Assembly (NCBI GenBank): GCA_041556555.1
Contig: JBFFIE010000006.1
Coordinates: forward strand, 5,452-69,451
Direction: 5' to 3'
DNA from: Gammaproteobacteria bacterium
Lineage (GTDB): Bacteria > Pseudomonadota > Gammaproteobacteria > Eutrophobiales > Eutrophobiaceae
Length of the DNA stretch: 64,000 bases
The notes beneath the pieces were generated by a model. That model saw only the letters and a program-made list of their open reading frames with translations, did not search any database and was not told the DNA's origin. Of the stretch, positions 1 through 64,000 are shown in pieces. The position numbers and the translations under genes were made by a program. Numbering within the stretch: the stretch's first letter is position 1; each line of letters opens with the position of its first letter.

Positions 1-1
1 C

Positions 2-646
2 ATGGCAGTATTGAAGCCTTTACGGGTTGTGATTACAAATTATCCGGAAGACCATACCGAAATGCTGGAAGCACCCTATCACCCCAATAAGGAAGATTTG
101 GGTAGCCGGGAAGTGCCGTTCTCTCGCGTGCTTTACATTGAGCAGAATGATTTCATGGAAGACCCGCCAAAGAAATTTTTCCGGCTTGGACCAGGTCGCG
201 AAGTCAGGTTACGTTATGCTTACTTTATTACCTGTCATGATGTGATTAAAGATGAGGAAACCGGAGAGATCATTGAATTGCGCTGCACGTATGATCCAGA
301 GACCCGCGGCGGTAATGCCCCGGACGGTCGCAAGGTCAAGGGGACCATACACTGGGTCTCGGCGGAACATGCATTGAATGCAGAAGTCAGGCTATATGAT
401 CGGCTGTTTACTGTACCGGAACCCGGTCGGCAGGATGACTGGCATAAAGCACTGAATCCGGATTCGGTCGTGACCCTGACTGAAGCTGCGCTGGAGCCTG
501 GCTTGACAGAAGCTGAGCCGGAAGAACAGTTCCAGTTTGAACGTATTGGCTATTTCTGCGCTGACAGAAAAGACAGTCTTTCAGGTAAACCAGTATTTAA
601 CCGGACAGTGACTTTGAGAGATTCCTGGGCCAAGCAGAAAAAATAA
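2..646 (+). CDS. glnS: Glutaminyl-tRNA synthetase, C-terminal anticodon-binding part (5' end of the gene lies outside the window)
   Basis: The ORF is open at the window edge. The translation matches the GlnRS C-terminal beta-barrel region (motifs LRCTYD, GTIHWVS). Confidence 0.8.
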
Positions 647-656
647 CAGCGTTACG

Positions 657-1460
657 TTAGCGATAGATATTCCTGCTGTAAAAGATCTCTTCAATTTCTT
701 CCCGCAAGCGTTTTTCAATCGAAATCTTCTGCTCTATCTCAATATCGTCAGCAGATATATCAAACAAGTAGGTGTCCAGGTCGAATTCCTTGAGCATCAT
801 TTTTGTGTGGAAGATGTTTTCTTCATAGATATTCACATCAACCATTCGATACTTTGCCTTGGTTTCATCATCTATAAAGTTTTGAATGGAAGTAATCTCA
901 TGATCGATATAGTGCTTGGTTCCAGATGTATCACGGGTAAAGCCGCGTACCCGGTAATCCATGCTGACAATGTCAGATTCGAAACTGTGAATCAGAAAAT
1001 TCAGGGCCTTCAGTGGCGAGATTTCGCCACATGTGCTGACGTCTATATCGACCCGAAAGGTACTGATACCAAAATCCGGATGGTTTTCCGGGTAGGTGTG
1101 CACGGTCAAATGACTCTTGTCAAGGTGGGCAACCACCGTTTCCGGTGTCGGACCTGGTGATTCTGCATTGGTGACTCCCGGTATGGCCGGTGCCTCTTCG
1201 GAAATCAGTATGGTGACGCTTGCGCCCAGTGGTTCATAATCAGCCTTGGCAACATTGAGGATATTTGCACCGATGATCGAGGCCACATCTCTCAGGATTT
1301 GGGTCAATCGATCCGAGTTATAGGCTTCGTCGATATACTCCATGTATTCCTTAATCTGCTCTTCGGAGCGTGCATAACAGACATCGTAGATATTGAAGCT
1401 CAGTGTCTTGGTCAGGTTATTGAAACCATGCAGACGGATATTCCCGCTTGAGTTTGTCAT
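657..1460 (-). CDS. speD: S-adenosylmethionine decarboxylase proenzyme
   Basis: 267 aa with near full-length similarity to E. coli SpeD. Shared motifs include [22 protein letters not shown] and a KEFDL-type C-terminus. ATG start; its start overlaps the upstream ORF by 4 nt. Confidence 0.9.
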
Positions 1461-1870
1461 GTCCGCTCTCCATAGAGATGTTCTAATGGGGGATGATAGA
1501 TCATCTGCACGGTATTGCCTTCGGGATCTTCACAGTAAAAGCTCCGGGCCCCATCACGGTGGGTCCTGGGCCTGGTTTTCATCTTAACCTCGTGACTGTT
1601 AAGAAAACTATACCAGTCATCCACCAGCTCAGGCTTCTTCAGAATGAAACCAATATGATCCAGCCTCTGGGGACCTGATCCGCGCTGGTCTTTCGGGACA
1701 CGATGCAGGGCCAGATTGTCTGATCCGGAACAAAGGTAAACGTTATCAGTATCGGGGCGCCACTCAACCTCCATACCAAGCAGGTCTACATAAAATGCCT
1801 CGCAGGCTTCCAGGTTTGAGACATTCAACGCGACATGATGCATGCCGCTGGTCGCAGCCGGTCTTTGCAT
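1457..1870 (-). CDS. VOC / glyoxalase-bleomycin resistance family protein
   Basis: 137 aa. Glyoxalase-like motifs are present (HHVALNV, DHIGF). Translationally coupled to speD through an ATGA overlap. Confidence 0.6.
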
Positions 1871-2004
1871 AACGTAGATCAGGTTAAACGGTTAAAGGGA
1901 AACGCACCTTACACCAGAGTAAGAAATTATGGAAGCTGGAGGATTCAACAGGATGGCGGCCGTGGCGAAGGTGTGGGAAAATAAAAATAAAGACCGGATC
2001 AAGC

Positions 2005-2898
2005 ATGAATACATCTCAAGACGCGCTTTACAAGGCTGATCTCTCCTCCTTGCCGCTACTTTACAGTGGCAAGGTACGTGATATTTATGAGATTGATGCC
2101 GAGCACATGTTGATAGTCACCACTGACAGATTGTCCGCATTTGATGTCATCCTGCCTGACCCAATCCCGGGAAAGGGCGTGGTATTAACCACATTATCAA
2201 ACTTCTGGTTTGCCAGGATGACCAATATAGTGCCCAATCATTTAACCGGACGATCACTCACTGATGTTATTTTTGATCCTAGGGAGCTACGAATGCTCGA
2301 GGGCCGGGCTGTCATCGTCAGAAAGCTCAAGCCCTTACCGGTAGAGGCAATCGTACGAGGTTACATTATCGGTTCTGGCTGGAAGGACTATCAGAAAAGC
2401 GGCGGAATTTGCGGCATCAATCTTCCAGCAGGTTTGAAACAGGCTGAAAAATTACCCCAACCGATATTCACCCCATCGAGTAAGGCAGACATCGGTGATC
2501 ATGATATCAATATCGGATTCTACGACGTGGTCGAAAAGATTGGTAAGGAACTGGCAGAACAAGTAAGAGATATCAGCCTGAAGATATATCAGGATGCGGT
2601 AGTTTATGCGATGGATCGTGGCATTATCATTGCAGATACCAAGTTCGAATTTGGTATGGATGAAGAAGGCAATCTGGTTCTGATTGATGAAATACTGACT
2701 CCTGATTCTTCACGTTTCTGGCCGGCGGATTCCTACCAGGTAGGTACCAGCCCGCCAAGCTTTGATAAACAATATGTCCGGGATTACCTGGAGACACTGG
2801 ACTGGGATAAATCTCCACCTGCTCCCAGGCTGCCCGAGGAAGTAATTAAAAACACCGCAGCCAAATACCGAGAGGCTCAGGAGAGACTGACAAAATAG
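2005..2898 (+). CDS. purC: Phosphoribosylaminoimidazole-succinocarboxamide (SAICAR) synthase, long form
   Basis: 297 aa. SAICAR synthetase motifs are present ([19 protein letters not shown]). Confidence 0.85.
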
Positions 2899-2912
2899 AG
2901 GAGGCAATAAAC

Positions 2913-3554
2913 ATGTCAGGACTGGAAAAACTGAAATCTGGTTTTAGAAAATTCAGAAAACATTACTTTGAAGAACATCCGGAACTTTACGAAAAGCTCA
3001 CCATCAAGGGCCAGTCACCGGAGGTCCTGGTGGTAGCCTGTTGTGATTCACGGGTACACCCGGCACAGGTACTTGCTACCGAGCCCGGGGATATCTTTGT
3101 AGTCAGGAATGTGGCAAATCTGGTGCCACCTTTTGAAGATGATGGCAAGTCCCATGGTACGAGTGCCGCCATAGAGTTCGCCGTCAAGCACCTCAAGGTT
3201 AAACATATCATTGTTTTTGGACATGCCCAGTGTGGTGGTGTCAGGAGCCTGATGGAAGGAGAGCATGAAAGCCACAAGTACAGTTTTATTGACCCATGGA
3301 TGTCAACTGTACGCCCGGCGAGGGAAAAAGTACTGAAACAGTTTTCCGAAGCAGATTTTGATCGACAGTGCCGGTATTGTGAAGAAGAAGTAATCAGGGT
3401 TTCCCTGAAAAACCTGATGAGTTTTCCGTTTATCAAGGAAGCAGTTGACGCTGGCTCATTAACAGTCGGTGGCTGGCATTTTGATATCACGAAAGGCGAA
3501 ATAAACTCGCTTGATGAAAAAACAGACCAGTTTGTGTCTATACTGGGATCATGA
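2913..3554 (+). CDS. Beta-class carbonic anhydrase
   Basis: 213 aa. It carries the CCDSR...HxxCGG zinc-ligand pattern typical of beta-CA (Can/CynT type). It lies 14 nt downstream of purC. Confidence 0.85.
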   Translation: MSGLEKLKSGFRKFRKHYFEEHPELYEKLTIKGQSPEVLVVACCDSRVHPAQVLATEPGDIFVVRNVANLVPPFEDDGKSHGTSAAIEFAVKHLKVKHIIVFGHAQCGGVRSLMEGEHESHKYSFIDPWMSTVRPAREKVLKQFSEADFDRQCRYCEEEVIRVSLKNLMSFPFIKEAVDAGSLTVGGWHFDITKGEINSLDEKTDQFVSILGS

Positions 3555-3739
3555 AGTCATTATATATTTCTTTTTTTCTTTGCGTTTTTCTGGGCGCTTG
3601 CTCTGATAGCAGTGATACGGTTGATGAGCACGTCTGGAGTGATCAAGTGAAAACCATCGAAAGGGCAGAGGCCGTTGAGGGTATCATTCAGGAGTCTGTT
3701 GATCTACAGAAGCAGGAAATAGAAAGAGCGACACAGTAA
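3551..3739 (+). CDS. Small putative lipoprotein
   Basis: 62 aa with a signal peptide and an LGAC lipobox. The start overlaps the carbonic anhydrase stop (ATGA). Confidence 0.4.
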   Translation: MKSLYISFFLCVFLGACSDSSDTVDEHVWSDQVKTIERAEAVEGIIQESVDLQKQEIERATQ

Positions 3740-3845
3740 CAGCAACTGTTTCAGCAAAGTCCCCCAGGGTCTATACAGCCCAGCCGATGGCGATCATCAA
3801 GTAACCCGGGAGGTATGACTTGCTCTGGCAAGCATCTGGCGCTGG

Positions 3846-4184
3846 TCAGTGGGTGCCCTGTTTGCCAGCATCGCCGGTAAGTTTTATCAGCAATTGCTCC
3901 CTGGCGTCCTTGTCAGAAACGGACTGCATGGCATTGTTAAATAACGCCACAGCCTCGTTGTGGATCCCAAGCAACTTTTCCAGCTGCAGGTTTTCAGCAA
4001 TCGTTGGTGAGCCACCATTCTTGTATTTCTGATCGATTTCGGAGAGGAAAGTAAAATAGGCAGTCTTGGTTTCGCTCATGGAGAGATAGGCTTCCCATGC
4101 AATCTGTGCATCCGCGGGCAGTGAGTTATCTGTATCTGACATGATGGGTTTAAATATAATGAGGGGTTGGACTGTTAACTCCAA
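3846..4184 (-). CDS. Hypothetical protein (start may be the internal ATG at 4142)
   Basis: ORF of 112 aa or 98 aa. It sits directly downstream of fba on the same strand. I recognise no motif in it. Confidence 0.35.
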   Translation of the reverse strand: MELTVQPLIIFKPIMSDTDNSLPADAQIAWEAYLSMSETKTAYFTFLSEIDQKYKNGGSPTIAENLQLEKLLGIHNEAVALFNNAMQSVSDKDAREQLLIKLTGDAGKQGTH

Positions 4185-4214
4185 CCCGTCATTTACTTAT
4201 CTTATAGAATGTAT

Positions 4215-5237
4215 TCAGGCAGCCTGCTCCATTTCTTCGCTGTATTTACCCAGACAGGCAAGGTGATTGCACTTCTCACGATGCAGTAAGGCTGCCTGTG
4301 CGGCGGCAACATTTTCGGAATCGCCGGCCCAGGTCTTGAGGCAAGGTTCCTGCAGGGCACGACCATATGAAAAACTGAGTGGCCATGGAAGATCAGGGAA
4401 GTTCTTATTCATCTCATTCAAATGCGCTGTCGCGAGCTCGGCACTCTGTCCGCCTGAAAGAAAAACAATACCAGGCAGCGCAGCCGGCACGGTCTGTAAC
4501 AGGCAATGCACTGTCTTTTCTGCCACTTCTTTGACGCCAGCCTGTTCCTTGCACTTCTTGCCGGAGATGACCATGTTGGTTTTAAGTATCGTGTGTTCAA
4601 TGCTGACATCCAGTTTGAACAGGGCATCAAACACGGTCTTCAGGGTCATGCGGGTGACATCAAAACAGGTATCGATGGTGTTGTCAGCATCCATCAAGAC
4701 CTCGGGTTCGATGATGGGTACGATCCCGGCCTCCTGGCAGAGGCCAGCATAACGGGCCAGAGCATGGGCGTTGGCGTCGATACAGGCCATGCTCGGGATG
4801 CCATCACCAATCGTAATCACGGCCCGCCATTTTGCGAACCTGGCACCCAGTTGCTTGTATTCAGCAAGGCGATCGCGCAAGCCATCCAGGCCTTCCGTGA
4901 TCTTTTCACCCGGGTGACCGGCAAAATCCTTGGCGCCGGTGTCAACCTTGATGCCGGGCATAATGCCTTGCTTGATCAACGCCTCAGCAAACGGTGTACC
5001 ATTGTTCGTGGACTGACGAATGGTCTCGTCAAACAAGATCATGCCACTGATATAGTCCGCACCTCCGGGATTAGTAATCAGCAGGTCACGGTAATTCCTG
5101 CGAGATTCTTCTGTAGATTCAATATTTATGCTGTCAAAGCGTTTTTTTATTGTCGGAAAGCTTTCGTCTATGGCCAGTATGCCTTTGCCCTTGGCCACCA
5201 TTGCCTCGGCGGTTTTTTGAAGTTCATCTGCGCTCAT
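4215..5237 (-). CDS. fba: Fructose-bisphosphate aldolase, class I (eukaryote-type)
   Basis: 340 aa. Similarity to class I aldolase runs the full length. The active-site lysine region is present. Confidence 0.85.
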   Translation of the reverse strand: MSADELQKTAEAMVAKGKGILAIDESFPTIKKRFDSINIESTEESRRNYRDLLITNPGGADYISGMILFDETIRQSTNNGTPFAEALIKQGIMPGIKVDTGAKDFAGHPGEKITEGLDGLRDRLAEYKQLGARFAKWRAVITIGDGIPSMACIDANAHALARYAGLCQEAGIVPIIEPEVLMDADNTIDTCFDVTRMTLKTVFDALFKLDVSIEHTILKTNMVISGKKCKEQAGVKEVAEKTVHCLLQTVPAALPGIVFLSGGQSAELATAHLNEMNKNFPDLPWPLSFSYGRALQEPCLKTWAGDSENVAAAQAALLHREKCNHLACLGKYSEEMEQAA

Positions 5238-5309
5238 GGGTCTGCCTCTGTCAATATTTTAAGTTTATGCCGGATTATATTAATCCTGTTCAGCCACGAC
5301 CAGTCCCGC

Positions 5310-6752
5310 CTAAAGCGAGTGCTCGACGGCTTCGCCTACCTTGATAATTTTCATGTTGTTGGTTCCACCGCGTTTGCCCAGCAAATCACCTTTGGTGATG
5401 ATGATGTAGTCCCCATCATCAAGATAGCCCATGCCCATGAGATCATCGATGATTTCGCGGTTGGCGGCCAACGGGTCGGTATGAGTGATATCAAATTTCA
5501 CAGGGTAGACTCCACGGTAAAGTGTCACCCGTCGCCGGGTGGATGCATGCCGTGTGAATGCAAATATCGGAATGTTGGAACTGATGCGCGACATCCACAG
5601 GCAGGTTGAGCCGGTCTCTGTCAAGGCGGCAATGGCCTTGGCGCCCATGTGATTGGCTGAATACATTGTGGCCATGGCGATGGCCTCGTCAATGGCCTCG
5701 AAGCGCTGGTTGATGCGGTGATCGGAGACTTGCACGACACGCTGTTTCTCTGCTTCTTCGCAGATGCGGGACATCGCCTCCACGGCCCGGTCTGGATAAC
5801 GACCGATGCTGGTTTCCGCCGACAACATGACTGCGTCGGTGCCGTCAAGTACGGCGTTAGCCACATCAAATACCTCGGCGCGGGTCGGGATCTGGTGTTC
5901 GATCATGGACTCCATCATCTGGGTAGCCGTGATAACGGCCCGATCCATATCACGGGCCATCTTGATTAGACGTTTCTGAACCGGGGGAAGGGCAGCATCG
6001 CCGATCTCTACCCCCAGGTCGCCGCGGGCTATCATGATGGCGTCGGATGCTTCGATGATTGCCTCGATATTTTCTACTGCTTCAGTTCTCTCGATCTTGG
6101 CAATAATGCGAGCCTTGTTGCCCAGATCGTCAAGCATCTTGCGGGCCTGGTGTACATCATTGGCACCGCGGGCGAACGAGATTGCAATAAAATCCGCACC
6201 GATCTTTACCGCATGTTCAAGGTCTATCTTGTCCTTTTCTGTCAAGGCGTTCGCTGAAAGCCCACCTCCCTTGCGGTTGATTCCCTTGTTGTTGGAGAGC
6301 CTCCCGCCCGTGATGACCTTAGAAATTACCCTGGTGTCCTCGACTGCCTCGACCAGTAGCACAATATGGCCGTCATCGATCAGCAAATTATCACCGGGGC
6401 GGACATCCCGTGGTAATTCCTTGTAGGTTACACCTACCGCATGTTTATCGCCCTGGTCTGAAGCGAGCCTGGTATCAATAATAAATTCATCGCCTTCCTT
6501 GAGCTGAATCGGACTCTTTTTGAACTGCTCGATTCGAATCTTGGGGCCCTGCAGGTCGGCAATGATACCGACTGCCCAGTCCTTTTCCCTGGAAATCTTG
6601 CGGATTTCCTTTGCTCGGCGCTCATGGTCGGTATGGGTCTGATGGGAATAGTTCAGGCGGAATACGTCCACGCCCATTTGAAACAGCTTGTCGATAACCC
6701 CTGGCTTGTCCGTGGCCGGACCAGTGGTCGCAATAATCTTGGTTCTTCTCAT
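5310..6752 (-). CDS. pyk: Pyruvate kinase
   Basis: 480 aa. The N-terminus reads MRRTKIIATTGPA, and the central and C-terminal domains are typical of pyruvate kinase. Confidence 0.9.
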   Translation of the reverse strand: MRRTKIIATTGPATDKPGVIDKLFQMGVDVFRLNYSHQTHTDHERRAKEIRKISREKDWAVGIIADLQGPKIRIEQFKKSPIQLKEGDEFIIDTRLASDQGDKHAVGVTYKELPRDVRPGDNLLIDDGHIVLLVEAVEDTRVISKVITGGRLSNNKGINRKGGGLSANALTEKDKIDLEHAVKIGADFIAISFARGANDVHQARKMLDDLGNKARIIAKIERTEAVENIEAIIEASDAIMIARGDLGVEIGDAALPPVQKRLIKMARDMDRAVITATQMMESMIEHQIPTRAEVFDVANAVLDGTDAVMLSAETSIGRYPDRAVEAMSRICEEAEKQRVVQVSDHRINQRFEAIDEAIAMATMYSANHMGAKAIAALTETGSTCLWMSRISSNIPIFAFTRHASTRRRVTLYRGVYPVKFDITHTDPLAANREIIDDLMGMGYLDDGDYIIITKGDLLGKRGGTNNMKIIKVGEAVEHSL

Positions 6753-6788
6753 TTAGTGTTAGTTTAATGTCCCCGGGGATGTTTACTG

Positions 6789-8000
6789 CTAGTATTCCCG
6801 GGCCCTTTCCATCAAGGCCCAGGCACGGGCGGATTCTTCCAGTATTTGCACCGCGGGCAGCTTTTTCCCCTCCAGAAACTCGAGAAAGGCCCCACCTCCG
6901 GTGGAGATGTAAGAAATGTTGTCAGCAACATCAAACTTGGCGATGGCGGAAAGGGTGTCTCCGCCACCGGCTACCGAGTAGGCATCACTTCTGGCAATGG
7001 CTTCTGCCACTTTTCTAGTGCCAAGACTGAACTGTTCAAACTCAAATACCCCAAGCGGACCATTCCAGACGATAGTCCTGGCCTTTGTGATCATATCGGC
7101 AAAACGGTCTGCAGTTTCCGGTCCAATATCGAGGATGAGATCATCATCCTCTATGGCATCCAGAGGCTTGATGGTTGCCGTGGCATCTTCAGAAAATGAT
7201 TTTGCACAGCTGACATCAGTGGGCAGTGGTATCTCAGCGCCTTTTTGTCTTGCCTTGGCGATTAGTTTCTTCGCATTATCAACAAGCTTGTCCTCACACA
7301 GGGATTTGCCGATGGTATGGCCCCCGGCCTTGAGGAAAGTATTGGCAATGCCGCCACCGACTATCATTTGATCAACAAGATCTAGGAGTGATTCCAATAT
7401 GGTCAGCTTGGTCGATATCTTTGAGCCACCAACAATGGCTAACAAAGGTTTTTCAGGTTTTTTGATAATCGCTGACAGGGCCTTAAGCTCAGCAATTAAC
7501 AGCGGACCTGCGCAGGCGATCGGCACATACTTGGCCACACCGTGGGTTGATGCCTGGGCACGATGTGCTGTGGCAAAGGCATCATTTACATAAACTTGGC
7601 ACAGGTTTGCCATTTGCCGGGCCAGTTCATCATCGTTGGCCTTCTCGCCTTTCTGGAAACGGACATTCTCACATAGCACGATATCGTTTGATTCCAGATC
7701 CACACCGTCGATCCAGTCCCTGATCAGTGGCACATCGCGGCCCAGTAATTCAGACAGTTTTTTTGCAACCGGTGCCAGTGAAAAAGCCTCGTCAAACTGT
7801 CCCTCTTCAGGGCGCCCGAGGTGTGAAAGCAGGATGATCTTAGCGCCGCTATCAAGAATGGACTGCAAGGTAGGCAGACTGGCCCTGATTCGGGTGTCAT
7901 CTTCAATTACGCCGTTTCTGAGCGGGACATTGTAATCTTCACGGATCAAGACCCGTTTTCCGCTCAGATCCAGGTCGGCAATTTTCAGAAGATCGGACAT
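6789..8000 (-). CDS. pgk: Phosphoglycerate kinase
   Basis: Similarity to PGK runs the full length. The ORF as called begins at a TTG at 8009. The ATG at 8000 gives an MSDLL... N-terminus that aligns with known PGK starts. Confidence 0.85.
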
Positions 8001-8016
8001 ACCATTCAATCCATGG

Positions 8017-9030
8017 CTAGTTTGCGTTCACCAACGCGATTGTGGTGTCCAGCATGCGATTGGAGAAACCCCATTCATTATCATACCAGGCAACTATCTT
8101 GACCAGTGTGCCGTCAATGATCTTGGTCAGGCCTGCATCGTAAGTTGATGAGGCTGGGTCATGGTTGAAATCAATGGAAACCAGCGGTTCATTGTTGTAG
8201 GCGAGGACACCCTTTAAGGCACCTTCCGCTGCATCTTTCATGAGTGAATTGATTTCCTCGATACTAGTCTCACGTGCCGCCTGGAAAGTAAGGTCAACCA
8301 TAGACACGTTGATGGTCGGCACACGAACGGCATAACCATCCAACTTGCCGTTGAGTTCCGGCAATACCAGGCCGACTGCCGCCGCCGCACCGGTCTTGGT
8401 CGGGATCATGGACATTGTCGCAGAACGGGCCCGGCGCAGGTCTGAGTGATAGACATCAGTCAGTACCTGATCATTGGTATAGGCGTGCACCGTGGTCATA
8501 ATGCCGTGGATCATCCCGATGTTTTCATGGACGACCTTGGCAACCGGCGCCAGACAGTTTGTAGTGCAGGACGCATTGGAAATCACAGTGTCGGAACTTT
8601 TCAAAACGTTCTCGTTGACACCGAATACCACAGTGGCATCGACATCATTAGCACCCGGAGCGGAAATGATGACTTTCTTTGCCCCGCCCTTGAGGTGTGC
8701 GGATGACTTTGCCTTACTGGTGAAGAGTCCAGTGGACTCATGCACAACCTCAACCCCCAAGTCACCCCAGGGAATTTTGGCCGGGTCGCGTTCTGAAAAG
8801 ACCTTGATGGCCTTGCCGTTAACGATCATGTTATCGCCTTCAACCGTGACCGTCCCCGGGAACCGTCCATGTGCTGTATCAAACCGCGTTAAATGGGCAT
8901 TGGTTTTGGCATCACCCAGGTCATTAATCGCGACAATCTCGATTTCATCTGTGCGATTGGATTCGAACAGTGCCCGCAGGATATTGCGGCCGATTCGACC
9001 ATAACCATTAATGCCTACTTTTATTGCCAT
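8017..9030 (-). CDS. gap: Type I glyceraldehyde-3-phosphate dehydrogenase
   Basis: 337 aa. The [13 protein letters not shown]-binding motif and the SCTTNC active-site motif are both present. Confidence 0.9.
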
Positions 9031-9077
9031 TGCTAACTCTCCGCTTGCTTTATCATTGCTTATTCTGTGATTTGTGC

Positions 9078-11072
9078 TTACAGCATCAGATTGATTTTTT
9101 GTTTCAGACTGTCCTCATTCAGCCCGAGGTAATCATAAACATCTGGTCCCGGCGCAGACTCTCCAAACCGATCAATACCCAGTACCTCACCGTCCAGGCC
9201 AACGTACTTGCGCCAGTAATCGCTGACACCAGCCTCGACGGCAATACGCTTGCGACAATCAGGGGGCAGAACCATATCACGATATGGGGCATCCTGCGCA
9301 TCAAAAACATCGGTACATGGCATGGAGACCAGCCGTATGCCATTACCTTGATTGTTCATTTCCTTGACGACGTTATAGGCCAGCCCGGTTTCAGAACCCG
9401 TGGCGATGACGACAAGTTCTGGTGAACTGGAACCTTCGATAAGAACATATCCCCCTAGCCCGATAGCCTCGATCTGTGCAGCAGTCCTTGGGATGTGTTC
9501 CAGGTTTTGCCTCGAGAACAACAGGCTGGTAGGGCCATGCAAATTCTCAATCGCCGCCTTCCAAGCCACTGCGGATTCAACGGTATCCGCAGGACGCCAG
9601 ACCGACATGTTCGGTATCAGTCTCAGAGTTGCAGCCTGTTCGACGGCCTGGTGAGTCGGACCGTCCTCACCCAAGCCGATAGAATCATGGGTAAGGATAA
9701 AGATATTCCGTTGTTTCATCAGTGCCGCCATGCGCAGGGCATTGCGGGCATAATCTGAAAAAATCAGAAAGGTAGCGCCATAGGGTATAAAGCCGCCATA
9801 CAAGGCAATGCCACTATTGATAGCGCTCATACCAAACTCGCGCACACCATAATAAATGTAGTTCCCGTCCGGTGTGTCTGCGGTATTGGTTTTTGAACCC
9901 GACCAGATGGTCAGGTTGGAACCGGCGAGATCGGCAGAACCGCCAATCAGTTCCGGCAACAGCGGACCGAATGCTTCCAGCGTATTTTGCGATGCCTTAC
10001 GGGTGGCTATGGTTTCGCCCTTGTCTGCGGTGTTCTTGATAAATTCTGCCGTTGCCGTTTGCCAGTTATCTGGCAGCGACTTGTCAATGCGACGTTTGAA
10101 TTCACTGGCAAGTTCGGGGTATTTGTCCTGGTAAGTCTTGAACACGTCCTGCCAGGCCGCCTCGAGGTCCTTGCCTTTTTGCCTGGCATCCCAGCCTTCA
10201 TAGTATTCATCCGGAATGACGAAAGGTTCATATTCCCAGCCCAGTTGCTTGCGGGCCAGGGCCACTTCATCCGCACCCAGGGCGGCGCCGTGACTGGATT
10301 CCTTGCCCTGCTTATTGGGTGAGCCCCAACCAATGATGGTATGGCAGACGATGAACGAGGGTTTGTCCGTTTCCTTGCGCGCCAGTTCAAGCGCGGCCTT
10401 GACCTGTTCAGCGTCGTGACCCTCCACATCACGGATCACATGCCAACCGTAGGCTTCCATGCGTGTCGCAGTATCATCTGTAAACCAGCCTTTCACATCA
10501 CCGTCGATAGAGATTTGGTTGCTGTCATAGATGCAGATCATCTTGCCCAGTTTGAGGGTACCGGCCAGTGAACAGGCTTCATGTGAAATGCCTTCCATCA
10601 GGCAGCCGTCGCCTGCAGACACATAGGTGTAGTGATCGATAATATTGATCCCGCCCCGGTTAAACTGGGCAGCCAGGGTACGTTCGGCAATAGCCATACC
10701 CACGGCATTGGCCAGGCCCTGCCCCAGCGGGCCGGTAGTGGTTTCAATGCCAGGGGTGTCGCCATATTCCGGATGGCCGGGTGTTTTCGAGTGCAGCTGC
10801 CGGAAATTCTTGATCTCTTCCATCGACAGGTCGTAACCGCTGAGATGCAGTAATGAATAAAGCAACATTGACCCATGGCCGTTGGACATAACAAACCGGT
10901 CCCGGTTAGGCCAGTGCGGGTTGGCCGGGTTATGCTTCAGAAAATCATTCCACAGTACTTCCATGATGTCGGCCATGCCCATGGGGGCACCGGGGTGACC
11001 GGATTTGGCCTTTTCAACTGCATCCATGCTGAGCGCACGAATGGCATTGGCTAGTTCACGCCTTGAAAGCAT
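9078..11072 (-). CDS. tkt: Transketolase
   Basis: 664 aa. It has the thiamine-diphosphate-binding N-terminus ([10 protein letters not shown]) and a transketolase C-terminal domain. It is the first gene of the tkt-gap-pgk-pyk-fba block. Confidence 0.9.
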
Positions 11073-11285
11073 TAATTTCTCCGCTGATTGGATGGTGATA
11101 TGAACGACAACAGAGCCGGATGTGTTACAAGACTGAAGTGTCCGCCGTTTTCAACGGATTGATATTATTCTCGGTATTTCAGTCAAGACCACGGAACGTG
11201 GAATCCCCGCCAGACGCTGTTCATACAGAAACGGCGTATTTTCACCCAGTCACGCGGGATGGGCAAGTTCAAGGTGGTTAGAGTT

Positions 11286-11843
11286 TTATGATTTCCGCCA
11301 TTTGATCGAGCAGCCCTGACTGATGAATTGCTCCTCCGGACCGTGCCCGGTTTCAGCGATCTGTTTCATGGCCTCAACAAGATCCCGTCTGGTATCGGTT
11401 GGTGCCGGTTGCATGCCACTGGCATCCAGCCTGCCCCGGTATTGCAACTCGAGGTCAGCGTTGTAGCCAAAGAAGTCCGGTGTGCAAACGGCACCGTAGG
11501 CCTTCGCAACCTCCTGTGTTTCGTCGATGAGATAGGGGAAGGGATAGGCGAATTTATCGGCGATCTTTTTCATATTATCAAATGAGTCTTCCGGATAATC
11601 CTCCGGGTCATTTGCCATGATGGCGACACTATTGATGCCGTATTTTTGCATTTCGCGTGTGTCCTCGACCAGACGTTTCTGGATAGCTTTCACATAGGGG
11701 CAGTGATTACAGATGAACATAACGAGGGTGCCTTTATCACCACGACAGTCTGACAATGACCAGTCCTTGCCATCAGTGCCGCGTAATTTGAAATCCGGTG
11801 CTGGCAGGCCAAAATCGCATACCGGGGTTTGCATTAGCGCCAT
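11286..11843 (-). CDS. Thioredoxin-fold protein (AhpC/TSA/TlpA-like) with a CxxC motif
   Basis: 185 aa. It contains the motif FICNHCPYV. It lies upstream of tkt on the same strand. Confidence 0.55.
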   Translation of the reverse strand: MALMQTPVCDFGLPAPDFKLRGTDGKDWSLSDCRGDKGTLVMFICNHCPYVKAIQKRLVEDTREMQKYGINSVAIMANDPEDYPEDSFDNMKKIADKFAYPFPYLIDETQEVAKAYGAVCTPDFFGYNADLELQYRGRLDASGMQPAPTDTRRDLVEAMKQIAETGHGPEEQFISQGCSIKWRKS

Positions 11844-11952
11844 AAAATCCTCCCTAAGTTTTTGACTCTAGTGTATCAAATGCAAAGGCCGTGTATTTAT
11901 GGAAGTTACACGTTAGAATGCCGCGTTTTAAACCGGATGGGCAGGAAACCCG

Positions 11953-13122
11953 ATGATCAGGAATCATTTATTTACCTCGGAATCCGTTTCCGAAGGGCAT
12001 CCCGACAAGGTAGCCGACCAGGTGTCGGATGCCGTGGTGGACGCTATTTTCAGCAAAGACCCCAAGGCCCGTATTGCCTGTGAAACCTTGGTGACAACCG
12101 GTCTGGTGGTGATCGCCGGCGAGGTGACAACCACTGCGACAATCGATATCCCCGAACTTGCCCGGGACACTATCCGTGACATCGGCTATACCAGCTCCGA
12201 TATTGGTTTCGATGCCGATACCTGTGGCGTGATGGTCTCGCTGGACAAACAATCTCCGGACATTGCCATGGGTGTCGATGAGGGCGATAACAAGGAACAG
12301 GGCGCCGGTGACCAGGGCCTGATGTTCGGTTATGCCTGCGATGAGACAGATACCCTGATGCCGGCACCGATTGATTTTGCCCATCGTCTGGTCCGGCGCC
12401 AGTCCGAGGTGCGAAAGTCCGGGCAACTGGCCTGGCTAAGGCCCGATGCCAAGAGCCAGGTGACCTTCCGCTATGCCGAGGGCAGGCCGGTGGCCATTGA
12501 TGCCGTGGTCCTCTCCACCCAGCATGATCCTGATATCAGCACGGCCGACCTGCGTGAGGCCGTGATGGAAGAGGTAATCAAACCGGTGTTGCCCGCAGAA
12601 TGGCTCGACAAGGAAACGCTCTATCATATTAACCCGACCGGGCGGTTTGTGATTGGTGGTCCCATGGGAGACTGTGGATTAACCGGCCGCAAGATTATCG
12701 TTGATACCTATGGCGGGATGGCCCGTCACGGCGGCGGCGCCTTTTCCGGCAAGGACCCGACCAAGGTCGACCGATCAGCCGCCTATGCGGCCCGGTATGT
12801 AGCCAAGAATATAGTCGCCGCTGGCCTGGCACGGCGTTGCGAGGTGCAGATTTCCTATGCCATCGGAGTTGCGGAACCCACCTCCATCAGTGTTGATTCC
12901 TTCGGTACTGGTTCGGTGAATGAGAAAAAACTGGCGGCTGCCATCCGCCACCACTTTGACCTGCGGCCCAAGGGGATTATCGCCATGCTAGATCTGCTGC
13001 GGCCAATCTACAAGCCAACTGCCGCCTATGGGCATTTTGGCCGCGGTGACCTTGATCTGCCCTGGGAAAAGACCGACAGGGCCGAGATCCTGAAGTCGGA
13101 ACTGGGCAAACAGATCGCCTGA
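11953..13122 (+). CDS. metK: S-adenosylmethionine synthetase
   Basis: 389 aa. The N-terminus [15 protein letters not shown] and the [16 protein letters not shown] motif are typical of MetK. Confidence 0.92.
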
Positions 13123-13195
13123 GCTATCAGGGACAGTACTGCAAACTTGAAACTCTGTTTCGGGGCGCTATACTTCGCAATCTCACAAAAAACTG

Positions 13196-13272
13196 TGTCC
13201 TTGAGGAGCGTTGCGACGGGCTGACCCCGCCAGGCTCGAGAATACAGCAAGTTTCAAACGGCGCTCGCTTAA
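13196..13272 (+). ncRNA. SAH (S-adenosylhomocysteine) riboswitch in the ahcY leader
   Basis: Three conserved SAH-element blocks appear in order: GAGGAGCGTTGCGAC, GCCAGGCTCG and AACGGCGCTCGC. They sit immediately 5' of a GGAGG Shine-Dalgarno and the ahcY ATG at 13289. The context is the one typical for this riboswitch. Confidence 0.7.
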
Positions 13273-13288
13273 TTTGGAGGAAAACCAG

Positions 13289-14704
13289 ATGAGCGTAGTC
13301 GCTACCGATATATCCAAAGACCATCACGTTGCTGACCCGTCCCTGGCCCAGTGGGGGCACAGGGAGATACGTATTGCCGAGACTGAAATGCCCGGCCTGA
13401 TGGCAATTCGCGAGGAGTACAAGGGTCAAAAGCCTCTGCAAGGAGCCCGGATTGCTGGTTCCCTGCACATGACCATTCAGACCGCGGTCCTGATCGAAAC
13501 CCTGGTTGAACTGGGGGCCGAGGTCCGCTGGGCCTCTTGTAACATCTATTCCACCCAGGATCATGCCGCGGCCGCTATCGCCGATCAGTCCATTCCCGTG
13601 TTTGCCTACAAGGGCGAGTCACTGGAGGATTACTGGGAATACACCCATCGCATCATGAGTTGGCATGACGGCGGTTCGCCGAACATGATCCTCGACGATG
13701 GCGGTGACGCGACCCTGTTATTGATCCTGGGCAGCAAGGCGGAAAAGGATCCCTCCGTCATTTCCAGTCCCGGCAGCGAGGAGGAGAAATACCTGTTTGC
13801 GGCGATCAAGAAAAAGCTCGAAAGCGATAAGAATTTCTATTCGAGGACTCTCGCCTGTATCCGGGGCGTTACGGAAGAAACCACGACGGGTGTTCAGCGC
13901 CTGTACCAGATGAAGAAACAGGGCGAGCTGCCTTTTCCGGCCATTAATGTCAACGATTCAGTCACCAAGTCCAAGTTCGATAACCTCTATGGCTGCCGTG
14001 AATCGCTGGTCGATGGCATCAAGCGTGCCACCGACGTCATGATTGCCGGCAAGATTGCCGTTGTGCTGGGATATGGTGATGTTGGCAAGGGCTGTGCCCA
14101 GTCACTCAGGGGTCTGGGGGCAACCGTCTGGATTACCGAGATTGATCCGATCTGCGCCCTGCAGGCCGCGATGGAAGGTTATCGTGTTGTGTCTCTTGAT
14201 GATGTGGCCGAAATGGCCGACATCTTCGTTACTGCGACCGGTAACTTCAATGTGATCCGTCATGAACACATGCAGCAGATGAAGGATCAGGCGATTGTTT
14301 GCAACATCGGTCATTTTGATAACGAGATAGATGTGGCCAGCCTCGAGCAATATGAGTGGGAAGAAATCAAACCTCAGGTAGATCATGTCATCTTTCCTGA
14401 CGGCAAGCGTATCATCTTGCTGGCGCGTGGCCGCCTTGTGAACCTTGGCTGTGCAACCGGCCATCCAAGTTTTGTGATGTCGAACTCTTTCACTAACCAG
14501 GTTCTGGCACAGATCGAGTTGTTTACCCGTAATGCTGATTATGAAAACGATGTCTATGTATTACCCAAGCACCTGGATGAAAAAGTCGCGCGATTGCACC
14601 TGCAGCGTATTGGTGCCAAGCTGACCCGGTTGACGGAAAAGCAGGCCGATTATATCGGCGTTAATGTGGACGGACCCTATAAATCCGATCACTATCGTTA
14701 CTGA
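13289..14704 (+). CDS. ahcY: Adenosylhomocysteinase
   Basis: About 470 aa counted from the ATG at 13289. The ORF caller's upstream start at 13211 would run through the riboswitch. The protein has an NAD-binding domain and AhcY signature regions. Confidence 0.9.
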
Positions 14705-14719
14705 TGCGGGGCTCAGACA

Positions 14720-15628
14720 ATGTCAGTCATGGACTCCCAGAAACAGTTTACGCCGAAGTACAGCTTCGAATTTTTTCCGCCACGCACACCGGAAGCTTTC
14801 GGGAAATTACAGACTACCAGTGAGCGCCTGAGCAGGTATCGTCCGGACTTCTTCTCCGTGACCTTTGGTGCCGGCGGCAGTACCCGCACCCGCACTTTTG
14901 ATACCGTCACGGATATTAAGGAAAAGACGGGCATTGAGGCTGCCCCGCACATCTCCTGTATTGGTCAGACGCTAGAGGAGATCCGCGAGGTTCTGGATCT
15001 TTACAAAAATGCCGGTATTCGCCATATAGTTGCCCTGCGTGGTGACCTGCCTTCGGGGCAGGCCAGTTATGGGCCATTGCGTTATGCCAATGAACTTGTG
15101 GAATTCATTCGCAAGGAAACCGGTGATCATTTTCATATTGAAGTAGCGGCCTATCCGGAATTTCATCCCCAGGCACCCAGTCCGACGAAAGACCTGGAGA
15201 ACTTCAAGCGGAAGATCGATGCCGGCGCCAACAGTGCAATAACCCAGTATTTTTATAATACCGAGGCATATTATCGGTTCATTGATGATTGTGAAAAGCT
15301 GGGCATCAATGTTCCTATCGTGCCCGGCGTGATGCCAATTATTAACTGCACGCAACTCGTCCGTTTTTCCGAAGCCTGTGGCGCGGATATACCACGCTGG
15401 ATACTTAAACGCCTGCAGGAATTTGGCGACGACCGGGCCTCGATACGTGCATTTGGTATTGATGTAACCACGCAGATCTGTGCTGATCTGCTGGGCAATG
15501 GTGCGCCGGGTATACATATGTATACAATGAACCAGTCAGAGGCGAGCGAAGCGATTTGGGAAAACCTGATTCTCAAAAAACGCAAGAAGGAACAGAAAGA
15601 GCAGGAGAAGAAAGCCTCTGTCGGTTAG
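14720..15628 (+). CDS. metF: 5,10-methylenetetrahydrofolate reductase
   Basis: 302 aa with a MetF fold. The motif EFFPPRT is present. Confidence 0.88.
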   Translation: MSVMDSQKQFTPKYSFEFFPPRTPEAFGKLQTTSERLSRYRPDFFSVTFGAGGSTRTRTFDTVTDIKEKTGIEAAPHISCIGQTLEEIREVLDLYKNAGIRHIVALRGDLPSGQASYGPLRYANELVEFIRKETGDHFHIEVAAYPEFHPQAPSPTKDLENFKRKIDAGANSAITQYFYNTEAYYRFIDDCEKLGINVPIVPGVMPIINCTQLVRFSEACGADIPRWILKRLQEFGDDRASIRAFGIDVTTQICADLLGNGAPGIHMYTMNQSEASEAIWENLILKKRKKEQKEQEKKASVG

Positions 15629-15681
15629 AGTTGGATTTTATCCGCCGGTATACCGACGGAAATCAAACCGGAGTTGCCAAT

Positions 15682-17124
15682 TTGTCTGAATATTCAGGCA
15701 GTGTGCTGGAAAAAAACCTTGCCGGGAAACCCGGCCTGTTACTGGTCGACGATGATCCACTCATCGTAGAATCACTCGGCTTGGTTCTGCAAAAAAATTA
15801 CTCACTGATCACCGCAGAAACGCGCAAGCAGGCCATCAAACAGATACAGGCGTTGCCGGAATTCCCGCCACTGGCACTGATTGATCTTGGCTTGCCGCCC
15901 AAGCCCCATAGTGTGGAGGAAGGGTTTGCTTTAATCCATGATTTGCTGGGGTATAACCGCAACATAAAGATACTGGTTCTTTCGGGCCAGAATGAGCAGG
16001 AAAACATTCGTCATGCTTTAACGCTCGGCGCCGTGGATTTTATTCCCAAACCCTGCGACGCTACCTTGTTGCAAACCCGACTGCAGCATCAATTGATGAT
16101 GCTGGAGGCCGAGCAGGAAGAGGATACCCGGGATCTGTCCACTGAACGATTACTGGGCGAGAGTCAGGCAGTGAAAACCCTGAAAAGTCTGGTTGAACAA
16201 TTCGCTGACACACCATTCCCGGTGTTGATCGAAGGGGAGTCCGGCGTCGGCAAGGAACTGGTTGCCCAGAGCCTGCACAGCATGAGTAACCGCAGTCGGC
16301 ACCCTTTCCTGACATTGAACTGTGCGGCATTTACAGCGGAGTTACTGGAGGCGCAGTTGTTCGGTTATTGCAAGGGGGCATTTACCGGTGCAACAACCAA
16401 TAAAGCCGGATTTTTCGAGGAGACCAGCGAGGGCAGCCTGTTTCTTGATGAAATTGGTGAATTGCCACTGGATCTGCAATCCAAGCTTTTAAGGGTATTG
16501 GAAAATGGCGAGTATTACCGCGTGGGTGAAACACGCCCAAATATTTCCAATGCGCGGATCATCGCTGCAACCAATCGGGACCTGAAAGAATCAGTTCAGG
16601 CCGGACAATTTCGCCAGGACCTCTATCACCGCCTGAGTGTGTTAACGATCAACGTACCGCCCTTGCGTGAACGGGGTGATGATCCATTGTTATTGCTTAA
16701 TCATTTCATCAAGTTTTATGCCCAGGGCGGTCCCGCTTTCGAACTTGATGAATCAGCTCTGGCCCTGTTAAAAGACTATGATTTTCCCGGCAATATTCGC
16801 GAATTAAGAAACATTGTCATCCGCCTGGGGGCAAAATATCCGGGTGAGCGCGTCAGCAAAGACCAGCTTGCCGGAGAACTGGAGCTTGCTGTGTCAGGCA
16901 TGACTCACATTCAGGGGCCTGATTTTGATGAAATTGCCAGAAAAGAATTACAGGACAGCGATTTTATATTGGATCAAACTCTCGGCGAATGGGAAAGACG
17001 ATACATTTATATTGCCCTTGAGATGGCAAACGGAAATCTCAGCAAGGCAGCGCGGCTACTGGGCATCAACCGGACAACCCTGTACAGTCGCATGCAACGC
17101 CTGGATATAGAGGAACAGGGATAA
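15682..17124 (+). CDS. Sigma-54-dependent response regulator (REC + AAA+ sigma-54 activator + Fis-type HTH), PilR-like. First gene of the pilus operon
   Basis: A receiver domain reads LLLVDDDP...LIDLGLPP. A sigma-54 activator domain follows, with GESGVGKE and the GAFTGA motif. The C-terminal HTH reads [19 protein letters not shown]. The start is probably the TTG at 15682, which has a GGAG 9 nt upstream; a GTG at 15703 is an alternative. The stop overlaps the next gene's ATG (TAATG). Confidence 0.8.
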
Positions 17125-18446
17125 TGTATTACCAGTATTTTGGTCTGGAGCAACCGCCGTTCCGAATCACACCGGATACCTCCCTGTTTTATCCCGGCGG
17201 CAACCGTGGCGCGATCCTCGAAGCTCTGATTTATGCCATTGTCAATGGCGAAGGCATGATCAAGGTGGTCGGAGAGGTCGGCAGCGGCAAGACTATGTTA
17301 TGCCGTATGCTGACGGTGGAATTACCTGATCATATCGAAGTGGTCTATCTTGCGAACCCGAGTCTCTCTCCGGACAACATCCTGCATGCGATTGCCTTTG
17401 AACTGAAGCTGGACGTCAAGGCCGATGATGACCGCCTGGAGGTGATGAACAAGTTGCAGAATTACCTCCTTGAGCGGCATGCCCAGAGCCAGCAGGTGGT
17501 TGTGTTTGTTGAAGAGGCCCAGGGCATGCCTGTCCAGACCCTGGAACAGATTCGGCTGTTGACTAATCTCGAAACCAATGAGAACAAGCTGTTGCAGATT
17601 GTATTATTCGGTCAGCCGGAACTCGACGAGATGATTTCCAGTCGTGACATTCGTCAGCTGAAGGAGCGCATCACCTACAGTTTTAATCTGGGACCGCTTA
17701 ATGCCGAAGAGATCAAGGACTATATCAATACCCGGATCCGGGCCTGTGGTTGCCGTTCCGGTGATCTCTTTACCAGGCAGGCTATTCAGCAGATCAGCAG
17801 ATACTCGAATGGCCTGTTACGACGCATCAATATTCTCTCGGACAAATCATTGCTGGCCAGCTATGCGGCCAATGATCGGAGTGTCAAGCCACGCCATGTC
17901 AAACTGGCAGCGCGTGATACTGAATTCATCACGCCCTGGCAAAGGTATCGTCTGCCCATGTTTGTTCTGGCTGCATTGGTAATAATGGCCATCTTGGTAT
18001 TTTTAACGCCACTGGGCCAGACAGTGACGGACCTGATGAAAGCGACCCCGGTATCGCTCACTGATCCAGAAGACACTGACCTGACGGTTGATACAGCGAG
18101 ACCGGATATCCCGGTAGAATTGGGCAATGAGGCAAGTTCTGCACCCGAAGAGCCACAACCTGAGGCCGGGCAGGCAGCCGCCAGCATGCTTGCGAACGAT
18201 CTGGCAATTGAGCCCCCTGCCGAGGAGGCGCCAGATGAGCAGGAAATTCTCGAATCCATCCTCAAGGATTATTCAGCACGTTACCTGGCTATTGATGAGA
18301 TCATGAATGAGCAGGATGCCGAGTTATTTATCCAGCAAATCAAGTCCCGCCTCCCGGAGTCAGTGTACCTGGGACAACCAGAGTTACCCTGCCGTCTATG
18401 CCCTCTGATTGTTTACCGTCCTGTGAAATCTGACGAAAATCTATAG
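17124..18446 (+). CDS. ExeA/GspA-like AAA ATPase (MshM-like) with a C-terminal TM helix and an acidic Pro-rich tail
   Basis: The N-terminus [13 protein letters not shown] and the Walker A motif GEVGSGKT are characteristic of the ExeA family. One TM helix is present (LPMFVLAALVIMAILVFL). No peptidoglycan-binding domain is recognisable. Confidence 0.7.
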   Translation: MYYQYFGLEQPPFRITPDTSLFYPGGNRGAILEALIYAIVNGEGMIKVVGEVGSGKTMLCRMLTVELPDHIEVVYLANPSLSPDNILHAIAFELKLDVKADDDRLEVMNKLQNYLLERHAQSQQVVVFVEEAQGMPVQTLEQIRLLTNLETNENKLLQIVLFGQPELDEMISSRDIRQLKERITYSFNLGPLNAEEIKDYINTRIRACGCRSGDLFTRQAIQQISRYSNGLLRRINILSDKSLLASYAANDRSVKPRHVKLAARDTEFITPWQRYRLPMFVLAALVIMAILVFLTPLGQTVTDLMKATPVSLTDPEDTDLTVDTARPDIPVELGNEASSAPEEPQPEAGQAAASMLANDLAIEPPAEEAPDEQEILESILKDYSARYLAIDEIMNEQDAELFIQQIKSRLPESVYLGQPELPCRLCPLIVYRPVKSDENL

Positions 18447-18531
18447 TCGTCAGTTATTTATATAAACTATATAATCTGATAATGTAACGTTGGGGGTGGT
18501 TGTCGAGCGGCTAACGGAGGCAGTTTGTGTG

Positions 18532-20175
18532 ATGAATAAATATATAAAAATCAATAGCTTGCTATTGCTATTGTTGATCTCATCCTGTTCGCTGATAGAA
18601 CCCAAACCGTTTGAACCCTCGCCCGGCCATATCGAGGATCAGCCGGCCCCGCCCGGCGAAATCCCGGAACTGGTCGAGGAAGTCCCCCCGGCCCTGCCTG
18701 AACCATCGCCGCCTGTAGAGCTGGAGAAATACACGGTTGTGGTGAACGAAGTGCCTGTCAAGGAGCTGCTGTTTGCCCTCGCCCGCGACTCAAAGGTCAA
18801 TGTCGATATCGATCCCGGGATCAGTGGTGTAGTGACCCTGAACGCTGTAGACCAGACCTTCCCGCAGATACTTGATCGGATCAGTCAGCAGGTGAATCTG
18901 CGTTATGAATTCCAGGGCGTCAACCTCTTGGTGAAACCCGACAAGCCCTACCTCAAGGCTTACAAGATTGGCTACATCAATATGAGCCGGGAGACGACCA
19001 GTGATGTTGCCATCGCAACTCAGATTTCAACGACCGGTGGAGGATTTCAGGCCGGTGGGGGTACGACCGGTGGTGGCGCCGGGGGGGGAGATAATAATTC
19101 CACCACAGCGATAAAGAATACCTCGAATAACTTGTTTTGGGGAAACCTGGTCAATAACGTCCAGGCCATTCTGGAGCAATCAACCGGAAGTGCCGGTGGT
19201 GAGGCATCCGCCAATGTTGAGATTTCCAACAGCGTCATCCCCAATCCCGAAACCGGTATACTGACTGTGCGTGCAACCCACCGCCAGCATGCCGAGGTCC
19301 AGAGGTATATCGATGCCGCCATGGAAAGCGCACATCGCCAGGTATTGATCCAGGCGACGATTCTGGAAGTGCTCCTGACCGATGATTACCAGGCAGGCGT
19401 CGACTGGAGTTTCCTGGATGACACAGGCATTAGTGTGATTTCAACTACGGCAGGGGGTCCATTGACCGGTGAAGTTGCTTCATTTGTACTCGAATATTTC
19501 GATGCAGGTGTTGATGGTGAAGACACCGTTGACGCAACCTTGACCCTGCTTGAGGAATTCGGCGATATAAATGTCCTCTCCAGTCCCCAGATCATGGCCC
19601 TGAATAACCAGACCGCTATCCTCAAAGTGGTTGAGAATGATGTCTTTTTTACGATCGAGTCTGATACCACTCAGTCACAAACCAGTGCAGTCACCACTTT
19701 TACAACGACCATCAACACGGTTCCAGTGGGTATCGTGATGTCGGTAACGCCGCAGATAAATGACAATGACAGTATCATGCTCAACATCAGGCCGACCATT
19801 TCCAGGATTGTGCGTAGGGTAAGTGATCCCAATCCCTCTTTGACTACTGTGCAGAACTTAATCCCCGTAATTAATGTTCGTGAAATGGAGTCGCTGTTAA
19901 GATTGAGCAATGGACAGGTCGCCGTACTTGGTGGCCTGATTGAAAATCAGGAAACCGACAGGGTAAACAGTATTCCAGGCTTTTCCAGGCTCCCGCTTAT
20001 TGGCGAGGCCTTTAAAACAACCGTCAAGGAATATCAGAAATCCGAACTTATCATCTTTCTGAGACCAGTGATTGTTAATAACCCGACCGTGGATTCAGAT
20101 CTAGATATATTCAAGCCGTACCTCGATAGCCGGCGCCAGTCTTCCGGGTCTGAATCAGGAGCTAGTTCCCGGTGA
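18532..20175 (+). CDS. Lipoprotein secretin, MshL-like (type II/IV secretin family)
   Basis: ATG at 18532 with a GGAGG upstream. Lipobox LISSC. The N-domain carries a Gly-rich insert. The C-terminal secretin domain includes the motifs LSSPQIMALNNQTA and IPGFSRLPLIGEAF. Confidence 0.8.
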   Translation: MNKYIKINSLLLLLLISSCSLIEPKPFEPSPGHIEDQPAPPGEIPELVEEVPPALPEPSPPVELEKYTVVVNEVPVKELLFALARDSKVNVDIDPGISGVVTLNAVDQTFPQILDRISQQVNLRYEFQGVNLLVKPDKPYLKAYKIGYINMSRETTSDVAIATQISTTGGGFQAGGGTTGGGAGGGDNNSTTAIKNTSNNLFWGNLVNNVQAILEQSTGSAGGEASANVEISNSVIPNPETGILTVRATHRQHAEVQRYIDAAMESAHRQVLIQATILEVLLTDDYQAGVDWSFLDDTGISVISTTAGGPLTGEVASFVLEYFDAGVDGEDTVDATLTLLEEFGDINVLSSPQIMALNNQTAILKVVENDVFFTIESDTTQSQTSAVTTFTTTINTVPVGIVMSVTPQINDNDSIMLNIRPTISRIVRRVSDPNPSLTTVQNLIPVINVREMESLLRLSNGQVAVLGGLIENQETDRVNSIPGFSRLPLIGEAFKTTVKEYQKSELIIFLRPVIVNNPTVDSDLDIFKPYLDSRRQSSGSESGASSR

Positions 20176-21842
20176 GTCTCTTAATGGATGCCTTGAAAAA
20201 GGCGGAACGGGAGAAAAAAGAAGCAGCCAAACGTTTAAAGGAGTCGCAGGAAAGGTCCGGTATGGATCTCACCCTGGAAGAAGCGACACCCCGACCTGAA
20301 GCAGAGACAGAGGCAGAAGACAGCACGAAGAGTCAACAGCCGGAAATAACCGCTGATCAGCCAGAACAACAAGAGGAATCTGCCGGTGATCTTTCTCTTT
20401 CACCGATCGAAGACGAGATTGATACCGAGGCACCAACCCAGAAGATTGACCTTTCGAAAATGAAGGACCCCGGTACGTCCGGACTTTCACTTGAAGACAA
20501 AAATGATTTGACTCTTGATCAACCGGATCTGGTGGAGTCGGTTGAGGACGAGGAAACTGACGAGGAAACTGGTCCCGAAGCACCTGTCTTTGCTATCAAT
20601 TCACTTTCAACGGAAGAGGATTATATCTCCCCGCTGGAAGATTCCGGCCTGCATGAATTACCGGAACAAACCCTTGAAGATAGCGGCATCTTTACCCGCT
20701 CACTCGATGAAGGCAAGACTCTGCAGTCAGCACTTTCAGCAGAAGAGCTGGCCAGGGAGATGGGCGATGACCCAAATGCGCCCTTGCCGGTAGCCGCGCA
20801 AACTGTGTTTAATGCCTCTGCCGGTCAAAGCAGCAAGCGACAATTTATGGAATGGTTTTTATTTGTGGCCTGTTTTGCAGTTTTGATCATTGCTGGCAGT
20901 ATTTTTTACTATCTGAAAACAACACCTGAAATCTCGCCTCCGATCCGCCCGCAAATGGCAGAGACCGAGACTGCTACAGTCGAACAGATTATAGAACAGG
21001 CGCAAGTATCTTCAGATGTATCCGGTGAATTTACTAGTACCGAGACAGGACAGGAAATAGTGCTGGATGATTCCGCAGCACAGACAGCCAGTATTGGGAT
21101 ACCTGAAAAACCAGACGCCATAGAGGCTGCTGATAAGGAAACCATTGCCATGCGACAACCTTTGCCAGAGCACAAACAAGGACAGGAAAATATTTTACCG
21201 AACGAAATCAGGGTTGAACCGAGGGTGTTGCAAATAAGTCGCAGCCGTGCTGTCCGCGAGAGTGATTTACTGGTGCATGATGCTTACGCCGACTATAAAG
21301 CCGGAAATTTTGACTCTGCGGCAGCAGCCTACCAGAAAGTACTGATTACCCATCCTGAAAACCGCGATGCACTCCTTGGCCTGGCTGCCATAGCGCAGAA
21401 CAGGGGTAACCAGCAGCAGGCAAGTCAATACTACCTGCGTGTTCTCAAGAATTATCCTTCTGATGTGATTGCCAAGGCTGCTTTGCTTGCATCAACCAAT
21501 AGCAAGGAATCGGCCGCCGAAAATGAAAGCTTGTTAAAATCAATGATCAGCGATTCACCGGACACGGCTGATTTACATTTTATCCTTGGCAACGTATTTG
21601 CCAGTACTTCCCGCTGGAACGATGCGCAACAATCCTTCTTTGAAGCATTCAGGCTGGATAATGAAAATGCAAACTATGCTTATAATCTTGCAGTCAGCCT
21701 GGATCATCTCGGCAAGACGCAGGCTGCCTTGCAATATTACCGTCTGGCAATGGAGTTGGCCGAATCATCTTCAATAACACTGAACACCAACGTCCTTGCC
21801 TCCAGAATTGCTGCGCTCTCTGATTTTTCGCAGGATCAATAA
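20172..21842 (+). CDS. TPR-repeat membrane protein, MshN-like, with a long acidic cytoplasmic N-terminal region
   Basis: GTG start that overlaps the secretin stop (GTGA). The first 220 aa or so are D/E-rich. One TM helix follows, then C-terminal TPR repeats. Confidence 0.6.
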   Translation: MSLLMDALKKAEREKKEAAKRLKESQERSGMDLTLEEATPRPEAETEAEDSTKSQQPEITADQPEQQEESAGDLSLSPIEDEIDTEAPTQKIDLSKMKDPGTSGLSLEDKNDLTLDQPDLVESVEDEETDEETGPEAPVFAINSLSTEEDYISPLEDSGLHELPEQTLEDSGIFTRSLDEGKTLQSALSAEELAREMGDDPNAPLPVAAQTVFNASAGQSSKRQFMEWFLFVACFAVLIIAGSIFYYLKTTPEISPPIRPQMAETETATVEQIIEQAQVSSDVSGEFTSTETGQEIVLDDSAAQTASIGIPEKPDAIEAADKETIAMRQPLPEHKQGQENILPNEIRVEPRVLQISRSRAVRESDLLVHDAYADYKAGNFDSAAAAYQKVLITHPENRDALLGLAAIAQNRGNQQQASQYYLRVLKNYPSDVIAKAALLASTNSKESAAENESLLKSMISDSPDTADLHFILGNVFASTSRWNDAQQSFFEAFRLDNENANYAYNLAVSLDHLGKTQAALQYYRLAMELAESSSITLNTNVLASRIAALSDFSQDQ

Positions 21843-21844
21843 CA

Positions 21845-23560
21845 ATGGCGAAATCAAATAAGAAACATCTACGTCTGGGTGAAATACTGGTACAGCAAGG
21901 TGTTACCACCCCGGATCAGATCGAGATAGCATTAACCGAGCAAAAGAAAAGCAAGGAAAAGCTGGGCAAGATACTGGTGCGCCTCGGCTTTGCAACAGAA
22001 GCCATCATTCGTGATGTTATCGGCGGTGTCATTGGCCAGGAAAGTGTCAACCTTGATTATGCCGTTCCCGACAGCGAGGCTGTGAAACTGATCCCGAAAA
22101 ACCTCGCCAGACGATTGCATGTCCTGCCCCTTACCTACGACAACACAGCAAAGACACTGACGGTAGCCATGACGGATACCTTCAACGTCGTTGTGCTGGA
22201 CCAGATTAGCGTCCAGGTAGGCCGTGAGATTGAACTGGTTCCTGTGCTCGCCGGCGAGGCCGAAATTGAAAAGGCCATCGACCAGTTTTACGGATTTGAA
22301 TTATCGGTTGATGGCATCCTGAATGAAATTGAAACCGGTGAAATCGACTACCAGAGCCTTGATTCGGAAACGGACGAATACAGTCAGCCGGTAGTAAGAT
22401 TGGTTAATGCATTGTTATCTGATGCGGTAAAGCGTGGGGCATCAGATATTCACTTTGAACCGGAAGAAGGATTCCTGCGTTTCCGTTATCGTATTGATGG
22501 CGTACTGCGACAGATACGTAGTATCCACAAGAACTACTGGTCTGCCATTGCAGTCCGCCTGAAAGTGATGTCGGGCATGGATATTGCTGAAACCCGCGCA
22601 CCACAGGATGGTCGAATTTCTCTTTCCCTCTCCGGCCGTATTGTCGATTTTCGCGTGTCAACCTTGCCGACAGTGCACGGTGAAAATATTGTCCTCCGGG
22701 TACTGGACCGGCAAAAAGGCATTGTCGCACTGGACAAATTGGGGCTTAAGGATGATGCACTGAATACTCTGAAGATCATGGTCGGCCGACCGGAAGGCAT
22801 CATCCTCGTCACCGGGCCCACGGGCAGTGGTAAAACCACAACGCTCTATTCCATCCTCAATTACCTGAATGAGGAAAACGTCAACATCATGACCCTGGAA
22901 GACCCGGTAGAATATCCGACCAGCATGATCCGCCAGACTTCGGCTAGCGAAACTTCGCGCCTGGATTTTGCCAGTGGTATCCGTTCCATGATGCGTCAGG
23001 ACCCCGACATTATCCTGGTCGGTGAGATTCGTGATGAGGACACGGCAAGTATGGCCCTGCGCGCCGCCATGACCGGTCACCAGGTGTTTTCCACCCTGCA
23101 CACCAATTCGGCCCTTGGTGCCATTCCCCGATTGCTGGATATCGGTGTCCAGGCCGATATCCTCGCCGGTAATATCATTGGTGTGCTCGCCCAGCGCCTG
23201 GTCAGGAAATTATGTGATGCCTGCAAGGAATCCTACCAGATGAGTGACCTGGAAAGGACACTTCTGAACCTGAAATCCACAGACAGGCAGCAGGATATTT
23301 TCCGGGCCAAGGGCTGCCAGCAGTGTGATGGTCAGGGTTACCGTGGTCGGTTGGCTATACTGGAAATACTGCACTTTGATGCAGATATGGATGAACTCAT
23401 TGCCCGGCGAGGCACCCAGCGAGAACTCATGCGCGCGGCCTTGTCCAAGGGTTTCAAGACACTGGCTGATTCCGGCTCTGACCGGGTCCTGGATGGCTCA
23501 ACATCACTTGAAGAAGTTTCCCGTGTAATTGACCTGACTGGACGTATAACACACAAGTAA
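21845..23560 (+). CDS. GspE/PilB-family type IV pilus assembly ATPase with an N-terminal MshEN (c-di-GMP-binding) motif pair, MshE-like
   Basis: Two tandem 24-aa motifs are present: RLGEILVQQGV...LTEQ and KLGKILVRLGF.... Walker A (GPTGSGKTTT), Asp box, His box and a tetracysteine motif are also present. Confidence 0.85.
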   Translation: MAKSNKKHLRLGEILVQQGVTTPDQIEIALTEQKKSKEKLGKILVRLGFATEAIIRDVIGGVIGQESVNLDYAVPDSEAVKLIPKNLARRLHVLPLTYDNTAKTLTVAMTDTFNVVVLDQISVQVGREIELVPVLAGEAEIEKAIDQFYGFELSVDGILNEIETGEIDYQSLDSETDEYSQPVVRLVNALLSDAVKRGASDIHFEPEEGFLRFRYRIDGVLRQIRSIHKNYWSAIAVRLKVMSGMDIAETRAPQDGRISLSLSGRIVDFRVSTLPTVHGENIVLRVLDRQKGIVALDKLGLKDDALNTLKIMVGRPEGIILVTGPTGSGKTTTLYSILNYLNEENVNIMTLEDPVEYPTSMIRQTSASETSRLDFASGIRSMMRQDPDIILVGEIRDEDTASMALRAAMTGHQVFSTLHTNSALGAIPRLLDIGVQADILAGNIIGVLAQRLVRKLCDACKESYQMSDLERTLLNLKSTDRQQDIFRAKGCQQCDGQGYRGRLAILEILHFDADMDELIARRGTQRELMRAALSKGFKTLADSGSDRVLDGSTSLEEVSRVIDLTGRITHK

Positions 23561-23563
23561 CAA

Positions 23564-24769
23564 ATGGAAGCATTTCAATATAAAGCAGTTGATGATCGGG
23601 GCCGGATAACCGTCGGCAAGATCGACGCCGTCAATATTGCAGATCTGGAGACGCGCCTCGACAGGATGGGTCTTGACCTGGTCAATTATAAAGACCTTGG
23701 GCCGACTGGACCAAAAATTACCGGCGTTGGTGTTTCGCGTCGTGACCTCATCACATTTTGTTTCCATCTTGAGCAAACCGGTCGTGCCGGCGTGCCGATT
23801 CTGGAGAGCCTCGAAGACCTGCGTGACAGTAGTGATAACCCCAGGCTGCGCGAAGTCATTGCAGCGATGATTGATTCCATCGAGGGTGGGCAAACACTAT
23901 CCCAGGCAATGCGTAATTACCCTGCGGTCTTCGACAGCATATTTTGCAACCTGGTCAGAGCGGGTGAACAGTCGGGTGAAATTGCCCAGGTATTCTATCA
24001 GCTGGGCGAGAACCTGAAATGGCAGGACGAGCAAGCAGCCCAGACCAAGAAACTCCTCATCTATCCGGCATTCGTCGGTACAGTTGTCATAGCCGTTGTT
24101 TTCTTCCTGATGGTCTACCTGGTGCCGGAATTGCTCCGCTTTGTAAAAACCATGGGCCAAGAGCTGCCCATGCACACCAAGATTCTGATCGTGGTTTCCA
24201 ATGCCTTTGTCCAGTACTGGTATCTGTTTGTCCTGATCCCGGTACTGGTGGTTGGCGGATTGATGATTGCGATAAGGGTGAACGAAACTGCAAGGTACCA
24301 ATATGATGCCTTCAAACTAAAAATACCGATTATTGGCCCGATACTTCGCAAAATCATCCTGACTCGCTTGACCAGCTTTTTTGCCATGATGTATGCATCT
24401 GGCATTACCATCATCGAGTGCATTCGTACCGGTGAACAGATAGTAGGTAACAAGGTAATTGAGCAGGCAATGCACCAGGTTGGTCAGCACATTGCCGACG
24501 GCGCAACGCTGAGTACCAGCTTTGAAAGAACAGAACTGTTTCCACCACTGGTGTTAAGAATGATACGTGTTGGCGAGAATACCGGAGCCCTTGAGGAATC
24601 ATTGATCAATATCAGCTACTTTTACACCCGCGATATCAAGGAATCGATTGAAAAATTGCAATCCATGATTGAGCCTACGATGACGGTTGTCCTTGGTGCA
24701 ATTATTGGCTGGGTCATGTTATCTGTCCTTGGACCTATTTATGATCTCATCACTAAAGTCAAAATTTGA
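23564..24769 (+). CDS. GspF/PilC-family inner-membrane platform protein, MshG-like
   Basis: 401 aa. Two GspF repeats and three TM segments are present. Confidence 0.85.
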   Translation: MEAFQYKAVDDRGRITVGKIDAVNIADLETRLDRMGLDLVNYKDLGPTGPKITGVGVSRRDLITFCFHLEQTGRAGVPILESLEDLRDSSDNPRLREVIAAMIDSIEGGQTLSQAMRNYPAVFDSIFCNLVRAGEQSGEIAQVFYQLGENLKWQDEQAAQTKKLLIYPAFVGTVVIAVVFFLMVYLVPELLRFVKTMGQELPMHTKILIVVSNAFVQYWYLFVLIPVLVVGGLMIAIRVNETARYQYDAFKLKIPIIGPILRKIILTRLTSFFAMMYASGITIIECIRTGEQIVGNKVIEQAMHQVGQHIADGATLSTSFERTELFPPLVLRMIRVGENTGALEESLINISYFYTRDIKESIEKLQSMIEPTMTVVLGAIIGWVMLSVLGPIYDLITKVKI

Positions 24770-26351
24770 TACGGGCGACCGCAGGGCAATCCTGCTCAGT
24801 TCAACCAAGCTTTTTGTTTACCTCTGGACAGACGGCAAGCTTGGTCGGACCTATATGTTTGACGTAACCGATCAGGGCCGGGCATTTTTTGACAATTACA
24901 TTAAGGAATCCGAGCTTCTGGAAACCTATTTCGTGGTTGATATTGTCGAGGAGGAATATCGCCAAGAAACGATACCTCATGTATTTGGTGGCGATCGCCG
25001 GGCGGTCATAAAGCGCAAAAAGGAGCGACTGTTTCGAGACACACCCTATTTTCATGCTGAGATACAGGGTCGGGTTGAAGAGGGCAGACGGGATGACCGG
25101 GTCCTGTTTACAGCATTAACCAACCAGGACATTATCCAGCCCTGGATTGATATTCTTCTGGAAAACAAGGTTCCGCTTGCCGGGATTTATTCCATTCCGC
25201 AGATTACCTCGTTATTACTCGACAAGCTGCCCGAGCCCTCGGAACACATGCTGATAGTCAGCATGCACAGCATTACAGGCCTCAGGCAGACATTTTTTCA
25301 CAAAAAGGAACTTAAAATCAGCCGACTGGTTGATCTGCCGCGCTACGGGACATCGCCCTATGCACCGATCATCCGCGAGGAGGTTGATGTCATTACCCGG
25401 TATCTTAACAGCTTGCGCCTCATTGACAGCGAGAAGCCATACGAGGTTTATTTTCTGGCTGACAACAAACTGCTGAGCGAGATCAAAAGCGAGTTGGATG
25501 AGTCTGCTTCGGTTAACTATCACTTTGTAAATCTGAATACCTTTGGCAGAGAGTGCGGACTTGAAATTGAAACAGCCAATCCGTTCAGTGAAAAACTGTT
25601 TATTTATCATCTGCTGAAAGAGAGGCCCGGTAATTACTACGCCCAGAAAAACGAAACGCATTATTATCGTATGTCACGCATCAGGGGCGCGATGTATGTC
25701 ACCAGCGTCTGCATGGTTCTCGCCAGCCTAATCTGGGGCAGTATTAATTTCACAATAGGTCTGAGTTACAGAAAACAGGCAGAATTGTCCCAGAAACAAT
25801 ACCAGTATTACAGTGAGCGGCTGAAAGAGGCACGCAAAGAGCTTGCTCCGAGTCCGGTCAGCCCCTATGACCTTAAAACACTGGTGGAAATGGCAGACAC
25901 ACTGAAAAAATACAAGACAGACCCTGCCGATATCTTCCAGGTCATCAGTCGTGGGCTGGCCCGGTTTCCACAGATTGAACTGACCAATATCACCTGGAAT
26001 TCATCCAGTAAACCTGCAAGCCAGGAAAACACCGTTGCCACCGGAGATCTCGGACGTGGTTTGGCAGGTTATAGCACGCTTGAAGTTAATAGCTCGGATT
26101 ACAAGTATTTCCAGAATATTTATCTCGATGGTTATCTAGCGTCCTTCGATGGCAACTATCGCAAGGGCATAGCCACGATAAACAATTTTGTTGAATCACT
26201 AAGAGGCATTGATGCGGTTGAGGATGTAGCTGTGATCAAGCTGCCATTAGACACCGGCTCAGATAATCCCCTGAGCGGTGATACCAATAATGAATCTCTG
26301 GAAGCTAATTTTTCAGTCAGGCTGGTAATGGGAGTCATGCCAAATGGATAG
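24741..26351 (+). CDS. PilM/PilN-type fusion assembly protein (MshI-like). Cytoplasmic actin-like N-domain, one TM helix, periplasmic coiled-coil domain
   Basis: ATG at 24741 overlaps the platform gene by 29 nt. About 330 aa are cytoplasmic. A TM helix (MYVTSVCMVLASLIWGSINF) is followed by a PilN-like periplasmic part. Confidence 0.5.
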   Translation: MISSLKSKFDTGDRRAILLSSTKLFVYLWTDGKLGRTYMFDVTDQGRAFFDNYIKESELLETYFVVDIVEEEYRQETIPHVFGGDRRAVIKRKKERLFRDTPYFHAEIQGRVEEGRRDDRVLFTALTNQDIIQPWIDILLENKVPLAGIYSIPQITSLLLDKLPEPSEHMLIVSMHSITGLRQTFFHKKELKISRLVDLPRYGTSPYAPIIREEVDVITRYLNSLRLIDSEKPYEVYFLADNKLLSEIKSELDESASVNYHFVNLNTFGRECGLEIETANPFSEKLFIYHLLKERPGNYYAQKNETHYYRMSRIRGAMYVTSVCMVLASLIWGSINFTIGLSYRKQAELSQKQYQYYSERLKEARKELAPSPVSPYDLKTLVEMADTLKKYKTDPADIFQVISRGLARFPQIELTNITWNSSSKPASQENTVATGDLGRGLAGYSTLEVNSSDYKYFQNIYLDGYLASFDGNYRKGIATINNFVESLRGIDAVEDVAVIKLPLDTGSDNPLSGDTNNESLEANFSVRLVMGVMPNG

Positions 26352-26961
26352 GGGCATGGATGTTTCGGTTCTCAAGGGCGCAGCTATTGTGTTTCTCATT
26401 AGTCTTTTGTTCAGTGGCGGCCTCGTCTGGAGCGGGTGGTATTTCAAGGATGAAATGCTGAATGCCTACAACAGGGCGAAAGCCCAACAAAAAAGTGTTG
26501 CAAGCAGCTATGTTTCCATTGATGAGGAGAAAAGACTGGTCAGGGAATATCTGCCAGTATTCAAGAATCTCCATACGTTTGGTGTATTTGGTCAGGAACA
26601 TAGACTTAATTGGCTGGAAACACTGCGCAGTACGGGTGAAAAGCTGAAACTCCCGGCATTGCGCTACGAAATTGATTCACAAGATATCTATGTTCCTGAT
26701 TACACGGTCAATAGTGGAACCTTCAAAATATACGCCAGCCCGATGATATTGAATGTTGAACTGGTTCACGAAATTGATTTACTTGATCTGCTGGATAACC
26801 TTGATCGGAAGGCACAGGGGATTTATAACCTTAAATCATGTGAACTGATCCGGTCTCCAAAGGATGTTTCCCGGGAAAAATTAGATTCATATGTAAATGC
26901 AGATTGCAAGCTGATGTGGTTTAACATCAAGAAATCTGACGGTAGAACGATAGATATCTAG
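26344..26961 (+). CDS. PilO-like (MshJ-like) bitopic inner-membrane protein
   Basis: 205 aa with an N-terminal TM helix, then a coiled coil, then a periplasmic domain. It overlaps the previous gene by 8 nt (ATGGATAG). Confidence 0.45.
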   Translation: MDRGMDVSVLKGAAIVFLISLLFSGGLVWSGWYFKDEMLNAYNRAKAQQKSVASSYVSIDEEKRLVREYLPVFKNLHTFGVFGQEHRLNWLETLRSTGEKLKLPALRYEIDSQDIYVPDYTVNSGTFKIYASPMILNVELVHEIDLLDLLDNLDRKAQGIYNLKSCELIRSPKDVSREKLDSYVNADCKLMWFNIKKSDGRTIDI

Positions 26962-26964
26962 ATA

Positions 26965-27438
26965 ATGAAAAAAGGCAAACACATCATTATATTCCTGGCA
27001 GGTAGCCTTTTTGTTACCCTGCTTCCGGCCAGAGATTTGTCTTCTCAGGATAACATCGGTCGCCTGTTCATGACACCGGAAGAGAGGAGAACGCTGGATC
27101 TATTACGGAATCAGGAAGATCGCTCGACTATTACCGTTCCAAGTCTTGCCATTGAAGATGATCCTGATGAGGTATTGGATGAACAAATAACCGGTATAAC
27201 GGTTGACGGAATTGTTTACAGGAAAAACGGCAAGAGCACAGCCTGGGTCAATGATGGAAATACCTACGAAGGAGACCTTTCTACCCAGTATCTTGACATC
27301 AACCCGGAGCATATCAGCCCCGGTGGCGTAAAGATAAAAGTCAAGAATAACGATAAATCCAGATTAATCAGGATGGAAACCGGGCAAACCTATGATCCTG
27401 TAAAAGATGAAGTTGTTGACCCGGTAAAGTACAAATAA
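26965..27438 (+). CDS. PilP-like (MshK-like) periplasmic protein with a signal peptide
   Basis: 157 aa with a signal peptide. Its position and size match the PilP/MshK slot. Confidence 0.4.
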   Translation: MKKGKHIIIFLAGSLFVTLLPARDLSSQDNIGRLFMTPEERRTLDLLRNQEDRSTITVPSLAIEDDPDEVLDEQITGITVDGIVYRKNGKSTAWVNDGNTYEGDLSTQYLDINPEHISPGGVKIKVKNNDKSRLIRMETGQTYDPVKDEVVDPVKYK

Positions 27439-27483
27439 CTCCCTCCCGCTTAATCACACCTGAATATTGTGGGATAGTTCAAT

Positions 27484-29178
27484 ATGAAAAAACCTGTGCC
27501 ACAAAAACAAAAGGGTGCCGTATTACTTGCTACTACACTTATCTTGATACTGGGCTCTGCCTGGTTATTGATTATCAACCTTAACAACAATGCCAGGCGT
27601 TTTGCGAATTACGAGGAGAGTATGCAAGTACTCAGAGAGGCAAAACAGGCCCTGATTGCCTATGCGGTTAACTATTACGAATCCAATCCTGGCCATTTCG
27701 GTTTTTTACCTTGCCCGGATTCAAGTACCACTGGTGAGGAGGGTAACCAGGAAGCCCCCTGTGGGGCACGATATGTCAATGTCATGGGTAAGTTTCCCTG
27801 GCAAGCGCTGGATCTTCCCCCACTGAAGGATGCTTATGGTCAATGCCTGTGGTATGCCGTCTCCGGTGCGGTCAAGGGAGGTAGTAGCCGCTCTGAAATG
27901 TTGAATGAAGATACCCATGGCACATTCCAGATTATGGATCCGGATGGCGTCACAGTGGTTGCCGGGGCCACACCCAGGGAAAGGCCGGTGGCCGTTATTT
28001 TCGCCCCGGGACGTTCCATTAATAACCAGACACGGGCCGATAGCAACGGCGCTATCTGTGAAGGGAATGAAGCGGTGAATTATGTGGCGAGTAATTATCT
28101 TGATGCCGAGGTACCGTCAAACCCCCTGTTGGGTATCAGGAATTATGTCGTAAGTTCCACAGCGGATACGGTAGACCAGTTCATAATGACAGGCGATCCG
28201 GAGAGTGAGGATTTCAATGATCTGATGCTTTACATCACGATTGATGAGATCTTTGATGCCATCAAGCAGCGTAACGATTTTGCAGATAAGCTTTACGACG
28301 AGGCCGCCTTGAATAATCTTACCTATCGGGTAGCAGAATGTATTGCCGGCTATGGCCAGTACCATGCCGATAAACACGTTGACGATGGTGATGGGGATTA
28401 CAATCGCAGCCTGCCTTGGCCTGCGCGTTTCGATTTTGCGGATGATGACAACCGTTACCGGTATGAAGCAGAATATTATGATATTGATAATAGTTCACTG
28501 CTCATGGGGAGAGTCCCCATAGATATCAGCAACAGCAACGATGAGATATATAATGGCTGCAGTTCACCGCATACCTGTTTACCCCCGTCTGACAGACTCA
28601 TAGACACCAGTACGTCGCCATATTCGGGGTTTTGCAGGGCGTTCTGGCTGGTGTATTCGGATAACCCGATTAGTCCATCTGCCACAAATGAGTTGATTGA
28701 CTTATGGAATAACTGGAAAGACCATTTATTCTATATTGTGTCGGAGGAATATCAGCCACAGCCCATGAGCGCAGATACAGATGCCTGCCTCGACACTACT
28801 CAATCACCGGATGAAATCGAACCTAGATGTATTACAATAAATGTGCCGTTCACTTATCCGCCGAATGACCAGTCGTTGAATATGACAATGGTGGCTGCAA
28901 TAGTTATTTTCTCTAATGAGACATTACCATCGTTATCACAGTCAAGATCGGCACCACCGATCGATACCGATGACAAGCAGAATCCTGCCTCGAATCTGGA
29001 AGACCGGAATATCATCCCCTATACGACTTCTGATGTAGGGATAGATACAGAGTTTTCCAGTAATCAAGTCAGTGCTACTTTTAATGATGTTCTTTATTGC
29101 ATCAATGAAGATACGGATGAAACGTCGATTGGCGGACCACCGCCGTTCAAGGCGGGCAGATGCCCGGTGAATCCATAA
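27484..29178 (+). CDS. Large PilX_N-type pilus-associated protein (pseudopilin-like N-terminal helix without the canonical G-F-T-L-I-E)
   Basis: The N-terminus QKGAVLLATTLILILGSAWLL resembles the PilX N-domain. It shares an LPCPD...C...G-x-F/L-PW-x-x-L-x-x-P block with the downstream pilin. The large C-terminal region is acidic. Confidence 0.5.
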   Translation: MKKPVPQKQKGAVLLATTLILILGSAWLLIINLNNNARRFANYEESMQVLREAKQALIAYAVNYYESNPGHFGFLPCPDSSTTGEEGNQEAPCGARYVNVMGKFPWQALDLPPLKDAYGQCLWYAVSGAVKGGSSRSEMLNEDTHGTFQIMDPDGVTVVAGATPRERPVAVIFAPGRSINNQTRADSNGAICEGNEAVNYVASNYLDAEVPSNPLLGIRNYVVSSTADTVDQFIMTGDPESEDFNDLMLYITIDEIFDAIKQRNDFADKLYDEAALNNLTYRVAECIAGYGQYHADKHVDDGDGDYNRSLPWPARFDFADDDNRYRYEAEYYDIDNSSLLMGRVPIDISNSNDEIYNGCSSPHTCLPPSDRLIDTSTSPYSGFCRAFWLVYSDNPISPSATNELIDLWNNWKDHLFYIVSEEYQPQPMSADTDACLDTTQSPDEIEPRCITINVPFTYPPNDQSLNMTMVAAIVIFSNETLPSLSQSRSAPPIDTDDKQNPASNLEDRNIIPYTTSDVGIDTEFSSNQVSATFNDVLYCINEDTDETSIGGPPPFKAGRCPVNP

Positions 29179-29181
29179 GCC

Positions 29182-29946
29182 ATGAACCAAAAAAACAAAA
29201 GCCTTGCTAGCCACGGTTTCACCCTGATAGAACTCGCTATCGTGTTGTTCATTGTCAGCCTGTTACTGGGCGGCTTGCTCATGCCCTATGCGACCAGTGT
29301 CGAACAACGGGAGCGTGAGGACACAGCCGAGATCCTGGAGGACATCAAGGAAGCTCTGTATGGACACGCATTGGTTAACGGTTACCTGCCTTGCCCGGAT
29401 TGCGAGACAGGCCAGGCCTGTGCAGCCGGTACACCGGATGACGGGATAGAAGACAGAAATGGCAACCTGTGTTCAGTAACGCTTTCTGCTCAAAATACCT
29501 ACACAGGGAATCTGCCCTGGGCCACGCTCGGCGTTCCCCAGTTTGATGCCTGGGAAAAACCATTTACCTACAGCGTGACCGATACTTTTTCAAATGACGC
29601 GGTTCCTTTTACCCTGACGGATACCGGGACGATAGACATACTCGACCAGGACGGCGCCGCCACGGCCCGGATAGCGCAGAGCATCCCCGCTATCGTAGTT
29701 TCCCACGGCAAGGATCATTATGTGCCCGCGCAAAGCGCAGACCAGGTAGAAAACTACGAGCGCGATGCGAACATATATGGCACAACCAATAGTATCCTCA
29801 CAGCATATTCAGGTGATAATGCCGGTGAATTTGTCTTTACCGATTACAGGCTCTTGGGGGGTAATATTGATTACGACGATATGATGATCTGGATTTCCCC
29901 GTTTGTCATCAAAAACCGGATGATTGCCGCAGGTCAACTGCCCTGA
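29182..29946 (+). CDS. Type IV (prepilin-type) minor pilin, Cys-rich
   Basis: The prepilin cleavage/methylation motif reads HG|FTLIELAIVLFIV. Five Cys residues fall within about 40 aa (LPCPDCETGQACAAG...NLC). It is the last gene of the operon. Confidence 0.75.
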   Translation: MNQKNKSLASHGFTLIELAIVLFIVSLLLGGLLMPYATSVEQREREDTAEILEDIKEALYGHALVNGYLPCPDCETGQACAAGTPDDGIEDRNGNLCSVTLSAQNTYTGNLPWATLGVPQFDAWEKPFTYSVTDTFSNDAVPFTLTDTGTIDILDQDGAATARIAQSIPAIVVSHGKDHYVPAQSADQVENYERDANIYGTTNSILTAYSGDNAGEFVFTDYRLLGGNIDYDDMMIWISPFVIKNRMIAAGQLP

Positions 29947-31610
29947 TTCAGAGACCGTGACTTCTCCAGCCTGAAGCATACCTTGCCATCCGAATTATGT
30001 TTCAGTTTCAACTCATAACCCAGTGTCCCGGCCTGCTTGGCTGCCTGTAACAGGCCAATACCCAGACCATTGTCTGATTTAACCGGTTCCTGAAAAAGCC
30101 TTTCGACGAGTTCTTTGGGTATGGCCTGGCCGTTATCCTCTACTTCAATAGAAATTCCTTCATCGTTTCCCTGCAGGGTAACGGTAATATCGATTTCCGG
30201 ATCCAGCTTGCGTTTGTTTATAGCATTTTCAACGAGGTTTTCACTGACACTATCAAATAAATCAAAAGGGATACGAAGGTCACTGTTGATATCATCTTTG
30301 AACTGAATATCAAACGACCTGTAATGATTCATGAACTCATTCCACCAGTCTCTGAGATAGATTTCGTCCGCGATCAGTTGCTCGGGTGATTGTAACTTGT
30401 TGACTGCTTGTTCCAGGCGCTGTATGAAATAAGGAAACTGCTTTTTCAGTATCAACAATGACCTGGCATCTCTTTCGTCTGTATCAGCTTGCAAAATTGT
30501 TACCATGGAGTGCATGGACTGCAAGAGGTTCTTGATGTCATGAGTAATCCTGGCACCGGTCTCAAATATGGCCTGAAGATGTGCCTGCTTGGCAAGTTCA
30601 ATCTCGTTCAACTTGGCCTGATAGAAATATTCAATCAGCCGGATTAATAATTTGCAATGTATCAGCACGGCCCCGCCTACTCGTATATGCGTGTAAATCT
30701 CAATGGGCTTATTACTAATATCCAGGCTAATCCTGTGGCTGGATTTTTTCCCCTTTAGCTGGTTATTCCAGTATGTACCGGATATCCAGTCCAGTGTAAG
30801 CAGCTTTTCTATGGCCACATCCAGGTATTCCTCAGCAGAATCATGTTGATCCTTGAGCGCGGAAAGTTCATCCAGCCAGGTTTCAAACGGGGTTCCGATA
30901 CTGAGCAGTGATTTGGTCCAGATCTGGGAAAATCCACTGAGCCCGATATTTGCAGAAAGCAACCAGCTGATAAAAAGCAGGAATAGGCCAATTGCCAGGA
31001 GAATCCGGATCAGCGCTGTGACGTAATCGGTGCCAGCAGAATACATGATGACAAGACTGCCGAGCGCAATCAAACTCACCAGTAATGAAGTAGTGATAGC
31101 ATATATGATGTCAACTGGAACCGGTGATCGTTTTGCAGGTTTGAATAACGGCATTAAAACCGGGACCAGTAGCAAGAGGTAGTTCAGTGATGATATGCCC
31201 TTGGGCAGGGTGGCAATCGTGAACATCATGGGCAGGCAGATAAGAAGTATCTCAGAGAACAGAAATACCATGACGATATAGTAAACAAAACGCTCAGCAC
31301 GGCTGTTGACAACGCGTCCTCCAACGATGCCCAGTATCAGTACCAGCCAGACAAAGACAAGCCACCAGTTGATAAAATAGACAAACAGGAAACTCAGCAG
31401 AATAAGTAACAGACTGTTATACCAGCTATAACGTTCTTCAGTCCTTTCTATGGGTTGCCAGAGGAGAAAAAAACCCAGGTGAATGAGAAACAGCGCCCGT
31501 GAGAGCAGACTGCCGAAATCAATCCAGATCGCAAGATGCAGACTTGCCAGCATTGCTGCCAATAACAGGTAATCGCGACGATCACTGACGAATCTGAAGA
31601 GACTGGTCAT
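29934..31610 (-). CDS. Multi-TM sensor histidine kinase, PilS-like (about 8 predicted TM helices + DHp + HATPase_c)
   Basis: The N-terminal 250 aa or so are polytopic. The H-box reads ARITHDIKNLL, followed by N and G boxes (NGLGIGL). It is convergent with the pilus operon and overlaps it by 13 nt. Confidence 0.75.
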   Translation of the reverse strand: MTSLFRFVSDRRDYLLLAAMLASLHLAIWIDFGSLLSRALFLIHLGFFLLWQPIERTEERYSWYNSLLLILLSFLFVYFINWWLVFVWLVLILGIVGGRVVNSRAERFVYYIVMVFLFSEILLICLPMMFTIATLPKGISSLNYLLLLVPVLMPLFKPAKRSPVPVDIIYAITTSLLVSLIALGSLVIMYSAGTDYVTALIRILLAIGLFLLFISWLLSANIGLSGFSQIWTKSLLSIGTPFETWLDELSALKDQHDSAEEYLDVAIEKLLTLDWISGTYWNNQLKGKKSSHRISLDISNKPIEIYTHIRVGGAVLIHCKLLIRLIEYFYQAKLNEIELAKQAHLQAIFETGARITHDIKNLLQSMHSMVTILQADTDERDARSLLILKKQFPYFIQRLEQAVNKLQSPEQLIADEIYLRDWWNEFMNHYRSFDIQFKDDINSDLRIPFDLFDSVSENLVENAINKRKLDPEIDITVTLQGNDEGISIEVEDNGQAIPKELVERLFQEPVKSDNGLGIGLLQAAKQAGTLGYELKLKHNSDGKVCFRLEKSRSLNQGS

Positions 31611-31667
31611 CTGAGAGAGAAGTTTTTTTAAGCATATATAGTATATTATTTACAGTTGTTTTGATAT

Positions 31668-32453
31668 TTGTCGGGATCACTAATGAAATATCCTGTCGGG
31701 GCCATTGCCCGTTATAGTTTGCTGGAAGCAGTAAGAAGTCATATTTTCCTGCTCGTGGTACCGGGCGTGATAATTCTTTTCGGCATCTCGCAATTCGTTG
31801 GTGAACTGGCCGTCACTGAATCCAGGGAAATTCAGGCTGCTATAACCGCTTATATAATTCGAGTTCTTGCCGTAATTATTACATGCCTCTTTATTGTTTT
31901 ATCCTGTTTGCGGGAATTTAATGAAAAGACAGTCGATATAATTTTTGCATTACCGGTTCCACGATATGTTTATTACCTGGGCAAGCTGTTCGGTTTCTCA
32001 GGCCTTGTTTTTATAGTAGCCGTGTTATTTTCGTTACCACTTTTTCTTTATGCAGATATGATGCCAGTAGCTTACTGGTCAATATCGCTGGTCTGCGAGT
32101 TATTTATTATGACGAGCCTCAGCCTGCTGTTTTTACTGACTCTTGGAAATGCCACATTGACCCTGAGCCTGGTCTTTGCGTTCTATGTTTTGTCACGAAC
32201 CATAAATACAATCCAGTTAATAGCAGCCAGCCCTGTTATTGAAGCAACATCTTTTTCGCAACATTTAATAAGCGGTATCATTGATGTGATCGCCTTTCTA
32301 TTGCCGGATTTTTCCCGCTTTGCCCAAACGGAATGGTTAATGACAGGTTCAGTCGATATCAACGAAATAAGTTTTGTATTTTTGCAGACGACGGTCTATG
32401 TGGTGTTATTATCAGCCGCAGCACTGTTTGACCTCTATCGAAAGGAATTCTAG
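31668..32453 (+). CDS. ABC-2 family transporter permease
   Basis: 261 aa with about 6 TM helices. The hydrophobicity profile is ABC-2 type. Confidence 0.6.
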   Translation: MSGSLMKYPVGAIARYSLLEAVRSHIFLLVVPGVIILFGISQFVGELAVTESREIQAAITAYIIRVLAVIITCLFIVLSCLREFNEKTVDIIFALPVPRYVYYLGKLFGFSGLVFIVAVLFSLPLFLYADMMPVAYWSISLVCELFIMTSLSLLFLLTLGNATLTLSLVFAFYVLSRTINTIQLIAASPVIEATSFSQHLISGIIDVIAFLLPDFSRFAQTEWLMTGSVDINEISFVFLQTTVYVVLLSAAALFDLYRKEF

Positions 32454-33196
32454 TGTTTCATAGATTCAGTCGCTCGGGTTTATTTACCCATTCTACCCAA
32501 CGGCCCGTTTCCAGCGTTCCCGGGACAGTGTCACTGGTCTTGTTGCTTGCCCTGGGTCTGCAGTTCGTCTTGCATGGTTATTATGTTGAGAGGGATGTGG
32601 TCGGTAAATCGCTTACGCTGGCACCATCCGAACACCATGCCAGCATGCTGGGCCTGGGGGACAATATCGCGATCGCCAAGATACTGATGCTTTGGTTGCA
32701 GGCCTTTGATAATCAACCGGGCCTGAGCATACCGCTTGCTAGACTTGACTACGGGAGGGTAACAGGCTGGCTGCAACTGATACTTGATCTGGATCCACGG
32801 GGTCAATACCCGTTATTTGCAGCGGCACGCATCTATGCCGGGATTCAGGACGAGGACAAACAACGCCAGATGCTTGGATTTGTCTACCGGAATTTTTTCA
32901 AGGATCCAAACCATCGATGGCCGGCCCTGGCGCACGCCGTGTACATAGCCAAACACCGCCTGAATGATATGCCATTAGCCTTAAAATATGCCGAGGCAAT
33001 GGCAGATAATGTAACCGCAAAAGATGTACCCTTCTGGGTCAAGCAGATGCACATTTATGTGCTCGAAGATATGGGTGAACTGGAAGCGGCAAGGATTCTG
33101 CTGGGCGGGCTCATCGAGAGTGGTACCATCAGGGATCCAAATGAGCTCGAGTTCCTGCGTTCACGGCTCAGGAATCTGGAGGAAAAGACTGAATAG
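32453..33196 (+). CDS. Hypothetical membrane-anchored protein (the PilG-slot gene in a pilGHI-like arrangement)
   Basis: GTG start that overlaps the permease stop (TAGTG). One N-terminal TM helix is present. I recognise no domain. Confidence 0.4.
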   Translation: MFHRFSRSGLFTHSTQRPVSSVPGTVSLVLLLALGLQFVLHGYYVERDVVGKSLTLAPSEHHASMLGLGDNIAIAKILMLWLQAFDNQPGLSIPLARLDYGRVTGWLQLILDLDPRGQYPLFAAARIYAGIQDEDKQRQMLGFVYRNFFKDPNHRWPALAHAVYIAKHRLNDMPLALKYAEAMADNVTAKDVPFWVKQMHIYVLEDMGELEAARILLGGLIESGTIRDPNELEFLRSRLRNLEEKTE

Positions 33197-33331
33197 GAGC
33201 GGGAATCGGGACCTGGCGATGTTCAATAAAAGTGTCGAGATTTCGACAAACTGATGACAGCTCGTCAGTTTTTCCCGTGTTCACCCAGATATTAAATTAT
33301 AAAAGTTAATAATTACAGATAGTTAGTGGTT

Positions 33332-33346
33332 TGGCATGGAAAATGC
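33332..33346 (+). promoter_or_regulatory. Sigma-54 (-24/-12) promoter of the major pilin gene
   Basis: The sequence is TGGCATGGAAAATGC. The GG and GC elements are at the consensus spacing (TGGCAC-N5-TTGC). It lies 38 nt upstream of the pilin ATG. Confidence 0.65.
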
Positions 33347-33383
33347 GAGATGACTGGCAGAGAAAACGCTGAGGTGTATTGAG

Positions 33384-34097
33384 ATGACGACAATGAAAAG
33401 ACAATCCGGTTTTACCCTGGTCGAAATTGCCATCGTACTGGTTATCGTTGGCCTGTTGCTCGGAGGCATACTGAAAGGCCAGGAATTGATCAACAGTGCC
33501 CGAGTCCGCAACCTGGCGGATCAGAACGCCGCGGTTCAGGCAGCCTATTATGGTTTCATCGACCGCTATCGGCAGATTCCCGGAGATTGGCCGGCAGCTG
33601 CGGCGACCACCGGTATCGGGGTGACTATCGTCAGCCCGACTTCAGCCAATGCCGGTAATGGTCGTATCGATGACGGTGACTGGGACGAAGCCTCCGGAGT
33701 CTGGGAACAGCTGGCCGGCGCCGGTTTTATCGCGGGTAACTACAGTGGTGGCGGTACTGCCGCGAACTACACTGACGGTACCCGTGCGCCAGTGAATGCA
33801 TTTAATGGTTCGGTATTACTTGGTCGCATGGACCAGTACCAGGACAATGGCACCGCCGTTGAGCGCCTGGCCTTTTCCTTCGGCAACCAGATCCCGGCTA
33901 AGATCCTGCGTGAGCTGGATGTGAAGCTGGATGATGGTCGGCCACTGACCGGTATTCTAAGGGCCTCGGGGACGGCCACCGGTGGTTGGGCCACCATGTT
34001 TACCTCTGTTGCTGCCTGTACTGCCGGTACGGCCCCGAATATAGAATGGGACGTGGCCACGGACTCACAGGATTGTGGCGCAGTCTCGCTCTATTAA
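33384..34097 (+). CDS. Type IVa major pilin candidate (prepilin with a C-terminal disulfide loop)
   Basis: The leader MTTMKRQSG|FTLVEIAIVLVIVGLL has the class III signal with Glu at +5. A C-terminal Cys pair (C...19 aa...C) forms the D-region. Its own sigma-54 promoter lies upstream and an intrinsic terminator downstream. Confidence 0.8.
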   Translation: MTTMKRQSGFTLVEIAIVLVIVGLLLGGILKGQELINSARVRNLADQNAAVQAAYYGFIDRYRQIPGDWPAAAATTGIGVTIVSPTSANAGNGRIDDGDWDEASGVWEQLAGAGFIAGNYSGGGTAANYTDGTRAPVNAFNGSVLLGRMDQYQDNGTAVERLAFSFGNQIPAKILRELDVKLDDGRPLTGILRASGTATGGWATMFTSVAACTAGTAPNIEWDVATDSQDCGAVSLY

Positions 34098-34124
34098 TCC
34101 TGTTTGATAAGCAAACATTAAAAA

Positions 34125-34150
34125 GGCCCGCACTAACGCGGGCTTTTTTC
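34125..34150 (+). terminator. Rho-independent terminator after the pilin gene
   Basis: GGCCCGC-actaa-GCGGGCC stem-loop followed by TTTTTT. Confidence 0.7.
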
Positions 34151-34176
34151 TTCAAAGTTGCTGAAAGATAGAATCG

Positions 34177-34896
34177 ATGACTATTCCTGTAGTTGAAATC
34201 AATGCTGTGTCCAAGTCCTATGGGCGTAAACAGGTCCTTTCAGATATCAGTCTTTCTATCTCTGAGGGTGAATACATTGGTCTCGTGGGTCTGAACGGTG
34301 CCGGCAAAACAACCCTGATTAAATGTCTGCTGGATTTCTGTGCCCTGGACAGTGGCCAAATCCGTATCTTCGGTCGTGAACATCGGGATACTGAATCCAG
34401 GAAATCGCTGGTTTTTTTGCCGGAGAAGTTTATTCCACCCTATTTCCTGAAGGGTAATGATTTTCTCAAATACATGGCAGCACTTTATCAAATTAATGTC
34501 GATAACGAATTAATTGATTCATTGTTACAAGTGATGGATCTGGATGCAGAGTCACTGGACCAGCCGGTCTACAAATATTCGAAAGGTATGTCACAGAAAC
34601 TGGGTTTAATAGCCAGCCTCATGACCGGGAGGCAGTTACTGGTTTACGACGAACCCATGAGTGGTCTGGATCCCAGAGCCAGGGCGCGTTTAAAAAAGCA
34701 TTTGCTATCACTCAAGTCTGCCGGGCAAACCCTGTTTTATTCTTCCCATTTGCTCGAAGACGTTAAAGCCATGTGCGATCGTCTTGTCATTCTGCATCGC
34801 GGTCAGGTCCGTTTTTTTGGCACACTGGATGAATGTATAAAATCATTTGTTGCAAACGATCTGGAAGAGGCCTACTTACATTGCATCGATCAGTGA
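34177..34896 (+). CDS. ABC transporter ATP-binding protein (ABC-2 / CcmA-like)
   Basis: Walker A (GLNGAGKTT), ABC signature (YSKGMSQKL) and Walker B (LLVYDEP) are present. Confidence 0.85.
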   Translation: MTIPVVEINAVSKSYGRKQVLSDISLSISEGEYIGLVGLNGAGKTTLIKCLLDFCALDSGQIRIFGREHRDTESRKSLVFLPEKFIPPYFLKGNDFLKYMAALYQINVDNELIDSLLQVMDLDAESLDQPVYKYSKGMSQKLGLIASLMTGRQLLVYDEPMSGLDPRARARLKKHLLSLKSAGQTLFYSSHLLEDVKAMCDRLVILHRGQVRFFGTLDECIKSFVANDLEEAYLHCIDQ

Positions 34897-34897
34897 T

Positions 34898-35353
34898 CTA
34901 GCCGAGCAGATCTCTGAGGTAATCACTGGCGCGTGATTGAATCCCGGCGTATTTGCTTTCTCTCGGTCCGGCAACATTCAGTACCCTGATCCGGTTTGCC
35001 GACAACCAGTCGTGAAACACGGATCTATCCACCGGTTTATTCAGGTCTACCAGCAGGAATGGTCGTCCCAGCTCTTTTGCAATCAGGATGGTCCTTAATG
35101 TCCCTCCGGAAGTTTCACCTATGGTTAAAATCAACGTCCCGTCCGAGTCTCTGACATTCAATCTGGTCCGGGTGACGTAATCGGTCTCCCTCGTTTCAGT
35201 CAGTCTGTAGTGTGGCGGTATTGGCCCGTCCTCCGCCTTTCTTCCAGCGGGACACCAGCCGCCATGATCAATGCCAAGCTCAATTGCCACATCGATGGCA
35301 GCACGGTCAACACCTGATTGGCCACCCGATATGATTTTTCCGGGTCTGTACAT
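34898..35353 (-). CDS. Putative molybdenum-carrier / SLOG-LOG-like Rossmann protein
   Basis: The ISGGQSGVDRAA N-terminus is characteristic of the MoCo-carrier / YpsA-LOG superfamily. Confidence 0.45.
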   Translation of the reverse strand: MYRPGKIISGGQSGVDRAAIDVAIELGIDHGGWCPAGRKAEDGPIPPHYRLTETRETDYVTRTRLNVRDSDGTLILTIGETSGGTLRTILIAKELGRPFLLVDLNKPVDRSVFHDWLSANRIRVLNVAGPRESKYAGIQSRASDYLRDLLG

Positions 35354-35371
35354 ACGTCAGATGTTCCCTGC

Positions 35372-36610
35372 CTATATCTGGCGAGAGGTCAGATCAATCA
35401 GTTTTCCAATGGTTAGCCCCTGTACCAGTATTGAAAAGATGACTACAAAATAGGTAATGCTAAGTATCAGCTCACGTTCGCTACCCGCCGGAAGCGAAAG
35501 TGCCAGAGCGACTGATATGCCACCGCGGAGACCTCCCCACGTTAGAATTTTTACGGTATGGGGACTGAATTCCCGGTAACGTTCCAGGATTTTCACTGGA
35601 ATACTCACACTGATAAAACGGGCAAGCAGCACAACCAGCACTGCGAGCATGCCTATAATCGCAAGTTTGGGGCTGAAACTGATAATCAATACTTCAAGGC
35701 CGATTAGGACAAAGAGGATGGCATTGAGTATTTCATCAACAAGTTCCCAGAATGTATCAAGGTGTTCGCGCGTTAAATCACTCATGGCCAGCAGGCGGCC
35801 ATGGTTACCGATCATGAGTCCGGCAACTACCACAGCAATGGGGCCGGAAACATGCAGGGCCAGTGCAAGTGCATAGCCACCTGTAACCAGGGCGAGTGTC
35901 AGCAGGATTTCCACCTGATAATTATCTACCCGGCTCAGTAAGGTATAGGTAATAAATCCGGTGATCAGACCGAAAAGTGCACCACCGACCGCCTCTTCAA
36001 GAAAAAGGCTCAGCATGGTGCCTGCGCTCATATCCACCTTTCCATATGCCAGGGCCGAGATAATGATGAACAGAACCACACCTATACCGTCATTGAACAA
36101 TGACTCGCCGGTTATCTTTATCTCAAGAGACTTTGGTGCGCCGGCCTTTCGCAGGATAGACAAGACTGCAATGGGATCAGTAGGAGATATAAGTGCACCG
36201 AATAGCAGACAATAGATATAGCCTAGAGACAAGCCAAACCACCTCAGTACAAACCAGATCAGTGTACCGATAATGAAAGTGGAGAGTAGAGTACTGATGC
36301 TTGCCATGCTGCCAATGATCCATTTTCTTTTTGCAAGATCATCCAGATTGACATGCAGAGCGCCGGCAAACAAAAGGAAGCTCAATAATCCGTGCATTAA
36401 TGTTTCATCAAAATCAACCTGCAGCAGCATCCTTTCCGCGGTTGATGAAATATCCAGCCCTGCAAGGTCCAGCAAAATAATAAAAATTGAGACAACCAGA
36501 CTGATGACCATGACTCCGATTGTCGTCGGCAGGCGAAGATAACAGAAATTCAGGTAGGCAAATGCCGCCGTGATGGTAATCAGAATAGCTATCAAGTCGA
36601 ACAAATGCAT
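35372..36610 (-). CDS. Na+/H+ antiporter (CPA1 family)
   Basis: The profile is polytopic with 12 TM helices or so. The ORF as called begins at a TTG at 36655. The ATG at 36610 has a GGGGA 6 nt upstream. Confidence 0.75.
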   Translation of the reverse strand: MHLFDLIAILITITAAFAYLNFCYLRLPTTIGVMVISLVVSIFIILLDLAGLDISSTAERMLLQVDFDETLMHGLLSFLLFAGALHVNLDDLAKRKWIIGSMASISTLLSTFIIGTLIWFVLRWFGLSLGYIYCLLFGALISPTDPIAVLSILRKAGAPKSLEIKITGESLFNDGIGVVLFIIISALAYGKVDMSAGTMLSLFLEEAVGGALFGLITGFITYTLLSRVDNYQVEILLTLALVTGGYALALALHVSGPIAVVVAGLMIGNHGRLLAMSDLTREHLDTFWELVDEILNAILFVLIGLEVLIISFSPKLAIIGMLAVLVVLLARFISVSIPVKILERYREFSPHTVKILTWGGLRGGISVALALSLPAGSERELILSITYFVVIFSILVQGLTIGKLIDLTSRQI

Positions 36611-36691
36611 AAACTGTCCCCGGTTATTGAACTCAAGTAGTAGATATTTTATCAATGGTCAATGCTATAATGTCCATGAAATTATATTAAT

Positions 36692-37216
36692 ATGGAAATC
36701 ATGTACATTACCCGGATTATTTTCATTTGCCTGCTCATTTCCAGTTTCTCACTGGAAGCGAGAATGTATCAATGGCGAGATCCTGAGACCGGGACTACGC
36801 AATTGTCCGGCAAGCCGCCGTCCTGGTATCGAAGTGCGGAGCGGGGACCACGTGTCATTGTCTTTGATGGAGAGAAGGTTATTGATGATACGGCAATTCC
36901 CCTGGATCCCCATCAGAGCAGGGAATTGCGCAAACAGGCCATGATTAAGGCCGAGGAAGATATGCAAACGGCAAAGGCAAAAGCCACGGCAGCAGAGCAG
37001 ATGAAGCCATTTATCGATGATCAATCTTCTTATCAAAATAATAATTCAATGACTGAGCCTGTAATAGAAAACACAGCCACTAATCCTGTAGTTCAGAAAG
37101 AAGAAAAACTACGTTCCCTGGAAGAGCTGACTAAGGAAGAGATGCAGGCAATCATCCGGGAACTGGATAAATTGATAGAGTCAGAAGAAGAACTTGCGGA
37201 AGAACCCGGATCCTGA
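36692..37216 (+). CDS. DUF4124 domain secreted protein
   Basis: A signal peptide is followed by the hallmark YQWRDPETGTTQLSGKPP motif. The C-terminus is a charged coiled coil. Confidence 0.6.
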   Translation: MEIMYITRIIFICLLISSFSLEARMYQWRDPETGTTQLSGKPPSWYRSAERGPRVIVFDGEKVIDDTAIPLDPHQSRELRKQAMIKAEEDMQTAKAKATAAEQMKPFIDDQSSYQNNNSMTEPVIENTATNPVVQKEEKLRSLEELTKEEMQAIIRELDKLIESEEELAEEPGS

Positions 37217-37229
37217 ATCTGTCTGAGCC

Positions 37230-38609
37230 TCAGAACATTTCCTTTACTTTTTCCAACAGGGATTTCTCACTGGTTTCATCCACAAGTGCTTGCAGTGAAC
37301 GTAAAGCGGAATTTTGGGAATCAATTTTAAGTCCAATGCTGATATATGCTTCTGTTTTATCAACATCATTATTGGCGAAAGATTTCTCTGCAAGGAAGGC
37401 GTAGCGTTCTGCGATCTCCTTAATGCCATTTTTTGCAATTTCATTGTCCGGCCTGATCTTGAGTAACCTGGAAAAATAATAATAGGCGTTATCTTTTTCC
37501 GGATAGGTCAATTTGTATTCCTCCAGGCTTTTATTGCCGAGCCAGACCAGGGCATTAATCATTTCTTCCGTTACTTTTATATCAGGGCTGGGCATCAACT
37601 GTGAATGGCCGGCAGAATCAAGCGTGGTTGCAACAGGAATTGACTCAAGATCAACAACAGGAATGCTTTTGAGCCGGTAATCAACATATTGTACAGCACC
37701 GAAGAAAACTACAGAAACGAATAGAAGTAAGAATAAAACAATGTGATGCGCTTTGAATTTTTTCTCCGCATATTTTCCTGTCAGGTCAAGGTCCAGTAAT
37801 GAAGGTTCCGATTTCCCCAGTATCTCCTTGATGCCGTCCATCATTTCAACCGCGCTGGCAAATCGCTCCTCCTTGTTTTTAGCCATGATTTTGTCAAGAA
37901 ATGGCTGGTACCTGGACAGGCTCTCGGGAAGTTCGGGTACCGGGGCTTTCAGGTGCTGGGTCACAACCTTGTAAACATTTTTTCCATAGTACGGTTTAAC
38001 ACCGGTAAGCATTTCATAGAACACACAGCCAAGGCTGTAGATATCGGACCGTTCATCAATTTCATTTCCGCCGGCCTGTTCCGGGCTGATGTAATTCGGA
38101 CTTCCCAGGAAACCGGAAGTTTTGGTCAGATCCAGATCATTGTCCATTTGTTTTGCTATGCCAAAATCTGTCAACAGGGGCGTATTGTCTTCACGAAAAA
38201 GAATGTTGGCAGGCTTTACATCGCGATGAACAATACCATGCTCATGGGCAACTTTAAGACCACTGCCGATCTGCATCAGGTAATTCAGGGCCTCAACCGG
38301 ATCAAAGGGAATGCCCATGCGTGATTTGAGATCACCGCCTTTTATATACTCCATTGAAATGTACAGGGAATTGGAATCCGTAACCCCGATGTCATGGACG
38401 GTTATGATGTTGGGATGGTTTAATGAGGCTACAATACGACCTTCCTCGAGAAATCGCCCGATACGCACGGCATCGTCACTCTCATTACCCGCGAGTTCCA
38501 TGATTTTCAGCACAACAGGCCTGGAAAGGGATAGTTGGGTAGCCAGATAAACGCTGGCCATACCTCCCTTGCCGATTTGCTCGGTTATCTCGTAGCCGGG
38601 GATTTCCAT
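37230..38609 (-). CDS. Hanks-type Ser/Thr protein kinase with a TM helix and a C-terminal TPR-like extracytoplasmic domain
   Basis: The kinase motifs GKGGMASVY, VLK, HRDVKPANILF, DFGIAK and SPEQ are present. One TM helix follows (HHIVLFLLLFVSVVFFGAV). Confidence 0.85.
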   Translation of the reverse strand: MEIPGYEITEQIGKGGMASVYLATQLSLSRPVVLKIMELAGNESDDAVRIGRFLEEGRIVASLNHPNIITVHDIGVTDSNSLYISMEYIKGGDLKSRMGIPFDPVEALNYLMQIGSGLKVAHEHGIVHRDVKPANILFREDNTPLLTDFGIAKQMDNDLDLTKTSGFLGSPNYISPEQAGGNEIDERSDIYSLGCVFYEMLTGVKPYYGKNVYKVVTQHLKAPVPELPESLSRYQPFLDKIMAKNKEERFASAVEMMDGIKEILGKSEPSLLDLDLTGKYAEKKFKAHHIVLFLLLFVSVVFFGAVQYVDYRLKSIPVVDLESIPVATTLDSAGHSQLMPSPDIKVTEEMINALVWLGNKSLEEYKLTYPEKDNAYYYFSRLLKIRPDNEIAKNGIKEIAERYAFLAEKSFANNDVDKTEAYISIGLKIDSQNSALRSLQALVDETSEKSLLEKVKEMF

Positions 38610-38822
38610 TTGTCTTTTCGGATATTGGCAAACAACATGTCAGATATTGTCAAGGATAATGATTTATTGATTTTTTGAATAGATGTTTGTCATCACAATA
38701 ATTGGTAGAATTCTGTCCAGGGTACATCAGGAGCATGCCTGATTTGGTTATCTTCTGGCATTGCGCCTCTACTCATGGTCAGGGATACTGGTCGATATAA
38801 CAAATTCAAGAAAAGATATTTC

Positions 38823-39281
38823 ATGGTACCGGATATTTCAAATGACCGTCGGTCAACATCCAATCCGCACATAGATCACATGCTGGATGGACGCAGAGAG
38901 CTGTTGTCCCTCTATGTGAAATTGGCAAAGATTCAACCTGAAAATATGGACAGCGAAGATCAGGATTTAATGGAAGAATTCTGTCAGGCGCTGGTTGACT
39001 ATATCGCAGCTGGCCATTTTTGCCTGTATGACCGTATTGAATCGGGCCGGGAAAGGCGCAAGGCTGTGGCGGAGTTTGCACAAAAGATATATCCACACGT
39101 TGAAGAGTCCACGCGCATCTCACTGGAGTTCAGCGAGCGCTATAATTCGGGGATTGAGCAAAGAGACCATTCTAATTTCGCATTACATGTATCCAAGCTG
39201 GGAGAATATCTCACCACCCGGATTGAGCTCGAGGACCAGTTAATCCAGTGTCTTCTGCCATCTGCCCCAAAAATAGCCTGA
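38823..39281 (+). CDS. rsd: Rsd/AlgQ-family regulator of sigma-70 (anti-sigma D)
   Basis: The sequence aligns with E. coli Rsd (FCQALVDYIAAGHFCLYDRI versus FCQSLVDYLSAGHFSIYERI). The ATG at 38823 gives an Rsd-length N-terminus. The ORF caller starts at 38775. Confidence 0.7.
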   Translation: MVPDISNDRRSTSNPHIDHMLDGRRELLSLYVKLAKIQPENMDSEDQDLMEEFCQALVDYIAAGHFCLYDRIESGRERRKAVAEFAQKIYPHVEESTRISLEFSERYNSGIEQRDHSNFALHVSKLGEYLTTRIELEDQLIQCLLPSAPKIA

Positions 39282-39299
39282 ATAAAAATATTTTGCCGG

Positions 39300-39617
39300 C
39301 TAGTTGTCCTGCTGCTTTCTGATATATAAACCATCAACAAAATCGCAAAAATAGTCGTTAATCTGGGGGTGTATGATTGGCTGGAGTGAATCATCTGGCT
39401 CAAGATTTCTTTCTGCCACATAGGTTTCGTGCAATGCGTTGTGGACGAGGACCCGGTACCATGGGGCATCACGGGGTGGCCTGGTCAATGCTATATTCTG
39501 ATACCAGTCCTCTGAACCGAGGTAGACTGGGTCAACATCAACGATAACACCCCGGTAATTGAACAATTTGTGCGTGATTAGCTGGCCTACGCTGAATTTT
39601 GACTTGCTGATGCGCAT
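39300..39617 (-). CDS. hspQ: Heat shock protein HspQ (YccV-like hemimethylated-DNA-binding domain)
   Basis: MRISKSKFSVGQLITHKLFNYRGVIVDVDP matches the HspQ N-terminus. The start is the internal ATG at 39617 (the longer ORF runs to 39734). Confidence 0.75.
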   Translation of the reverse strand: MRISKSKFSVGQLITHKLFNYRGVIVDVDPVYLGSEDWYQNIALTRPPRDAPWYRVLVHNALHETYVAERNLEPDDSLQPIIHPQINDYFCDFVDGLYIRKQQDN

Positions 39618-39681
39618 TCTGGTTTCAATACATCCATCACCCTGGAAAGAATAGCAGATAATTGTATTTCCCTGATTAATT

Positions 39682-41028
39682 ATGTCCTCTGATTTTGCCA
39701 AGCGTGATTTAAATGTAGTCTGGCACCCATGCACCCAGATGAAAGATCATGAAACCATTCCCCTGATAACCATCAGGCGGGGGAAAGGTGTCTGGCTGGA
39801 AGATACGGATGGAAATCGTTACATAGATGCAATCAGTTCCTGGTGGGTCAACCTGTTTGGTCACAGCAACCCCGTTATTAATGCAGCGATTAGTCGCCAG
39901 GTCGAGCAAATTGAACATGTGATGCTGGCAGGGCTCTCCCATGAACCGGTGATCAGCCTGTCGGAAGAACTGGTTTCACTGACGCCACCGGGACTGGCCC
40001 ATTGCTTTTATGCCGATAATGGATCTTCCGCTATCGAGGTTGCCCTGAAAATGAGTTTCCATTACTGGCGAAACATGGGGAAACACAGGAAACAGCGTTT
40101 TATCAGCCTTGATAACAGTTATCATGGTGAGACGCTGGGTGCCCTGTCTGTCGGCAACGTTGCCTTATATAAGGAGACGTACTCACCGCTTCTCCTTGAC
40201 ACTCTTATTGCCCCGAGTCCGGATTGCTACGATCGGGAGCCGGGTGAGTCGTGGGATTCACACAGCCGCAAGCAATTCACTGAAATGGAGAAGCTGCTAC
40301 AGCAACATGCCGATGAGGTTTGTGCCGTATTTATTGAGCCCCTGGTCCAGTGCGCGGGCAATATGCGCATGTATCATCCAGTATATCTGTCCCTTCTGAG
40401 AGAAGCCTGTGATCGTTATGGTGTGCATCTTATTGCAGATGAGATCGCAGTTGGCTTTGGCCGCACAGGCACCATGTTTGCCTGTGAACAGGCCGATATC
40501 ACACCGGACTTCCTGTGTTTGTCCAAGGGCCTGACCGGTGGTTATCTGCCGTTGGCCGTTACCATGACGACAGACGAGGTGTACCGGGCGTTTTACGATG
40601 ACTACATCAACCTGACGGCTTTTCTGCACTCCCACAGTTATACTGGTAATCCACTGGGCTGTGTCGCCGCCCTGGCTACCCTTGAACTGTTTACGGCGTC
40701 TGATGTGTTGGGCAGAAACCGTGAACTGGCTGGGCAAATGCAGAACATGACGCGGGACCTCATTGACCATCCGAACGTAGCCGATGTCCGTCAACATGGC
40801 ATGATCCTCGCTATTGAACTGATCAAGAACAGGGAAACCCGTGAGCCTTTCCCCTGGCAGGAACGACGCGGCATGAGAGTGTATCAATATGGCTTGACCC
40901 GGGGTGTGTTCTTGCGTCCGCTCGGCAACGTGGTTTACCTGATGCCTCCTTATGTGATCAGTAATGATGAACTGGCCCAGGTGATCCGCGTGGCCGGGGA
41001 AGGTATAGACAAGGCCGTGCAGGACTAG
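39682..41028 (+). CDS. bioA: Adenosylmethionine-8-amino-7-oxononanoate aminotransferase
   Basis: 448 aa class III aminotransferase. BioA-specific N-terminal motifs are present (VWHPCTQM, ISSWWVNLFGH). Confidence 0.88.
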   Translation: MSSDFAKRDLNVVWHPCTQMKDHETIPLITIRRGKGVWLEDTDGNRYIDAISSWWVNLFGHSNPVINAAISRQVEQIEHVMLAGLSHEPVISLSEELVSLTPPGLAHCFYADNGSSAIEVALKMSFHYWRNMGKHRKQRFISLDNSYHGETLGALSVGNVALYKETYSPLLLDTLIAPSPDCYDREPGESWDSHSRKQFTEMEKLLQQHADEVCAVFIEPLVQCAGNMRMYHPVYLSLLREACDRYGVHLIADEIAVGFGRTGTMFACEQADITPDFLCLSKGLTGGYLPLAVTMTTDEVYRAFYDDYINLTAFLHSHSYTGNPLGCVAALATLELFTASDVLGRNRELAGQMQNMTRDLIDHPNVADVRQHGMILAIELIKNRETREPFPWQERRGMRVYQYGLTRGVFLRPLGNVVYLMPPYVISNDELAQVIRVAGEGIDKAVQD

Positions 41029-41030
41029 CC

Positions 41031-41759
41031 ATGCGCACACTCAGGGTCTTTGTAGACGCACCGCTTGCGGCAGGCTCAAGCCAGATACTTGCAAACGAGA
41101 CCGCACATCACCTGAGAACGGTATTGCGCATCAAACCAGGCCAGTCCTTGCAGGTGTTCAACGGCAAAGGCGGCTATTTTGATGCCAACATTACTGCGTG
41201 CAATAAAAAGCAGGTAAGCATCGAGCTTGGTCAACACCATGAGGTCGACAATGAATCACCCCTTGCCATTACGCTATTACAGGGCATATCACGTGGACAA
41301 AAAATGGACCTGGCCCTGCAAAAGGCCGTGGAACTCGGCGTGACCCGGGTGATCCCGGTCAACTGTTGCCATACCGGTGTCAAGCTGGACCAGGACAAGA
41401 CCGGGAAACGCCGCGACCATTGGCAAAAGATCGCTATCAATGCCTGCGAGCAATGTGGCAGGAATACAGTCCCAGATGTGGATTTACCCCAGGATTTCAA
41501 TGAGGCCCTTGCGGCTCAGCCAGAAGGACTGAAGATTATCCTCCACCCTGCCGACGGAGTGTCCTTGCAATCACTGGATCCACCTCATCATGTGATATTG
41601 CTGGTTGGCCCGGAAGGCGGTTTCAGTGAAACTGAAATCGAACAGGCCAGGAAGGCAGCATTTCAGAGCGTCACGCTCGGTCCCCGCGTATTACGTACAG
41701 AAACGGCAGCCATGGCGGCGCTGGCGGCGTGTCAGGCCCTGTGGGGAGATATCCGGTAA
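41031..41759 (+). CDS. rsmE: 16S rRNA (uracil1498-N3)-methyltransferase
   Basis: 242 aa with an RsmE PUA-like N-domain and a SPOUT C-domain (LLVGPEGGFSETE). Confidence 0.85.
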   Translation: MRTLRVFVDAPLAAGSSQILANETAHHLRTVLRIKPGQSLQVFNGKGGYFDANITACNKKQVSIELGQHHEVDNESPLAITLLQGISRGQKMDLALQKAVELGVTRVIPVNCCHTGVKLDQDKTGKRRDHWQKIAINACEQCGRNTVPDVDLPQDFNEALAAQPEGLKIILHPADGVSLQSLDPPHHVILLVGPEGGFSETEIEQARKAAFQSVTLGPRVLRTETAAMAALAACQALWGDIR

Positions 41760-41800
41760 AATCTACTTCTCACTCATGTTTAAGCTACAATGAAACCGTT

Positions 41801-43123
41801 ATGATGAATCAGACCGTGCCACATTTGACAACGGCTCTCAGTGGGCCACTGCACCTGGTCGAAAGCCATTTACAGTCGCATATGACAGAAATTGAATCCT
41901 GGTTCCGGTGTCAGTGGAAGCATGTCAAGGAGCCATTTTACACCTCAGTCGATATTCGCAATGCCGGTTACAAGATCGCCCCGGTTGATACCAATCTGTT
42001 TCCTGCCGGTTTTAATAACCTGAATCCCGTATTTGAATCCCTCTGTATCCAAGCGGTGCAGTTGACCATTGAGCGTATGGCCGAACCAATCGACCGGATC
42101 ATGGTGATTCCCGAAAAACATACCCGCAACCTCTATTATCTTGAAAACCTGGCGGTACTGGTTGAGATCATAGAGAAGGCCGGTTTCGAGGTCCGGATTG
42201 GCTCAACCCTGGAGGACCTTGAGGCACCTAAAACCATAGCGTTGGATTCAGGCCGTGAAGTGGTTCTCGAACCTGTAACCCGTGAGGGCAGTAAACTGCA
42301 AGTCGGTGACTTCGTGCCGGAACTTATTATCCTCAATAATGATTTGTCTTCGGGACGGCCGGCCCTGCTGGAAAATCTTAATCAACGTATTACGCCTGAT
42401 TTAAACATGGGCTGGAGCACTCGGCTCAAGTCTACCCATTTTGCCCATTACCAGACCGTGTGTCAGGATTTTGGCAAGCACATCGGTCTTGATCCATGGT
42501 TGATCGATCCCCTGTTTCGAAATTGTGGCGAGATCGACTTTATGAAACGGGAAGGGGAATCCTGCCTGGAAAAAAACGTGGCTGCCCTGCTGGAAGAGAT
42601 TCGCAAAAAGTACGATGAATATGATGTGCAGTGTGAACCCTTTGTCATGATCAAGGCCGATAGCGGGACCTATGGCATGGGCATTATGACAGTGAAGGGT
42701 GTTGATGAAATCAAGGACCTGAATCGCAAACAACGCACCCGCATGGCTACGGTCAAGGAAGGGCAGAAGGTTAGCAAGGTCCTGATCCAGGAAGGGGTGT
42801 ACACCCATGAAAAATGGGGTGATGTCGATTCAGTTGCTGAACCGGTAGTGTATCTCGTTGGCCACAGTGTGGTCGGAGGTTTTTATCGGGTGCACAGCGG
42901 CCGTTCCGCGAATGAGAACCTCAATTCACCCGGGATGCGTTTTGAGCCCTTGGCGTTCGATGATTGTTGTATATCGCCGGACAAGCACCAGTCACCTGAT
43001 GCGCATGCCAATCGCTTTTATACTTATGGTGTAATTGCGCGGCTCGCCATGCTGGCAGCAGCCAGGGAAATGACCGGCACTACTCCGGCGGCGGCTGCTT
43101 CAAATTCTTCCGGATGTAACTGA
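41801..43123 (+). CDS. gshA: Glutamate--cysteine ligase, GshA family of the Acidithiobacillus-type (pfam08886-like)
   Basis: About 440 aa counted from the ATG at 41801. It has ATP-grasp-like features (MIKADSGTYGMG). The family assignment rests on recognition alone and needs an HMM check. Confidence 0.5.
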   Translation: MMNQTVPHLTTALSGPLHLVESHLQSHMTEIESWFRCQWKHVKEPFYTSVDIRNAGYKIAPVDTNLFPAGFNNLNPVFESLCIQAVQLTIERMAEPIDRIMVIPEKHTRNLYYLENLAVLVEIIEKAGFEVRIGSTLEDLEAPKTIALDSGREVVLEPVTREGSKLQVGDFVPELIILNNDLSSGRPALLENLNQRITPDLNMGWSTRLKSTHFAHYQTVCQDFGKHIGLDPWLIDPLFRNCGEIDFMKREGESCLEKNVAALLEEIRKKYDEYDVQCEPFVMIKADSGTYGMGIMTVKGVDEIKDLNRKQRTRMATVKEGQKVSKVLIQEGVYTHEKWGDVDSVAEPVVYLVGHSVVGGFYRVHSGRSANENLNSPGMRFEPLAFDDCCISPDKHQSPDAHANRFYTYGVIARLAMLAAAREMTGTTPAAAASNSSGCN

Positions 43124-43823
43124 TATTCCGACGGCTCACCGCCAACCTGGCATCTACTCCATTCAGCAAGATTTCCGGTTGGCCCTGATCATCTTTGACG
43201 ATACTGTCAATATGTTTGCGGGCAACCAGCGCATTACGGTGAATCCGAACAAACTGATCCCCGAATTCTTCTTCCAGTGACTGCAAGGATTCGTCCAGCA
43301 ACAACTGGCCACCTGGCCAGCCAGCGACGACATATTTTTGTTCTGCCTTGAAGTAACGGATGTCTTCAACAGCTACCAGTTTCAATTCACCTTTAAATGT
43401 TGCACTGAGGTAAGTCCTGTTTTTCTCAGGTTCCTGTTCTCGTCTTAGCTGGTTAATTGCTGCCTCTTTCAACAAGCTGGCACGACGTAACGCCAGTTCA
43501 AGCCGGTCTTTTTTTACGGGCTTGAGCAGGTAATCAATAGCGTGAGCCTCAAAGGCCTGCAAGGCATGGTCTTCATATGCGGTGGTAAAGATGATTACCG
43601 GGCCGGGGTCGAGGTGACTCAGGTGATGTGCCGCTTCGAGGCCGTCCATCACCGGCATGCGGATATCCATCAAGATAATATCTGCTGGCGATGAGGACAT
43701 TTTGTTTACCGCATCCAGACCATTTTCCGCCTGCTCGGTTTCATAGTGCTCGTCAATATCGGCCGTAAGTCTCTGCAACCGTTCCCTGGCCAGTGGCTCA
43801 TCATCAACGATCAATATCTTCAT
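43080..43823 (-). CDS. LytTR-family response regulator (AlgR-like)
   Basis: A REC domain ([21 protein letters not shown]) is followed by a C-terminal LytTR DNA-binding domain. It is coupled to the upstream kinase through a 20-nt overlap. Confidence 0.85.
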   Translation of the reverse strand: MKILIVDDEPLARERLQRLTADIDEHYETEQAENGLDAVNKMSSSPADIILMDIRMPVMDGLEAAHHLSHLDPGPVIIFTTAYEDHALQAFEAHAIDYLLKPVKKDRLELALRRASLLKEAAINQLRREQEPEKNRTYLSATFKGELKLVAVEDIRYFKAEQKYVVAGWPGGQLLLDESLQSLEEEFGDQFVRIHRNALVARKHIDSIVKDDQGQPEILLNGVDARLAVSRRNISYIRKNLKQPPPE

Positions 43824-44865
43824 ATGGATACGGTATCACGATTTCGGCACAGTACTCATCGCCTTCTATGTAGGATGAGAGTTTTCCACGGTGACCGAAA
43901 AAAACCTCGACACGTTGGCGTATGTTTTTCAACGCCAGCTGATTGCCGCTGTGTGGATCGGTCGGATCATCTTCCGGCAGTGGATTGATGACCTGAATGG
44001 TGAAGGCTTTCGGATCTTTCCTGCCGCGGATAGTAATATAGCCGCCTTCCGGTAATCGCTCGATGCCGTGGTATATCGCGTTTTCAATCAGAGGTTGCAC
44101 CGTCAGCGAGGGCAAACGGGCATCCAGTGGCAGGTCATCCAAATCCCAGTTGACCGTAAGCCGTTTACCCAGCCGGTGTTCCTCGATCCGCAAATAGCCA
44201 CGGCAAAGCGAGATTTCCTCACTCACGTTGACCAGTTGCCGGGCATCCTGCAGGCTGACACGGAACAGATCGGAAAGGTCTTCAATGGCCTCTTCCGCAA
44301 GTCGGGGTTCACTGCGTGTCAGACTGGCAATGATGTTCATGCAGTTGAAAAGAAAATGTGGTCTGATGCGGGACTGTAAGGCCTGGATGCGGGATTCCGA
44401 TTCCCGTTCCAGGTTTCGTCGCCATTGATGCTGAACATAGAAATAGCGAAGTGCCAGCGCACTGACAATCGCACTGATGCCCAGTGATCGGCCGGTAAAC
44501 AGGGCGTGTGAATCGGTGCTGCCAAATGACAGCTCCGGCGAATTCTGGATTAACCACCAGGCGATCTCGGTAATGACAAGGCTTACCAGCAGGATTAACA
44601 GGTAACTCAGTGTCGCCACGACCGGGTCAGGCAGCTTTTTGAGATAGGGTCGACTGATGCATAACATGGCCACGCTGCTCAACGCTATCCACTGAATGAA
44701 CAGGGAGTAATGTGCGAGGTCAGATGCACTCCTGAGCAGACGTGTAGAAAGTCCCAGTGTCAACAAGATCGCTAACAATTCGGCGATCAGTACAACTACG
44801 AAGACCATGCGCACATTGCAGAAATCGGGCAGAAATGAGCTGTTGTCAAGGTCGTCGGAATTCAT
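43804..44865 (-). CDS. LytS/YehU-type (pfam06580) sensor histidine kinase, AlgZ/FimS-like
   Basis: Four TM helices or so precede an His_kinase internal region ([15 protein letters not shown]) and an HATPase. The likely start is the ATG at 44865 (MNSDD...FLPDFC). The ORF caller's GTG at 44940 would leave 14 bp to argH. The gene is divergent from argH, as algZ is in Pseudomonas. Confidence 0.75.
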
Positions 44866-44954
44866 GGTTTGAAAACAATTATTTGTTGTACGCTTGCGAT
44901 ATAATGCGGGCCATTCCCCGGCAGCATAATGCCAGTGCACAGTATACAGCCGAT

Positions 44955-46358
44955 ATGACTACAAAAAACAAAAACACCAAGCCCTGGAGCGGACGGTTCA
45001 CCATGCCAACTGCTGAATTCGTGGAATGTTTCACTGAATCGGTGTCCTATGATCAACGTCTGGCTCTGGTGGACATCAAGGGTTCGATGGCACATGCAGA
45101 AATGCTCGCTCACGCCGGCGTATTGAGCAAACAGGAAGCCAAACAGATCACCCAGGGCCTGAAGGCTATTGAGAAACAGATTCAACAGGGCAAGTTCAAG
45201 TGGGATCCGGCCCTGGAAGATGTACACATGAACATCGAGTCTGCACTGACGGCACAGATCGGTGATGTTGGCAAGAAATTGCACACCGGCCGTTCACGTA
45301 ATGATCAGGTGGCAACGGATATCCGTCTCTACCTGCGGGATGAAATACAGGCCATTCGTCGATTATTGACCGAGGTCATGTCCACATTACTGGATATCGC
45401 CGAGAAAGAGACTGAAACGATCATGCCCGGCTTCACGCATTTACAAACTGCGCAGCCCATCACCTTCGGACATCACATGCTGGCCTGGTTCGAAATGCTT
45501 TACCGCGACAGCCTGCGTCTGGAGGATTGCCGGAAACGTGTCAACGTGATGCCTCTGGGTGCCGGCGCACTGGCTGGTACCAGTTACCCGATCGACCGCG
45601 CGTATACGGCAAAGCTGCTGGATTTCCCGGCCATCACGGAAAACTCACTGGATGCAGTCAGTGATCGCGATTTTGCCATCGAATTTTGCCATTGTGCGGC
45701 CGTTATCATGATGCACTTGTCGCGTTTTTCCGAGGAACTGGTTCTATGGATGTCACAGCAGTTTGCGTTTATCGATCTGGACGATGCCTGGTGTACCGGA
45801 TCGTCGATCATGCCGCAAAAGAAAAACCCGGACATACCGGAACTGGTGCGGGGCAAAACCGGCCGGGTCTATGGTCATCTCATGGCCTTGCTGACGCTGA
45901 TGAAGTCTCAGCCCCTTGCCTATAACCGGGACAACCAGGAAGACAAGTTGGCCCTGTTTGATGCCATCGATACTGTCAAACAGAGTTTGCAGGCCTACCT
46001 GGGGATCATTCCCGGTATCAAGGTTAGGGCAGAGAACATGCGAGCGGCTGCAAATCAGGGGTATGCCACGGCCACCGACCTTGCAGATTATCTGGTCCGC
46101 AAGCAAGTTCCGTTTCGTGATGCCCATGCCATTGTCGGCCAGGTAGTGCATTACGCGATTGAGCAAAACAAATCACTGTCGAAGTTGTCTATTAAAGAAC
46201 TGCAGCAATTCTCAAAACAAATAGATCAGGATGTCTTTGCTTGCCTGAGCCTGGAAGGGTCCGTCTCTGCACGGGCCCATGTCGGCGGGACAGCGCCTAA
46301 ACAGGTGCAAAAGGCGATCAAGCAAGCGCATAAGCGCCTGGCAAAAATCACAATTTAA
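44955..46358 (+). CDS. argH: Argininosuccinate lyase
   Basis: The ATG at 44955 gives [15 protein letters not shown]. The [12 protein letters not shown] signature is present. The upstream extension in the called ORF is spurious. Confidence 0.9.
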
Positions 46359-46370
46359 AGACGGAGCAGC

Positions 46371-49169
46371 ATGAAAAAAATTTTCAAGCGAGTAATTATA
46401 GTTACCCTTATCCTCATCGTGGCACTGGTGTTGATCGCTGGTATAACTCTCGCCGTATTCGATCCCAATGAGCACAAGGATTTTATTGTTTCCCGAGTTG
46501 AGCAGGCGACGGGACGATCGTTTGCCATCACGGGTGATATCAAACTCAGCTATTATCCCTGGCTGGGTCTGGAAGCGGGTGGTATTACCCTGGGCAATGC
46601 CAAAGGCTTCGGCAAGGAGCCGATGTTACAACTGGACAAGGTAGCAGTGCGCATCAAGACCCTGCCGTTGTTCAGTGAGCAATACATCCTTGATACCTTC
46701 CGCCTTACCGGGTTGCGACTCAATCTCGCGAAAAACAAGGACGGCAAGACCAACTGGCAAGATCTGGCTGCGGGCGATGGCAAACCCGCAGACAAGCTTG
46801 CCCGGGAAGAACGGCCGGACAAACCTAGTCCCAAGTTACTGGGTGCCCTGGTGCTGGGTGGTGTCGATGTCCGCGATGTGGAACTGAATTGGGATGATCA
46901 GGCCAGTCAACAAAAAGTCAGGATAAGTAACGTCAAGTTCAAGACGGGCGAATTGACTTACGGCGCTCCGATTGACCTTGACCTCAGCCTCAATACCTCG
47001 TCCAACAAGCCCGCCCTGAAAACCACCTTAAACCTGAACGGGACCCTGAATTACAACCAGGACACCGAGATTTATGCCTTTGAGCCCATTGATCTCAAGC
47101 TCAAACTGACCGGCGATAGCGTTCCCGGCGGATCCACGGACCTGGTCATGAAAGGCGGTCTCGAGGCCAATCTTGATGATGACACAGCGACGATCCGGGG
47201 CCTGACCATCGATGTGCTGAATACCCACGTCGAGGCCGATATCAAGGCCAGCGAGGTACAATCCGATGAGCCCCACACCGAAGGACAGCTACTGGCCAAG
47301 GGTAGCGACCTGGCGCAGCTGCTGAGTATCTTCGAAATCCCCGCCGGCAAGGACCTGGCGCGGCTGAAAGACCGTTCATTCGATATTCAGCTGGGCTTTA
47401 ATGCCAACCCGGCAAAGGGTGATATCAAGGTTGATCAACTGAATGTACGGGCCCTGGGAATCAAGGCCGACGGCAGTCTTGATGCATCGGCCATAACCTC
47501 CAGCAAGGGCAAGATGGACGGTCAACTGAACGCCACCGGCAAGGACCTGGGTCCGTTGTTAGCGGCCCTGGGACAGGGGGATCTGGGGGAGGTGCTGCAA
47601 CAGGCCAGCCTGAATGCCAAACTCAAGGGCGACAAGGGCGAATTCCAGATCAGCCCCTTGCAGGTAAAAACCACCTTCTCCGGTCCCAAGATTCCCAACT
47701 CGCCGGTGGACATTACCCTCACAGCCGACACCCGTGCCAACCTGGACAAGGGGCGCCTTGAGATCCCCAGCCTCAACCTCAAGGGACTGGGCCTGGATCT
47801 GTCGGCCAAGCTGAATGCAGAAAACATCATGGAAGACCCGGCCTATGAGGGCCAGATTCAGTTGGCTGAATTCAACCTGCGAAAACTCGCCGGCCAGCTC
47901 AACCAGACATTGCCGAACATGGCCGATAAACAGGCCCTGAAGAAAGTGGCCCTAGGTACAGAATTTTCCGGCCACCTGAACCTGCTGGAGCTGGATAAGC
48001 TGCAGGTGACTCTGGATGACACGACTCTCAAGGGTGATGTGTCGGTTGCAGACTTCGCGGATCCGGACATCGAGTTTGACTTGAAGGTCGATAGCATCAA
48101 TGCAGACCGCTATTTGCCACCGAAACAGGAAGGCAAGAAAACCGCTGCAGCCACGCCGGAAACGACCTCCGGTGCAGCATCCGAGTTACCCGTTGAGACC
48201 CTGCGCGCCCTCAAGGCCAAGGGTGACCTGTCGGCAGAGCGGATTATCGTCTCCAACGCCACACTTCAGAATCTCAAGCTGGGCATCCGGGCCCGTGATG
48301 GAGACATTCGCCTCGAACCCATCAAGGCGGATCTGTACGAGGGCAAATACGATGCCGTCATTGATATGGATGCCAAGGGTGAAGCACTGAAACTGGTGAT
48401 CAATTCGCGACTGGACAAGGTAAACCTCGATCCCCTGCTGCGGGATTATCTGCAGCAAAAAGAATCACCCCTGGCCGGAATCGCCAACATATCACTCGAT
48501 GATATCCGCGCGACCGGTAAAAATACGGATCAGGTCAAGCAAACGCTGACTGGTAAAGGGCGTATGGAAGTCAAGCAAGGTATTCTGCGAGGGATTGATA
48601 TCGCCAATGTCCTCGAACAGATCGAAGTCATGCTGGAAAGTAAGCGTTATACCCAGATCGACTCCAGCGGCAACACACCGTTTGAAGAACTCAGCGCTAC
48701 GCTCGATATCAACAAAGGCGTGATTACCAACAAGGATCTGATCATGCTCGCCAAGGGCTTCAAGGTGACCGGTGAAGGCATGATTGCCAATCTGAACGAT
48801 GAAACCATCAAGTACAACATGAAGACCCGTGTGGACGATTCCCGCACGGCGCGCGGTGAGGAAACCTTTAACATTGGTGGTTATGGTGTCCCTATCCAGT
48901 GCCGGGGCAGTTTTGAAAAGCCGAAATGTGTACCCGATGCCGATGAGATTGCCAAAGCACTTTTCAAGAAGAGCGGGGAAGACAAGTTAAAGGGATTGCT
49001 TGAAAAGAAACTGGGTCTCGGAGGTGACAAGACAGAAACCGCACCCGCAGATTCGACCGCGCCGGCCCAAAAACAGGAAGCCACACCGAAACAGGAGACG
49101 ACCGAGCCCAAGTCCAAGGAGGAACAATTGAAAGATACGGTCGAAGACGTGCTGAAAGGGTTCTTCTGA
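46371..49169 (+). CDS. AsmA-family outer-membrane assembly protein
   Basis: 932 aa with an N-terminal TM anchor. The AsmA N-domain and C-domain are present, and the central region is repetitive and beta-rich. Confidence 0.75.
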   Translation: MKKIFKRVIIVTLILIVALVLIAGITLAVFDPNEHKDFIVSRVEQATGRSFAITGDIKLSYYPWLGLEAGGITLGNAKGFGKEPMLQLDKVAVRIKTLPLFSEQYILDTFRLTGLRLNLAKNKDGKTNWQDLAAGDGKPADKLAREERPDKPSPKLLGALVLGGVDVRDVELNWDDQASQQKVRISNVKFKTGELTYGAPIDLDLSLNTSSNKPALKTTLNLNGTLNYNQDTEIYAFEPIDLKLKLTGDSVPGGSTDLVMKGGLEANLDDDTATIRGLTIDVLNTHVEADIKASEVQSDEPHTEGQLLAKGSDLAQLLSIFEIPAGKDLARLKDRSFDIQLGFNANPAKGDIKVDQLNVRALGIKADGSLDASAITSSKGKMDGQLNATGKDLGPLLAALGQGDLGEVLQQASLNAKLKGDKGEFQISPLQVKTTFSGPKIPNSPVDITLTADTRANLDKGRLEIPSLNLKGLGLDLSAKLNAENIMEDPAYEGQIQLAEFNLRKLAGQLNQTLPNMADKQALKKVALGTEFSGHLNLLELDKLQVTLDDTTLKGDVSVADFADPDIEFDLKVDSINADRYLPPKQEGKKTAAATPETTSGAASELPVETLRALKAKGDLSAERIIVSNATLQNLKLGIRARDGDIRLEPIKADLYEGKYDAVIDMDAKGEALKLVINSRLDKVNLDPLLRDYLQQKESPLAGIANISLDDIRATGKNTDQVKQTLTGKGRMEVKQGILRGIDIANVLEQIEVMLESKRYTQIDSSGNTPFEELSATLDINKGVITNKDLIMLAKGFKVTGEGMIANLNDETIKYNMKTRVDDSRTARGEETFNIGGYGVPIQCRGSFEKPKCVPDADEIAKALFKKSGEDKLKGLLEKKLGLGGDKTETAPADSTAPAQKQEATPKQETTEPKSKEEQLKDTVEDVLKGFF

Positions 49170-49715
49170 TTGAAATGGCCGGTGGCACTATTGTTGCTGT
49201 TGCTGTGTCATGCGCAGGCTGCACAGGCAGGTGAAATTCAGCAGGTATCCGTCACCCGGCAGGGACCAATCTACAGCATCAACTTCCTGGTGTTAATTGA
49301 GCGGGAATTATCGCAAGTAAGGTCACGGCTGCTTGAACATCAGCGCTTCCACGAACTCAGTGACATGGTTCTTGTGAGTAAACATCTGAGGGAAAATCAG
49401 ACGAATCTGCGGCAACTGGAAGTCAGGGCCTGCCTGATTTTCTTCTGCCCGGAGTTTGTGGTGCGTGAACGCATTGATCCCGGCCCGGACGGGTTTACCG
49501 CAACCGTGATCCCGGATCACAGTGACTTCTACAGCGGGGTGAGCCACTGGCTGCTGACATCAGACAGGCCTGGCCAGACTACACTGACGTTCAACAGCAT
49601 TCTCGAACCCAAGTTCTGGATCCCGCCCCTGATCGGTCCCTGGTACCTGGAAAAACGACTGACACGGGAACTTGGAATACTGATAGAGCGAGTAGAAACG
49701 GATGACCAACGATAA
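49170..49715 (+). CDS. Hypothetical secreted protein (possible SRPBCC/START-like fold)
   Basis: A signal peptide (MKWPVALLLLLLCHAQAAQA) is present. I see no clear motif. The gene is coupled to asmA (TGATTGAAATG). Confidence 0.4.
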   Translation: MKWPVALLLLLLCHAQAAQAGEIQQVSVTRQGPIYSINFLVLIERELSQVRSRLLEHQRFHELSDMVLVSKHLRENQTNLRQLEVRACLIFFCPEFVVRERIDPGPDGFTATVIPDHSDFYSGVSHWLLTSDRPGQTTLTFNSILEPKFWIPPLIGPWYLEKRLTRELGILIERVETDDQR

Positions 49716-50751
49716 ATTAGCCGGGAAGTTACTGGCGTGGTTTAAGCACCATGGCCGGCACGACCTGCCCTGGCAGGAAAACCCGACCCCTTACCGGGTC
49801 TGGGTCTCTGAAATCATGTTGCAACAGACCCAGGTCAAAACCGTCATCCCCTACTATCAGCGTTTCATGACACGGTTCCCGGACGTGGCTTGCCTGGCCC
49901 GGGCCGGGCAGGGCGAGGTCCTGCATGTCTGGACCGGTCTGGGTTATTACGCCCGCGCTCGTAACCTGCACCGTGCTGCCAAGGAAATCACGCAAAATCA
50001 CCACGGCCACTTTCCGGACACACTGGCAGGCCTGATGGCCCTGCCCGGTATCGGCCGTTCCACGGCCGGCGCCATACTCTCCCTGGCAATGGGTCGGCGT
50101 GCCGTGATTCTGGACGGCAATGTCAAACGGGTCCTGACCCGCTATCATGCCGTGACCGCTTGGCCGGGCAAGGTGGCCGTGCAAAACCAGCTCTGGGCCC
50201 TGGCTGACGAGCACACGCCGGTAAAGCGCGTTGCAGAATACTCCCAGGCCATCATGGACCTGGGGGCGACAATCTGCGTTCGACGCGATCCCCACTGTGA
50301 AAGCTGCCCGCTGAAAAATTCATGTCTTGCCAGTGCGCAGGGCAACCCAAATGATTACCCTGGTGCTCGAGCCGCCAAATCGAAACCGGTCAGGAAGGTC
50401 CTGTTTGCCGTTTTGAAAAACCAGTTCAACGAAATCCTGCTGGAACAGCGTTCACCAAACGGGGTGTGGGGCGGTCTGTGGAGTTTCCCCGAGTATGGAC
50501 CAGACTTTGATATTCAGGGCTGGATCACGCATGATCTTGGCCTGGTTGTAGAAAAGCTCGATTACCGCCCCCTGTTCCGGCATACCTTCAGTCACTTCCA
50601 CCTGGATATCACACCGGTACAGATTCAGGTCTCGAGCACATGTGGCCAGATCCAGGAGCCGGGCAAGTACTGCTGGTATCATCCGGCCAAAGACCAGCGA
50701 CTGGGCATGCCAAGGCCGGTGTGCCAGATCATGCAGCAGCTCGAAACGTGA
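49702..50751 (+). CDS. mutY: A/G-specific adenine DNA glycosylase
   Basis: An HhH-GPD domain, a 4Fe-4S cluster loop (CxxxxxxCxxCxxxxxC) and a NUDIX-like C-domain are present. Confidence 0.9.
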   Translation: MTNDKLAGKLLAWFKHHGRHDLPWQENPTPYRVWVSEIMLQQTQVKTVIPYYQRFMTRFPDVACLARAGQGEVLHVWTGLGYYARARNLHRAAKEITQNHHGHFPDTLAGLMALPGIGRSTAGAILSLAMGRRAVILDGNVKRVLTRYHAVTAWPGKVAVQNQLWALADEHTPVKRVAEYSQAIMDLGATICVRRDPHCESCPLKNSCLASAQGNPNDYPGARAAKSKPVRKVLFAVLKNQFNEILLEQRSPNGVWGGLWSFPEYGPDFDIQGWITHDLGLVVEKLDYRPLFRHTFSHFHLDITPVQIQVSSTCGQIQEPGKYCWYHPAKDQRLGMPRPVCQIMQQLET

Positions 50752-50763
50752 GGACATGACAGA

Positions 50764-51039
50764 ATGAGCAGGACCGTACAATGCATCAAACTGGGCAAAG
50801 AGGCCGAAGGTCTGCCAATGGCGCCCTATCCTGGAGAACTGGGCAAACGGATTTTTGAAAACGTGTCTAAGGAAGCCTGGCAATTGTGGCTGGCCCACCA
50901 GACCATGTTAATCAATGAGTATCACCTCACCCCGATTGAACCCAAGGCACGGCAATTCCTTGAGGAAGAGATGGAGAAATTTTTCTTTGGCAGTGGCTCG
51001 GAAAAACCGAAGGAGTATGTTCCCCCGAAGGACGACTAA
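50764..51039 (+). CDS. yggX: Fe(2+)-trafficking / oxidative damage protection protein YggX
   Basis: 91 aa. The [16 protein letters not shown]...YPGELGKRI...QTMLINE region matches E. coli YggX closely. Confidence 0.9.
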
Positions 51040-51067
51040 TGGGGTTTGGCTTGACGGGCACCTTCCC

Positions 51068-51098
51068 GACCGCTTTAATACGCGGTCTTTGATTTTTA
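51068..51098 (+). terminator. Rho-independent terminator after yggX
   Basis: GACCGC-tttaatac-GCGGTC stem-loop followed by a T-rich tract. Confidence 0.55.
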
Positions 51099-51111
51099 TC
51101 CTTCCCTCAAT

Positions 51112-51187
51112 GGCCAGGTAGCTCAGTTGGTAGAGCAGGGGACTGAAAATCCCTGTGTCGGCAGTTCGATTCTGTCCCTGGCCACCA
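51112..51187 (+). tRNA. tRNA-Phe (GAA)
   Basis: 76 nt with a cloverleaf fold. The 7-bp acceptor pairs GGCCAGG with CCTGGCC. The anticodon loop reads cTGAAaa, the T-loop TTCGATT, and the 3' end is CCA. It is near-identical to E. coli tRNA-Phe. Confidence 0.95.
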
Positions 51188-51398
51188 TTAACTTCAGCTA
51201 TAAGCAATATGCATCCTGCCCTCGGACTGGGGTTTTCTCGGTTTAAGCGTCTATACTTATGTAATAAAACTGAAAATAGTGCCCTTCTGATATAAGTCAG
51301 TCTGTTAGGGGTTGACGGCCCATCCCAATTTGAGTTGCGTTTGCTGCAACGACCGCCATATCTATTCACAAGCTTTCATTAAAGAGGGGGGGTATCCT

Positions 51399-51791
51399 AT
51401 GTATAGTCACCAATCAGTAGCGGCTCGGGCTAGCAAGATCGGCTTGGTTCTTGTGATAGTTTTTGCAGGTGCATGGTTTGCTTTTGTCGATAAAGGCAGC
51501 AGTTCTCAAGTCTCGGCTCAAACACTTACCCAAATCGAAGTCACCATATTTTCCTATGATGGCCGGGATTTTGTTCGAGACCAGACCACATTAGTTGGCG
51601 AAGATGGAAAATCCGCCGTCCATACAATACTCGATCGTAATTCTCCGGCGTATAAGGCCTTAATTCAAAAGCACTCCTACACCGGGAAGGTCACTCTGTT
51701 TGGTCGAAAATATGATTCTACCTATGCGCCTCTAATTGACAATGATGATCGACTAACAGGCGCCCTGTTTGTTGCTGTGTCAATTCACTGA
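51399..51791 (+). pseudogene. Truncated sensor fragment: TM helix + Cache-like ligand-binding domain with no signalling module
   Basis: A strong SD (AAGAGGGGGGG) precedes the ATG. A TM helix (IGLVLVIVFAGAWFAF) is followed by a Cache-like domain ending ...YDSTYAPLIDNDDRLTGALFVAVS. The ORF stops right after the domain. It lies in an AT-rich tract downstream of tRNA-Phe. Confidence 0.4.
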
Positions 51792-52158
51792 CACTGTATT
51801 AACACAAGTCAGAGTTTATGTTGTCATTTCCCGACGTCGGAGGCTGGAATCCAGCCTCCGGTTGGGGGCAGGCCGCACGGATGGCAGAATTTCCAATTGC
51901 TATTACCAGAACGCCGTCGGTCGTGATTTTCCCTTATCCACATTCTGAGACCCTTTGATATCGTTCCCTGATATGAAATAAGAGCCATTCTAAGAATATC
52001 CCCAAAATACTCTTCTAAAGTTTGCTAATTTCCGGTGGCGGCGTATATTTATCGGGTCATCTGATATTATATAATTCATATGTAAAATCCGGATAGAATA
52101 TCTGCTGACGTAAAAGCAATAACAATCTGCTTCATATTAGATAACTGGGGGAAATAAT

Positions 52159-52674
52159 ATGACAAGTCTAGTTGCTCTTTGTGTAAGTATCGGGGTTCTT
52201 GGCGGCGTTGCAACCTATCTGGCATTGGGTCCATTACAGGGAATCATCCTGATCTGGGGTGTATTCATTGGCTGGGCCACATTTTTTGCCACCGGTGGAA
52301 GTACATCGTCACTTCAAAAATCGATCGCATGTAATGTATTTGGTGTTATTTGTGCCTGGATAATGGCCATTATCCTGTTAAGTACGCCTCTGGGCGGATG
52401 GGGGGCAGTAGGCGCGGGCATCGCTGTTGGCTTGACAGTTCTTGGTATGTGTCTCGCTGCTCATATAAAGATGCTAGATGCCATTCCTGCCAGTGTTTAT
52501 GGTTATGCTGCCACAGCCGCTTATTTACTACAGACTCAAGGCGCATTGGACATGAGTGCCTTGACAGGTGCGAACTTCAGTAATGCGCTGGTTATTATTT
52601 CAGTATCATTGATTGTTGGCGCATTTTTCGGATTGTTATCCGCAAAGCTTGGAGAAATGTTAACTAAAAGCTGA
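52159..52674 (+). CDS. DUF1097-family inner membrane protein
   Basis: 171 aa with 4-5 TM helices. It is Gly/Ala-rich in the manner of YcdZ-like proteins. Confidence 0.45.
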   Translation: MTSLVALCVSIGVLGGVATYLALGPLQGIILIWGVFIGWATFFATGGSTSSLQKSIACNVFGVICAWIMAIILLSTPLGGWGAVGAGIAVGLTVLGMCLAAHIKMLDAIPASVYGYAATAAYLLQTQGALDMSALTGANFSNALVIISVSLIVGAFFGLLSAKLGEMLTKS

Positions 52675-52775
52675 ATATCAGCAGTTGATTACATCTTATT
52701 AACATTAATAAAGATCACACCTGGAAGAAGTTAAGTATATAAACGTAAGGATACTTTTAAGCAACTTTTAAAATA

Positions 52776-52797
52776 CCCCGCCTTGGCGGGGTTTTTA
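52776..52797 (+). terminator. Rho-independent terminator
   Basis: CCCCGCC-tt-GGCGGGG followed by TTTTT. Confidence 0.65.
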
Positions 52798-52864
52798 TTG
52801 AACTTATTAAATTATGAAAAGTTGGTTAATTGACAGCTTGCTATGGCACGCAGAAAATACAGGT

Positions 52865-53416
52865 ATGGACAGACTAATTAAAATCAATTGTTTCTGCTTG
52901 TTTTTATTGTTGTTGGGATTAAGTTTCATCACAATGGCAGAGACAGAACCCGGCGTGGTTACGGTCATGTCTGATGTCTATTCCCAGCCGGATCGGAACA
53001 CGCCAGCGATAATGACTATCCCAGCCGATGCCAAAGTGACCATTCTGGAACGCAAGGGAACCTGGTATCGGATAGAACAGCAATCGCCTGCAAATATTCA
53101 GGGCTGGATCTGGTTTAATGTCCAGCCGGAATCCAACCTGAGCTGGCTGGAACGGTTTCGCCGGGTGTTGAAAGGTGGCTACTCAACACAGGAATCAACC
53201 GCAGTGGCAACTATCGGTATCCGTGGCCTGGGGCCGGGAGATATTCGCAAGGCAACACCAGACACCAATGAACTTGGCAAACTGGATCGCTATCAGAGTG
53301 ATACGAGTCGAGCCAGACGCATGGCCGGTGCGGCCGGGCTGCATAGTCAACCGGTAACCTACTTGATAAAACCGGATACTCGCGAGTCGGGAACACAAGG
53401 AGGATATCCCCGATGA
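52865..53416 (+). CDS. Secreted bacterial SH3 (SH3b) domain protein
   Basis: A signal peptide starts at the ATG at 52865 (MDRLIKINCFCLFLLLLGLSFITMA). An SH3_3-like core follows (KGTWYRIEQQSPANIQGWIW). An alternative ATG lies at 52814. Confidence 0.5.
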   Translation: MDRLIKINCFCLFLLLLGLSFITMAETEPGVVTVMSDVYSQPDRNTPAIMTIPADAKVTILERKGTWYRIEQQSPANIQGWIWFNVQPESNLSWLERFRRVLKGGYSTQESTAVATIGIRGLGPGDIRKATPDTNELGKLDRYQSDTSRARRMAGAAGLHSQPVTYLIKPDTRESGTQGGYPR

Positions 53417-54294
53417 TGAAATTTGTGCTAAGCACGGTAATGGTATTCGCCATCATGTGGGGAACTATGTCGAATGTTTCCGCGGACTGGGGTGATGCAC
53501 TAAAGTTACTGGAAAAGGGCAGCGAAAAGTTGATCCAACACAAGGACGCCTTCATTGAAATCAATGAGCCCAGGGAAATTGAACTGGGGGAAGGTATGTC
53601 GGCACAATTGCTGGGTGCGGCGCCCCTGGTGGATAACAGGGAATTGCAACAGTATGTCAATGACGTCGGTCTCTGGCTGGCACTGCAGACCGAACGTCCC
53701 GACCTGCCCTGGCATTTTGGCGTTCTCGATGATAATGACATTAATGCCTTTGCAGCACCCGGCGGTTACATCTTCATTTCCAAAGGCCTGTTCATGTTGA
53801 TGCGCAATGAATCCGAACTGGCCGGCGTGCTTGCGCATGAGATTTCACACGTACTGGTGAAACATCACTTGGAAGATATTAGAGAGAAGGCACAGTCCGG
53901 AATATTGAAGGACATCGGGTCTGTCGCAGCCGAAGAACTGGCAGGTCCTGAATGGCAGCAAGTGGCCAGGCAATTGATCAATACCGGTGTCGATGTCTGG
54001 GAAAGCGGACTCAATCGTGACGACGAACTGGAGGCCGATCAACTGGGTGTCGTGATCGCTGCACGTGCCGGTTATGATCCTTATGGACTGGTCGGTGTCT
54101 TGCATACCCTGAGCCTCATTAGCCCGCAAGCGAAAACCTATCAATTAATGCACGCCACCCATCCACCGGCAGTGGATCGTGTTGAAAGACTGGAACAAGC
54201 CATGCAGGGGCAACTGGATAAATATTCAGACCAGGTGCAGGTCACCGGTCGGTTGATCAAGCTGCAACAACTGCTGGAAGACGATCAGGCCTGA
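53413..54294 (+). CDS. Periplasmic M48-family zinc metalloprotease (BepA/YcaL-like)
   Basis: A signal peptide, the HEISHV (HExxH) motif and the M48 fold are present. It is coupled to the previous gene through an ATGA overlap. Confidence 0.7.
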   Translation: MMKFVLSTVMVFAIMWGTMSNVSADWGDALKLLEKGSEKLIQHKDAFIEINEPREIELGEGMSAQLLGAAPLVDNRELQQYVNDVGLWLALQTERPDLPWHFGVLDDNDINAFAAPGGYIFISKGLFMLMRNESELAGVLAHEISHVLVKHHLEDIREKAQSGILKDIGSVAAEELAGPEWQQVARQLINTGVDVWESGLNRDDELEADQLGVVIAARAGYDPYGLVGVLHTLSLISPQAKTYQLMHATHPPAVDRVERLEQAMQGQLDKYSDQVQVTGRLIKLQQLLEDDQA

Positions 54295-54331
54295 AAACAA
54301 CATTTCATGAATAGGTTTTTCAGGGATCTGT

Positions 54332-55438
54332 TTACCAGCCCTGTAATAAGCCACCATCCGCGAAATCCCAGATGAGATATAGATATGCTTTATAGTCATA
54401 CCTGTCTGTATCGTTGATGGGTAATTCAGCACCCAGGTTCAAAGCAATATGTCCGCCCTTGCTCAGCCCGATCTGTGCCTGTGGAATAAGGCTGAGTTGC
54501 GCAAAATCTGCACGGTCGCTGCCTGTGCCACGTTCAATTGGAAATGATGCAACGAGTTCCAGTCCGGGATGCAAACTGCGTGGCCAGGGGCTCGGTGTCC
54601 AGTGAACAACCCCCGAAAGCTCGACAGAGCCGTCACTGAACCTGTCAAATGGCAGGTCTGCCCTGGCAGTACTCTGAAAAGTAATTTTATCAGTCAAGCG
54701 CTTCGCAGCAGCAATATATGGAATAAACTCATTGGAGTCACCGTGCTCTTCGGTCTTGATTGCAACCAGTGTACCCAGAGATGTGATGAACTGGTGTGCC
54801 GTGCTGGAATATAAAACGTACTTAATACCAGGCTCTATTTGATCAATGTTCCCTTTATTATCATCAATCGCATCATCAAAAGTATGGCTGAGTTCGAAGG
54901 AAAACTGGAACCGTTTCAGGAATCGTTTTTCAATTTCGAGAACATTTCGAACCTGGTCCCTGCTTGTATCACCGATATTATTTTGAAAGCGGAATTTCCA
55001 CACCACCTCGTCTTCGGGAAACGCCTTCTTGGTGCGTATCGGTAATATAAAGTTCATATCACCGGAGGGATAGCCATGATCGCCTGCAAGCGTCTTGATA
55101 TAGGCGACAATCAGATGAATCTCTTCATCACTTAATGAATCCTTGAATGCCGGCATGATCTCGGACCGCCCAAGTGCAGCGCCGCCATGCTTGATGACCA
55201 TGAACCAGTCCCTGGAAGGTTCACGACTATTGAATAACGGGTCCGTGAAATTTGCCGGAAATATGCCCAGCTCCCTGAATACGGGGTTCTCCGGGTCAGG
55301 TTTACCAGTGGCCCCGTGACAAGCAGCACAATTTGTTTGGTAGAGCTTGCCGGCATCCATATGTTCGTTTGCGTAGACGTATTGAACGGATACCAGGCAC
55401 AAAATAGAAATGCTGGATTTAATAAGATATCTGAACAT
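54332..55438 (-). CDS. Monoheme class I c-type cytochrome fused to a C-terminal beta-rich domain (putative outer-membrane beta-barrel)
   Basis: A signal peptide is followed by CAACH and a distal Met (EIMPAF). About 250 aa of alternating beta-strand pattern come next. The protein ends ...GGLLQGW with an aromatic terminus. Confidence 0.55.
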   Translation of the reverse strand: MFRYLIKSSISILCLVSVQYVYANEHMDAGKLYQTNCAACHGATGKPDPENPVFRELGIFPANFTDPLFNSREPSRDWFMVIKHGGAALGRSEIMPAFKDSLSDEEIHLIVAYIKTLAGDHGYPSGDMNFILPIRTKKAFPEDEVVWKFRFQNNIGDTSRDQVRNVLEIEKRFLKRFQFSFELSHTFDDAIDDNKGNIDQIEPGIKYVLYSSTAHQFITSLGTLVAIKTEEHGDSNEFIPYIAAAKRLTDKITFQSTARADLPFDRFSDGSVELSGVVHWTPSPWPRSLHPGLELVASFPIERGTGSDRADFAQLSLIPQAQIGLSKGGHIALNLGAELPINDTDRYDYKAYLYLIWDFADGGLLQGW

Positions 55439-55552
55439 GGGATGCCCGCTAGTTAAAACTATATGAATTATTAATACAGCGCTCGTTCAGGATATTGATA
55501 CAGATCAAGCGCTCTGATTTATATTGTGATTATGAAGCTGCCAGGTCGACAG

Positions 55553-56440
55553 TCAATCGGGTAACGGGATTACCGTGCCCACACCGGAGAAAACATAATC
55601 ATCTTCCCACATATCATGGAAAATATATTGGGCCGGTTCTCCGGTACAATGACCCGGCGCAAGATGCCTGACCTTAAACAGGTTCTTTAAAGCATCTGCA
55701 ATCGAATAAATTTTCTCATCAGGCATGGTGGGCATGTGATAACCACCCAATACCATATAGATATTGTTATTAATAGCGGATGCTTCATTGACAATATTGT
55801 CAACGCCGGGATGTGAACAGCCAACAATAATCACCAGTCCCTGGCTGGTTTCAATCACCAGTGAAATTTCACGCAATTCCTTGGTGCCCGGTGTGTCAGA
55901 CACTAATGAGACGAGGAGAATGCCCGGCATGATTTGTCGGGTGGTATCAATATACTCAAAATCACCCTTGGGCCAGGCTTTGCCAAACGTCATGATCTCG
56001 GGAGGATGGCCATCATAATAGCGAAGATAATCCGGCAACTCGCTATTCTTGCGATAGAAACTGCTGGGCAGCTCACTGCCGAAGATCCCGAATGACTCCA
56101 CGGGTGCATAAATCCTGACGTCGGGATTCACTTGCATTAAATAATTAACACCGGCCGTGTGATCCAGGTGCCGGTGGGAGAGGACCACGAAATCGAGCTG
56201 GTTTAAGTCAACACCGGCCGCTTTCACATTATGCGCAAAGATCTCTGCATTATTACCGGTATCAAACAGGATCCGTTTGTCATTGAACCTGATTAATGCA
56301 GAGAAGCCCCAGTCCTTGGTCATATGGGGATCTTTGCCGAAGGCATCATATAGGATGGTGATAGAATTGCTGGAAGCCGCGCTTGCAGTGCCGGTAAAAG
56401 CAACAAGGATCAGATACAGTAATATCAATCGAAATTGCAT
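55553..56440 (-). CDS. Secreted MBL-fold metallo-hydrolase
   Basis: A signal peptide and an HRHLDHTAG motif (HxHxDH) are present. Confidence 0.7.
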   Translation of the reverse strand: MQFRLILLYLILVAFTGTASAASSNSITILYDAFGKDPHMTKDWGFSALIRFNDKRILFDTGNNAEIFAHNVKAAGVDLNQLDFVVLSHRHLDHTAGVNYLMQVNPDVRIYAPVESFGIFGSELPSSFYRKNSELPDYLRYYDGHPPEIMTFGKAWPKGDFEYIDTTRQIMPGILLVSLVSDTPGTKELREISLVIETSQGLVIIVGCSHPGVDNIVNEASAINNNIYMVLGGYHMPTMPDEKIYSIADALKNLFKVRHLAPGHCTGEPAQYIFHDMWEDDYVFSGVGTVIPLPD

Positions 56441-56614
56441 TGATAAATACTGGTTAGTTTAGTCATCTTATCTCAAAGTATAGCTCGATAAGGCAGCAGT
56501 AAAAGTCAGGTAATCTTTCAATCGTAGTGTGATAGTTAAACTCATGCTGCTCAATATAATGTTCACGAAAGATATGACACGCAATTTTGCGAAAAAGTGT
56601 AAATAACCGGATAA

Positions 56615-57472
56615 CTACCGGAGATAGGGTGTCCAGTCGAATAACGGATCCGCGATGGCAATAAACTGAGGATTCAGCAGCTCTGCTTTCATATTATAAG
56701 TCAGCCTGTTCATGGACATGTCCAAGACAGCACCCCCGGCTTCCTCGACAATGCACTGCGCAGCGGCTGTATCCCACTCACTGGTAGGACCAAAACGCGG
56801 GTAAATGTCTACCAATCCTTCTGCTACCAGGCAGAATTTCAGGGAACTACCGATACTGAGTAACTCCACATCACCGAGTTTTTCAATGAATGCGCGCAAT
56901 TTCTTGCTTCCGTGTGAACGACTACCGGCAACCTTGATGGCTTCCTTATGCGTCTGTCTTGTCTGAATCTGTCTGGCAGGATCACCTGGTCCTTTGATGA
57001 ATGCGCCATTACCCTGACTGGCGTAATAGGTTTTGCCAGTGACCGGAACATTAATCACGCCAATGACAGGTTGATGTGCATGAATCAAGGCAATGTTAAC
57101 TGTGAATTCGCCGTTTTGTTTGATGAATTCACGGGTCCCATCCAGAGGATCGATAAGCCAGTAATATGTCCATGACTTGCGTGTCTCGAAACTGACACTG
57201 GATGATTCTTCCGTGAATACCGGAATATCGGGGGTTAACTGCGTCAGGTAATCGCAGATACAATGATGAGAGGCCATGTCAGCTTCGGTGAGCGGGGACT
57301 TGTCGTCCTTCTGTACAACAGAAAAGCTGGAGTTATAGACAGTCAGGATCCTTTCGGCTGCCCTGGAGGCTATATGAATGACTTCATCGGTCAATTCAGA
57401 CAGGGGTGGTATCTGCTCAAATGAGGGCATATGCGGCATTCTATGTGAAATATTCATTGAAGTGGAATCCAA
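56615..57472 (-). CDS. cysQ: 3'(2'),5'-bisphosphate nucleotidase
   Basis: Inositol monophosphatase family motifs are present (WLIDPLDGT, WDTAAA). The start is uncertain. The called ORF begins at a TTG, and internal ATGs lie at 57457, 57439 and 57430. Confidence 0.8.
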   Translation of the reverse strand: MDSTSMNISHRMPHMPSFEQIPPLSELTDEVIHIASRAAERILTVYNSSFSVVQKDDKSPLTEADMASHHCICDYLTQLTPDIPVFTEESSSVSFETRKSWTYYWLIDPLDGTREFIKQNGEFTVNIALIHAHQPVIGVINVPVTGKTYYASQGNGAFIKGPGDPARQIQTRQTHKEAIKVAGSRSHGSKKLRAFIEKLGDVELLSIGSSLKFCLVAEGLVDIYPRFGPTSEWDTAAAQCIVEEAGGAVLDMSMNRLTYNMKAELLNPQFIAIADPLFDWTPYLR

Positions 57473-57499
57473 ATCCCTGGAACTTGATATACTTCATTT

Positions 57500-58159
57500 A
57501 TGGTTGATTGGAAAAATATAGAGACTGTGCTACTGGACATGGATGGCACGGTCCTGGATCTGTATTTCGATAATTATTTCTGGCAGGAATACCTGCCATC
57601 GCACTGGGGCAGATTGCGCGGTCTGGATGCAGAGACCGCAAAACAAAAACTGATCCCGAAGATGAAAAGTCTTGAAGGTACCCTTTCCTGGTATTGCCTG
57701 GATTTCTGGTCAAAAGAACTGGAGATTGAAGTTATTCAATTGAAAACAGATATCGAACATTTGATCCAGATAAGGCCAAGTGCACTGGAATTTCTCAAAG
57801 CGCTGAACGTCCATGGCCGGAAGCCAATTATGGTGACCAATGCTCACATGGATCTCATTGACATGAAATTAACAAAGACCGGCATTGGTGATTACTTCAG
57901 CCATATCATCAGCTCACATACATTGGGTTGCGCCAAGGAAGAAGTGACTTTCTGGGAGCGCTTGCGGGAGAATATTGAATTCAGTCCGGAGAGAACCTTG
58001 TTGGTGGATGATAACGTGACTGTTTTAAGAACGGCTCGAAGCTATGGGATCAGCCATCTGTTGAGTATCGCGGTCCCGGATAGCCGCGGGCCGGAGCGAG
58101 ACACAGCAGAATTCCCGGCGGTCTATGATTTTAATGATGTACTTTCTGTTGCCCTGTAG
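57500..58159 (+). CDS. yrfG: HAD-family GMP/IMP nucleotidase YrfG-like
   Basis: The motif VLLDMDGTVLDLYFDNYFWQ is near-identical to the E. coli YrfG N-terminus. Confidence 0.8.
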   Translation: MVDWKNIETVLLDMDGTVLDLYFDNYFWQEYLPSHWGRLRGLDAETAKQKLIPKMKSLEGTLSWYCLDFWSKELEIEVIQLKTDIEHLIQIRPSALEFLKALNVHGRKPIMVTNAHMDLIDMKLTKTGIGDYFSHIISSHTLGCAKEEVTFWERLRENIEFSPERTLLVDDNVTVLRTARSYGISHLLSIAVPDSRGPERDTAEFPAVYDFNDVLSVAL

Positions 58160-58830
58160 GTAAATACCAGATCAAACACTTCATGCTCAAGCTTAATTCC
58201 CCGACGCTCAAACTTTGTGACCGGTCGCCAGTATGGGCGTGGCGCCATTAGCCCTTCACCGGCAAGATTTACGTACCCGGGAACTTCAGCAAATGCATCC
58301 AGTATAGATTCTGAATAATCCTTCCAGTCGGTTGCGATGTAAACCCGTCCATGGGATTTGAGACATTTGGCTAGCGTCCTCAGAAAATCCGGATTAATCA
58401 GCCTTCTCTTGAAATGACGTTTCTTGGGCCAGGGATCGGGAAAGAAAATATAGACTGCATCCAGGCATAGAGGAGGCAACTGATATTGCAGGACTTCAAA
58501 GACATCGTGATTCGAAATCCGGATGTTGTGAAGTTTAAGTTCGCGGATCTGGCGTAGCAGACTACCTATACCGGGTCTGTGGACTTCCACGGCAAGGTAG
58601 TTATTTTCCAGGTGTTGTTTGGCAATGGTAATACAGGAATCACCCATGCCCGTGCCGATGTCCAGTATCGTCGGAGCACGACGGCCAAATACTGTTTCCA
58701 GATCAAGGTATTCCCTCGAAAACGGAATTCCAAAGTCATGCCAGTAATATTCCAGGGCCTGGCGCTGACTCTCGGTCATTCTGCCTTCCCGGCGGACGTA
58801 GCTGCGAATATGACTAAATGCCTGAGTCAC
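58123..58830 (-). CDS. trmB: tRNA (guanine46-N7)-methyltransferase
   Basis: The motifs LDIGTGMG, FFPDPWPKKRH and VTKFERRG match TrmB. Confidence 0.88.
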   Translation of the reverse strand: MTQAFSHIRSYVRREGRMTESQRQALEYYWHDFGIPFSREYLDLETVFGRRAPTILDIGTGMGDSCITIAKQHLENNYLAVEVHRPGIGSLLRQIRELKLHNIRISNHDVFEVLQYQLPPLCLDAVYIFFPDPWPKKRHFKRRLINPDFLRTLAKCLKSHGRVYIATDWKDYSESILDAFAEVPGYVNLAGEGLMAPRPYWRPVTKFERRGIKLEHEVFDLVFTYRATESTSLKS

Positions 58831-58860
58831 CGGGTTTATAGCCAGTCAATATGTGTTTTA

Positions 58861-59652
58861 CTAGAAGAACCGACCATCCAGCGGCGAAGAGGCACTGGCA
58901 TAAGCACGCCTCGGCATGCGTCCGGCAAGGAAAGCTTCGCGGCCGGCCTCAATTGCTTTTTTCATGGCTGAAGCCATGAGGACAGGATCCTTGGCTTCGG
59001 CAATTGCAGTGTTCATAAGGACACCGTCGCAGCCCAGTTCCATGGCTATTGCAGCATCAGAGGCGGTACCAACCCCGGCATCAACAAGGATAGGCACGCT
59101 GGCGTTTTCAATGATGGTACGAATGTTGTAGGGATTGCGAATTCCGAGTCCTGAACCTATCGGCGCCGCCAGGGGCATCACGGCAATACACCCCAGTGAC
59201 TCGAGGCGCTTTGCAATGACCGGATCATCTGTGGTGTAAACCATGATCTCAAAATCATCGGCAATAAGGGCCTCCGCTGCCTTCAGCGTTTCAGTGATAT
59301 CCGGATAGAGTGTTTTTTCATCACCGAGTACTTCCAGCTTGACCAGTCGCTGCCCATCCAGTATCTCCCTCGCCAACTGGCAGGTCCTGATAGCGCTATC
59401 AGCATCGTAGCAACCGGCTGTATTGGGCAGGATGGTATATTTCTCCGGCGAAATGACATCAAGCAGGTTGGGTTCATTCTGATTCTGGCCGATATTAGTC
59501 CGTCGGATCGCCACGGTAACGATTTCCGCACCGCTGGCCTCAATGGCTGCACGGGTTTCTTCCAGATTACGGTATTTGCCCGTACCGACGAGCAGGCGGG
59601 AACTGAAGGTCCGGCCCGCTATCTTGAGTTGTTCGGTTTTCTTCGTATTCAT
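58861..59652 (-). CDS. thiG: Thiazole synthase
   Basis: The core (LLVGTGKY...TIL...PNTAGC...VMPL) is ThiG. The ATG at 59652 gives about 263 aa. The longer called ORF starts at 59778. Confidence 0.85.
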
Positions 59653-59671
59653 CCGCTGTCTGATTATCTCT

Positions 59672-59869
59672 CTAGCCGCCGCCAATTGCATGGACGATTT
59701 CGATATTGTCATTTGGCTTGACGGGATGAGTTTGAAAGTGGCTGCGGGGTACAATCTCGTGGTTAATCTCGACAGCAAGCTTACCCTTTAACTCAAGTCT
59801 TTCCAGCAGATCCTGAACGGTATTTATACCTTCAACCTGGCATGGTTTGCCGTTGAGATTTATCTGCAT
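59672..59869 (-). CDS. thiS: Sulfur carrier protein ThiS
   Basis: 65 aa ending in GG. It lies upstream of thiG. Confidence 0.8.
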
Positions 59870-59892
59870 GATGAGGGGTTATTGTGGTTTGA

Positions 59893-60798
59893 CTATAAAT
59901 CTACCCGCAAACCTTCGCGGGCTACATGGCACTTCAAATTCGATTTTCTATCGGAGATTATATCCAATGCATGCTGATGAATACCGTCAATCATTTCATC
60001 ATCATAATTTGGATCATGATGATACAGGTAAAGTTCCTTTACTCCAGCATCAATCGCCATATTGACGGTATCAATATAACAGGAATGGCCCCAACCGCGT
60101 TTTCTGTTGTAATCCTCGGTCGTGTATTGGGCATCATGAATCAAAATGTCCGCATTGCGGATGATTTCCAGTTCCGATTGATGCTCTTCCCTGATCATAT
60201 CGTCATAGAGTGATTGCTCTTCGTGGTTTAGTTCGGAACGTTGCTTGGAAACCGATTTCTCGATGAACTTGCATTCATTATCAGATATATAAATGACAGT
60301 CTTTCCATTTACACAAATCCGGTATCCGAAAGTTGCTCCGGGATGATGGACATTCCTGAATGTAATCTTCATTGGTCCGTGTTGCAATGTATCATTATTG
60401 GGACAGACGTAGTTGATTTTAGCAAGCCAGGATTCAGTGCCGACGGGGAAATAAGGCGCCTTCATTTGGGCAGAAACATGTTTTTCGACATCATGCATGT
60501 CATTACCGGGTCCGAAGAAGTTGATTGTCCATTCTTCCAGGAAGGCCGGGACAAAAAAGGGAAGCCCGCAGACATGGTCCCAGTGATAATGGGTAAGGAG
60601 CAGCATCAGTTCGCGGGCATTGCCTTTTACAAGTTCATTGCCCAGAGGAATGACACCAGTACCCGCATCGCATATCAAGGTATGACCGTCAGCGCTGATC
60701 TCGACGCAGGACGTATTGCCTCCGACTTTCAGGTGTGAGTCAAACGGGGCTGCATAGGAACCACGCACACCCCAAAAGCGGAGATATTTATTGCTCAT
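59893..60798 (-). CDS. MBL-fold metallo-hydrolase (cytoplasmic)
   Basis: The motifs THYHWDHV and HD...H are present. Confidence 0.7.
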   Translation of the reverse strand: MSNKYLRFWGVRGSYAAPFDSHLKVGGNTSCVEISADGHTLICDAGTGVIPLGNELVKGNARELMLLLTHYHWDHVCGLPFFVPAFLEEWTINFFGPGNDMHDVEKHVSAQMKAPYFPVGTESWLAKINYVCPNNDTLQHGPMKITFRNVHHPGATFGYRICVNGKTVIYISDNECKFIEKSVSKQRSELNHEEQSLYDDMIREEHQSELEIIRNADILIHDAQYTTEDYNRKRGWGHSCYIDTVNMAIDAGVKELYLYHHDPNYDDEMIDGIHQHALDIISDRKSNLKCHVAREGLRVDL

Positions 60799-60812
60799 AC
60801 GGTGATGTTAAA

Positions 60813-61199
60813 TCAATTACTGGTATTGGCTGTATATTTGATTACGGCATCAGTGATCATCTGTATGGGCATGGGTTTGGTAATAAAATCCACGACACCC
60901 AGCTCAACAGCATCAAGCTTGTCTTGCGCATAATCTTTTGAGCTTACCATAATAACAGAAGTATTTTGATGCAGAGCCAGTTTTCTGAGGTCTTTCAACA
61001 GGCTGAGACCATTTTTGTCAGGCAGGATGATACTCAGGAACAACAAATCAGGTTGGTTATCTTCCAGGTAATTCCAGGAGTCCGCAGCCGTGTCAAAGAT
61101 CTTCAGTTCTACACCGAGGTCTTTAATACTGCGTCGGAATAATTTTTTAATTGCCGGGCTGTTGTCGACGAGCACAACAGTAGGCGCTTCGGTTCCCAT
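60813..61199 (-). CDS. Single-domain CheY-like response regulator (receiver only)
   Basis: 128 aa with the REC fold (VVLVDNS...DLLFLSIILPD...K). It is the first gene of a minus-strand string: RR, MBL, thiS, thiG, trmB. Confidence 0.75.
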   Translation of the reverse strand: MGTEAPTVVLVDNSPAIKKLFRRSIKDLGVELKIFDTAADSWNYLEDNQPDLLFLSIILPDKNGLSLLKDLRKLALHQNTSVIMVSSKDYAQDKLDAVELGVVDFITKPMPIQMITDAVIKYTANTSN

Positions 61200-61473
61200 G
61201 TGATCAAGCTCACTATTGTTTGGGCCAATATAGCCGCCAAGTAACTGAATTAGTTAGTTTTTTGATTATTGTACTGAGTATATCCCAAGGATATGCAGGC
61301 TCCCCAACCAGACCTGATCAAGTTTACACCAAAATTGAAAAATCTCCCAAAGAACAGGGTCTTAAATGAATGACAATACCGAAATACAATACAAAAACTG
61401 TGAGCCAGTTCCAGAATCTGCTATGGCTGCGGTAAGCTACTGGTGAATCAGATTGGAGACAGGGTTATATCGG

Positions 61474-61547
61474 GCGGGTGTAGTTCAATGGCAGAACATC
61501 AGCTTCCCAAGCTGAGAACGTGGGTTCGATTCCCATCACCCGCTCCA
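61474..61547 (+). tRNA. tRNA-Gly (CCC)
   Basis: 74 nt. The acceptor pairs GCGGGTG with CACCCGC. The anticodon loop reads cTTCCCAAg and the 3' end is CCA. It is near-identical to E. coli glyU. Confidence 0.93.
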
Positions 61548-61658
61548 AAATTCCAGCCATAAACGGGCATTGACTATGGATCTTACCGACGATGATAGAC
61601 AACATTGTAATTGGGCGAGTGCTCGCATGTGTGGGTACCTTAACCGCCGCGAATTAAG

Positions 61659-62897
61659 ATGCCCGGTGCTTTGTCTTTGATTTCACAAAACCTATGCTTC
61701 GCCTCGCGTCTGGCAGCGGTGGTGTGCATGCTTATCGCCATCTCTGCCTGCGCGACACAGATGTTTGTTCCGTCCACCATTGAGTCCCATGGCTTTGAAC
61801 AACGAGCACTGTCGCAGACCGAAGATTTCGTCAAGGTAACTGCCGCGGTACCTTCGCCCGAGGAGGTGATTGAGTTATTCGGTATCGATCTTTATGCAGA
61901 CGGAATTCAGCCAGTCTGGCTCAATGTAGAGAATACTGGCGATAAGCATGTACGAGTCACCATGTTCAGTATCGATGAAGACTACTACTCGCCGCTTGAA
62001 GTTGCCTGGCTGTATCGGAAACGCTTCACGAAGAGCAGCCGCAGATCCCTGGAGCGCTGGCTTCTGGATAATACGCTACCAAGGTTTATCCCTGCAGGTG
62101 GATCGCGCTCTGGGTTCGTCTTCACGCATACTAGCGTGGGTACCAAGGGCTTCAATGTCGACGTTTATACCGATCTCACCGCAATGAATTTTACATTCTT
62201 TGTGCCGCTACCAGGTTTCCAGCCGGACTATATGAACGTCGATTTTAAGAACCTGTATCAGGACGATGAAATTATCAGGGGCGATCTTGACACGCTGCGC
62301 AGGATGCTCAGCGATATGCCCTGTTGCACAACGGATGAGTCCAGCGAGGCATTTGGTGATCCACTCAATATCGTAATTGTAGGTACACCCGAAGCCGTGC
62401 GTCGCTCCCTGCTTCGTGGCCAATGGCAAGAGACGGAAGCAAACAGTCCGGTTACTCGTATTGCCCGAACCCATTTCTATCGCGGAAGACAGCCGGACGG
62501 TACATTTCACAAGGCGCGGCCCGACGGCCGCGAGCGCAAGGAGCTGCGATTATGGCGGGCACCGATCCTTGTTGACGGTGAGGCCGTATGGCTCGGGCAT
62601 GTCAGTTACGATATGAGTGGAGCCTTGTTTTCACTCGACATGGCAAATTATCAAATCGACCCGGACGTCGACGATGCGCGCATGTTCGTGTTGCAAAATT
62701 TCTGGTACAACCAGTCGCTGAGAGGATTCGCGATGGCTGATGGAATTCCGCCAGCAGCCATTGAAGCTCCACATACGAATTTTCACGGCTCGGACTACTT
62801 TACCGATGGTATGCGTGCTGTACTGCTAGTATCCGAGGAACCGGTCGCAATGGACGAGACGGAGATACTCGTTTGGGAGACGTATGTTTCCAAGTAA
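61659..62897 (+). CDS. Putative lipoprotein, paralog 1 (PCCTTD / GDPLNIVIVG motif; possible LssY_C-like domain)
   Basis: Lipobox IAISAC. It is about 40% identical to the next ORF. Confidence 0.5.
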   Translation: MPGALSLISQNLCFASRLAAVVCMLIAISACATQMFVPSTIESHGFEQRALSQTEDFVKVTAAVPSPEEVIELFGIDLYADGIQPVWLNVENTGDKHVRVTMFSIDEDYYSPLEVAWLYRKRFTKSSRRSLERWLLDNTLPRFIPAGGSRSGFVFTHTSVGTKGFNVDVYTDLTAMNFTFFVPLPGFQPDYMNVDFKNLYQDDEIIRGDLDTLRRMLSDMPCCTTDESSEAFGDPLNIVIVGTPEAVRRSLLRGQWQETEANSPVTRIARTHFYRGRQPDGTFHKARPDGRERKELRLWRAPILVDGEAVWLGHVSYDMSGALFSLDMANYQIDPDVDDARMFVLQNFWYNQSLRGFAMADGIPPAAIEAPHTNFHGSDYFTDGMRAVLLVSEEPVAMDETEILVWETYVSK

Positions 62898-64000
62898 TAA
62901 CACCCACATCCGTGTGAGGGGCGTCATCATCACCAGCTTCTTTTTGTATCTGTGTCTGGCCTGTCAGCTGGTGCAGGGGCAAACTCACGACGACGTCGGC
63001 AGCCAACAGGTTGCTCCACCAAACGAGCGCTTTTATGTTAAAACAGAACGCGATGTCCGCGTGACAACAGCTGTGCCAACAGTCTTTGAAACGTTCCAGA
63101 TATTCGGCGTTAGCCTCTATGCAAGGAACATTCAGCCGGTTTGGGTGCAGATCGAGAATCTCGGCGACGAGGAACTCTTGTTCCTGCCAACCAGTGTTGA
63201 CGAGGCATACTTCACTCCGATTGAGACGTCATACCGTCGCCAGAACAGGATTACCATTCTGGACTGGGCCCTGAGTCGCGACTATTACGACATGAATATG
63301 AGCATGTATATTGAACCGGGTGAGTTACGATCCGGGTATATCTTTACTCGCATCGATGAAGGAACCAAATCCTTCAACGTCGATGTCGTCAGTAAGGAAG
63401 AGCAATTCCGGATGAGCTTCTTCGTGCCTGTGCCGGGGCTGAAGCTCGATCATTACAAGATCAACTGGCAAGACCTGTATACCAAAGAAGAGATCAAGGA
63501 CGTTGATCTTGATGGCCTGATTGCAGGACTCGAAGCACTGCCCTGCTGCACCACCGACAAGAAGGCGGAATCCGATGGCGATCCCCTGAACCTTGTGATC
63601 GTCGGTAATGTCCGGGACGTCTACTATGCGTTCATACGAGCTGGATGGGATGAGACAGAGACCATCTATGGTGCATCACTTTGGAAAACCATGACATCCG
63701 CTATCGGGGGAAGTGAGTATCGATATTCACCAGTCAGCGCACTATACGTCTATGGCCGCGCACAGGATGCAGCACTGCAAAAGGCACGCACAAGTATCCA
63801 TCAGCGGAATCACTTGCGGTTGTGGATGACACCGATGCGTTACGAAGGCAAGCCGGTATGGATTGGACAGATCAGTCGTGACATTGGCGTACGAATGACC
63901 TGGAAAACCATCACCACCCACAAGATCGATCCGGATGTTGACGAAACGCGCGAATACCTGCTGGAGGACCTGGCCTACGCGCAGTCACTTGCTGCGTTTG
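62884..64000 (+). CDS. Putative lipoprotein, paralog 2 (runs off the window end)
   Basis: ATG at 62884 overlaps paralog 1 by 14 nt. Lipobox-like LCLACQ. The conserved blocks PCCTTD, GDPLNLVIVG, NHLRLW and HKIDPDVDE are shared with paralog 1. No stop codon falls within the window. Confidence 0.5.
   Translation, partial: MFPSNNTHIRVRGVIITSFFLYLCLACQLVQGQTHDDVGSQQVAPPNERFYVKTERDVRVTTAVPTVFETFQIFGVSLYARNIQPVWVQIENLGDEELLFLPTSVDEAYFTPIETSYRRQNRITILDWALSRDYYDMNMSMYIEPGELRSGYIFTRIDEGTKSFNVDVVSKEEQFRMSFFVPVPGLKLDHYKINWQDLYTKEEIKDVDLDGLIAGLEALPCCTTDKKAESDGDPLNLVIVGNVRDVYYAFIRAGWDETETIYGASLWKTMTSAIGGSEYRYSPVSALYVYGRAQDAALQKARTSIHQRNHLRLWMTPMRYEGKPVWIGQISRDIGVRMTWKTITTHKIDPDVDETREYLLEDLAYAQSLAAF

Follow-up and report, generated by a model that had tools for sequence, protein, structure and literature searches.

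A class I cytochrome c fused to a predicted 12-stranded outer-membrane barrel of the COG4313 kind in Gammaproteobacteria

The window, the whole 64,000-nucleotide stretch of gammaproteobacterial DNA that was analysed, carries a gene for a secreted protein in which a complete class I cytochrome c domain is followed by a 12-stranded beta-barrel. Structure models and strand patterns predict that this barrel resides in the outer membrane, and both the location and the fused architecture are very likely. The protein belongs to a family that is real and widespread, and that is undescribed in the literature. Taken as a whole, it is probably an outer-membrane redox module, namely a 12-stranded channel related to COG4313/Phenol_MetA_deg to which a monoheme class I cytochrome with His/Met ligation is covalently attached on the periplasmic side. 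The open reading frame lies on the minus strand, starts with ATG, and encodes a product of 368 amino acids. The gene, its parts, and the sites beside it are as follows:

54332..55438, minus strand: whole gene, secreted cytochrome c fused to a predicted 12-strand outer-membrane barrel (368 aa plus stop; 615 full-length homologues; AlphaFold2 pLDDT 90.6, pTM 0.84)
55529..55556, minus strand: promoter-like TTGACT-16-CATAAT, on weak evidence, within the 115-bp gap that precedes the start codon (10 of 12 positions agree with the consensus)
55370..55438, minus strand: putative signal peptide, residues 1-23, MFRYLIKSSISILCLVSVQYVYA (assigned by inspection; a helix of lower pLDDT in the AlphaFold2 model)
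55088..55369, minus strand: class I c-type cytochrome domain, residues 24-117, all-helical and monoheme (PF13442 and PF00034 above cut-off; model helices within 29-114)
55316..55330, minus strand: heme attachment motif CAACH, residues 37-41 (C37, C40, H41; invariant in 69 of 69 relatives)
55145..55156, minus strand: MPAF motif with the distal heme ligand Met95 (M95 and P96 invariant; aligned with the Met-ligand region of CcoP)
55010..55087, minus strand: conserved pre-beta1 segment, residues 118-143, AGDHGYPSGDMNFILPIRTKKAFPED, a putative barrel-inserted plug or tether (conservation; pLDDT without the cytochrome)
54368..55009, minus strand: 12-stranded antiparallel beta-barrel, residues 144-357 (DSSP on the AlphaFold2 model and a barrel-only model; Foldseek; face analysis)
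54332..54367, minus strand: C-terminal tail DFADGGLLQGW plus stop, residues 358-368 (D358, A360, D361, G362, and W368 invariant)
53413-54294, plus strand: neighbouring M48 peptidase
55553-56440, minus strand: neighbouring MBL-fold protein

The N-terminus of the product resembles, by eye, a Sec signal peptide that is likely cut by signal peptidase I after VYA; inspection of this stretch finds no lipobox. Promoter-like sites are no more numerous in the region than in shuffled sequence.

The heme domain is a complete class I fold of the His/Met type. The sequence-only reading had described such a domain on the strength of the CAACH motif and a Met ligand, and the Pfam scores, the invariant residues, and the helical model all agree with that description. 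Over residues 28-117, the domain scores 42.7 bits against Cytochrome_CBB3 (PF13442; cut-off 27) and 40.7 bits against Cytochrom_C (PF00034; cut-off 21.3), and both families are matched by all 69 relatives. The closest PDB sequence matches are CcoP and other class I cytochromes. Helices in the AlphaFold2 model span residues 29-36, 52-57, 67-72, 75-84, and 104-114. The CxxCH motif is present as a single copy in the window protein and in every one of the 69 relatives, across which C37, C40, H41, and the M95-P96 pair are invariant. Hemes of the His/Met type serve as electron carriers and not as catalytic sites.

A count of strands by AlphaFold had been recommended in the sequence-only reading, and the full-length model gives, with high confidence, 12 antiparallel strands (DSSP: 144-153, 162-173, 177-188, 195-212, 217-228, 237-247, 252-263, 271-280, 289-300, 314-324, 331-340, and 349-357). 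Twelve strands are also obtained when the barrel is predicted separately. Every significant Foldseek match in the PDB is an outer-membrane barrel, and the top ones are 12-stranded: the best is FapF (5o65; E 8e-9), and the matches include NanC (2wjq), KdgM (4fqe; TMt 0.84), and the COG4313 protein Pput2725 (4rl8; E 3e-6, probability 1.00; TMq 0.63 with the barrel-only model), as well as the barrels of intimin and invasin. The period-2 alternation of hydrophobicity in the predicted strands exceeds that of all 5,000 of 5,000 within-strand shuffles. Residue entropy is 0.86 bits on the polar strand face as against 1.49 bits on the hydrophobic face (p = 5.5e-6), and 20 invariant positions fall on the polar face compared with 4 on the hydrophobic one. 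The connections between strands, measured from the DSSP boundaries, are 3, 4, 4, 8, and 6 residues long on the side of the N- and C-termini and 6-13 residues long on the other side; the short connections on the terminal side imply the arrangement typical of outer-membrane barrels, in which the two termini lie in the periplasm. A final W is kept by 68 of the 69 relatives. The fusion had originally been proposed from a C-terminal stretch of about 250 residues with an amphipathic beta pattern and an aromatic end (...QGW). Both of these features hold up, and the confident model, the exclusively outer-membrane fold matches, and the face pattern uphold the fusion itself.

The barrel is a divergent relative of the COG4313/Phenol_MetA_deg channels, and is not a member by Pfam's own rule. 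This reading follows from the presence of a sister clade above the PF13557 (Phenol_MetA_deg) cut-off together with the homology of the two clades. Against a cut-off of 22 bits, 4 of the 7 sister-clade members tested score 24.7-28.1 bits; the same profile gives weak matches for 15 of the 69 own-clade proteins (best E 1.2e-4) and no match to the window protein itself, even at E <= 10. When the two clades are compared by hhalign (A1 vs A3), the full-length profiles are aligned with a probability of 100% (E 3e-67) and the barrels alone with a probability of 99.96% (E 9e-39). A search with the Phenol_MetA_deg profile was among the checks first suggested for this protein, and it pointed to the family of the barrel by way of the sister clade and the weak own-clade matches. 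For the C-terminal 250 or so residues of the window protein, Pfam and NCBIfam give no match. Because the barrel profiles of both clades retrieve nothing meaningful from the PDB sequences, it is fold similarity and Pfam that carry the link to 4RL8. In COG4313 channels, a Pro-Thr-Gly loop cluster is the proposed site of lateral opening. This cluster is absent from the window's clade, in which the corresponding region reads IKTEEHGDSNE; the sister clade keeps the motif LPTGDE, matched to the Pro-Thr-Gly motif of Pput2725 by position only, with P110, G112, and D113 invariant and T111 present in at least 90% of members.

The 26-residue pre-beta1 segment carries a dense set of invariant residues (P124, G126, N129, L132, K138, A139, P141, E142, and D143), and its motif is kept in the sister clade as LNLPRALVTEKAYPEDE. 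Predicted without the cytochrome domain, residues 128-147 still have a pLDDT of 91-94. In the AlphaFold2 model, the linker between cytochrome and barrel has a helix of just three residues. The C-terminal tail follows the final strand, and it shares one side of the barrel with the N-terminus. Its pLDDT drops from 83 to 71/49 on removal of the cytochrome domain, and this drop suggests that the tail touches the cytochrome. In Pput2725, the N-terminal 14 or so residues sit in the lumen and include a conserved Glu and Gly (PMC4493636); G126, E142, and E144 are invariant in or at the segment described here. From the pLDDT behaviour and this analogy, we infer that the linker may occupy the lumen while the cytochrome docks at the periplasmic mouth. 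A direct-coupling analysis of 387 family sequences (effective number 273), aimed at placing the linker and cytochrome relative to the barrel, was discarded because the positive control did not hold: no more than 1-2 pairs of adjacent strands ranked in the top 100, and artefacts of indels and clade shifts were dominant.

The window's clade includes 615 clusters of full-length homologues from at least 190 gammaproteobacterial species, with Xanthomonadales-like bacteria, Woeseiaceae, Wenzhouxiangellaceae, and others as hosts. The sister clade, likewise of full-length homologues, exceeds 6,770 clusters in Gemmatimonadota, Acidobacteriota, Rhodothermota, and other groups. Cultured carriers include Elongatibacter sediminis, Wenzhouxiangella sp. 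XN79A, three Lentisalinibacter species, Denitratimonas tolerans, and Longibacter salinarum. In databases, proteins of the family are labelled only “cytochrome c”, and literature searches, surveys of extracellular electron transfer included, turn up no description of a fusion between a cytochrome and either a COG4313/Phenol_MetA_deg protein or a 12-strand barrel. Thousands of independent sequences with the same architecture rule out an artefact of gene fusion or assembly. No complete barrel-only relative is found among those inspected; the relatives of 257-297 aa that a barrel profile search returns as barrel-only begin at or just before the MPAF motif and are truncated gene calls.

The neighbours of the gene had been read as secreted hydrolases. 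The M48 peptidase and the MBL-fold protein are indeed present, but neither is conserved beside the gene, even in a relative of 80% identity, and both were dropped as functional partners. Among 80 loci of the window's clade, no single gene family is found at more than 8, and a conserved redox neighbour is found at none. Nor does the rest of the window offer a respiratory context, its annotation being limited to housekeeping and pilus genes. In 62 of 80 sister-clade loci, and in 5 of 5 loci besides, the adjacent gene encodes a secreted pentaheme cytochrome of ExtKL/c552 type. This partner matches ExtKL, 8e5g, and 5ze8, which are members of the PHC family (PMC11976967), and it has no homologue in the 64-kb window or in the 80 own-clade loci. 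The pairing with a pentaheme cytochrome suggests that the sister-clade proteins belong to an unrecognised outer-membrane electron-transfer module; the operon argument reaches the window's clade by homology only, as no conserved redox neighbour exists there.

A redox-coupled channel is put forward, tentatively, as the likeliest mechanism. The protein would be exported by the Sec pathway and receive its heme in the periplasm before the barrel inserts into the outer membrane. The pre-beta1 segment (LNxxLPxRTKKAFPEDE) would fold into the lumen from the periplasmic side, like the N-terminus of Pput2725, and together with the invariant tail (WDFADGG..GW) would hold the cytochrome tightly at the barrel's periplasmic opening; the lumen would be lined with invariant, mostly acidic residues. 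By way of the heme, soluble periplasmic carriers could then exchange electrons with a small redox-active solute that the narrow channel lets in, the candidates being a metal cation or a molecule of the quinone or phenolic type. In the sister clade, the module would work with the adjacent secreted pentaheme cytochrome (ExtKL/c552, PHC); in the gammaproteobacterial clade of the window, this linkage would have been lost, leaving the gene to stand alone. A plugged 12-strand barrel may pass nothing, which would speak against this mechanism and make the barrel a mere anchor. It is possible, if doubtful, that the family represents a new outer-membrane redox device, in which a COG4313-type small-molecule channel is wired to a heme and mostly teamed with a PHC-type pentaheme cytochrome. 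With such a device, no large Mtr-type conduit would be needed to exchange electrons with diffusible extracellular species (metal ions, or quinone/humic or phenolic shuttles), and the window's clade would have a stripped-down version served by general periplasmic cytochromes only.

An unlikely alternative to the redox-coupled channel is that the barrel is permanently plugged, transports nothing, and keeps a carrier cytochrome c close to the outer membrane's inner face for a nearby redox partner, a logic resembling that of the outer-membrane-tethered redox lipoproteins of Neisseria. The His/Met carrier type of the heme fits such an anchor, and the conserved polar lumen and linker could be a purely structural network of salt bridges. 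Pput2725, moreover, is nearly fully occluded by its own N-terminus and conducts poorly (PMC4493636). However, 12 strands and 20 invariant lumen-face residues, kept across phyla, exceed the needs of an anchor, for which the usual cheap solutions are lipid anchors or 8-strand barrels, and the COG4313 relatives are uptake channels.

It is improbable that the protein is an analogue of Cyc2, that is, an outer-membrane Fe(II)/Mn(II) oxidase in which metal enters an acidic pore, is oxidised by the fused heme, and yields electrons that pass through periplasmic carriers to a terminal oxidase. The layout of signal peptide, N-terminal CxxCH, and fused barrel is shared with Cyc2 (PMC8406198), the nearest matches of the cytochrome are CcoP-type domains that feed cbb3 oxidases, and the invariant residues of lumen and linker are mostly acidic, which favours cations (E142, D143, E144, E168, E170, E182, E202, E273, E294, and E338). 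Yet the motif AxPxFAR[Q/K][T/Y], which upstream of CxxCH is unique to Cyc2 (PMC8406198), is found five residues upstream of CxxCH in 0 of 69 relatives (NEHMDAGKLYQTN being present there in the window protein). Likewise, 0 of 69 have PxL four residues downstream, where the window protein reads GATGKPDPEN, and both structure predictions give 12 strands in place of the 16-stranded OprO/OprP-like porin by which Cyc2 is recognised. The initial judgement that this is not a Cyc2 protein is borne out. In addition, the heme domain is too big for a 12-strand lumen, so that the metal would be oxidised at the periplasmic end and Fe(III) would precipitate there. Hosts of the window's clade are not known to oxidise or reduce iron, and no neighbours of the rus, cyc1, or oxidase type are found.

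Display in the manner of an autotransporter, with the cytochrome as a passenger exported through or alongside the 12-strand barrel, the linker spanning the lumen, and the heme facing the cell exterior, is very improbable. The order of domains is that of type Va (N-terminal passenger, lumen segment, C-terminal 12-strand barrel), intimin and invasin are among the fold matches, and the structure of COG4313 is closest to post-cleavage autotransporter barrels (PMC4493636). Nevertheless, at a threshold as loose as E <= 10 the 69 relatives yield no match to an autotransporter family, the three-residue linker helix does not span a lumen, and the tail, which must be periplasmic, appears from its loss of pLDDT to contact the cytochrome. 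Cytochrome c maturation attaches the heme within the periplasm, and its product is a folded domain. A folded heme domain is far wider than the 10-12 A lumen (PMC4493636). The chance that the C-terminal domain is a soluble beta-sandwich, barrel, or propeller in a periplasmic two-domain cytochrome, the outcome named at the start as the one that would refute the fusion, is close to negligible: the window protein's domain lacks a sequence-family match and its mean hydropathy is not high (-0.34), but all significant structural matches are integral outer-membrane barrels, conservation is the inverse of that in soluble proteins, with a variable, lipid-facing hydrophobic side and a conserved polar one, the sister clade is over the PF13557 threshold, and the terminal aromatic residue is conserved.

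Until now, the fused cytochrome-porins have been Cyc2 and Cyt572, which serve as genome markers for iron oxidation. The family described here is a second, unrelated fusion of a heme domain to a predicted outer-membrane barrel, in which a full class I cytochrome is placed on a 12-strand channel of COG4313 kind. The phyla of the sister clade are dominant and poorly understood in soil and sediment. If the electron-transfer module were confirmed, it would change how extracellular and outer-membrane redox capacity is inferred from metagenomes, and the COG4313 channels would gain a variant with a built-in spectroscopic reporter. The cultured carriers make direct testing of the family possible.

The window protein shares with Cyc2 and Cyt572 a signal peptide, a single N-terminal CxxCH, and the fusion of a c-heme domain to an outer-membrane barrel; its 368 residues are borderline with respect to the minimum length used in Cyc2 screens (365 aa). 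There is no sequence homology between them, and the Cyc2 barrel has 16-17 strands. The heme domain of Cyc2 is short and plug-like, whereas that of the window protein is a complete fold of about 95 residues with a Met ligand. The host taxa also differ from those of Cyc2, and the genes lack an iron-oxidation context.

The likeness to the porin-cytochrome systems (MtrAB/MtoAB/PioAB and Geobacter ExtHIJKL) lies in the sister clade, which pairs an outer-membrane barrel gene with a multiheme cytochrome gene; its pentaheme cytochrome is a distant relative of ExtKL, which is encoded in one cluster with the porin gene extI. The barrels of the MtrAB and Ext type have about 20-28 strands around a multiheme protein, and a 12-strand barrel is too small for that arrangement. 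In contrast to these conduits, the heme domain of the window protein is fused rather than inserted, and the own-clade gene has no multiheme partner nearby. A relationship to MtrB, which had also been proposed for checking, is not supported: there is no MtrB_PioB match, and members of that family have about 26 strands, which surround a separate decaheme cytochrome.

Among the structural matches, FapF (5O65) and KdgM/NanC are 12-stranded like the window protein, and FapF also has an N-terminal plug element. Their identity to the window protein is 8-15%, and none has a cofactor domain; FapF, a product of the fap operon, is a trimeric peptide transporter, and KdgM/NanC are open porins for sugar acids. 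COG4313 proteins (Pput2725 of Pseudomonas putida F1, PDB 4RL8; TcpY, SphA) share the 12-strand barrel of about 250 residues. In Pput2725, as here, a conserved segment precedes strand 1, and that of Pput2725 enters the lumen from the periplasmic side. The known members of COG4313 are stand-alone channels without a redox domain, implicated in the uptake of hydrophobic molecules. In the window protein, by contrast, the lumen is dominated by invariant charged residues, and the segment before strand 1 runs on into a cytochrome c.

The gene for the fused cytochrome lies exactly where a sequence-only reading of the window had placed it, and the N-terminal part of its product carries a single heme site:

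54332..55438, minus strand: window gene, ATG start, 368 aa
residues 1-23: Sec signal peptide without a lipobox, read by inspection
residues 28-117: class I cytochrome c domain, above the curated Pfam cut-offs
residues 37-41: heme-attachment motif CAACH, in single copy in the protein

The domain scores 42.7 bits against Cytochrome_CBB3 (cut-off 27) and 40.7 bits against Cytochrom_C (cut-off 21.3), and among solved sequences it comes closest to CcoP and further His/Met cytochromes of the electron-carrier type. Across 69 aligned relatives from the window's own clade (alignment A1), C37, C40, H41 and M95-P96 are invariant, which bears out the earlier description of a full class I cytochrome c with a CAACH site and a Met ligand. 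The remainder of the protein, residues 118-368, has no family match in Pfam or NCBIfam and no sequence match in the PDB, profile search included; it ends in QGW.

The C-terminal part is nonetheless well predicted. With A1 as input, the AlphaFold2 model of the whole protein (mean pLDDT 90.6, pTM 0.84) consists of a helical N-terminal domain and 12 long antiparallel strands across residues 144-357, and residues 118-368 predicted alone again give 12 strands (pLDDT 86.8). Foldseek matches the model in the PDB to integral outer-membrane barrels only, the best being 12-stranded: FapF (5o65, E 8e-9), NanC (2wjq), KdgM (4fqe, TMt 0.84) and the COG4313 channel Pput2725 (4rl8, E 3e-6); the barrel-only model matches the same structures (TMq 0.57-0.68). 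In the alignment, the two-face alternation of the strands exceeds that of all 5,000 shuffles. Variation is concentrated on the hydrophobic face, with an entropy of 1.49 bits and 4 invariant positions; the polar face, at 0.86 bits and with 20 invariant positions, is conserved (p = 5.5e-6 against the hydrophobic face). This pattern is the opposite of a soluble beta fold and fits a membrane barrel with a functional lumen. Counted from the strand boundaries of the model, the connections on the side of the two termini are short (3, 4, 4, 8 and 6 residues) and those on the opposite side span 6-13 residues, a pattern that in the predicted structure is the one customary for outer-membrane proteins, with N- and C-terminus in the periplasm. 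The outer-membrane barrel proposed from the amphipathic beta pattern and the QGW end is upheld by strand count, fold matches and face conservation; the fusion itself is confirmed as an observation, and its interpretation is supported by structure prediction.

Between cytochrome and barrel runs a conserved linker (residues 118-143), in which P124, G126, N129, L132, K138, A139, P141, E142 and D143, together with the adjoining E144, are invariant in A1. Further invariant residues lie in the strands and around the C-terminal tail (W357, D358, A360, D361, G362 and W368), and Trp is the last residue in 68 of the 69 relatives. Residues 128-147 hold a pLDDT of 91-94 in the barrel-only prediction, so the linker is structurally part of the barrel module. 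Confidence in the tail falls from 83 to 71/49 when the cytochrome is left out, which suggests that the invariant tail touches the heme domain on the periplasmic side of the predicted structure. The exact placement of linker and heme is inferred.

A search of 5.8 billion proteins yields 615 relatives; nearly all of the 120 listed are 350-390 aa long and align with 90% or more of the query, and these 120 bear only the labels "cytochrome c" or "mono/diheme cytochrome c family protein". In a scan of one genome per species, at least 190 species carry relatives, almost all of them Gammaproteobacteria of the Xanthomonadales/Lysobacterales, Wenzhouxiangellaceae, Woeseiaceae, Steroidobacteraceae and Halieaceae groups, with Elongatibacter sediminis, Wenzhouxiangella sp. 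XN79A, Lentisalinibacter spp. and Denitratimonas tolerans among the cultured carriers. Five carrier bins (loci L055, L060, L076, L016 and L017) are labelled Halobacteria archaeon, Verrucomicrobiota, Enterobacteriaceae or Halomonas; these look like mis-binning or mislabelling rather than real hosts, because this outer-membrane protein is otherwise confined to Xanthomonadales-like Gammaproteobacteria.

The gene has no conserved neighbourhood in its own clade: with all ORFs of 80 own-clade loci clustered, and three distant own-clade loci also compared, no neighbour family recurs in more than 8 loci. The secreted hydrolases noted earlier (M48, MBL) do flank the gene, but neither adjacency is conserved, even in an 80%-identical relative. 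A promoter-like site occupies the 115-bp gap upstream, where such sites are no commoner than chance. The rest of the window is ordinary chromosome, with an fba-pyk-pgk-gap-tkt cluster, SAM-cycle genes, an MSHA-type pilus cluster, mutY, an AsmA-family gene, thiS-thiG and two tRNA genes. Several of its features can be placed:

4215-11072, minus strand, and 11953-15628, plus strand: compact fba (class I)-pyk-pgk-gap-tkt cluster, then metK, ahcY and metF
17124-29946, plus strand: MSHA-type pilus/secretion cluster on one strand (AAA_22 ATPase, secretin, TPR protein, MshE-type T2SSE ATPase, T2SSF protein)
24687-26351 and 27484-29178: ORFs of about 555-565 aa in the MSHA-type cluster, zero Pfam matches
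51112-51187, plus strand: tRNA-Phe
51312-51791, plus strand: ORF of 159 aa (130 aa in the public contig) directly after tRNA-Phe
55553-56440, minus strand, and 59893-60798, minus strand: two different MBL-fold proteins less than 5 kb apart

The fba-metF arrangement is common in autotrophic or methylotrophic Gammaproteobacteria and is the sole clue in the window to the host's lifestyle. The ORF after tRNA-Phe matches just the first part of a Cache_3-Cache_2 sensor domain (profile positions 93-183 of 299), lacks an output domain and may be what is left of a sensor gene after truncation. The 295-aa MBL-fold protein adjoining the window gene carries a signal peptide, and precomputed annotation gives it a weak Anti-Pycsar Apyc1-like match.

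A profile of linker and barrel (A2), searched against 1.84 billion representatives, matches 377 clusters. Seemingly barrel-only matches all start at the cytochrome's MPAF motif and are truncated gene calls. Among the complete relatives inspected none lacks the cytochrome, so that the fusion seems to be constant. The distant full-length matches form a sister clade (alignment A3) of more than 6,770 clusters at E <= 1e-10, hosted by Gemmatimonadota, Acidobacteriota (Vicinamibacteria, Thermoanaerobaculia) and Rhodothermota (Longibacter salinarum). By hhalign the two clades are homologous across cytochrome, linker and barrel (probability 100%, E 3.4e-67, 332 columns), as are the barrels alone (99.96%, E 8.7e-39). 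A kinship with Phenol_MetA_deg (PF13557), considered at the outset, holds in part: four sister-clade members score 24.7-28.1 bits (cut-off 22), and 15 of the 69 own-clade relatives match weakly (best E 1.2e-4), this being their sole recurring non-cytochrome family, but the window protein itself has no match. PF13557 corresponds to COG4313, of which the 12-stranded Pput2725 is the one solved member; the first 14 or so residues of Pput2725, a conserved Glu and Gly among them, are folded into its lumen from the periplasm (PMC4493636). The linker resembles this plug in belonging to the barrel module. Sister-clade proteins (e.g., P0159 C90, C141) have two additional invariant cysteines, in FTDCxF within the cytochrome domain and in RxFCxD at the linker start, where the own clade has Pro and Leu/Ala; the two probably pair in a disulfide that staples the cytochrome to the segment inserted into the barrel.

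Directly downstream of the sister-clade gene lies one for a secreted pentaheme cytochrome, about 550 aa long and with CxxCH in five places (e.g., L090:7110-8783, L087:7256-8914, L089:7163-8776). This partner is present in all five loci found by exact protein and adjacent in 62 of 80 metagenome loci (L091-L170), 50 times downstream on the same strand (median gap about 18 bp) and 12 times divergently upstream; 10 of the 18 partnerless loci have flanks too short to judge. A first clue to it came from two database proteins, P0265 (564 aa) and P0207 (372 aa), that run from the barrel gene on into the pentaheme gene and are probably due to a frameshift or to chimeric gene calling. Between phyla the partner shows 60-63% identity, and its family comprises at least 8,000 clusters, of which nearly all are called "hypothetical protein". 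The partner matches the ExtKL model, 8e5g (the archaeal nanowire cytochrome AvECN) and the T. tepidum pentaheme c552 (5ze8, E 1.2e-4), weakly but in a mutually consistent way, and these are exactly the members of a proposed "PHC" pentaheme family; Geobacter extKL is clustered with the outer-membrane porin gene extI (PMC11976967). Sequence comparison points to a distant relationship with all three. No homologue of the partner occurs in the 64-kb window or the 80 own-clade loci.

The protein is very probably a secreted cytochrome c with one heme, joined in a constant fusion to a 12-strand outer-membrane barrel of the COG4313 type. A periplasmic position of the cytochrome is favoured, because c-type heme is attached in the periplasm, a lumen of 10-12 Å, the width given for Pput2725 (PMC4493636), is too narrow for a folded cytochrome to pass and the loop lengths are those of standard outer-membrane proteins. 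A tentative mechanism, rather doubtful as a whole, is that the linker would plug the lumen from the periplasm, linker and tail would hold the cytochrome at the periplasmic mouth, and the heme would relay electrons between carriers in the periplasm and some small solute, itself redox-active, let in by the channel; in the sister clade the pentaheme partner may also belong to the relay. The lumen face is conserved and largely acidic, which suggests cations as the solute, and the COG4313 relatives suggest hydrophobic or phenolic molecules.

The likeliest rival holds that the barrel is purely an anchor. Next in likelihood is a Cyc2-like metal oxidase, likewise a cytochrome-porin fusion. Cyc2 is defined by AxPxFAR[Q/K][T/Y] upstream of CxxCH, PxL downstream and a 16-strand porin (PMC8406198); neither motif occurs in any of the 69 relatives, and the window protein has 12 predicted strands rather than 16, so the earlier suspicion of a fusion distinct from Cyc2 stands. 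Less likely still is an autotransporter-like surface display of the cytochrome, and family searches find no autotransporter match in any relative. A soluble C-terminal fold, sandwich or propeller, is the least likely and is argued against by the outer-membrane-barrel matches together with the variable hydrophobic and conserved polar faces.

Among known systems, MtrB, named in the sequence-only reading, finds no counterpart, as no relative matches the MtrB_PioB family. Full-text literature searches gave no paper joining COG4313/Phenol_MetA_deg barrels to cytochromes and no description of the fusion or of the fusion-pentaheme gene pair; database entries for the fusion proteins exist, named only "cytochrome c". 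Cyt572, the one further cytochrome-porin fusion on record, belongs structurally with Cyc2. The present proteins are rated a second class of cytochrome fused to an outer-membrane barrel, distinct in structure from the first.
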